Below, in pieces: positions 1-38,804 of a stretch of 38,804 nt of DNA (its first letter is position 1; every line of letters starts with the position of its first letter). Location of the stretch: positions 56,503 to 95,306 of the forward strand of contig JBNGIO010006094.1 of the NCBI GenBank assembly GCA_049999805.1, given 5' to 3'. Made by a program: the position numbers and the translations under genes. Source of the stretch: Folioceros fuciformis. Taxonomy: Eukaryota. The notes under the pieces were generated by a model. That model made no database searches. It saw only the letters and a program-made list of their open reading frames with translations, and was not told where the DNA came from.

Positions 1-1460
1 TGTTCTTCAATGAGACCAAGATGCACAAGAAGCCTACTCCAACTGTGGAAGTGCGACGGGTGGTCTTCCAAGAAGATGGACTTGACCGTCTTGCGCAAGT
101 TGAACGTCGTGATGTGCAGGAACAAGTTCCTCCCCTTGTAGAAGACAAGAGAGTGCAACCAGATCCGGTCAAGGCGCCAGTGCTTCGTAGGTCAGGAAGG
201 ATCTCATGTCCTCCTGACAGGTATGTTGCATCTCTTGATTATGTCATGCTGACGGATTGTGGGGAGCCCTCTTGTTACCAAAAGGCCATGACAGTGATTG
301 ACAAGGACAAGTGGGAGAAGGCGATGCAGTCGCAGATGGAATCGCTCCATAAGAACCAAACTTGGGAGTTGGTTCGGTTGCCTACGAGCAAGAAGGCTTT
401 GCCATGCAAATGGGTGTATAAGATGAAGGACATACCCCATTATGGCAAACCGAAGTACAAGGCGCGATTGGTTGCTAAGGGTTTTAAGCAAGAACAAGGT
501 ATTGACTTTCATGAGATTTTCTCACCAGTTGTCAAAATGACCACCTTGCGATGTGTTCTTGGTCTGGTTGCGAGGCACGACATGGAACTTGTCCAGATGG
601 ATGTGAAGTCGGCATTTCTGCATAGTGATCTCTAGGAAGAGGTATACATGCAGCAACTAGAGGGTTTCATTGAGAAGGGCAAAGAGAGTCTGGTGTGTAG
701 GTTAAAGAAGAGCCTTTATGGTTTGAAGTAGGCACCCAGGGAGTGGTATTTCAAGTTCCACTGATTTATGCTTTCTCAAGGCTACAAACGTAGCAATGAG
801 GATCATTGCCTCTATACGAAGCAAGCTAAGGATGGAAGCTTGCTCATTCTGGTCCTCTATGTGGATGATATGCTGATTGCTGGGACTAACAATGATGAGA
901 TTTTAGCGTTGAAGTCAAAGTTGAATGCTCGCTTTGACATGATAGACTTGGGAGAGGCAAGCCACATTCTTGGCATGCGTATTCGTCGAGACAGACAAAA
1001 GCGTTTGCTTTACTTATCTCAGACTGTGAACATTAACAAGGTGCTTCAACATTTCAATATGGATATGGACAAAAGGAGGTCCGCATCAGGTTATGTCTTC
1101 ATGTGCACTGGAGGGGCAATCTCGTTTACAATCGTGCATAACGCTATCTACCACAAAGGCCGAGTATGTTGCAGCGACTGAGGCTTGCAAGGAAGCCTTG
1201 TGGCTTGCTCGTCTAGTGGGAGATTTGGGGATCAAGGTGAAGCTGCCACTGTTGGATTGTGATAGCCAGAGTGCTATCCAGTGTTTCATGCGAAGACCAA
1301 ACATGTGGAAGTAAAGTACCACTTCATTCGAGAGGTGTTGGAAGACAAAAGGGTACATCTTGTCAAAGTTCACACCAGTCAGAACCCTGCAGATGTTCTT
1401 ACCAAGGGGCTCTCTTCGGAGCAATTTGCACAAGCTCGGACACTCATGGGCATGAGGTAG
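1..1460 (+). pseudogene. pol: copia pol (integrase tail, RT, RNaseH) with stops and deletions
   Basis: In-frame TAG at 633 and 729, where A2 has CAG; ~330-bp deletion near 1060 and 16-bp deletion near 1280 relative to A2. Confidence 0.92.
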
Positions 1461-1502
1461 AGCGCTCTCCTATGAAGGTGAATTGGCCTTTAAGGGAGAG
1501 GT

Positions 1503-1809
1503 TGTAGGGTTATTAAAGCCCAATGTCCTTAGACTAATGTGTTTAGTCTAAGATTAGTGTCTAGTTAAGTACCATTAGTTTAGATTAGCTTAAGCTAATC
1601 TGTAGGAAGCTTCTTGCACAGCTTCCTGTGCGCTTTTGTGAAGCTTCCTATGAAGCTCTTCTAGAGGGTATAAATGCCCCCTTGAGCTCCCTTGCTATTG
1701 AGACTCTATTGTGAGAGTGTGACCTCTCTTTCTCCTCCTCCTTGCCTCTCCTCCTCTCGTCCTTCACTATGTAGTTCCTTCTAGCTATCCTTCAAAACCT
1801 TCTTTATCA
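1503..1809 (+). repeat. 3' LTR of copia A1
   Basis: Starts TGTAGGG directly after the PPT and ends TTTATCA; homology to the inverted copy at 35463-35767 stops at this point; TATAAAT at 1668. Confidence 0.88.
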
Positions 1810-2892
1810 CTTCCCAGCCTCTCACCTACCAAAATTTAGGCGTTGTTGAGCGGCTTGAGGCGCAACTGGCGCAATTGGGTCCGTTCGGATCGCGAGTCTG
1901 AGGCGCCCCATAGGGAGGGTGAAATTATTAGAATTGCATCTGTGAGGGGGAATTGCAGATTGGAGCCTAGCGCCATGGCTTGGCTCGATTCTTCTGCCCT
2001 CTGCAGGAGGGCTGAGGCGTGGCCTCTCTAGTAGGCGTGGGACCCTACAGCGCCTCCCTTTTCCACCCTACTCTTGAAAGTTCTCAACCTTGGTGGTCAC
2101 ACATAATTTCCAGCAGGTTTTCAGCCTTCAGTGATCAACCCTAGTTCATTCGGGACGAGGATCACAATGATTACCCCAATTCAGCCAGCCTACGGGTTCT
2201 TGAGGCAGTTGCGCCCATCTCTCACACACAATTCAAGTGATGGGAGCCTAGACTCCGGTGTGCAAGGCTCGATTCACGAGCGCTCTCAACACGCAATTGC
2301 GTTGTCACCCAAGCGAGGAGGCACGTCGCGGCACCAAAATGGTGCCCCTGTGCCAAATCGTTGCACTTCATTTGGCACCACCAATGTGAACTCGTTTTTT
2401 ATGGCACCAGTTCGAAACCAGTTTCCCTCTGCACCCTTTCACATCCAGCCTTCACCTCTGGCCTTCCTCTCTTTAGGGCCTCTGTTTTTTCCAAATAACT
2501 TAAGCTGTTGGTAGTTGCAAAATTAAGCTCGTGGGCAAAATTTACCAAAGCTCTAGATCACATTAGAAGAGTAGCTTGCTTTTTTTCGACAAACTTATTT
2601 TGGTGACCGAAGATGGTAGCGACAAGCTATGTCCGCTGAAGACTAAACCTCTAGGAAATCTATTTGAATAAGAATTTGGTTAGTGTGCGTCAACGCCATT
2701 TCTTTTGAGTAGGTCAAAGTCTACAAGACCAAGACACCAGTTTTGCGAGCAGGTCCAAGCCTGCAAGATCAAAGTCTTGGTACTTGCAAATTGTTTATGC
2801 TATCCTTTGAAGATACATTTTTCTCTAACGAGTGATCTAGTCGAAGTATCATAATATTTCGACTGCTCGCTCTTCTGTGAAAGTTCTTAAGG

Positions 2893-3940
2893 ATGGCTGC
2901 TCAACCACCACCAACACCAACAATCTTCAACATGATGAACGTCATTACTGACTTCAAGGAGAAGGATCGCTTCGACGGCACAAAATTTGAAGTATGATCT
3001 CGTCGAATGAAGATTGCTTTGAATACTCGGGATCTGCTCCCGATTGTTGAAAATACCTTCCCCAAGCCGTCTGGTCCCCAGACCGCTATTGACACCTGGG
3101 TATGGCAGGACAAACAGGCTATCCATATGCTCATCTCCAGATTAGACGAGGTTACCTTACACCATACTAATGGTGCCATAACCTCTGCTGAAGCTTGGAA
3201 GCAACTCATAGATATCTATCAATCTACTAATGTGATAACTCTTGTTACGGTACGTTTGGAGTTCTACTCATTACGTATGCAACCTAACGACAGTGTTGCT
3301 TAGCACATAAGCAAGTTTAGGTATCTACGCGCTCAACTTGCAGCACTTGGGATGGTAATTTTTGAATTTGATGCTGCAGTCCAACTCTTAGCTAGTCTTC
3401 CCACTAGCTATCAAACCTTTGTCTCTTCCCAGAACCAGATGGTGAGAAATGCTCACCAGGCTGTCCAGTCGGGCATGGTCCCGAATATCACTATGTCAGA
3501 GATCACTGGGGCTCTCCTTCAAGAGGAGGCTGCTAGGTTCAATGCTGGCACATCTCAACACCGGGGAGAAAGGGTCATGTTCGTGACCAACGGTAGGTCA
3601 CAACAGAATAAGAACATGAGCTCTCAGGGACCTTCGGGTTCTTCCAAGTCTCCTAAGAGAGAGGGGACATGTCATTGGTGCCAGATACCTGGCCATTGGG
3701 AGAGAGGGTTGGAAGAAACAGGCTAGTGAGGCCTGCCAGGAGCCAAGGATGGAGAATGTTGCTGTCGTCTCCAAGGCCAAGACCCAGTACCTAGATCAGC
3801 CCGACCTCGTGCTCTAACTGTGTGTTTGGTGGTTTCTATCTACAGGATCTGTGGCTAATTGCTTTTGCGGCATTAGTGCACAACTGTAGCCACAGACACA
3901 TGTTCGCATCATGGCGAAAGATATCGTCTTTGTACGACAA
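2893..3940 (+). pseudogene. gag: copia gag and dead protease of B'
   Basis: MAAQPPP...FKEKDRFDGTKFEV*; internal stops; frameshifted zinc knuckle; LWLIAFAALVHNCSHRHMF aligns with B protease SWLLDSAATAHICSSKHMF but lacks the catalytic Asp. Confidence 0.85.
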
Positions 3941-4803
3941 GTCTTGCAAGACGACATGTTCCGCTCGATTTTGGCCAGGGAGATTGTCTTCTCTACCCAA
4001 TCTTGCATGCGGTCGTCCACGTCATGTCTTGTACATTTTGTGGGCAGATCTGTTCTTACAATTGTTGCCTCACTAATCTCGTGGCATCGGTCTTGATAGA
4101 TGGTCCATTTAGAGGGAGATCGTACCGTGGCGATGCTCTTCTCACACTTCCATGTTCTGGATGCTAGTTGCACTGCTCTTTATAATTGGCTTCTTCACCT
4201 CAAGCGATTCCAGTGTTCATAGTTTATGCTCGAGAGGGGGAAGATGAAGAAGCCATGGCGAGGAGTACTAGAGAACTTGCTACCAGAATCATAGTGCCTC
4301 GTTACGTTGGTGTGGTACATGGCGTTCCCAAGGCGTTCAACAAGCCGACTTCACTACCTCTGAAGACATGCAGATTATCTCTGCTGCAGACGGAGTTCTA
4401 CTTACGCTTCCAAAGGGTTACAATCCTGAAGCAACTGAGTGGAGTTGTTGGCAATCGGTGATGAATATGATTATTTGTCTTCCTCAGAAAAGTGGTCATT
4501 GGAATGGTAGATAGTAGATACTATACGATTTAGGTCACTCACTTAGTGGGGCTATTTGTTTTTGTTCCGTCACTAGGAGTTGTAAGTCGTTGTCGAAAGC
4601 TTACTCTTTTCTGGTCACAAGAGTGGTGTTCTTCTCCACGAGTTGTTGTACACTACAGGCTCACCGTGAGGCAGTTCGACCGACTTTAGGTGATAGTTGA
4701 ATTGAGTAAGGCTAGATTCTAAGCTTGACTACAACAAGAGTGATCTCCTTTTGTTTAATGGAGCTCTTAGATAAGAGCAACCCGCAACGTGTATGAGAGG
4801 GAG

Positions 4804-5025
4804 AGTTAGAAGAAAAAGCAGACCACATTGGTTCTGTACCACGTTGGTTAGTCTAACTAGGCCTTAGCTTTAAATGTAGATAGTTAACTAGCAAGCTAGT
4901 GAAAGGACACAACCCTTCGTAACCCTTTAAAAGCCCACCTATGAGCCTAAACCTTAATTGATTGTTTATCATTCTTAGTAAAGCATCTGCTAGATGCAAG
5001 ACGCTTCCGCATGGCATTTCTAACT
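4804..5025 (+). repeat. 3' LTR of B' with AGTTAG...CTAACT termini
   Basis: Follows the PPT; shares blocks such as AAAAGCCCACCTATGA and AAGACGCTTCCGCATG with the reverse complement of the B LTRs. Confidence 0.88.
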
Positions 5026-5300
5026 GTTTCTATTGGCGCTCCTCCCCAGACACCTATGTGTTTAAGGGACTACCTATTCAGGACATATATAGGTTAAACA
5101 TAACTTGCTTGCCACCTGCCGCACAGCACTTCGCTTGTTCCACAAGAGCTCCCCAACCCAAGTCTGCATAGGAAGCCATGTTGTGGCATGCGAGGTTAGG
5201 GCACATCAATAGATCTAAACTCATTGACATGTCCATTACCGAATGCCACAAAGAACCCCCTTTCAATGGTACAACATAAGTCGTGCAACACATGCATCTT
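5026..5300 (+). pseudogene. Remnant of another copia pol (pre-integrase region), the target of the B' insertion
   Basis: Translation ...KGLPIQDIYRL...*EAMLWHARLGHINRSKL contains the LWHxRLGH motif. Confidence 0.75.
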
Positions 5301-5598
5301 CAGTGGGGCATGAAGGGGGGAAGACATGCAACTTTGGCGGGTCTGCCATGAACGTGCAACACATGCATCTTCAGTGGGACTGTGTAAGGTGTGCAAGATG
5401 TACATCTTTCATCTTCAACATGGCAGATAGTGCATTAACTTTCACCCCCTCCTCACCTTTCATCTAGTTTTGCATGTGCCTAGGATAACTTTCACCTTTT
5501 CTCACCTTTATGTAGTTACTTCTCGACGTCCCTTTGAGGGCACGTTTTGAACGATCCAAGGGTGGTTTAGACTATCCACAAGGCACCGTAGGCATAAC

Positions 5599-5946
5599 GG
5601 TAGGCGCTAATGGTCACTGTGCTCTTAATGCGAGCACGGAAACCAAAGTTCCGACTCACCATGATTAGCATGTCCCAGCGCAGTGGCCATGCCATCGCAT
5701 AGCGCTCATCCACTCTCCCGTTTGTCTCAACGGCATTTCAAGCACCCCCTAATGTAACGTATAATATACCTATACTATATGGCTATACGTATCGTATACC
5801 TATGTGTCTACATATTCCTGAACTCATCTTTAGTTTGAAGAAGTGCATACTCTGCAAGTGTGGTATCCCGGTGCAAACTTTGAAAGTGTCGTATCCCCGT
5901 GCACTCGCGAGGCCAAGCTCCAGAGCTGGTCGTGATCGAATTTGCA
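5599..5946 (+). repeat. Left TIR of the MULE
   Basis: GGTAGGCGCTAATGGTCACTGTGCTCTTAATGCGAGCACG...GAATTTGCA is the diverged reverse complement of 9258-9622. Confidence 0.93.
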
Positions 5947-5948
5947 GA

Positions 5949-6704
5949 ATGAAGCTCAACTTGAACACGGTGGTCGCTCAATTAGAGGAGGACGAGCCTA
6001 CCCAGCTCAACTTTGTGCCTCTGCGCATCACTGTACAAGATTACGATAGAGGCTCACATGTTTATAGAGGTTGCCTGAAATGTTTCACTGGTATCTCGCC
6101 GGAAGGGTGGTGTAAAAAATGTAAGGTTGTTGTGAATGGGCAAATGCAATACCGCCTGCGACTCCTCCTTGCTGATTCTAGTTGTAAGGCATGGGGGACG
6201 GCATTCACTGCTGGTAGAGATTTTATGAGGCTCACCCCTGAAGAGTTTAGCTTGAAGGAATTACGAGGAGAAGGTACAGAAGTCTTGGACCGGTTGCTGC
6301 ACAAGAGTTTCTTGTGCCTCTTCTCCATCAAAAAGGCATCAAGGCGACACCCTTATAGCATCATCATTCTAAGGGCCGATGCAGTCTACGTTCAGGAATT
6401 GTTTCCTGACCTTGGTGTGATGAACAACAGAGCTAATAATTTGCCACAGTTCTGCACAGATGCTCAGACGCCTCTTGTGCAAACAATTTCAGCTTTTCAT
6501 GTGGACACAACTGAGTGCAGAGCCTGTGAAGACCTTGTGAGCAAACATGTGAACGAGCCTTTGTCAATTGCTGTGCCTCTTGTCGTTTGTTGTTCTTTGT
6601 CTATAGTTGTAACTATTGTGTTGGTTTCACTTCCAGCAAAGAGTCTTGCTGCAATATATCTCGTAGTTTCTCTTGCAGCAATTATAGTGTTGAAGTTGTT
6701 GTAA
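5949..6704 (+). CDS. Stand-alone RPA1/RPA70 C-terminal (DBD-C)-like zinc-ribbon OB-fold protein, putative ssDNA-binding
   Basis: YRGCLKC-x9-CKKC followed by YRLRLLLADSSCKAWGTAF...MRLTPEEF matches the Rep_fac-A_C pattern. The ATG lies just inside the TIR edge, after a TTTGCAG acceptor-like site. The domain spans ~5949-6390; the 3' tail of the ORF is uncertain. Confidence 0.8.
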   Translation: MKLNLNTVVAQLEEDEPTQLNFVPLRITVQDYDRGSHVYRGCLKCFTGISPEGWCKKCKVVVNGQMQYRLRLLLADSSCKAWGTAFTAGRDFMRLTPEEFSLKELRGEGTEVLDRLLHKSFLCLFSIKKASRRHPYSIIILRADAVYVQELFPDLGVMNNRANNLPQFCTDAQTPLVQTISAFHVDTTECRACEDLVSKHVNEPLSIAVPLVVCCSLSIVVTIVLVSLPAKSLAAIYLVVSLAAIIVLKLL

Positions 6705-6820
6705 GTGGTCAAAGACACAAGCTGTCCAACGTAAATTACAAAGTGCTTACTACAGTTGGTTTTCAATTGATGTCTTACATGTCCATATACCACAAATAGG
6801 CTTGCATTGCCTACCACATA

Positions 6821-9230
6821 TTATGGAACAATGGTGTCCACTTGTCCAGCAAGCTCCACGAAAGTGGGCTGTTTCTTCTTAGATAGCAGCTTCCAAGTAT
6901 TACTTCTTTCCCAAAAAGCAAGCTTCCTTTTCAAGCTATTATCCAAATTACTATTATCAGCTAGCAATGGAAGTGTTGGAAGCATGATGTTACCTATTGC
7001 ACTAGCTCCCATGCCCTCTAATTGTCTGATCATTTGCTGGAATAAGCTCTTCGCGTGCTGCTGAAGCAAAGGCCACTTTTCCAAAACGAATGTCAATTGC
7101 TAGTAAAAAGCTTCCAAACTTGGAGATGTCACCAATGTACCTACTGTGCACATGGTTGCTTGCTTAAGAGCGGGAATACCAATCTCACCTTGGCTACTTG
7201 TCCCCAAGCTACTATCATGTGGTAGGAAATTCTCCCACATAGAAGTGTCCTCTTCAGGACTAGGTAGAAAGCTATGTTGGAACTCAGTTTGAGCAACTGC
7301 AACTTCAGAATACCTAACAACCAGCTTTTGAGTGGGGACTACCTTATCCATGAGCAACATAACCTTGAGCTAGTGTTTGCACATGAAACCTCGTGTCCCT
7401 TGCTTACATGTACAATAACCCCAAGCAGTTCCAACACCACTTACAATATTTCTACGTGTTGTCCCATTGTCCTGACTCTTGACATAAGCAATATTTGGAG
7501 AGTCTGGAGTTGGTAAGACCACATGGTTGTCTAATATGGCTGTTGCTTTTTGGAGAGCACTCCGCACAATGTTCTCGTGCTTGGAATTTCGAAGCATGCC
7601 AACTGCCTTATACTGGGCTACATACCAAAAGTGTCTGTTAACCTCTTCGAACAAAATATGCAGCAGCCAATCCCATTGCCAATTACGAAGGGTTTTCTTG
7701 GAGAGCAAATGGGTACTTCAGATGTTTGTGATATGCTTCTATGGATGAGTTGCAGTCTTGTCCGACATGTGGAATTGTCCTAATTGCTTTAATCCACTGT
7801 AGCATGTTAAAACCCCACTGGTCTTTAAAATACTTCACAAAGCTGCTAGCAGACTCTTGGAAGGTAGCATAAAACAATTCAAGTCTTTGCATGCATGCTT
7901 GGTTTATGTCTACCCCGACATCAATGTCCATATGCATGATGTCACCTAATGATTTCATAATTGCATACCTGGTGTCGGGTGCCTTCACTGTTTCAGCAAT
8001 TGCCACAGCCAAGCCCTCCGAACATGCCATAGACACAAGAAAATCAGCACGTTACTTCCAAACACAGACTTGATGCCATTTATTTCCGCCATACAATTGT
8101 CTACCAGAAAAGCGGTCGGTTGCCAATCTGCCCTATGTAGAAGCATCCTTGCTCGTAAGGATTCCAGCCACTTTGAAATATTGGCTGCCGTAGCCTTGTT
8201 GGTAATCACCCAAGCCACAGGGATACCGTTAAAATGATCGTAAAAAACCAATAGAGTGAATAGCTGGAACTTCCACTTATTGGTGCCAAATGTAGCATCC
8301 ACACATATCACTGACTTGTGACCCCAACGCAACATAGACTGTAACTGAAAATCTGTTTGGATGTCTAACATAAAATCCTTGGCATGTAGTTCTTCTCCTG
8401 GCAAAGGGAAAAATACCTCCTCTCTGTGGACATCTATCCATAGCTTGACACTCACCTCATCATTTCCATGGAATCGCCACACCCTGGAATCCAACCCTGC
8501 CTGCAAATTTCTTATGTCTCTAGGCAGAAAAAAAACATCCCGCTCAAGGATTGCTTGCACATCACGATACTTCCTTAAAAACACCTTACACTCATGGTCA
8601 ATCAGGATCTGAAAAGCAGTTGTCTTACGGAGCAAGTTATACTTCACCCACTCCTTCTTAGTTGTGGACAGGTAGTAAAAAGCAAGGGTACAATTTGAAG
8701 CTGAATCACTCGCTAACATACATGACAATACTCTCCCGTTGAATCAATGTGCTCCCTTCAATGTAGTCTCAGTTCAGCAACCTCAGAAAACATCTCCAGC
8801 TGTGTTACAAATAACAAAAACTGGCACCCACGTTTCTTGCTTTCTCCACAGGCAATCTTGGACCGCCTGCTCCCTTTGCCTAACTTTGGCTTGTTAGTGC
8901 TGTCCACAGAAACTGCAAAATCTGGAGGAGTTTGCTTTCGGTAGCCATAAGCACAAGCAAACTTGATGTAGTACCAAGGAGTGGTAGATGAAATTCCTCT
9001 TCGCCTCACACCAGATCTGGTCCAAACATTGGCCCTTATCAATTTGGTGGGGAAGAATGTCGACTTCTCTTCGCCAGCTATGAAATCTGGGTACCTCATC
9101 CATGCTCACCATCCTGCCAATTCAATGTCTCCTTACAAAAAGGATCAAGACCTGAATTTTGCACTTGAAAAGGGCAAGGTTGAGGTAGGATGGGGGCACC
9201 CACATGCCTTCTTGGCATTGATTCATCCAT
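6821..9230 (-). pseudogene. MULE transposase with SWIM zinc finger, broken by frameshifts and stops
   Basis: CVDATFGTNK (D1), GIPVAW, FLVDNCMAE (D2), CLWHVRRAW (CxxH), NSSIEAYH (E), SWIM CTC..CKH; N-terminal PDFIAGEE and KRGCQF; split over at least six ORF pieces. Start position approximate. Confidence 0.9.
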
Positions 9231-9257
9231 AAACTCTACATGATTGTCTTCTCTGGT

Positions 9258-9622
9258 TGCAAATTTGGTCACAACAAGCTCTGGACTTGGCCTCCCGAGT
9301 ACGCGGGGATACGGCCCGCGAGTACGCGGGGATACGGCACTTTCAGAGTTTGCACCGGGATACCATACTTTCAGAGTATGCACTTCTTCAAACTAAAGAC
9401 GGATTCAAGAATACGTAGACAGATAGGTATACGGTACGTATAGCTATACAATATAGGTATATAATACGTTACATTAGGGGGTGCACGAAATGCCATCGAG
9501 ACGAACGGGAGAGTGGATGAGCGCGATGGCATGGCGGCTGCGCTGTGACATGCTAACCATGGTGAGTCGGCACTTTGGTTTTCGTGCTCGCATTAAGAGC
9601 ACAGGGACCATTAGCGCCTGCC
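9258..9622 (-). repeat. Right TIR of the MULE
   Basis: Reverse complement of the left TIR; contains a 23-nt-period duplication CGAGTACGCGGGGATACGGC (9296-9315, 9319-9338) absent from the left TIR. Confidence 0.93.
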
Positions 9623-9853
9623 TGCCTGGCAGAACGTGGACGTTTTGGTGGTTAACGTGCCCACACAGGCAACACCTCAGTAGTGAGAAGCATGGGAGCT
9701 GTTTCTGCGATCGGCGAGCAACTGCTTCACAAAGCAAAATCGGACTTCGCTACAGGTTCGATAACTCGCCTTCAAAATCGGCAGCATGATGTCCCCAATG
9801 TGGTCAGCAAGCAAAAAAGGGCAAAGGCACACCATACAACACTGCGACTATAA

Positions 9854-12800
9854 CTACACCTGTCCCTGGAGGTAACTAGATCGTAAGCGCTCGCGAGTTG
9901 CTACCGACCGCACAAGTTGCCTCCATCGTAGAACCGCCTGCTCTTTTAGCCTCACACGTAGGACATGCGCCCGTAGCCTCTCTTCCTCGCAATATGCCTG
10001 CAAGGTCAAGGACGTTTAAGAACATCAAGCAGTGCTGAAAAGGTGGTGCATAAGGACGACAAAAAAGCCAAAGGTTTCCAATTCAACAGGCGGATACTTA
10101 CTTCAAGAAGGGTTGCCTGGAACTCTTTGCACACTACAATACCATCAAACTTAGGCAGAGACCGGCCCTTCTGTACTTCAAACCCAACAAAAGCAGGGGC
10201 ATAGTCCACTCCGAGCCGTCTCGCCACTGGTACAAGACGAGGATATCGGAGATGGACAGTCCCTGCAGGAAGACACTTTTCTGACCACACATCAATTTGC
10301 CCTCGATCGTTCTGCAGATAATAGACATTCGAGACTAAGTCAGCGAGCACAATGTGCCTACAAATCCAGTAGTAAACACAAGGAAACACATGATCACATG
10401 CATGAAAATCCTAACCTTGGGCACCACTCCATCTGCTGCTGGGGGTGGACTCCAACACTCAGTTTGCCATCTACCGAACAGTGATACAGTACAATCAACC
10501 ATCTTACTCTTCTCCTCTTTCCCAGCTAAATGGGACCTAGCCACCACCTGCTTGCAGACAGGTGTCAATTTTCTTGGTTCCTTGGTATCTTTCGTTAACC
10601 ACGACATCCAAAGATGAAAGTGGAGGGAACAAGACCTTGTAAGGTGCTTCACCAGATACCACACTCCGGCACTCTCTAAGCCAATGTTCAGCAGTGTGCA
10701 ATGTCTTTACACAAGACCGTGGATAAACAGGTTGTCCAGCACAGTAACCCAGTACTGGACCTTTTGGGTAAAGTGCCTGGTACTTTGTAAGCCATTTTTC
10801 CAACACATAAAGATGATGGTTCTTGTACACCTGGTCAACTTAACGTGAGGTACCATAAAGCAAGCAAGAGTAAGGTGACTCCGTGACAAGGCAGGACAGT
10901 GATACCTGCTGTCTGGTTGGTAACGGTTCCATGAATACCCTCGTCTCCAGCTCAATATCCTCCATGACACCACGATCTGCCAAATCTCCCCTGCAGTCCA
11001 CCTTATGCAATTCTCCACATGCAGACTGACACTTCGGTGGTTGCTGGCAGGGACTGATACAATTTATAAGCTGAGGTCCAGCTGAAACATAATTTGTACC
11101 AGAAAGCCCGTTTGCCTTCGTGGAGAGGGTGCCATCTGGACTTGCGTTGACACCTGTGCTCTGATCCGAACCAGACCTCGTTCTCGCGGCCCATGACACC
11201 TGCTGATTAACAAAGCAGCTAGTGGCTGCTGCTTCAAGACACTTTAGTGGGCGAAAGCTGACATCCAACCATTTTTCATCCACTCGCAGAGGCATAACCA
11301 GCGACCACAATGACACATACCTGCAAGCTATAGAGAGAGTGAGCAAAAGGCAGGCATGTCACAGATTGCTAATGAGCGTGATAACCTGTCAAAAACCCAA
11401 GCTAGATTACCTCTTAGTCAGATCCTTAGCTCCAAAGCCAGCAAAAGCAACCACATATCGAAGAGGTAGACGGCACGCCACGGCAGCTGCCCTGACCTCA
11501 TTAATGCCATCAACTATCCCTTTCCCCGCATCGACATGTACCCATCTCCCTGCAACCCCTTCACTGCCGCAAAAAATCNNNNNNNNNNNNNNNNNNNNNN
11601 NNNNNNNNNNNNNNNNNNNNNNNNNNNNNNNNNNNNNNNNNNNNNNNNNNNNNNNNNNNNNNNNNNNNNNNNNNNNNNAGATATGCTAGGGCCAGGCCCT
11701 TGCTTCTGTGGTTCACCCACAAGAGGGGGCGATTCACGTGCTGCCTTCGACAGCTCAGCAACAGCAGCTGTTGCGCTCATGGCCATGGCCAAATCACGCT
11801 CTAACTCAAGATGTCCTTTTGTATTAGCATGATCTCTTCCAGGCTGACGTTTTGCTAAAGAAGAACTGGCAACGTTTTCAAAATGAGATTGAAACCCCTG
11901 GACACCTGTTTCATCTTTAGATATGGCCTTTCCAAGAGTATTCGGAGCATGGATTCTAACGCATTGCTCACTCAATCTCCGAACCTTTCTGTGTCCACCG
12001 CGTTTCGACTGCCTACAAATGCCATGACTCTGTTCACCGTTTGGTGCCAAGCTAGACTGAAATAGATGATCTATCTCAGTTGGCTCAGGTTCACTGTCAC
12101 CCAAAGAGCATTCCGAGGAAAACTGAGAAAGGCTTGCCAGTTGCGCATGTGTGTCATTGATCACGGGGCCAAGACTTCTTGGGTCACACTTCCGTGGTTC
12201 CCAGTCTAGAGTAGCATCTAGGAAGTCCGCATCAGGCTTCAAAGGCCCTACATCTAAGACACACACATACCTGACTGATTCCAAACCAGTGTCAGATGCC
12301 ATAAATTCAGATGGGGGAAACCAAATGAAGTAGCCGGACAGAAGTAATACTGGATGTAAAGTGACTCAGCTTGCTCATATGACTAGAGCAGCACCTGGTG
12401 GTAAATCCTAGGCAGCGAAACAGTGCAACAGATAGCGCAGTAACCTGCATGGACTCGTAACGTCAACAACGTTTATCAAGAGAATGCCCGTACAAGTTTT
12501 CGAGATGAAACTTGAGAAAAAACACAAACAGCCCATCAGAACAGTTTGGCCATAGTAGAATGTCATGAGACTTAGTCTGCACGCGATGCTACTCACAGAC
12601 GCAAGATGAAAAAAAAAGGTGTCAGCCTGTCCGTGTAACTATATCAACGACAAATGTCTTTGAGCCGAAGGAGAGTACCTCCTCTGCAGTGCCAGCTCGT
12701 TCGGCGAAGGACCTTCTCAACTTTGAAATGAAACCTTCCTTGCTGTCCAACTTACTCTTGTCTGCTGAGAGAACCTGGAAATTGTTCCGAAACTGGACAC

Positions 12801-13675
12801 AACCGACAACAAAGCAGACAAGACCCTAACAACGTCGTGAAACTTGTGTTGACAACCAGACGACATTCTTCAACGCTTTATGACACGAAAGGGAAACGTG
12901 AAAAGGGGAAAACTCCTCTACCCAACAACACCGTTGCACTTAAACAACTGCTCACCCAGGCTACCAGAGGTGACACACTCTTCACACTGACAACATCAGC
13001 AACGATGGTTGGAATAAGATCGCGGGGAAGAATGGACAGCAGAGACGCCTGCAGTAAATACGTGCTTAACAGCAGAAAGCCGAGGTATCGTATCTCCCAA
13101 AACGAGGATACCCTTCAGACAACGAGAATGGACTAAACCAAAAATCTGTTGCCATTCAATTACACAAATTCAAGCCTACCTGTAGGAGAGGATCCGAGCA
13201 AGCAGCATCCACAAGCCGCCCCCTGGCCAGCAGGCAGAGGAGGTGAGCCTTGTGCACTAACAAGCACAACTCCTGCACAGCAAAAGCGGAATCTGATTAG
13301 ATTGATGCAATGTAGGTTCCGGGACCTAAAAGAGCGATGTTAAATTGCCTTGTCTTTGGCCGTGGCTCTCCTGGCCGTTGGCTTTGACCCCGAAAACACC
13401 CGATGCTCTTCCAGGTTCACATCAACGTGCCCATTCCAGGCAGAGATCTCCTCAACGAGCTCCAGCGTGTGATGAGACGACTTTTCAAACTCTGCACCAC
13501 TTTCATCCTCTTCCCACTCAAACTCCTCATCGCTTGGCCTGTCGCGCGCATCATCATGAGTCCGGCAGTCAGTCTCGCCCCCCAGCAGCTGATTCGGTAC
13601 GAAACATTCTCCGTCCTGTGACTCCGGCGTCGAGATGACGCTGCAGTGACGCTGGGAGCCGTCAGAGTCCACCAT
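9854..13675 (-). CDS. RAD4: DNA repair protein RAD4/XPC, at least 11 coding exons
   Basis: Exons 13675-13349, 13272-13180, 13048-12956, 12792-12679, 12444-12395, 12270-11411 (contains N gap), 11320-10906, 10830-10636, 10547-10416, 10311-10102 and 9997-9854 join in phase (frame across the gap not checkable). Motifs: RATAKDK, VHKAHLLCLLARGRLVD, GRWVHVDA, YVVAFAGFGAKDLTKRY, EPLPT, YKNHHLYVLEKWL, LFGRWQT, DYAPAFVGFE, RWRQLV..RERL. First and last exon limits uncertain. Confidence 0.95.
11579..11678. other. Assembly gap (100 N) inside a RAD4 exon
   Basis: Run of N; it hides the expected WxE that precedes IFCGSEG. Confidence 1.
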
Positions 13676-13919
13676 ACCGCACGGCAGGCTTAACTAGCAA
13701 ACTCCTGGTGTAAGACCTAGTTTGCATAGCATGTGACGAAGAAGTCTCTTAAATGTACTGGAGTTTGATGGAAATGATGGAAATGTCCAATCATGGTACT
13801 TGCTCCTTTGGACACCACGTAGCGTGCCGGTGCTAGCACCAAGCGTATCACTCATGTAGGCACCTTACTGATGTCCATTTATTTTAGAAAAATAAGATGA
13901 AAAACCTTGCGGAGGGAAG

Positions 13920-15890
13920 AACTTGACTTTCTCTTTGAACACATGATTAGAAGCTCCGCTGTCTAGAAACCACTTCTGACAGGCTTTCGTAGAAGAAGTG
14001 AGACATGCCACCAGTAGACCAGGGGTAGAAGGGGTAGAAGCCCTAACTGTATGAGTTTCTGTTTGCCTGCCTCTTGCACTCTCATCTTTGACTTTCTTCC
14101 TATAGTCCTCTATCCAATGACCTGACTTCCCACAGTAGTTGTAGTTTCCAGGCTTAGAAGTAGAGTTGGAGGATAACTAACCAGAGGGTGACGAGGATGA
14201 CATAGCTTGTCCTCTACCCTTGCCATAACCACCTCTACCTTTCCCCCTACCTCTACCACGTCTTCTCCCCCTCCCTAAAAACAAGGTTGTATCACTCTGT
14301 TTATGTGGAGCAAGAGACGAGGAAGAACTACCCTTCATTTGTTTTCTATTGGCTTCAAATTGCAGTAAGGCTCCTACAACCTTTTGTACAATAAGGTTAG
14401 AAGTTGCTAGGGTAGATGTTGTGGCAGGTGTGACTGTTGCTGATGTTTGCAGACTTGAACTAAAGTATTCATAGCTGGAAGAAAGAGAAAGTAACAGTTG
14501 TACTGCTGCTCTTGATTTTGAGATGATCACTCCACAGGAAGTAAGTCTGGCTCTCAAAGCCCTGAACTTGGAAACGTGACTCTCAACAAAGTCACTCTCT
14601 CTCATGCGAAGTGTCTGATACTGCAGTGTGGCTGCCTCTACTACCATATCCTTAGTGTCATAAGTCTCTGATAGCAATGACCAGATCTCGTTTGAAGTCT
14701 GCGTCATTCTTATATGAGGTATCAAATCTTGAGACACGGAAGCCACAAGTATATTTCTTGCCTTCCTATCCTTAGAATTCCATTCTAACTCATCCTTTTG
14801 TGTCCACTTGTGCACCGTGCCGCTAGGTGTAGGGGGACCAGAGGGCTGGCCAACAACTTTCTTTGGTACGGACCCATCAACAACGTCCATCAGAAGCTTC
14901 TCATCAAGGACGCAACGCACCCTAAAATTCCAGGCATCGAAATTATGTGAGGTTAGACGATCCTTCTCCTGCAGTCTTTCAGATCCAGAGTTAGGATTAG
15001 ATGACCCCATGATGCCTATAAATCACAACTTTTGACTCAAAGAGGAACAACTGATAGGCGAGCAAACTGCTCCCTGAGACCGTCTATGTCCTATTCTTGC
15101 TTAGCTATCGTCATGAGATCAATCGACCTTTGGCTCTCAAGTCGATCATGTCTTGATTGCAGATTGTCAGCATGAGTAGTGTACTCCAACAACATGCTTC
15201 TCACATTCAAAATGAAATTCAAAATAGCATCACGCTCTAAAAATTTCTCCACGTATGGCTTAGCATTACTAGAATGTAGAAGACTTGAGGACGATAAACA
15301 AGAGTGCTAATCTCTGTTGGCAGATTTTCTCCTTTGAAATTGCTCAAATTGTGAGTCTGAATCGAGGTCTTCTTGTGCAATTACTTGTGAGTTAACAAGA
15401 ACTCTGAGGAATTGAGCCCGCTTTGCTTGCTCTACTGGGGACACTCCTTTCTTGAAAACTTTCCTTTCGAATTCAGTCTGCGCTGAATGTCTGGATTTTC
15501 CCCTCTCAAAATTTGGCGAGGATTGCCTGAGGGAATTCCTTCAAGGCATCCTCGCTTCCCCTAGAGACTAGGATTTCAACAACGCAGAGGATGTGTGCAC
15601 TCCCATTATAGAAACACAAAATGGCTAGAGTCGAACAAGAACAAACAAAAGTACAATCCACAACGTGGCTCTGATACCATAATACATTTGTGGAGATTTG
15701 ACCAAGAGATCGCACGCACGGCTAGACTCACAAAAGAACTGATCACATTACGATGGCGGCACAGAAGGATATCTGATCCAAGTCCCATGAACGGTTACAA
15801 CCGTTATTTAATTGTCGTTTAGGGTTTCTCATAAATAACTAACTCTTGGTATATAACAATGAACAACTAACTTATCCTTATTTCTCAACA
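13920..15890 (-). mobile_element. Truncated copia D (5' LTR, PBS, gag, start of protease)
   Basis: PBS TGGTATCAGAGCC (15679-15667); candidate LTR 15689-15890; protease WFLDSGASNH at ~13945-13975; no integrase, RT or 3' LTR. Confidence 0.87.
14080..15010 (-). pseudogene. gag: gag of copia D
   Basis: LQEKDRLTSHNFDAW, MRESDFVESHVSKFR, RG-rich tract; stop at 14177; knuckle decayed to YNYCGKSGHWIEDY. Confidence 0.88.
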
Positions 15891-18223
15891 ATAAGAAACG
15901 ACCCCTAGATGAGGCAGGTCATGGACTTAGGCTAGTAAATAAGGGAGTTGTGACTCAGCAACGGTCGGGGAAGGTGAAGCACCGTCGTGGAAGGGACAAC
16001 TGGTGGTGGAACTTCGGCAGGTAGTTGAAGCTCAATGACGGTCGCGGAAGGGGCAACCGGTAGTGGAAGCTGGTGGCAGTCGTAGAAACGAGACGGCCGT
16101 CGGCGGATGAAAACCCTAAAAGGGTAAGGTCAAACGGAGAAGCAGGTCCATGACTGAGGTAGTGAGAGCCCCTACCGGTAGAGGAGAGACGACGCCGGTA
16201 GTGGGAAGCTCTACCCCGGTTGGGGAACAACAAGGGTTGCGGAATCAACAACCTTGGTTGTTGAAACCCCTACCTACACCAGGAGGACTGGAATGGAAAT
16301 AACTGCAGCCAGAGTGACAGGGGGCACTCCAGCATCCTAGGAGNNNNNNNNNNNNNNNNNNNNNNNNNNNNNNNNNNNNNNNNNNNNNNNNNNNNNNNNN
16401 NNNNNNNNNNNNNNNNNNNNNNNNNNNNNNNNNNNNNNNNNNNTGGTTGCATCTTAAAATAGTATTTATATAAGATTTGGCAAGATGCTATCTTGATCTG
16501 GTGCCACCTGCCATTAAGGATATCTTTTCAAAGTTGACTGTGTTTAGAACTAGACTTTATGGTGGGTTGTGGCTCCCGCTCTTGGAAACTCTGTACAAAG
16601 GGGCCTGTTGGTGCCTCTCTGATTAGCAAATGTTGGAGACACTTCCCGGTTGAGATCCCCTACGCCGTCCATGGCTGGATTGGAGATGTCTGAGTGGGCA
16701 GTGAGTGCGAGACGCTCCTATGGGTGGTCAAGAGCTTTTGCTCCATAGCTGGTAGTGAGGGGGACAAATCTGCCTGTTGCGTAGAGTGGAAGGAGAGCCT
16801 CTCCTTCCCTTATTCCCTGAACGGCAAGTTGTGTTCTGCGGTGAGTGGTGAGGGGGATGAATCCACCAGCTGCGTGGAGTGGAGGGAGAGTTTCTCCTTC
16901 CCTTATTCCCTGAACTATTGGCTACATTTTGAATCTGTAGTTGAAGAGCGTGTGTGAGAAGAGGAGGAGCTGAAGTGTGGATGAAGGAGTGAATGGAGAA
17001 GGAGAAGAAGGCTGAAGGAGTAAGTGACTGGAGAAGGAGAAAGAGGCTGAAGGAGTGAGAGAAGAGAGGAGTGAGTGAGGACTGATTGTGGTCCGTAGCT
17101 GAGGAGAGGGGGACGAATCCACCTGTTGCGTGGAGTGGAGGGAGAGTTTCTCTTTCCCTTATTCCCTGACCATCAATTGCGTTTTGAATTTGGTGAGGAA
17201 GAGAGAGCTGAGAGACTTAGGAGAACCTTGGAAGATTGCTGTAAGATTGGTAGAGAACTAAAGAATCGCTGAGAAATTGTTGGGAGAGACTGCTGAAGCT
17301 TGAACGAGATTGCTCGGGGATTTCTGAGGAATTCTTCGACGTTTGTGGAGAACGGTTGAAGAGTGTGGAAGCCTGTAAGGAGATGTGAAGGATCACTGAG
17401 GAATTGCTAAGGTTGCTGGAGAACTGAAAAAACGGCTGAGAAGTTGCTTGAGGAAGAGTGCTGAAGATTGGATGCGAATCTTGGAGAATTTCTGAGAGAG
17501 TCTGGAGTGTTTGTGAGCGGCTGTTGGAGATTGTTGAAGCTTGTGAGGGATTGTGAGGAGTGGTGAAGGATTATGAAGGATTCGTTGGAGATTGGTGGAC
17601 ATTGCTGGAGATTGAAGGCCCTTGAGGGGCAGGCCTGTGAGGAATAGCTGTGAACCAGAGCTCTTGTGTGTCTTGCGTGTGAGGAGAGTGTTGCATGTGT
17701 ATGTGGGGAGGTGTGGCTGATCCGCGAGGTCTTGTTCCCCAAGGATCAGCACTTGCATGTGTGGAAAGCATTGAATAAGCCTAGATCTGTGAGTCTGGAA
17801 GACCCTGGGCAGAAACCCACGGTAGCGCATGCGCCGGAATTTAATTAGTTAGGGTTTTGGGTGGGACCCACCACAGTCGTGGAACCCACTACCGATAGTG
17901 GAACCTTGTACCGGTTGTCGAGAAGTCAGTAGTTGTAGAGGCCCCTACCTCGGTGGCGGAATGAGTCTTGGAGCTGTAGAGTTGCGTTCGGGGTAGCTAA
18001 GCCAGCTGAGGGGTAGTAGTGGCTAACCTTGTAGGAAGTTGAATTGGTAGGTAGTAGGGTCGTAGTGGTAGACCAGGACTGATCTATGTAAGAGTTAGTT
18101 TTAAGAAGAAGCCTGTGTTACTTGGCACAAATCATTCCCTTGGGAGCGAATCCCACGGCTACAACGACATAGAGGGTTTGTGTGGACCTCGCGGTACCCC
18201 CGAGTACAATATTTTCCCTCACA
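15891..18223 (+). repeat. 5' LTR of Ty3 element G (left end uncertain)
   Basis: Ends CA three bases before the PBS; purine-rich with internal repeats; 3' end homologous to the solo LTR at 36016-37342. Confidence 0.7.
16344..16443. other. Assembly gap (100 N)
   Basis: Run of N. Confidence 1.
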
Positions 18224-18226
18224 TTT

Positions 18227-18244
18227 TGGCACCGTTGCCGGGGA
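18227..18244 (+). promoter_or_regulatory. Primer binding site, tRNA-Asp type
   Basis: TGGCACCGTTGCCGGGGA, one mismatch to the Athila-type TGGCGCCGTTGCCGGGGA. Confidence 0.85.
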
Positions 18245-18346
18245 ATGAACTGCTGTCAAGAACATAGGTAGAAGCAACTAATACTTGAATAGAGAGTCTA
18301 GACAGAGTAGCCTGAATAGAGAGTCTAGGTAGTGATAGGTTGATGG

Positions 18347-19017
18347 ATGCCTCAGGTGAAGACAAGCGACTCTGAACCTGATCCTACAGAACCACCGTTG
18401 GTAAAGCGGCAATGCTAGGCAGCGGAGAGGTTGTAGGGGGTTGCCAGAAGGTCGCAATGGGAGAGCACACTTGCTGGACGAGGAAGAGGGACAAGGAGCC
18501 AGCCTAGAACTGAAGGTCAGATTTCATTTGAGTTAGAACTGCAACTTTCGGGTTTGGAGGAGGTATCTGGGCTTAGGTACCCCGATCCAAGCCCGCTGGT
18601 TGATCTCCATTCAAGATGGCCTCGCTCAACTTCAGCCCAGACACATTTTGTGGGTGTTCAAGTCAGTTCAGGCGCGGTAGTTGCATTTGCTACTACGGTT
18701 GCTGAAAGCACTACCGCGGTAGCTATGACTACTACTCCAGTAGCTGTAACCACTGAGCAGCCTTACCCACACTGTATGGGGAAAGGAAGGGTTACGAGGA
18801 TCCTGATGACTTTGTCGAGCATTTTGAGCAGCTGACCATTGCCAACCAGGAGGCAGGGGATGCGCAACGTGCTCGGCTATTCTATGGAGTCTTGCGTGGA
18901 GCTGCAGCCAAGGGGTACAAGCGGGAGTACCTCAAGTCGGCCACACTTCCAACCACCTTCGAAGCATTGAAGAGAACTTTCTATGAGAGGTTTCGAGGAG
19001 TGGATGTTGAGAGATAC
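18347..19017 (+). pseudogene. gag: Ty3 gag, N-terminal part
   Basis: DPDDFVEHFEQL...LRGAAAKGY...TFEALKRTFYERF retrotransposon-gag pattern; stops and a frameshift; start approximate. Confidence 0.8.
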
Positions 19018-19288
19018 TGAAGAAATAAATGTTAATTATGGATAAGTGTTGACTCATGCTTGGATTTAGGGTTACCTTAGTTTAAATATATCTATGTAAA
19101 AATTAGGTCTAGTCACCTAATACCCTTTCTGAAAGGTTGTGACTCTTAGGAGTTCACGTGATGCTTAGTATCTCATCACTTGATTTAATTATAAGTCAGT
19201 TTTCATATACACAATAACAATAACAATAAATATATATACAATGTAATTGTTCAATTTAATTCATTTGTCAATTTCACATAATTCTTCA
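19018..19288 (+). repeat. 5' LTR of copia E
   Basis: TGAAGAA...TTCTTCA, a direct repeat of 25991-26261. Confidence 0.98.
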
Positions 19289-19301
19289 TGGTATCAGAGC
19301 C
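19289..19301 (+). promoter_or_regulatory. Primer binding site, tRNA-iMet
   Basis: TGGTATCAGAGCC abutting the LTR. Confidence 0.97.
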
Positions 19302-19654
19302 ATGATAAATGTAGATGCATCTAGAATGCACACACAAAATTTTGCATAAGAAAATATGCAGAAAAAAGTGTTTTATTGTTGTTTTGAATAGTAAAATGTT
19401 CTTGAAAAGGAATTTTTAAATAAATATCAATAAATGAATTTTGTGTTGTTTTTCTTTGAAAATCTATACAAATTCTTGCTAAATTAGGTAGCCATTCTAA
19501 CGTACATTCATTGAATTGCTCCTTTGAGCAATTGCGATGAACATACACTAGAATAGCTGCCCAATGGGCAAGGTTATATATAGAAAAATACAAAAGAAAT
19601 ATAAGATGTAGAGATTCTCCACTTATAAAGCACAAATCATTCTTGTCTTTGCAA

Positions 19655-20365
19655 ATGGCCAATTACGATGGTCATCAGCACAGGCGCCTATGCCCTGCCG
19701 AGAGGATTCCAAATCTTGATAGGCTAAGAGTCAATAATACACTAACAATTGCATCCCAACTATATCAAGGCGTCCTAGAATGGAGCCAAAGAAATCAGAC
19801 TCAGCCTATGCTAATTGCAGATCTTAGAGATGCTTTCAATACACTCATTGAAGCACTCTACCCACAAGAGTCAAATTTAATGTTCACTCTTCCTCCTAGA
19901 AATCCACTGAATTTGCCTGAATTGCGCATACGAAGGGTTTTTTATGGAAACGGGCAGCCCCGTGGCTTCATCACTACTCATGTAGCCCCACACACAAGTG
20001 TTAACACAATAATCGATCGCATAGAGGCAAACAATAGAATAGTGGACACACGTTGCACACAGATTAATGGACACTTGTCTACAGTAAGCGTTGACTTACA
20101 GGATCTGAAAGAGCAAATTGCACACATGGATTCCAAGCTATTGATGCTGTTGAAGCCTGAGTTACTCAAAAATCCAGTATTCAGAGGCACAACCTGTAAG
20201 CATGCCAGTAAGACAAATCGTGCGCGAAGTTGTAGCTCACCTAACTCGTGTCCATCCTGCTCCACATATTGTTTTAATAAGTACAAAATAAGGAGCTTCA
20301 AGATTGCAGCTACGAGGATGATCTGGGATCAAAATCTGCAGCGCCAGAACCAACAAGCATTATGA
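19655..20365 (+). CDS. Extra 5' ORF (ORF0) of copia E, 236 aa, unknown function
   Basis: Uninterrupted ORF, CAAATGG start context, heptad segment LSTVSVDLQDLKEQIAHMDSKLLMLL, Cys cluster CSSPNSCPSCSTYC; its stop overlaps the gag ATG (ATGA). Confidence 0.7.
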   Translation: MANYDGHQHRRLCPAERIPNLDRLRVNNTLTIASQLYQGVLEWSQRNQTQPMLIADLRDAFNTLIEALYPQESNLMFTLPPRNPLNLPELRIRRVFYGNGQPRGFITTHVAPHTSVNTIIDRIEANNRIVDTRCTQINGHLSTVSVDLQDLKEQIAHMDSKLLMLLKPELLKNPVFRGTTCKHASKTNRARSCSSPNSCPSCSTYCFNKYKIRSFKIAATRMIWDQNLQRQNQQAL

Positions 20366-23300
20366 GCAGAGCGTCTGATCAGGGAGCTTTTGGAGATATT
20401 TTTAACGAAGCTGAATTTGAACCTGAGGCTAAACAACAACCTAGAAGAATGGGAGACGCAGCCTCAACCTACAATTATGGGGGTAATGAATCCTTCAAGG
20501 AGAAGGATAGGTTCAATGGCAACGACTTTGACATTTGGCTGATCCGGATGGAGGGCATTCTCGAAATGAGGGGCCTGCTGAAACATGCAACCGGAGCAGT
20601 AGTGAAACCAGACGCAGGATCTTCGGGAGAAGAAGAATGGTTAGCTAAGGACAGCGGAGCCAAGTACCTTATTCGCAGTGGCCTGACAACTGAAATGTTG
20701 AGGTAGACAGCAGGGGTACAAACTTCAGCCGAAATCATGGACCGTCTAAAGGAACTCTACGCAGGCCAAAACATGGTCAGTGCAATGACAGCTTTGAGAA
20801 ATTTCCAGAACTTGAGAATGAAGGACTGGGACTCAGTGGAGAAGCACGTGAGTACCTTTAGGACCCTAGCCTCTCGGCTTCAGGGTGCTTCACAAATTGC
20901 CATCAGGGATGAAGAGATGGTGATGAGGCTCCTTCTATTGCTTCCTGAAACTTGGTCACACTTTGTGACTTCTCATACAGCTGCTCAGACACAAGCTACA
21001 TTGTTAGCAAAGAAGCAAGGTGTGGAAATGCCAGAGATGAGGTTTTCACAGTTGGTTAGTTCTATGCTGCAAGAAGAAGCAAGCAGAAATAATCACAAGA
21101 AAGCAGGGAAACAACAGGCCCTGTACACCTCAAACAAAGGACGAGGAGGCAAGAAATTATTTTCCAAAGGAGATGGTGGAAATCCTTCCAAGGGAGGTAG
21201 CTCAGGCGGATCCTCATCAGGGAAGAAGACAAAGAAACAAGGAACCTGCAATTGGTGCAAGTTACCTGGACATTGGGAAAAGGAGTGTCGCAAAAAACAG
21301 GCTGGAGTTCCTCGCAAGGAGGGGACCAGCGCTGAGACAAATGTTGTGGTTAAAAAGTCTAATACCCCATCAGCCCTTACAGTTGGGATTAGGGAATTTG
21401 CAAGTCCATTACTGCTTCCCACCTGCCTTTCTTCCAAAGCTAATCTGAAACCAATAGACGAATGGTATTTGGATACGGGTGCAACAGCACACATCTGCTT
21501 TGATAGAAATGCATTCAAAACATATAAGTCTGTTTCAGATAAGTATGTTTACCTTGGGGACGACAGGTCTCTAGTCGCACCTGGGCGAGGCACAGTTGAG
21601 TTACTAGTTCCTACAGGGATTACACTCATGTTGTTAGAAGTCTACTATGTGCCTGAAATGACTCGAAACCTGATTTCAGTTAGAAGATTGAATGCCGACA
21701 ATAATAGTCATGTCGTATTCACAAGGACAGATTGCTGTATCATAGATGCCATTGACCCTAGAAAGGTCCTTGCACATGGGTCCTCTAATCACCATCTGTT
21801 CCGTCTTCATTTGCACAGTGGATCAGTAGAGTCCCACATGACACAAGATGTCTCACTTGCGTCTGCACAACAAACAACAAAGTCAAAATTGTGGCATTCA
21901 CGTTTGGGTCACCCCCACATGGCAAAGTTACAAAAATTGGCTGTGAGTGACTTGTATCAAGATGGACCCATTGGCCCTTTGACTGGCATACCTTTTTGTG
22001 AGGCTTGTGTGCTGTCAAAGAAACACCAAGCTGATTTCAAGAACAAGGCGCCTTATCGTGCACATGATCTCCTTGAGCTAGTACATACTGACCTGTGTGG
22101 ACCCTTATCTCAAGAGTCCATAGGAGGTGGACGTTATTTCCTAACTTTTACAGATGACAAGAGCAGATTTGTCACTACCTATATCCTGAAAAACAAAAGC
22201 GACTGTTTCTCCTACTTCAAGGAATACATAAAGTTCGCTGAGCGTTGGACAGGACAACAGCTCAAGACTCTAAGATATGATAATGGCGGGGAATTTACCT
22301 CTAATGAATTTCAGCAATTCTGTAAAGATGAAGGTATAGGACGTCAACTTACAGTCGTATACACTCCCCAGCAGAATGGAGTGGCAGAGCGATTGAATCT
22401 TACATTGCAGGAGATGGTTTCCCCCTTGTTACATGACGCTCACTTGCCCCTACCTTACTGGGCTGAGGCTTTGATGACTTCAACCTTCCTACTAAATAGG
22501 TTGCCCACCACTGCTGTTGAAGATAAGACACCCTATGAGGCCTTTACCGGCAAGAAGCCCTCAATTCAACACTTGAGGATTTTCGGCTGTTTAGCATATG
22601 CCTTCATTCCTAAGCAGAAACGCGATAAGCTGTCATCCAAGGCACGCAAGCTACTAATGTTGGGTTATACGGAGGGGATTAAAGCTTATAAGCTCTATGA
22701 TGCCCCCACGAATAGAGTCATCTATGCTCGGAGTGTTACCTTCGACGAAACAAGGACTTGGGCTTCAGTGGGAGCACATCCTTCTATTCCTGAACTTGAA
22801 GAAAATGAGGACATTTATGAATTCTCTCATTATGACCTGACAGATCATGGCACACAGGCTCCACCTGTTGAAAACATTCCACCTGTTGAGGAAGATGCTC
22901 ATGCAGGAGGGGAAAATCAGGCAGTGTTAGATGACGAGCAATCTGCACATGACATTCCACCTGTAATGCCCCTGCCCGATATACAGGATCACATTTCTCA
23001 ACCAGATCACACATTCATTGATGAAACAGCTGACGGTGATGCTGAAGATGAAGCTGACCAGAATGAGGCATCTGAGGACTTGCATGATACTCTTCCTGCT
23101 GAACCTGCACACGAGTTTGAGCGAGAGCCTATTAGACGTTATCCTACATGTGAACGTCGACTTCTTGACTACTATCATGCACCAGATTTCAAGATTACCT
23201 CTTCTTATGTAAAGGCTTATGCTGCGACAATGTCAAATCCTATAGAGCCACAGTCTTATGAGGAAGCCCTCAACAGACCTGATCACAAGGAATGGAGAAA

Positions 23301-24843
23301 GGCAATCCAGTCATAATATGATTCCCTTATCGAGAACGGAACTTGGGAATCAGCAAAGTTGCCCAAGGGCAGAAAACTGGTGTCATGTAAATGGGTTTTT
23401 AAACTGAAGGTTAAGGCAGATGGATCATTTGACAGATACAAAGCTAGATTGGTCGCTAGAGGTTTCACAAAAATTCCAGGTTTAGATTACCTCGAAACTT
23501 TCGCTCCCGTAGTCAAGCATGCAACTTTTCGTACCATGTGTGCAATAGCTGCTGACCTGGACTATGAACTTAGGATGTTTGATGTGAAGACTGCTTTCTT
23601 GCATGGAATCCTTGATACAGAGATCTACATGCAGCAACCAAAGGGTTTTGAAGTCAAAGGAAAGGAGGATTATGCATGCAAGCTAATTAAGTGTCTATAT
23701 GGACTTAAACAATCAGCTATGAAATGGAATGCTAGACTAGATGAGGAACTTCTCATACTAGGTTTTGCTAAGAGTAAAGCAGATAACAGTTTGTACATAT
23801 ACATCAAAGGAGATGTTATATGTTACTTAGCTGTTTATGTGGACGACCTTATACTCGCAAGCAACAACCTGGACTTTATATCTTCAGTTACCAACCTGCT
23901 GGCAAAGAAATTTAAAATGACAGACCTTGGTCCTCTACAAAGCTGTTTAGGAATACATATACAGCGAAATAGAGAGAAGAGAATTCTCACCATGACACAA
24001 CCTCGATACATATTGGAAAGTGCAGAGCAGTTGGGTCTGAAAGATGCCAAGGCTGCTGCTACACCACTTCCAAGTGGCCTTAAGCTAAGCAAGGACATGT
24101 CACCTGTCACACAGTCAGAGAAAAATGACATGAGGAATGTACCTTACAGGCAGGCTGTAGGGAAGCTAATTTATGCAGCAAACTTCACATGGCCTGATGT
24201 AGCATATTCAACAAGTGCTTTATCACAGTATCTGGAAAACCCCGGGCAAACTCACTGGACGTGTGTGAAAAGAGCATTTCGATATCTCAAAGGCACTTAC
24301 AACAGTGGGATTGTGTATGCTTATAAGGATGAAGTTTCATCATATCTTCATGTCTATACGGACTCCGATTATGCAGGCGACATTGATAGCAGAAGGTCAG
24401 TATCGGGATGTGTGATCACTTATGCAGGTGGACCAATTTGCTGGTCCAGCAAGAAACAACCAACAGTAGCACTTTCAAGTACTGAAGCAGAGTATAGGGT
24501 ACTTACAGCTGCTGCCAAAGAAGTTATTTGGTTGAAGTTGTTGTTTTCTGAGCTTGGAATTTGCTTGCCAACCTGCATCGTTATGAAAACTGATAATCAA
24601 GGAAGCATGTCCTTAGCAGAGCATCCTGTGTTTTACTCAAGAACCAAGCATGTGGCTGTTGAGTATCACTGGATAAGAGAACTTCTTGCAGCAGGCACAA
24701 TCAGCTTAGAATATGTGCCCACTCAGGAAAACCCTGCGGACATGTTCACAAAAGCACTAGGCAGAGAACTGCACGAAAGACATGTGAAGTTTTTAGGTCT
24801 GGGTGACTCTTCAGAGTCCCTAGGCACTATCAAGTCTCTCTAA
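20362..24843 (+). pseudogene. gag-pol: copia E gag-pol, single frame with two premature stops
   Basis: CNWCKLPGHWEKEC, WYLDTGATAH, LWHSRLGH, HTDLCGP, DNGGEF, QQNGVAER, YVDDL, NPADMFTK; TAG at 20704 and TAA at 23314. Confidence 0.95.
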
Positions 24844-25820
24844 ACTCACCTTAAAACCTAGTAGTCCCCCCCATCCACCACTGAATCCTGAGTGACCGTC
24901 ATCATGATCAGAAGGACTATAAGGCTCATTTGTCCTCATGGACAGAGAGCTAGAAGAAGTACTATCAGCAGGATTTTCAGAATCAGGTTCATAAGGTGAA
25001 GAGAAACTTTCTCCAGATCTGGGCGAATTACGTTTCCTTCTCTCCTGATATGAGATCCTCTCTTCAGACTCGAGGTCTTCTTCTTCCTTCAGACGTGATG
25101 TAGATCTTGCCAAACAGTGGGAGTTAGGGACTTTATAATTCAAAGGCTACTAGGAATAATAGAAAGGGGGTTAGAGACTTACTGTAGAAACTGACGACGT
25201 GGCCAGGGAACTCCTGGCACATCACCACACGCACACGCACCATCTTGACTCTAGGAGAGTCACACATATACCACAGAGGAGAGCACGGCTGCCTGGATGA
25301 GCCCAAAGTCACTATCTTGGTCTCAGAATCAGCATCCCTAGGAGCAGGAAATTTCCAAGGAGTTGGTGGCCTAGAATCAGAATCGGAATAAGCACCCATG
25401 TGTTTCTGTTTTCCACCAGCAGTGGGAGCTTGGACAGGAGCACGCCGAGCAGCCCTTGTAACAGTAGCAGGCACACCCGATTCGGCAGCAACCCTGTTAG
25501 CTAGGAACTCATGAGTTGTCCCACGGGGCCTCCCACAAGGACGCCTTACATCAGGAGCTCCTGCAGCTGAAGTAATCACGACGGGTGTGACCTGAGCAGC
25601 TGTTCTAGTCTTGGTGAACCGGCCTAAGCTGTCCCTGGCCTGGCATTTTTTTTCTTTTCTTTTGAGCAGGAAGCTCAGGCTCAGCAGAAGATGGAGACAT
25701 GCTGAGCTCACTTGGAACAAGTTTCTTCAGCAGAAGTACGAGAATCAAGCACAGGGCGTAAGCAAGGCTTAAGAAAGAAGCGCACCTCTCTGCGATTCGC
25801 TTCACACTGGGAGTTTCCAT
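24820..25820 (-). CDS. Putative antisense 3' ORF of copia E, probably spliced or frameshifted
   Basis: AAAACCATGG start at 25820; a candidate 61-nt GT-AG intron (25785-25725) joins it to ORF 25133-25720; basic KRK tract, RDSLGRF, AT-hook-like RPCGRPRG; Ser/acidic ORF 24820-25143 follows. Confidence 0.5.
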
Positions 25821-25990
25821 GGTTTTATTCGCCTGAAAGCTGTAGAGTAAGCTCAGTGCTTGTGGTACACTCCGTGTAGCAACCGACCATGCAACCGAGA
25901 TGAAGCTGGACAGACAGACATTCATAAAAGGAAACACAAGGAACCGACGCGAAGGAGAAGACTGTACAAGTCATGATCAACAAGTGGGAG

Positions 25991-26261
25991 TGAAGAAATA
26001 AATGTTAATTATGGATAAGTGTTGACTCATGCTTGGATTTAGGGTTACCTTAGTTTAAATATATCTATGTAAAAATTAGGTCTAGTCACCTAATACCCTT
26101 TCTGAAAGGTTGTGACTCTTAGGAGTTCACGTGATGCTTAGTATCTCATCACTTGATTTAATTATAAGTCAGTTTTCATATACACAATAACAACAACAAT
26201 AAATATATATACAATGTAATTGTTCAATTTAATTCATTTGTCAATTTCACATAATTCTTCA
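25991..26261 (+). repeat. 3' LTR of copia E
   Basis: Follows PPT AAGTGGGAG and precedes TSD GATAC. Confidence 0.98.
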
Positions 26262-27467
26262 GATACGTCCTATCCAAGGTCGAGAGGTTACGAAGAAAGC
26301 AAAGGGAGAGGTTGCAGGTTTATGTGGAAAGATTCCATAGCCTGCGGGACCATGCTGGCCCCCATTCAAAGCTCATGGCAATACGTTGGTTTGCTAGGGA
26401 CCTAGGCACAACAATGGGGAAGCATGTACGACTCCAAGCTGAGAAGGATTTGGACCAAGCAATCAGAGTTGCTCTGAACTACAAAGAGTCCAATACAGAG
26501 CAGTGGAAGAAATCAAGGAAGGATGAAAGGAAGGGCCGGGGGGACAAGAAGAAATCCAAGAAGAAAAAGAAGAAGTACTCCTCGTCCTCCGATGACCATT
26601 CAACGGAGGCAAGAAGCTCTTCCAAGGACTCCTCGGATAGCTCCACGGAGGAAGAAATCAACAACAGCTATGAGGAAGATTCGTCGGGTGATGAGCGCAG
26701 CCGGAGAAAGGAAAAGAAGAAATCAAGAATCGAAGTGGAATGGAAGCGCCATACCCAAGGGAAGGAGCGGGTGAAGGCAAAACAGGAGGTCGCAAGCGCA
26801 AGGAAGGATGCTGAACAAGCGAGGAAGGAAGCGGAGAAGGCGGCCAAGAAAGTGGAACAACAAGGGAACAAGATGGAAGAAAAGGTTGGAAGAGATGATG
26901 GCCGAATTGGAGAAGCTCCACATTAATGCGGTGGAGGACCACGAGAGGCGAAGAGTTACTGTGGGTGTCCGAGCAAATCTTTTTTGTTCAACTTGTGAGC
27001 AGGATGGGCACTCAAGAGCTAGCTGCCCGCAGATGACGGTGCAGCTGCTGGACTATGAGGAAGGGGAGGAAGGAATGCACCTGGTTGACACATACCAAAT
27101 TCAGGAGGCAACCCCAATTTATGGGTACCCGAAGACTCCATACCCTGCGAATCTTTGAAATCCTATTGGCATGGGAATGCGAAATCAGGTGGTGAGGACG
27201 GCTAGACAGGTGAATGCTATCCAGTGCTACAATTGCCGAGGATTTGGGCATCTTGCAAGCCATTGTCCTTCAGCAACTCGTCAAGGGAACAGTGATTTTG
27301 AGAGGCTGTGTATGGACTGCAAGCAGCTAGGGCATGTGGCAGGCAGTGTTCTTTGCCAGCCACTAAAGAAGCACGTGAGAATTGCTCAACCTCCAGTCAT
27401 AGTAACCCAACCATCCATGGGGCAAAATTCAGTACCAGCGAAGCATGTCCAAGATGCACTCATGGCA
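26262..27467 (+). pseudogene. gag: Ty3 gag, C-terminal part with three zinc knuckles
   Basis: YVERFHSL, LDQAIRVALNY, K/S/E-rich linker, CSTCEQDGHSRASC, CYNCRGFGHLASHC, CMDCKQLGHVAGSVLC; frameshift and stop. Confidence 0.85.
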
Positions 27468-27672
27468 AGTTAGAATTGCATGCGGAAGCGTCTTAAGCAA
27501 AGATGGTATATTAGCAAATTAAATTAAGTGTGTTCATAGGTGGGCTTTTATAGGTGGCCTCGCAAGGGGTGTGTCCTTTTGCTAGCCTAGCTAACTACCT
27601 ATACTAACTGCTAGGTCTAGCTAACTAACCATATTGGTACAGAGCCAAAGTGGTCTGCTATTATATCTAACT
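27468..27672 (-). repeat. 3' LTR of copia B
   Basis: AGTTAG...CTAACT, direct repeat of 33994-34198. Confidence 0.95.
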
Positions 27673-27907
27673 CTCCCTTTCAGACATGTTGCCAATCTGA
27701 GATCTCAAAACTAAGAAAAGGAGATCACAACTAAAAGTAACTGTCACTGAAGGCTACCATCTTCGACTCGGCTGTCACATCTTCTAGTCGTACCTGTTGT
27801 CCGTCGTCGACAGCAACTCACGCAGTAGAGCACCAGTCATGACCAAAGCAGAAGCAACTCTTCTAGTTAAGTTATCTTCGTAGATGATGGAACAAACACG
27901 GAAAGCC

Positions 27908-30900
27908 TCACCAAATGAGTGATTTGTGTAGCGTCACATAGCTACTACAATCTACAAGTCCAAGCCCTTCTTTGTGGAAACAGTGTTTAAACTTGGGCAA
28001 AGACTTCGTCAGAACATTGGCCGTATTATCATCTGTTGACACATATTGTATCTTCACTAAGCCCCTCTCAGCAGCATCTCTAACATAGTGATGTTGAATC
28101 TCGATGTGCTTAGTACGGGCGTGAAACACAGGGTTGGAAACCAAGGCGATGGCTGACATATGATCACAGTTAATAAGCGTAGGTCCTGCTTGTTGCATAC
28201 CCAAGCCTGTGCTTCCTTTCCCACTCTGCCTCCTTAGTGGCTTCTGTGAGAGCTTTGTACTCCGATTCCGTGGAAGACAAAGATATAGAGGCTTGTTTCC
28301 TACAAGACCAATTCACAACAGTGGAGCCGGCAAGGAAGCAATAAGCCGATAGACTCTTTCGGTGTCTGCATCGGAAGCCCAATCTGCATCGACATAGCAA
28401 GTCAGTTGTAGAATCCTTTTGCCACTGGGCTTGCAGCAGAGACCATAGTTAGGAGTACCCTTGAGGTACCGCATAATTCTTTTAAGTGCTACCCAGTGAT
28501 CCCTTTCTGGGTTTCAGAGAATTGCGCAACTACATTAACAGTATTAGATATGTCTGGTCTTGTCTAATTGCTTAGAAACATGAGAGTGCCAACCGCCATA
28601 CGATAAGGCACACTCTCCTTTTCCTTTTTCTCTTCATCAGACTGTGGACAAGAAGATGAGGAGAGCTTAACACCAAGAGCACCTGGAGTGACAGCTGCTC
28701 GTGCATTCTCCAAGTTGAACCTCTTGAGCATCCCGGCTACGTATCGACCTTGATGAAGGTAGATTGCTCCAGTGGACCTGTGTTTGTGTACGTGCATTCC
28801 AAGGATGTATTTAACTTGACCCAGATCTTTCATTTCAAACTCCTTGCTGAGATCAGCCTTGATCTGGTTAACCAGCTCCACATTATTACCGGGGATAACT
28901 AAGTCATCCACGTATAATGCTATTAAAAACAAGTGAGCTGTCCTTTTGTAGCACATACAGGTTAGTATCTGCTTCGCTTTGCACGAAGCCAATCTTCTTA
29001 AGATAAGAGTCAATTCTCTTGTACCACAGTCGAGGACTTTGTTTGAGCCCATAAATATAACAAAGGAGTTTACACACCTTTTGCGGAAATCTCTTATCCT
29101 GATAATCCTCAGGTTGATCCATGTAGATCTCTTTTTCCAAGTGACCATAGAGGAAGGCTATACAAACGTCTAGCTGATAGATGTCCAAGTTAAGTTCTGC
29201 ACATAAAGCAAGGAGCATCCTTATTGAAGCTGCTTTGACGACAGGTGAGTAGACTTGATCGATCAAGCCTTGATAGTCGACTCCTTCTTTTTGACTATAG
29301 CCCTTGGCCACTAGCCTCGCTTTATAACATATGCGGGGCTCAACCTCTTGAAACTTTGTTTTGAGTACCCACTTGCACTTGACAGTTGTCCTTCTTGGGG
29401 GTAGATCCACTAACGTCCAAGTGTTATTCTTGACTAAAGAGTTATACTCATCGTCAACAGCCAGTTTCCACTTGTTAGCCTCAGGTCTCACATATGCTTC
29501 ATGAAGTGTGAGAGGATCTCCCTCTGAAACAACAGAACTCCTAGCAAAAGAATAGGCATCTGGATCAAGATCTGTATACCCAGCTTGATTGAACTCCAAG
29601 TGAAATGGCTTCTCATGCCAAAGGTGTCTTGGGAGTCACAGACCAGAGGAGAGTAGCGGACCAGAGGAGAGAATGCTAGCCTCATCGAAAGTGACAGTCC
29701 GAGCATAAACAGGAGTCCGAGTAGCCAGGTCAAGCAACTTGTACGCCTTGCAATCCTCACCATAACCCACAAACACCAGCTTCCGTGCTCGAGAAGAAAG
29801 TTTATCATAGAGCGGGGAGAGGACATAGGCATAAGCAGGAGAGCCAAAGATGCGCAAATGGGTGATCAAAGGCTTGTACCAATGCCAGCACTCAAAAGGA
29901 GTACGGCCCACCACAGACTTGGTAAGTAACCTGTTCTTGATGTAGGCTGCCGTAGAGACGGCCTCAGCCCAGAAAGACTTAGGCAAGCGAGACTGGGCCA
30001 ACATAGCCCGCGCCATGGCCATAAGGTTGCCATTGGCCTTCTTAGCAATGCCATTGTGAGCAGAAGTGTAGGGAACAACGAATTGTCTCAAGATCCCACG
30101 CTCCTCACAATAGTCTTTGAATTGATGGTTGTTGAGTTCTCCCGCATTGTCGGATCTAATGCACCGTAGCTTGCATCCAGTGTGCAACTCGGCCATAGAA
30201 ACAAAAGATGAGAACTCAGCAAAGGAGTCACTCTTGAGACGAAGGGGGTACGCAAAGGAGTACCGGGAATAATCCTCCACTATTGTCATAAAATGGTGTG
30301 CTCCGCCTAAAGAAGTAACAGGGAGAGGTCCACACAAGTCTATGTGAACTATCTCCAAAGGCTGAGAAGCCCTATGAGCAGGAAGACCAGAGTAGGGAGA
30401 GCTCCGCTGCTTGGCGAGCACACACGCTCCACAAAGAGGTGGTGTCTTGGCCAAGGAGGGCAACTTATCTCGATATAAGTCCTGCTGTGTCATGGCAAGG
30501 AGCTTGGCAGGATTGAGGTGCCCAAGTCGACAGTGCCAGAGTTGAGCATTCCCAGATGGAGGGAGCCCATGTGGTGAGGCAACCTTAGAAGATGCTACCA
30601 CGGCTGCAAGTGTGGTGGTCACAGGGGTGCCAGTGAAGATGTAGAGATCACTTTGGGGCTGCCCTCTAGCTACAACGTGCCTTGGTTGAGAGGAACGATA
30701 GAGGAAACAATCCTCATGTCCAAACTCCAGCCGAAAAGCTCCATCAAGCAGAAGTTGGCGAACGAATATCAAGTTCTTAGCCATCTGCGGGACGTGGAGC
30801 ACACTAGTTAACACAAGGGAGGAACCATCCTCGAATGTGAATGTCACGGAACCAACTCCAGCAATAGCAAGACCAGAGTAATCGCCCAACAACAAAAAGC

Positions 30901-32146
30901 GTTGAGTGTCAGTTGTCGTCGTGTAGGAAGTAAACATGTGCTTGGAGCTGCAGATATGGGCAGTGGCCGCGGAGTCTAGCAACCAGGAGGTCCTGAACTC
31001 TGAAGCTACCAAGCACACGGTTAAAGCAATCTCAGACTTGGATGGGTTCTTGGCCTTGGAGACGACAGCTGTATTGGCAGTCTTGATCTTACGCTTAGCC
31101 TCACCGACTTGCTTCTTCCTGCACTCCTGCTCCCAATGGCCGGGTGACTGACACCAGTTGCACGTTCCTTGATGTTTCGTAGGCTTGGAGGAAGAAAAGG
31201 CAGAAGAAGCAGCCTTTGTTGTGACGGAGTTGATGTTTCTCCGGGGGTTATGCCCTTGCTCTTGATGTTGATTTTGTGACCGTCCTCGAGTCACAAACAT
31301 CACTCGGTCTCCACCATGTTTAGATGTGCCGGAGTTGAAGTGGGATGCCTCCTCCTGAAGGAGTGCGCCAGCTAGCTCGAACACAGTTAGGGAGGATTGT
31401 CCACCAGCCGCCACTGCTCGTTGTGAAGCCGGACCGACTGGTTTTGCGAAGAGACGAACAACTAGTAACTAGCCGGAAGGCTAGCTAGACGCTGGACAGC
31501 AGCATCAAATTCAGACATAGTAGTCCNNNNNNNNNNNNNNNNNNNNNNNNNNNNNNNNNNNNNNNNNNNNNNNNNNNNNNNNNNNNNNNNNNNNNNNNNN
31601 NNNNNNNNNNNNNNNNNNNNNNNNNNGCTAGACGCTGGACAGCAGCATCAAATTCAGACATAGTAGTCCCGAGTGCAACCAATTGTGCCGGAAGGTACCT
31701 GAATCGGCTCACGTGATGGGCAATACTATCACCTTGTTGCATCCGAAGAGTGTAAAACTCTTGTCGGACGGTGACTAAGGTCATCACATTCATTGACTAA
31801 TAGATGTCATTGATCTGCTTCCAGGCCTTTGCTGAAGTAGTCGCACCATCGGTGTGATGCAAGATGGTTTCGTCAAGGCCAGAAACCAGCATTTGCAAGG
31901 CTTGACGATCTAGCTTGAGCCACGCATCAACCGCCGACTGAGGTGCAATGGGCTTAGGGGAAACACCCTCCACCAGTGGGAGAAGATCGCGCGTGTTGAG
32001 AGGTGTCTTCATCCGTCAAGACCAAATCTCATATTTGGTCCCGTTAAACCTATCTCTCTCTTTGAAATCAGTATAGACGCCATAACATTAATTACAAGAG
32101 CCAGAGATGGCGGAGGTGGTGGTAGTGGTGAAGTTCCTCCTGACAT
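27908..32146 (-). pseudogene. gag-pol: copia B gag-pol with frameshifts and stops
   Basis: CNWCQSPGHWEQEC, WLLDSAATAH, LWHCRLGH, HIDLCGP, SDNAGEL, YKARLVAKGYSQ, LYVDDL, HARTKHIEI. Confidence 0.94.
31527..31626. other. Assembly gap (100 N), probably spurious
   Basis: The 43 bp before the gap (31484-31526) are repeated directly after it (31627-31669). Confidence 0.95.
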
Positions 32147-32435
32147 GGTCAAATCCTTGGCTCCACAATTGTGTAAACGAGCAGCGTGTTGTGACACAAG
32201 GCTCAGAAAAACACAAATGTAGTGTGAGCAAAACTTTTCCAGGAGAGTTCAAAGCAATCACACTCACACCAGCCACCTACAACACATCAGTCAGTTCCTG
32301 TGCTCTAATATTGTTTTCCGGTACACTTGCCCTATCAAAGCTTGACTGTATGCGTCGAACAATTTCAGCAACGTTCACAAGATTAGCGCTGATGTGTGTG
32401 ATCGACTGCCAGAGATTTTGGTAATGGAGAGAGCG

Positions 32436-33467
32436 TTACTCAGGAGCAGAAGCTTGGGCCTGGGCTTCATTGTACTTGAACTCCTTGTAGGTAGCTTCCA
32501 AAGTCTCGTAAGCAGGAGAGGACGATCTTGGTTCCTCCTTAACAGCTACGAGGGTAGGTTTTGACGATGTCTCAGTGTTGAAATCGTGTGCAGGAGGCAC
32601 ACTTCGCATAGCCAAAAACCGTCGGAGTTGAGAAGGATGGCCACCAAAATCGCCACTGATTTCTGCTGGAAAAGAGCCCGAAAAGGAATTAACAGGTGTG
32701 GGAAAAATAGAACCGGTAGCCCCGTTGGAGGTGACGGGGGTCACGCCCATTCGTGAAGTAGTCATGCCGTTCCGTTGAACGGGCACCCCATTGACTCGAA
32801 TCCGTGGCAGCCCGTCGCAGGGCACCGTTTCGCGAACGGGCGCCCAACTTAAGGGCACCGATTCGCGAGCAGGCCCAGCCTTGCGAGCGGTTGCCCAACT
32901 TAAGTTGGGCACCGTTTCGCTGGGGGTCGTGACCCCTTGCTGGGGCGCGTCTCCTGCGATGCGCTCCTTGATTGCAACCTCGACGAAGGAAACCACCTAG
33001 GGCTGGGAAATTGGGCCACCGCCGGTGTCTCTACTTCTGACAGATGGGGCACCTTGCGTGGCTGATCAATTCGGGCGCCTCTCCACTCCAAATTGCTGCC
33101 TGGATGGGGAAAAATCGGTGACTATCAATCATCGTCACTCTCCCCCCAAGCAGAATTTCCAGTGGAATTGAGGCCGTCGGACAAATCCTGCTGGAGGGAC
33201 GTGCTTGATTCTTCATGGTGCCTTAAGGATGTCGGGTCCCAATTCTCAACGATTGTGGACCGCATTAGGCTGGGGAGTCCACCCTCGGTTATCCAAAGCT
33301 TGGATTAAAGCATCAAGGAAGTTGTCGCCCAAGGATTGAAAGTGGCGAGGTACAAACTGCAATCCGAATCCCTGTGAATTCCTTCGTTGAAGCGATCGCC
33401 CTTGAGCACGCTCCACATTGTCACCATAGAGCCGAGAATGAGCAGCGTTGCGACGATTTCTGACCAT
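32436..33467 (-). pseudogene. Degenerate extra 5' ORF (ORF0) in the leader of copia B
   Basis: Same-strand ORF pieces MVRNRRNAAHSRL..., ...GGRVTMID...RCPICQK and a 186-aa piece tile the leader; short matches to the B' leader ORF at 2131-2514. Confidence 0.5.
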
Positions 33468-33993
33468 CTTGGTGTGTCGAAGCAAGTGTTGAAGTGGTTG
33501 CTTGATTAGGAGAAAAGCTTAGAAGAGCAATGTGTAAGAAGGAGCAAGGCTGAATGCCTTCCCTTAAACACAAAGCCATGCTTATAAACCTATGTAGAGA
33601 ACCCTATAAGATCTCCTTTTCCCTTTTTTTCTTAAGATAAAAATGATAAAAAAATAGAAACATACTTTTCTATTTTTTTCATTCCTTCAAAAAAAAGGAA
33701 AAATTGTAGGACACTAAAACTAATCCTATAAAGATAGTGAGACTAGATTTAGTGTATGGCATGGGTGAGCCCAACTACACAGTTGTACGAAAGCGACAAC
33801 AAAGATATTGTTGTGACTTCCAGTGGTGGTCTTGTCATTCCAATCTGCTAACGAGAACGACATATCTATTGCTTCTATCCATAAGCGAGCAGATAGAGCT
33901 TCATGCGTCCATTGCTCACCTAGATAGTGATACATAGGTAATTTAGCCATTGGATCTAGAGACCATGGTAAGAGCCATGTGGCACTGATACCA

Positions 33994-34198
33994 AGTTAGA
34001 ATTGCATGCGGAAGCGTCTTAAGCAAAGATGCTATATTAACAAATTAAATCAAGTGTGTTCATAGGTGGGCTTTTATAGGTGGCCTCGCAAGGGGTGTGT
34101 CCTTTCGCTAGCCTAGCTAACTACCTATACTAACTGCTAGGTCTAGCTGACTAACCACATTGGTACAGAACCAACGTGGTCTACTATTATATCTAACT
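33994..34198 (-). repeat. 5' LTR of copia B
   Basis: Directly followed on the minus strand by an iMet-type PBS. Confidence 0.95.
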
Positions 34199-35462
34199 TG
34201 GCGGTGTGGGAGGACACTGAAGCCAACATGTTGAGGAGCCTGGAGGGCTTGGAGGACCTGGACAGCGGGTACTATGAGGAGACACCTGCTATGGCTGTCC
34301 AAACGCGGACGAAGATACGGGATGCCAACCAAAAGGTGGATGCTTCCGGGAGAGGAGAGCAGGGGAAGAAAGGAAAGAAGGGCAGAACGGTAGTTTTGGA
34401 CACGTATGAAGATGAGAACAACTCGACTTCATCAGGCAGTGAAGGATGGGCGACGGAACAACCAAGGAGTGGTGCAGCGACCTAGCCAAGTAGACCAATG
34501 GGCAATCGTATGGGTCTGGGAAATGAGGAGCAAAGCATGGGCGTTGCAGCAAATGCTAGTAGCAAGGTGCAGGAACAAGAGAGTTTAGGAATGAAGTCGC
34601 AAAGTCTGGCGAAAAACCCTCAGGAGAAAAATATGGATAAGTTAGTGTTTCTGCCAGATGTCAGAAAGGAGGTGATGGAGATGATCCGAGAAGAACTGGA
34701 GTAGATCCCGACTATTCCATCTGTACCAGTTTCTGGTCGTCCTGATTCCACAACCGCCGTGCCTAATTCCACAACCGCTATACCTAAAGGAGCTACCACG
34801 GTCGTTGAAGCTCGGGTTAGTGCAAGCGCTGAGAAGGGGAGAGGAGCTACCACGATTGCTAAAGCTCGGGTTAGTGCAAACGCTGAGAAGGGGAGAACAC
34901 ATGCAGACGAGGCCTTCAATTTGGCGAAGGCTGTCATGGACCACAAGCTCATGGTAACATTGGGACAGCTTCTCCAAGACAACCCGCGGTACCGTCAACA
35001 AATTCGGAGAGCATTGAAGGCAGCCCAACCCAAGAAGAAGCGGAGTCTCCCCAAGCTAAGGAAGAAGCCACTTGCTGTGAACCTGGTGGCCATGGTTGAT
35101 CAAGGTCCTGCAAAGTTGGAGAAAGAGATCTTGGGGTGTTAATCAAGAAGGTACCTTTGGATACCGGTTCCAGGGTCAACATCATGATGGAGGATACAGC
35201 CCATAAGCTGGGGCTAGAGATAGAGCACACGGCTAAGGTGTTGTGACTCGCAAATATGTTTAGGATGGCACCTGTAGGGGAGGTAACTGGAGTGCTGACC
35301 CATATTGGTACCATTCCGTACCTCATGGACTATGTGGTCATCCAACAAAAAGCTCCTTGATATGATGTGTTGATTGGCTGGACGTGGATGTATGGAGCCA
35401 CGTTGTACCTTCAAGTGGGGAAGGAAGGAAGTAAGCTTCAAACCTCTGGACTGTGATCCCAA
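34199..35462 (+). pseudogene. Ty3 gag-protease linker and aspartic protease
   Basis: AVQTRTK, VTLGQLLQDNP, PLDTGSRVNIM (catalytic DTG near 35160), YDVLIGWTWM; stops and frameshifts; cut off by A2. Confidence 0.85.
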
Positions 35463-35767
35463 GGATAAAGAAGGAAGTGAAGGATCGTTAGAGGAGCCAC
35501 ATGGTGAAGGAGGAGAGGAGGAATCAAGGAGGAGAGGAGAAAGAGAGGTCACACTCTCACATAGAGTCTCAATTGCAAGGGAGCTCAAGGGGGTATTTAC
35601 ACCTCTAGAGGAGCTCCCAAGGAAGCTTCACAAGAAGCGCACAGGAAGCTGCGCAAGAAGATTCCTACATATTAGCTTAAGCTAATCTAAACAAATGATA
35701 CTTAACTAGACACTAATCTTAGACTAAACACATTAGTCTAAGCACATTGAGCTTTAATAACCCTACA
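35463..35767 (-). repeat. 3' LTR of copia A2
   Basis: Homologous to 1503-1809; terminal CA reads CC here. Confidence 0.87.
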
Positions 35768-36015
35768 ACCTCCCACTTAAAGGCCAATTTACCTTCATAG
35801 GAGAGTGGTCTACGTCATGCCCATGAGTGTTCGAGCTTGTGCGAACTGCTTTATAGAGAGCCCCTTGGTGAGAAATATCTGTAGGGTTCTGACTGGTGTG
35901 AACTTTGACAAGCTGTACCCTCTTGTCTTCCAACACCTCTCAAATGAAGTGATACTTCACTTCCACATGTTTGGCCTTTGCATGAAACACTGGATTCTTT
36001 GCCAATTGGATAGCA

Positions 36016-37342
36016 TGTGGAGTGAAACTTGCGCCCAAGAACCACCAAGGGGCCACACTTCCCCTTATTATTGTTGCAGTCTTATGATTCGCTCCCAAGG
36101 GAGTGAACTAATGTCAAGGTCACCTACATCTCCCTAATCTCACCCTATCTATCAGCATATACCAAGTGCTACAGCAATAGGTCAGAAGTCTCGGTCCTGT
36201 CTTCAGCTCCTACCACAACACCAACCCCAGCCTCAACAAAATGAGAACTCCAGCATTGTCTTCAGCCTTCATTTCCAGCTCCAAGTATCAATCACTTCAG
36301 TGCTAAGAGGAGGCTCCAGCCCCAAGTCTGGCCTCCAACTCTCAGCACCTAGTGCTAGCTACCTCCGCAACTGAACGAGAACCTCAACTTCAGCTACCTC
36401 CTCACTCCAGCTCCAACACTTCATTCCACCACTTCAGCACTTCACTTGAGCACTTCAGACCTTCACTTCAGCACTTCAGTCCTTCACTTCAGCACTCCAC
36501 TTCACCCTCCAGCCCCTCACTTCAGCTCAACTCCTCACTTCAACACTTCCACTTCCAAAATCTGCAACTCAACCCTTCTCTCCTGCAATTTGGAACACAA
36601 CAGCCTTCCCTCTTGCAGCCTTCAAGGCAAAGGCGAGGCCTAGGGCTGGGTAGCCTCCTTGGCTCACGGCCCTGCAACCTCACCTCAGCCAGCATGCAAG
36701 GTGGTCAGCCAGTGCAGATCCGGCCACACGAATCTTGGCAGTCTCGGGATCCTCCACGTTCCCCTAGTGGCAAGGGAAATCAAGACCTTGGTTTAGTCTC
36801 AACCAGCTTAGCGCCCTAAGCCAGGAGTTCTGCACCCAAGGTCCAGGGAAATCGCACCGTAGACAGCCTCCTCCTCAATGGCAGGTCTAGCCTCTTATAC
36901 TACCTTGGCCCAAACCTCCATCTCTATCTATTAGGGTTAGCCTCAGTCAACCACCCAACAATCTCTCTCTGACCTAAGCCAGCCCTAATTCTTACCTAAA
37001 CCTAACTCTGACCTAACCCTAACTTTGACCCAAACCTAGTTCTGACCTGAAAGGGGTTGTGTCCCATGGACACCACTGGGTGCCCTTACCAAAATTGACC
37101 AACCTCTCAAGACTACCAAAATGGTCAGTGCCTCTCAACCCTCTCCCTCCTCTCTCAAATCATTCCATCCCTTCTCTCAGATCATTCCAGCAACCCTTCA
37201 AAGACACATCTCACCTCACCATTAATCTAGCTACTAATCTTTCCTAATCTTTTAACTATTTCACCACAGGGTTCACTTAGAGATTCCCAAAAAGAGAAAT
37301 CCTACCATTTTCCAAGGACCTATTCAGGATGTGGAGTCCACA
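36016..37342 (-). mobile_element. Solo LTR (1327 bp), related to the element G LTR, inserted in A2 RNaseH
   Basis: TGTGGA...TCCACA termini; perfect TSD TAGCA (36011-36015, 37343-37347); removing it restores SQSAIQLAKNPVFH; no internal coding domains recognised. Confidence 0.92.
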
Positions 37343-38804
37343 TAGCACTCTGGCTATCACAATGCAACACTGGTAGCTCAACCTTGATCCCCAAATCTCC
37401 CACTAAACGAGCAAGCTACATGGCTTCTTTGCAAGCCTCAGTCGCTGCAACATACTCGGCCTTGGTGGTAGATAGCGTTATGCACGATTGCAAACGAGAT
37501 AGCCATGAGATTGCCCCTCTAGTGCACATGAAGACATAACTTGATGTGGACCTCCTTTTGTCCATATCCCCTGCATAATCAATATCCGTATATCGTACTA
37601 TAGATGCATCTTCACTACCAAAACATAAGCACAAAGCTTTTGTACCATTCAAGTACTTCATAACTCCTTTCACTACCTCCCAATGCTTCCTGGCAGGGTT
37701 TGACATAAACCTGCTAACCACTCCTACTGCAAAAGCAATGTCAGGACGTATAGCAATCATTGCATACATCAAACTCCCTACAGCTGATGCGTATGGAACC
37801 TTCTCCATTTCAGCTTTGTCCTCCGCAAAGCTTGGGCAATCCTTGCTCGAAAGTTTCACATATGGAGGCAACGAAGTACTCAATACCTTCCGCTTGTCCA
37901 TGTTGAAACGTTGAAGCACCCTGTTAATGTGTTCAGTCTGAGACAAGTAAACCAAATGCTTATGTCTGTCTCGACAAATACGCATACCAAGAATATGGCT
38001 TGCCTCTCCCAAGTCTATCATGTCAAAGCGAGCATTCAACTTTGACTTCAACACTGAAATCTCATCAGTGCTTTTCCTAGCAATTAGCATATCATCCACA
38101 TAGAGGACCAGAATGAGCAAGCTTCCATCCTTAGCTTGCTTCGTATAGAGGCAATGATCCTCCTCGCTACGTTTGTAGCCTTGAGAAAGCATAAATGAGT
38201 GGAACTTGTAATACCACTACCTGGGTGCCTGTTTCAAACCATAAAGGCTCTTCTTTAACCTGCACACCAGATTCTCTTTGCCCTTCTCAATGAAACCCTC
38301 TAGTTGTTGCATGTATACCTCTTCCTGGATATCACCATGCAGAAATGCCGACTTCACATCCATATGGACAAGTTCCATGTCATTCCTCGCAACCAGAGCA
38401 AGAACACATCGCAAGGTGGTCATTTTGACAACTGGTGAGAAATCTCATCAAAGTCAATACCTTGCTGTTGCTTAAAACCCTTAGCAACCAATTGTGCCTT
38501 GTACTTGGGTTTGCCATAATGGAATATATCTTTCATCTTATACACCCATTGATAACATAATCCAGAGATGCAACATACCTATTAGGAGGACGTGAAATCC
38601 TTCCTGACCTACGAAGCACATGTGCCTCGACCGAAGCTGGTTGCACTCTCTCTTCTTCTACAAGTGGAGGAGCGGGTTCCTACACATCACGACGTTCAAC
38701 CTGCCCCGATGGTCAAGTCCATCTTCTTGGAAGACCACCCGTCGCACCTCCACAGTTGGAGTAGGCTTCTTGTGCATCTTGGTCTCATTGAAGAACACGT
38801 CATT

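Follow-up and report, generated by a model that had tools for sequence, protein, structure and literature searches.

Can a cut-and-paste Mutator-like element carry an RPA-type OB-fold gene as its own second gene? The question is raised by positions 5599-9622 of the window, the whole stretch of 38,804 nucleotides from Folioceros fuciformis (contig JBNGIO010006094.1) that was analysed. A sequence-only reading had described here a Mutator-like element (MULE) with two inward-pointing genes, a DDE/SWIM transposase and a stand-alone zinc-ribbon OB fold, and had suggested a MULE lineage with a dedicated single-strand DNA-binding helper. This interpretation is partly supported by the analysis that follows.

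Boundaries of the element

The region 5599-9622 is a Mutator-like element with long TIRs and two convergent genes. Its ends are marked by the following features.

5599-5946, plus strand: left TIR, ~348 bp (inverted-repeat arms and pairwise alignment)
9258-9622, minus strand: right TIR, ~365 bp (inverted-repeat arms and alignment)
9296-9338, minus strand: tandem duplication of 23 bp inside the right TIR (repeat detection)
5591-5599: candidate left target-site duplication, GGCATAACG (8/9 against 9628-9636)
9628-9636: candidate right target-site duplication, GGCAGAACG (8/9 against 5591-5599)

The TIRs of about 350 bp claimed from the letters alone were recovered by pairwise alignment, with a mean identity of 89% and two indels of 5 and 22 nt. 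An inverted-repeat search resolved them into arm pairs of 219 nt (5691-5909/9317-9535, 89%) and 100 nt (5599-5698/9523-9622, 92%), and two 28-nt inner arms extend the repeat to 5946 and 9258. A 22-mer of the TIR tip had two matches, both at the element ends, and none of 100 shuffles gave any match. In contigs of other copies the similarity sets in at 5598, the sequence to the left of it being different, and the contig of a flank transcript starts at 9625, in agreement with the termini called from the TIRs.

MULE groups generate target-site duplications of 8-11 bp (table in PMC6446971). The candidate 9-bp duplication is the sole match of k-1 of k positions (k 8-11) between both flanks. It does not abut cleanly on the TIR homology and implies termini 1-5 nt off; the left candidate is uncertain because it overlaps the first base of that homology.

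An inactivated transposase gene

The larger of the two genes occupies the minus strand and carries the following domains and lesions.

6821-9229, minus strand: MULE transposase pseudogene (tblastn frames -3, -2, -1, -2; pieces colinear and abutting on the related proteins P0004/P0005)
7985-8743, minus strand: longest open transposase piece, with the MULE (DDE) domain (Pfam MULE)
7373-7414, minus strand: SWIM-type CxCx(n)CxH string, CTCKQGTRGFMCKH (translation; aligned to the SWIM part of P0004-P0006)
8720, minus strand: 1-nt deletion private to the window copy, frame -3 to -2 (contigs and ORF coordinates)
7987, minus strand: 1-nt deletion private to the window copy, frame -2 to -1 (contigs)
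7708, minus strand: 2-nt deletion private to the window copy, frame -1 to -2 (contigs)
7370-7372, minus strand: in-frame stop TAG directly after the SWIM string, within the SWIM finger (translation)
7100-7102, minus strand: second in-frame stop TAG, inside the region still aligning to P0005

The assignment to the DDE/SWIM MULE transposases stood. The piece 7985-8743 matches Pfam MULE (PF10551) above threshold (E 4.8e-10, 40.2 bits, gathering cut-off 27.6) as well as ZSWIM1-3_RNaseH-like (E 3.7e-8), and is 40-44% identical to fern and sweetgum proteins. Pfam SWIM was located at residues 585-617 of P0004-P0006, where the CxCx(n)CxH string of the element aligns; on the window's own transposase piece, SWIM was not reported by the Pfam scan. 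Homology to relatives of 835-844 aa spans 9102 to 6749 (tblastn), and translation could start at ATG 9229, which requires a 2-nt change at 9100-9101, or at ATG 9099. The N-terminal piece 8758-9105 matched no Pfam family at E <= 1, hence no FAR1/WRKY-type domain is claimed. In an alignment of seven transposase sequences, D214 (the putative second catalytic D) and a CxWH string are invariant, and the candidate first catalytic D falls in a column occupied by D or H among relatives. A candidate for the catalytic E, located by a motif, lies in the next frame piece.

The pseudogene state of this gene had been left unmentioned by the sequence-only reading. With three frameshifts and two in-frame stops the transposase of the window copy is dead, and an intact autonomous frame was not found in this copy. 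Frame-restoring bases are present in other genomic copies at all three frameshifts, as an extra C near 8720 (sequencing run X1, depth 41.3/55.5, four contigs), an extra C near 7987 (X1 depth 31.2/48.1, three contigs) and an extra AC near 7708 (X1 depth 30.1/30.1, two contigs; X2 13.6/50.4). For the deletion at 8720, the change of frame was worked out manually from where the ORFs begin and end.

A remote relative of RPA70 DBD-C opposite the transposase

The second gene, referred to here as the OB ORF, lies on the plus strand.

5949-6701, plus strand: OB ORF, 251 codons, with its stop at 6702-6704 (ORF calling)
5949-6422, plus strand: predicted RPA70 DBD-C-like zinc-ribbon OB region, residues 1-158 (remote homology)
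6072-6122, plus strand: CxxC-x9-CxxC zinc-ribbon motif, C42, C45, C55 and C58 (translation)
6705-6820: spacer of 116 nt between the convergent stop codons (ORF coordinates)

The start codon, ATG 5949, is located 3 nt inside the inner end of the left TIR and points inward, and the stop codon faces that of the transposase at 6821-6823 across the spacer. The MuDR-like arrangement proposed earlier is borne out by these coordinates: a second gene begins at the opposite TIR and runs towards the transposase gene. The ORF is free of introns and exon scars and sits in a stop-to-stop frame of 333 codons. At the lesion density of the transposase, the chance of 753 nt staying open is about 0.15, so the open frame in itself is weak evidence. 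Near 6512-6517, similarity to relatives and to another copy in the genome comes to an end (tblastn extents 5955-6512); about 30 more conserved residues follow the domain and then a tail, the last ~45 residues being hydrophobic. Four variant sites are listed within the ORF, two synonymous and two non-synonymous, as judged from codons derived by hand.

The only Pfam family given for the OB ORF is Rep_fac-A_C (PF08646), with an E-value of 0.0017 and 18.6 bits against a cut-off of 28.5, so that the ORF is distantly related to RPA70 DBD-C but falls outside the family as Pfam defines it. An exhaustive phmmer search of 1.84 billion protein representatives returned as sole relatives three proteins of Riccia sorocarpa (P0001, P0002 and P0003; E 7.9e-5 to 3e-4), which are 28-31% identical to the OB ORF over 111-150 residues. 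They consist of an N-terminal OB region followed by a variable tail and are annotated as hypothetical proteins. Residues 34-183 of the OB ORF align to P0002, past the OB domain, and an ISAF motif is common to both; P0001 matches Rep_fac-A_C clearly above the cut-off (E 1.6e-12, 47.9 bits). A profile built from the four sequences and run against the PDB placed RPA70/Rfa1 DBD-C in the best five of 25 listed matches (E 6.7e-6 to 6.4e-4), followed by three archaeal replication factor A entries. The matches cover about 100 residues, among them the cysteine ribbon together with the strands and helices that come after it. Both the profile and the Pfam result for P0001 build on the Riccia matches and are not independent of them. 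Language-model look-alikes of the OB ORF were Rep_fac-A_C clusters of ~170 aa from Streptophyta (scores 0.96 and 0.95); such stand-alone clusters hold 77 and 53 members.

In the HMMER alignment, the cysteines of human RPA70 DBD-C (1l1o_C) and of 4gnx_C that form the ribbon are matched by the motif CxxC-x9-CxxC. All four aligned sequences keep C42 and C55, and the ribbon is partly lost in two of the three Riccia relatives. At the level of the motif, the OB region thus has the inserted zinc ribbon, with four putative metal ligands.

A word-based search with a 147-aa OB piece returned nothing at near lengths and, with the four-sequence alignment, P0001 alone; phmmer of the single piece against the PDB gave no match at E <= 10. 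AlphaFold models were of low confidence, both from the single sequence (pLDDT 31.7) and from a four-row alignment (pLDDT 51.4, pTM 0.48). For the low-confidence model, Foldseek yielded no PDB match at E <= 0.001, and eight of the nine best rows were RPA DBD-C, Teb1 OB-C or archaeal RPA (E >= 0.024, TM 0.23-0.30). In a wide VIA-align search no chain reached Z >= 5, and RPA70 chains scored 3.8-4.2 amid unrelated ties. The stand-alone DBD-C-type ORF of the earlier reading is confirmed as a remote relative of RPA70 DBD-C by sequence homology, and not by a confident fold. Near-identity to an RPA1 exon, which that reading had named as a point against itself, was not observed: the best relatives anywhere are 31% identical, so a recent pick-up of a canonical RPA1 exon is rejected and the OB ORF must be old.

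Other copies in the genome and in related loci

The element family is present as several diverged copies in the genome. For the OB region, no fewer than three further variant contigs were found in the same organism in run X1, where three contigs have different letters at 6103, 6179 and 6196. A contig of 605 nt differs from the window at 75 positions over 5959-6517; its match stops abruptly at both ends, and its six gap letters equal the net difference in length, 6 nt, which is divisible by three. The OB ORF is therefore not confined to the window copy, another possibility that had been raised against the proposal at the outset. These contigs could also represent a parent gene that lacks TIRs instead of further copies of the MULE. 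A further, bisulfite-like contig joins 6781 to 8340 and represents a deletion derivative in which the OB side is linked to the transposase. A 514-nt contig is identical to the window over 5620-6133, across the TIR and the ORF start, so the TIR-ORF junction is not a misassembly. Run X4, presumed to be RNA, has no contig over 6007-9624 and is uninformative on expression.

Among 38 metagenomic MULE loci related to the transposase (341 kb in total, 18 with 3 kb or more downstream), none carried an OB relative. The best tblastn hit of the four OB proteins in these loci had an E-value of 0.64, and hmmsearch of the OB profile against their 2411 ORFs found nothing at E <= 10. A metagenome scan with the single OB protein gave 305 pattern matches and no relative. 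The closest relatives of the transposase come from a fern and an angiosperm, and the exhaustive protein search retrieved no OB relative from the proteomes of either. In Riccia, the OB proteins (locus tags 012152, 022471 and 005664) are non-adjacent to the MULE transposases found (023065, 024316 and 020146). The OB-carrying MULE is read here as lineage-restricted.

Origin and role of the second gene

The favoured explanation, to which a probability of roughly 55% is assigned, is an old, inactivated two-gene MULE whose RPA1-like DBD-C segment was acquired long ago as a regular second gene with an accessory role. The right TIR leads into the MULE/SWIM DDE transposase, ruined in the window copy, and the left TIR into a small intron-less gene whose first ~190 residues are a strongly diverged stand-alone DBD-C relative. 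The coding segment may have come from a host gene or a Helitron and would then have been fixed in the MULE lineage, so that both genes would be linked across the family. The OB gene would be transcribed from its TIR, like mudrB in MuDR, and its product could act as a nucleic-acid-binding or RPA-docking accessory factor in excision-gap repair or reinsertion.

A stronger version, that a cut-and-paste Mutator lineage of early land plants recruited a stand-alone DBD-C-like OB protein as a required cofactor with a role like that of mudrB, is speculative and rather improbable. Such a cofactor could cover single-stranded DNA, either at the excision gap or at the target, or, alternatively, take over the docking position of RPA70 on the RPA32-RPA14 pair of the host. 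The helper lineage of the sequence-only reading drew no support from any test made here, and the broken transposase, the 38 loci devoid of OB relatives, the non-adjacent Riccia tags and the chance of about 0.15 that the frame stayed open are contrary to it.

Passenger capture is the strongest competitor, though a less probable one. A host or Helitron RPA1-like piece would have been transduplicated once by one MULE sub-lineage, in the manner of Pack-MULEs and of many autonomous MULEs, and would be drifting with no role in transposition. MULEs capture many kinds of domains, 335 Pfam domains having been seen once each among the non-transposase proteins in a survey of active plant TIR elements (PMC12973397), and small stand-alone Rep_fac-A_C proteins, such as those of the two clusters described above, are common in Streptophyta. 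The presence of a single OB domain of RPA70 is in line with such an event, as are the absence of the gene from the metagenomic loci, the open frame, which is not improbable by chance, and the abrupt end of contig homology at 5959 and 6517. However, the start codon lies right at the inner edge of the TIR and the frame reads inward, as a second gene driven by a promoter would, the ORF has no introns or exon scars, and several diverged OB variants exist. Kinship to Riccia at the protein level (31% over 111-150 residues) includes a stretch beyond the OB domain, and such kinship to another plant lineage implies long coding constraint somewhere in the history of the OB ORF.

Accidental juxtaposition, in which the OB ORF of a host gene or another element (e.g. 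a Helitron remnant) was inserted into the MULE or recombined with it, is quite improbable. TIR homology is unbroken up to 3 nt before the ATG, the 514-nt contig is identical across the junction, and no Helitron-type family was found in the seven ORF pieces of the element (Pfam, E <= 1). Transposase homology, moreover, reaches 6749, within 50 nt of the OB ORF end, and leaves no room for foreign flanking sequence. These points outweigh the annotation of the Riccia relatives as ordinary hypothetical genes and the lower contig depth of the centre (6610-7212) compared to both sides, depth being no measure of copy number. That there is no gene, the frame being open by accident and its weak similarity spurious, is highly improbable: the sub-threshold Pfam match, the empty first word-based search and the poor single-sequence folding would fit, whereas the 333-codon stop-to-stop length, three whole-library matches at E <= 3e-4, the conserved cysteine ribbon and four lines of evidence that lead to the same domain family, two of them built on the Riccia matches, argue against it.

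Relation to known transposon systems

In maize MuDR, mudrA and mudrB start at the inner edges of long TIRs and converge in the middle of the element (PMC6446971, PMC12973397). The two TIR-edge genes of the window element converge in the same way and one of them encodes a MULE DDE transposase. Unlike MuDR, its second gene, likened to mudrB by position, is RPA70 DBD-C-like, and its transposase is nearer to MULE+SWIM proteins of fern, sweetgum and liverwort (34-44%) and is dead in this copy. Accessory genes of MULEs include VANB/VANC, Ulp1 protease, PMD and MutB (PMC6446971; PMC12973397, section 2.3). Such proteins are small in number, differ from lineage to lineage and are not well understood; reinsertion depends on MURB, whose binding to the transposase is a recent finding (PMC12973397). 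An RPA-type single-strand-binding second gene, if true, would offer a biochemically tractable hypothesis for the action of a helper at the gap or target. As seen from its sequence, the OB ORF is an unusual passenger opposite a broken transposase, with a putative role; a mere passenger would be one more MULE-captured domain, of local interest for annotating the genome of the window and that of Riccia.

Non-transposase coding sequence between TIRs is shared with Pack-MULEs and accessory-gene MULEs. A Pack-MULE has no transposase and carries a fragment that closely resembles a host gene. This classification was rejected since a transposase remnant is present; among library proteins, identity to the OB ORF does not exceed 31%. 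The main texts of two surveys (PMC12973397 and PMC6446971), supplementary tables apart, contain no occurrence of 'RPA' or 'OB-fold'. No MULE with an RPA-type gene was found in the literature, as far as titles and abstract openings of texts naming both 'Mutator-like' and 'replication protein A' indicate, and in one of these texts RPA refers to Helitrons.

Plant Helitrons carry RPA-like proteins (PMC6431247, PMC9033089, PMC7385966), and the window element likewise appears to carry a transposon-borne relative of the RPA large subunit. Its carrier, in contrast, belongs to the TIR-bounded, cut-and-paste DDE class instead of the rolling-circle class, and the DBD-C-type domain stands alone. A Helitron with an RPA-like gene, which would have a Rep/helicase gene and lack TIRs, was rejected, given the TIRs and the seven ORF pieces, which gave MULE-type and weak, unrelated Pfam matches. 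If the favoured explanation holds, eukaryotic DNA transposons would have recruited RPA-like domains a second time, independently of Helitrons, and a required cofactor would have arisen in convergence with the RPA-like genes that these rolling-circle elements carry. In RPA70, DBD-C binds ssDNA and joins RPA32/RPA14 by means of its C-terminal helix. Compared to RPA70/Rfa1 DBD-C itself (PDB 1l1o_C, 4gnx_C, 6i52_C), profile similarity includes the cysteine ribbon, whereas the OB ORF has its ribbon in the form CxxC-x9-CxxC and is a stand-alone unit that lacks DBD-F, DBD-A and DBD-B.

TIRs and layout of the element

The anatomy proposed in the sequence-only reading, namely TIRs, a MULE transposase and an inward-pointing ORF similar to RPA70 DBD-C in a convergent layout, proved to be correct. 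The features of the element are:

5599-5698 and 9523-9622: outermost TIR arms, 100 nt, 92% identical
5691-5909 and 9317-9535: outer-middle TIR arms, 219 nt, 89% identical
extending to 5946 and 9258: inner TIR arms, two of 28 nt
5949 (ATG) to 6702-6704 (stop codon), plus strand: second gene, the OB ORF
9229 down to 6821, minus strand: MULE transposase, in pieces

All these arms were located by an inverted-repeat search. Enclosure of both genes by TIRs of about 350 bp was confirmed by this search, by alignment and by a TIR-tip 22-mer that is confined to the two ends of the element and occurs in 0 of 100 shuffled sequences. Identity is 89% over the end-to-end alignment with one 5-nt and one 22-nt gap, the larger arising where 23 bp of the right arm are duplicated in tandem. 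On the left, the arms cease to match 3 nt short of the ATG at 5949, and on the right the match ends 29 nt outside that at 9229. The element is flanked by a direct repeat of 9 bp (GGCATAACG at 5591-5599, GGCAGAACG at 9628-9636, 8 of 9 positions alike); since this would shift the termini by a few bases from the TIR homology, it is only a candidate TSD.

Two contigs from sequencing run X4, which is guessed to be RNA, match beside or within the TIRs. One, of depth 152, matches 9625-9996, 10101-10311 and 10416-10549 with zero differences and omits two 104-nt pieces whose CT..AC ends correspond to minus-strand GT..AG introns. It marks a spliced host gene on the minus strand (9625-10549) and stops 3 nt away from the final base of the right TIR. 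The other (2737 nt, depth 292) matches the outer TIR at 5598-5817 with its terminal 220 nt and 28 differences, and its sequence beyond 5598 is unlike the window. Apparently, an abundant transcript from another place in the genome contains a TIR copy.

A decayed transposase in a family that has moved

Assignment of the minus-strand gene as a MULE/SWIM transposase was upheld by the Pfam score and by colinear relatives. The piece at 7985-8743 (252 codons) matched Pfam MULE with 40.2 bits (cut-off 27.6) and also ZSWIM1-3_RNaseH-like. The closest relatives come from the fern Adiantum nelumboides (two proteins of 835-844 aa, 40-41% identity), from Liquidambar (one, 44%) and from the liverwort Riccia sorocarpa (three, 34-36%). 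A Pfam scan of four of these six relatives found MULE in all four, and SWIM in both fern proteins, with scores under the cut-off, and in the Liquidambar protein.

In tblastn and blastp comparisons the pieces in the window line up in order and end to end along the fern proteins (residues 48-145, 177-401, 398-497, 495-607 and 741-815), and the frames of successive pieces are -3, -2, -1 and -2. Since the pieces abut, the frame changes are frameshifts, and introns are ruled out as their cause. The last frame is interrupted by two in-frame TAG codons, one at 7370-7372 directly after the H of the SWIM string CTCKQGTRGFMCKH and the second at 7100-7102. Two starts are possible: ATG 9229, which joins the homologous frame only after a 2-nt change at 9100-9101, and ATG 9099, which is already in that frame. 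With at least five disabling lesions, frameshifts and stops together, this copy of the transposase is dead.

Other copies carry the missing nucleotides. At 8720, 4 contigs of run X1 (DNA) contain one more C; elsewhere, 3 contigs gain a C at 7987 and 2 gain AC at 7708. Judged from the ORF coordinates, precisely these insertions rejoin the pieces in one frame. At 8720 and 7987 the insertion is missing from part of the depth; the frameshifts are therefore true features of this locus, and an assembly error is ruled out as their source.

In the two DNA runs, 0.69 and 0.64 of the sampled words of the element were present, and 250 and 226 contig pieces fell on a 6-kb stretch at 80% likeness, with every identity class represented (70/60/61/59 and 55/54/64/53); contig depth is not a measure of copy number. 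The match of other copies' contigs starts at 5598, preceded by unlike sequence, and a TIR-to-TIR derivative is represented by one contig in which 5891 is linked to 9341 on the opposite strand. In this genome the MULE family has both transposed and degenerated.

Run X3 looks like a bisulfite-converted library: over 4600-10600 its changes include 186 C>T and 348 G>A, and only 14 of 164 contigs reach at least 95% identity. Among the X3 contigs listed, cytosines at 6141-6190 within the OB ORF appear as T.

The second gene is related to RPA70 DBD-C

The OB ORF is open for 251 codons from ATG 5949 and for 333 codons from stop to stop. That it encodes a stand-alone zinc-ribbon OB fold of the RPA1 DBD-C type, as first read, holds as remote homology. 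Pfam gave Rep_fac-A_C, the family of RPA70 DBD-C, as the sole match (E 0.0017, 18.6 bits, below the cut-off of 28.5). An exhaustive phmmer search of 1.84 billion representatives returned three relatives (E 7.9e-5, 1.9e-4 and 3.0e-4), each 31% identical and each a hypothetical protein of Riccia sorocarpa, one of them a clear Rep_fac-A_C protein (E 1.6e-12). When a profile of four OB regions was compared with the PDB, the top five matches were all DBD-C chains of RPA70/Rfa1, followed at ranks 6-8 by archaeal replication factor A:

4gnx_C: E 6.7e-6
1l1o_C and 9mj5_C: E 1.1e-4
8rk2_A: E 2.2e-4
6i52_C: E 6.4e-4

The CxxC-x9-CxxC ribbon sits where RPA70 has its zinc ribbon, and a protein-atlas feature search pointed to Streptophyta Rep_fac-A_C clusters of about 170 aa (0.96 and 0.95). 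The predicted structure is of low confidence (pLDDT 31.7 without an alignment, 51.4 with four rows); Foldseek placed Teb1 OB-C and RPA70 chains on top with E of at least 0.024, and VIA-align gave RPA70 chains Z 3.8-4.2, tied with unrelated chains. Sequence comparison makes remote homology to RPA70 DBD-C a well-supported assignment.

Homology to the Riccia relative P0002 reaches residue 183, past the domain, and tblastn extents stop at 6512; the last ~65 codons, hydrophobic end included, may lie outside the real product. About 45 strongly hydrophobic residues close the ORF (6560-6701), and a hydrophobic stretch likewise occurs close to the C-terminus of the Riccia relative P0001 (residues ~265-295). 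A FAKY motif there is common to P0001 and P0002 and absent from the window ORF. The hydrophobic end may be a true tail anchor or may arise from reading through T/G-rich DNA.

Captured fragment or regular gene of the element

We consider it most probable, at roughly 55%, that a DBD-C-type coding segment became the regular, TIR-driven second gene of this MULE lineage. The ORF stands exactly at the inner TIR edge, points inward and has no introns. A recent copy of a canonical RPA1 exon is excluded, since the nearest library protein is only 31% identical. Three X1 contigs disagree with the window sequence at 6103, 6179 and 6196, and a contig of 605 nt spans 5959-6517 at 75 differences; since the number of its gap letters (6) matches the net difference in length (6), a preserved frame is possible, though unproven. 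A bisulfite-like contig joins 6781 to 8340, a deletion derivative that combines the OB side with the transposase.

The main rival, a captured fragment without function, is the less probable reading. Several observations speak against an own gene. Given how densely lesions occur in the transposase, the chance that a frame of 753 nt stays open is about 0.15. The only four ORF variant sites listed are I49 synonymous, E52G, S77 synonymous and G83A, the last of which restores a residue found in two Riccia relatives. By locus tag, the Riccia OB proteins are not neighbours of the Riccia transposases from a length-limited search. Among the contigs listed, only the locus's own spans TIR and ORF; as depth does not measure copy number, the other OB contigs could stem from a TIR-less parent gene. 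A recent copy of a canonical RPA1 exon is excluded, since the nearest library protein is only 31% identical.

A search of 38 metagenomic loci whose MULE transposases are related to that of the window (24-44% identity, 341 kb, 18 loci with at least 3 kb downstream) yielded no OB relative, which also speaks against a regular second gene. The best of the 38 (L009, 1-8842) has the appearance of a complete element of 8.8 kb: inverted repeats of 130 nt (99%) lie at its extreme ends, a MULE transposase 44% identical to that of the window occupies one side, and on the other are convergent ORFs, 335 and 589 codons long, that match no Pfam family. This locus may represent a related MULE of two or three genes whose accessory set is different.

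The literature searched yielded no report of a MULE that carries an RPA-type gene. Reviews, as excerpted, assign RPA-like genes to Helitrons only (PMC6431247, PMC9033089, PMC7385966). The main text of a eukaryote-wide MULE survey names mudrB, mutB and vanB/vanC as extra ORFs and contains no instance of 'RPA', 'replication' or 'OB-fold' (PMC6446971). The main text of a 2025 atlas of active plant TIR elements likewise contains neither 'RPA' nor 'OB-fold'; it mentions 335 Pfam domains found once each among accessory proteins, and its Table S6 may list the domain (PMC12973397).

A possible role in transposition

A dedicated helper role of the OB protein is a reasonable hypothesis, each step of whose mechanism we infer. 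Within RPA, DBD-C contacts single-stranded DNA and, together with RPA32 and RPA14, makes up the trimer core, so a free DBD-C-like protein could coat strands or dock. At the excision gap or the target it might cover single-stranded DNA; in the other scenario, docking on host RPA32/14 would bring the transpososome to sites of repair or replication. Such a role parallels that of MURB in MuDR, where, according to the text of the 2025 atlas, reinsertion requires MURB, whose partner is the MURA N-terminus (PMC12973397). That the protein serves transposition now is held less firmly than its being a regular second gene, and that it is a required cofactor is doubtful.

Surroundings in the window

The window is transposon-rich. 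Ty1/copia-type gag-pol frames, assigned to family by translated motifs, lie at:

1-1181
14177-15022
20707-24843, near-continuous, 869 + 508 codons
28564-31468, including a 610-codon minus-strand frame at 29636-31468
37416-38216

About 600 bp left of the MULE lies a very abundant repeat, with many loose contig ends at 4826-5025 and a summed X1 contig depth of 637 at 4801-5001 versus 12.7 in the single-copy right flank. A scaffold gap (run of N) at about 11580-11680 appears as X in two overlapping frames. GC skew is strong at 16001-18000 (+0.24, +0.43) and at 36001-38000 (-0.35, -0.30), unlike the rest of the window.

What the first reader, a model, noticed from the sequence alone, without database searches (positions are those of the whole stretch)
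19655..20365. Copia with an intact extra 5' ORF coupled to gag by an ATGA stop/start overlap
Seen: a 236-aa ORF between PBS and gag with a coiled-coil-like heptad segment and a C-terminal Cys cluster. Its TGA overlaps the first gag ATG (20362-20365). Established: ORFs upstream of gag are known mainly in Ty3 Ogre/Tat elements, and AUGA overlaps mediate termination-reinitiation in some viruses. Inference: an accessory protein (oligomerising, possibly Zn-binding or anti-silencing) with coupled gag-pol translation in a copia.
Basis: partly seen in the sequence, partly recalled or inferred. Interest (0 to 1): 0.72.

Follow-up and report, generated by a model that had tools for sequence, protein, structure and literature searches.

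The report
Copia lineage with two extra genes
A group of plant jumping genes of the copia type, usually limited to gag and pol, carries two further conserved genes of unknown kind, one before gag and one spliced on the opposite strand, while the stop/start overlap first flagged belongs to this one family only.

Summary
ORF0 (19655-20365, 236 aa) is real. It has 131 matches in the genome, lies about 360 nt after the PBS and before a copia gag wherever context could be read, and has dN/dS 0.16-0.36, like gag. No homologue or fold match was found outside this genome. The ATGA overlap is not conserved: 1 of 46 readable junctions has it in frame with gag, 5 close sisters start gag at +10, and 36 only 52-209 nt downstream. 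ORF0 is not AUG-depleted and the host 18S copy lacks the TURBS target. Strict AUGA coupling is thus unsupported for the lineage and merely possible for the window's sub-clade. A second copia lineage, also in this window, has a different 5' coiled-coil ORF and an acceptor-like site just before gag. Best reading: a three-gene copia lineage; ORF0 is a soluble basic coiled-coil protein, probably an RNA/particle scaffold (inferred). The window's copy is decayed.

The parts
19013..19017 (+). left target-site duplication (GATAC); right copy 26262-26266; the element sits in the gag region of another LTR element
   Evidence: empty-site joints 19012>26262 in X1 and X2
19018..19288 (+). 5' LTR, 271 nt, TG...CA
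   Evidence: 1 mismatch to the 3' LTR
19289..19300 (+). primer binding site (initiator tRNA-Met type; assignment recalled)
19301..19654 (+). structured leader of about 360 nt with 10 upstream ATGs; length conserved (336-369 nt) across families
   Evidence: folding z -7.8 here and -3.4 to -14.1 in 10 other leaders
19655..20365 (+). ORF0, 236 aa, basic (pI 9.7), no membrane segment, conserved terminal Leu
20000..20152 (+). ORF0 heptad / coiled-coil helix, residues 116-166
20195..20272 (+). ORF0 basic Cys region, residues 181-206; only C181 and CPSC (199-202) conserved
20362..20365 (+). ATGA stop/start overlap, in frame with gag only in this family
20362..20448 (+). acidic N-terminal gag extension, shared in frame with the sub-clade
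20449..24843 (+). gag-PR-IN-RT-RH from the lineage-wide gag Met; in-frame stops at 20704-20706 and 23314-23316
25183..25925 (-). antisense gene, coding exon 1: hydrophobic N-terminal segment, basic cluster, RDxLGRF, GRPRG, all-beta domain of about 75 aa; frame broken in the poly(A) tract near 25650 in this copy
25107..25182 (-). phase-1 intron of the antisense gene (76 nt); donor canonical, acceptor non-canonical in this copy
24820..25106 (-). antisense gene, exon 2 (charged, Ser-rich, KKR/SPR cluster)
25982..25990 (+). short polypurine tract
   Evidence: sequence
25991..26261 (+). 3' LTR
15037..15549 (-). outside the focal element: broken remnant of a different 5' ORF of a second copia lineage (PBS 15679, gag Met 15010)

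Best explanation
The element belongs to a copia lineage of this land plant with a three-gene plan: LTR-PBS-structured leader-ORF0-spacer-gag/pol-antisense spliced gene-PPT-LTR. SHOWN: the plan, its conservation across families, purifying selection on both extra genes, the intron signature. INFERRED: ORF0 is the first ORF of the full-length RNA and makes a soluble, basic protein that oligomerises by its coiled coil and binds nucleic acid with its basic CxxC tail, most likely scaffolding the genomic RNA or the particle (about 0.45 among functions). Gag-pol is started at the lineage-wide Met by a route that needs no stop/start overlap: a separate spliced or sub-genomic RNA, or structure-guided entry at hairpins just 5' of the AUG. 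The window's ATGA arose in one family when a short deletion removed the ancestral +10 start and a synonymous last codon supplied an in-frame ATG. It may be used for reinitiation there but is not the lineage's mechanism.
For: 131 ORF0 matches, 28-62% identity apart from self; the same slot between PBS and gag in the loci with readable context. dN/dS medians for pairs with dS above 0.1: ORF0 0.16-0.36, gag 0.15-0.36, pol 0.10-0.21. The ORF0 tree recovers most gag-pol families (patristic r 0.56). Reverse test: none of 34 lineage members fetched by protease and lacking an ORF0 match has a PBS directly before gag; 4 of the 7 examined at the gag start keep the ORF0 tail. Junctions: 1 ATGA, 5 at +10, 36 at 52-209 nt, 4 with no in-frame Met, of 46 readable among 57. 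ORF0 holds 6-15 internal ATGs against 9-13 expected. pI 8.8-10.7 and maximum KD19 at most 1.63 in 23 open frames. Spacer hairpins recur within families, one with an invariant TAGCTA loop palindrome in 8 of 8. Antisense gene: donor TACA|GT(A/G)AG and an in-frame YAG 85-142 nt later in 10 of the 12 elements with that donor; median pS 0.74 against pN 0.40.
Against: No RNA data: no RNA holder was listed, so no transcript, splice or start site is shown. No fixed acceptor before the gag Met in this lineage (32 distinct 40-mers) and no conserved donor seen in the parts of the leader alignment that were displayed. Spacer folding is weak in z terms (most between 0 and -2). The function of ORF0 rests on composition and analogy only; the model is of low confidence (pLDDT 63.5, pTM 0.28). 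The ORF0 and gag-pol trees differ in deeper branching (Spearman 0.38). The sub-clade keeps stop and start within 20 nt, which argues for coupling there.
Confidence: 0.6

Rival explanations
1. Termination-reinitiation in the window's sub-clade: ribosomes finishing ORF0 restart at the -4 (window) or +10 (sisters) AUG, giving a gag with an acidic extension at a fixed ratio below ORF0.
For: Stop and start lie within 20 nt, the range given for TURBS viruses (PMC10275272, passages). The extension stays in frame across sisters, with indels in multiples of 3 downstream of the junction; +10 Met in L012, L018, L023, L058, L075, L004 and L110. The window lost the +10 start yet has an in-frame one at -4.
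Against: The host 18S copy examined has no UCCCA, the target of the UGGGA motif (motif recalled). The junction folds no better than shuffles (z 0.3). L110 has an ATGA out of frame with gag, so ATGA arises easily. The downstream Met is kept in all sisters. The window's copy is decayed, so its ATGA was not seen in an uninterrupted element.
Confidence: 0.25
2. ORF0 is a regulatory protein (anti-silencing factor, or a TAV-like transactivator of reinitiation across the 50-200 nt spacers), not a structural one.
For: It evolves about 2.4 times faster than gag-pol in tree length. Coiled-coil oligomers are predicted for VANC and the Athila domain (PMC13547354, passages). Viral-protein-activated reinitiation after long ORFs exists in plant pararetroviruses (PMC5902531, passages). 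Leader and ORF0 are full of AUGs, so plain scanning cannot reach gag.
Against: No similarity to any such protein. The antisense product, with basic clusters and a GRPRG motif, looks the better candidate for a nuclear role. Several spacers contain AUGs before the gag Met.
Confidence: 0.25
3. ORF0 is a captured or decaying passenger with no function.
For: Many matches carry stops or frameshifts; close pairs have dN/dS 0.61.
Against: Close pairs give 0.79 and 0.68 for gag and pol too (decay after insertion); between families dN/dS is about 0.2; 23 distinct open frames of at least 205 aa among loci L001-L070; start, length and terminal Leu are conserved.
Confidence: 0.03

Closest known systems
Ty3/gypsy Ogre and Tekay/Retrosat2 elements with a 5' extra ORF
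   Same: An extra sense ORF of unknown function before gag, evolving faster than pol (Retrosat2 ORF0 Ka 0.26 against 0.08, PMC3485330 passages); Ogre has both 5' sense (21%) and 3' antisense (60%) extra ORFs (REXdb table).
   Different: Copia domain order, 271-nt LTRs, 7.2 kb; no Pfam family at E up to 1 for the window ORF0 and none shared by the 17 aligned copies.
Retand/Grande/RIRE2 antisense 3' ORFs
   Same: A conserved antisense ORF between pol and the 3' LTR; the Grande protein is nuclear (PMC7264820 part 1 of 3; PMC11963269 passages).
   Different: Here in a copia, with a conserved intron, a hydrophobic N-terminal segment and a beta domain with no Pfam or fold match.
Ty1/copia lineages of REXdb (SIRE, Bianca, Ikeros)
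   Same: Superfamily, tRNA-Met PBS, 5-bp TSD; a few per cent of Bianca and Ikeros elements have extra ORFs (blank cells were dropped, so their columns are uncertain).
   Different: No listed copia lineage has a 5' sense or 3' antisense ORF as a general trait; the SIRE ORF is 3' sense. REXdb counted only ORFs of at least 250 codons and would miss most ORF0s (most 226-253 aa).
Caulimovirid small coiled-coil proteins encoded before the capsid gene (badnavirus/tungrovirus P1-P2, caulimovirus virion-associated protein)
   Same: A long structured leader with uAUGs and small ORFs before the capsid/RT polyprotein, sometimes with fused stop/start codons (PMC5902531 passages). The coiled-coil, virion-associated role is recalled, not from a call.
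   Different: Those ORFs are AUG-free for leaky scanning; ORF0 is not. No conserved short uORF before the leader stem (2-35 codons). No homology shown.
Stop/start coupling in caliciviruses, influenza B and the non-LTR element SART1
   Same: AUGA/UAAUG-type overlap, stop and start within 20 nt.
   Different: The overlap is not conserved across the lineage; no rRNA complement or stable structure found at the junction.

Membership tests
Ty1/copia | order gag-PR-IN-RT-RH | tested here: met
Ty1/copia | TG...CA LTRs, 5-bp TSD, PBS, PPT | tested here: met
a named REXdb copia lineage | RT/RH/INT phylogeny against reference sets | not testable with these tools
   REXdb sequence file too large to read; best RT hits are two unnamed Logan proteins at 74-77%, all others listed at most 52%
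Ogre/Tat (Ty3/gypsy) | gypsy domain order | tested here: not met
   IN precedes RT; works like them in layout only
Ogre/Retand/Athila extra-ORF families (PMD, Transposase_28, Athila ORF-1) | Pfam domain match | tested here: inconclusive
   no such family listed; those domains cover only part of the known eORFs
TURBS-type termination-reinitiation | stop and start within about 20 nt | tested here: met
   met for the window (-4) and its sisters (+10); not for 36 of 46 junctions
TURBS-type termination-reinitiation | upstream motif complementary to the 18S rRNA loop | tested here: not met
   TGGGA at 20324 exists, but the host 18S copy L116 has no TCCCA; motif identity recalled
TURBS-type termination-reinitiation | structured element at the junction | tested here: inconclusive
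   z 0.3 for 20272-20395, one sequence only
badnavirus-type leaky scanning | upstream ORF free of AUG | tested here: not met
   13 internal ATGs here, 6-15 in 23 copies
env-like ORF | 3' position and membrane segment | tested here: not met
   5' position; maximum KD19 0.64; Atlas env-like hits score only 0.80-0.81
zinc-binding domain | four conserved C/H ligands with metal bound | tested here: inconclusive
   C181, C199, C202, H157 conserved at 13-16 of 17; region has pLDDT under 50
homo-oligomeric coiled coil | self-association | not testable with these tools

The most novel reading that the evidence does not exclude
A copia lineage with a complex-retrovirus-like expression plan: a novel coiled-coil protein from the genomic RNA that itself enables gag-pol translation, true stop/start reinitiation in one sub-clade (I found no report of this for an LTR retrotransposon in searches), and a spliced, possibly membrane-anchored antisense DNA-binding protein with an unmatched beta fold. 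A second copia lineage in the same genome would have reached the same layout independently, with spliced gag expression.
Probability: 0.15. Interest if true: 0.85.

Novelty: new variant of a known kind. Interest (0 to 1): 0.62.

Why it matters
Copia elements are regarded as structurally uniform, with SIRE's 3' ORF the only lineage-wide extra gene in the REXdb table. Here one small plant genome holds two copia lineages with conserved 5' genes, and one of them also a spliced antisense gene, giving three protein families with no match in the libraries searched. It makes a long-open question testable: how an element with an ORF before gag expresses gag-pol. The lineage offers natural variants of the junction (-4, +10, 50-200 nt with hairpins) and a second lineage with an acceptor-like site. 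It also suggests that a 250-codon cut-off hides such genes in existing surveys.

Tried and rejected
Homologue searches for ORF0: none at E up to 0.001 among 163 candidates; profile search of 1.84 billion representatives gave 3 repeat or coiled-coil proteins, judged chance; Atlas best 0.81; Foldseek PDB and viral none at E up to 0.001; VIA-align best Z 6.7, generic long helices. Antisense domain: no Pfam, no homologue among 5336 longer candidates, no Atlas hit, best Z 3.0, no viral fold; these blanks show neither absence nor a new fold. ORF0 versus the second lineage's ORF: hhalign probability 9%, 21 columns, homology not shown. Spliced ORF0-gag fusion through a GT over the ORF0 stop: the only shared in-frame AG lies inside the conserved KDRF codons behind a purine-rich tract; rejected. 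The CTAAC motif before gag as a branch point: no fixed YAG follows and it sits in hairpins; left open. Pararetroviral shunt layout: uORF length not conserved (the script's ORF0-start column defaulted for many rows and was not used). Expression: no RNA holder listed; run X4 laid only 2 short unrelated pieces. Earlier findings of the scan: three look-ups returned nothing.

Full report
Observation. The window holds a complete 7.2-kb copia element: LTRs 19018-19288 and 25991-26261 with one mismatch, TSD GATAC, PBS at 19289, and gag, protease, integrase, RT in copia order. ORF0 runs 19655-20365 (236 aa), and its TGA overlaps an ATG at 20362 in the gag frame. No ORF of that length arose in 2000 shuffles. 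The copy is decayed: gag-pol has stops at 20704 and 23314. Contigs of runs X1 and X2 (one sample) differ from the window by under 1%, bridge the ATGA unchanged and share both stops. So the overlap is not an assembly error, but it was not seen in an uninterrupted element. The host is a land plant with at least 150 DYW-domain matches (150 scored of 488 candidates) in an 87-Mb assembly; that this points to a seed-free plant is my recalled inference.

ORF0 is a lineage gene. It has 131 matches in the genome, and a divergent copy as query returned 120 at largely the same places. In the loci fetched (the best 30 matches, then 40 longer stretches chosen from the list, partly the same places) it lies 336-369 nt after the PBS and before a gag whose pol is about 65-85% identical to the window's. 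Pairwise NG86 estimates on 69 entries, some of them the same place fetched twice and with identical pairs dropped, give median dN/dS 0.36, 0.25, 0.21, 0.16 and 0.20 in rising dS bins above 0.1, close to gag (0.36-0.15); close pairs give 0.61-0.79 for all genes, as expected from decay after insertion. The ORF0 tree recovers most gag-pol families but differs at depth (53 elements; Pearson 0.56, Spearman 0.38). For the reverse test I searched with the protease (150 scored of 1996 candidates), picked by eye the 34 lineage-level hits without a nearby ORF0 match and with possible upstream room, and fetched them. None has a PBS directly before gag; most are cut by a contig end or foreign sequence; one keeps an ORF0 piece by profile; 4 of 7 examined at the gag start keep the ORF0 tail.

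The protein. It has a disordered N-terminus, a helical pair at 32-75, a long heptad helix at 116-172 and a basic tail with CPSC; pI 8.8-10.7 and no membrane segment in 23 open frames. The model is weak (pLDDT 63.5, pTM 0.28). Of the window's five tail cysteines three are conserved, with H157. Nearly all full-length ends close on Leu. No sequence, feature or fold search found a relative. Oligomer state could not be modelled.

The junction. Of 57 distinct junction sequences, 46 had a readable gag: 1 has an in-frame ATGA (the window), 5 have the first in-frame Met at +10, 36 at 52-209 nt (a few inflated by premature stops) and 4 none. The Met equivalent to 20449 is shared by almost all. The window's sub-clade (support 1.0) has an acidic gag extension in frame; sisters end ORF0 on CTG or TTG and start at +10, while the window shows a 17-nt gap over that start and ends on TTA. 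L004 has the +10 Met with a stop later in the extension; L110 has the +10 Met and also an ATGA out of frame (the script mis-assigned its stop). TURBS viruses keep stop and start within 20 nt and need an rRNA-complementary structured element (PMC10275272, passages). The distance fits the sub-clade, but the host 18S copy lacks the target of the recalled UGGGA motif and the junction is unstructured. Leaky scanning needs AUG-free upstream ORFs (PMC5902531, passages); ORF0 has 6-15. The leader is strongly folded in 11 of 11 tested, with 6-13 uATGs. The long spacers fold into family-specific hairpins, one with an invariant palindromic loop in 8 of 8, which suggests a dimerisation or packaging signal (inference). 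How gag-pol is started is not shown; my odds for the lineage are a separate spliced or sub-genomic RNA 0.45, structure-guided entry or scanning reinitiation 0.4, strict overlap coupling 0.15.

A second extra gene. Between pol and the 3' LTR, on the minus strand, lies a conserved frame with a hydrophobic N-terminal stretch (KD19 1.6-2.6 in 7 of 8), a basic cluster, RDxLGRF, GRPRG (AT-hook-like, recalled) and a domain of about 75 aa. That domain has 102 matches, saturated pS 0.74 against pN 0.40 in 10 copies, and an all-beta model (best pLDDT 81, other four 40-70) without a fold match. Of 19 elements tried, 15 could be anchored; 12 show a GT(A/G)AG donor at one position, and 10 of these an in-frame YAG at an aligned position 85-142 nt later behind a pyrimidine-rich stretch. 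The window and L064 lack the canonical acceptor; one X1 contig differs from the window at that site and has it. The window copy also has a frame break near 25650. One sub-lineage (L031, L033, L050) carries a different antisense ORF. No RNA confirms the intron.

A second lineage. The other copia in the window (PBS 15679, minus strand; gag 28% identical) has a broken 5' ORF with 38 matches. Open relatives are about 150-187 aa, start MPR 69-154 nt after the PBS and end in a coiled coil, mostly 23-30 nt before gag. A YAG lies exactly 5 nt before the gag ATG in 16 of 22 gag starts found in loci L118-L145, which looks like a splice acceptor. Homology to ORF0 is not shown.

Comparison. REXdb (PMC6317226; passages and additional file 5; files 1 and 3 not readable) lists extra ORFs in copia only for SIRE (3' sense, 74%) and a few per cent of Bianca and Ikeros, with a 250-codon cut-off; Ogre has 5' sense and 3' antisense ORFs. 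The review PMC7264820 (first third read) names antisense ORFs for Grande, RIRE2, Retand, PvRetro13 and Boty. Retrosat2 ORF0 (PMC3485330), Retand (PMC11963269) and the Arabidopsis atlas (PMC13547354) were seen as passages. Six literature searches (listings only) showed no copia with this plan; subscription journals are mostly not covered. The element is a member of Ty1/copia, works like Ogre in layout, and is not assigned to a named lineage.

Verdict. New variant of a known kind; interest 0.62.

Noticed in passing
window 15037-15679 (-); L118-L145: Second copia lineage with its own conserved 5' coiled-coil ORF (about 170 aa) and a YAG 5 nt before the gag ATG in 16 of 22 starts; the ORF's stop codon often reads like a branch point.
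   Followed up: partly
L031, L033, L050, 3' region: This sub-lineage carries a different antisense ORF (about 200 aa, coiled-coil-like) in place of the spliced gene.
   Followed up: no
L090 and L092 (PBS to gag 1.1-1.4 kb), L035, L046: Further distant copias with long PBS-gag stretches holding open or broken frames; 5' ORFs may be common in this genome.
   Followed up: no
L007, L014, L019, L020, L046, L054 and relatives, about 30 nt before the gag ATG: Hairpin with an invariant TAGCTA palindrome in the loop, like a kissing-loop dimer signal.
   Followed up: partly
last codon of ORF0: Terminal Leu is kept across families with different tails; it ends in G in most families (41% expected), making a GT over the stop, but no fusion splice fits.
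   Followed up: partly
window 5599-9622: Element with about 300-nt inverted repeats holding a MULE-like transposase frame (minus) and a 300-aa plus-strand ORF at 5802-6704 that looks like an OB-fold/RPA-type accessory gene (labels recalled).
   Followed up: no
run X3 on window 18900-26400: Differences are almost all C>T and G>A (377 and 167 places), as in a base-conversion methylation library; it could give the element's methylation state.
   Followed up: no
L114 (G000:C1849:3755-4025): A lone LTR 98% identical to the window's, with no internal sequence of the family beside it.
   Followed up: partly
L067 (G000:C4366): Two elements in tandem, 6925 nt apart and identical over the 3075 nt compared; a tandem insertion or an assembly duplication.
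   Followed up: no
L051, L079: A neighbouring family also has an acidic N-terminal gag extension.
   Followed up: partly
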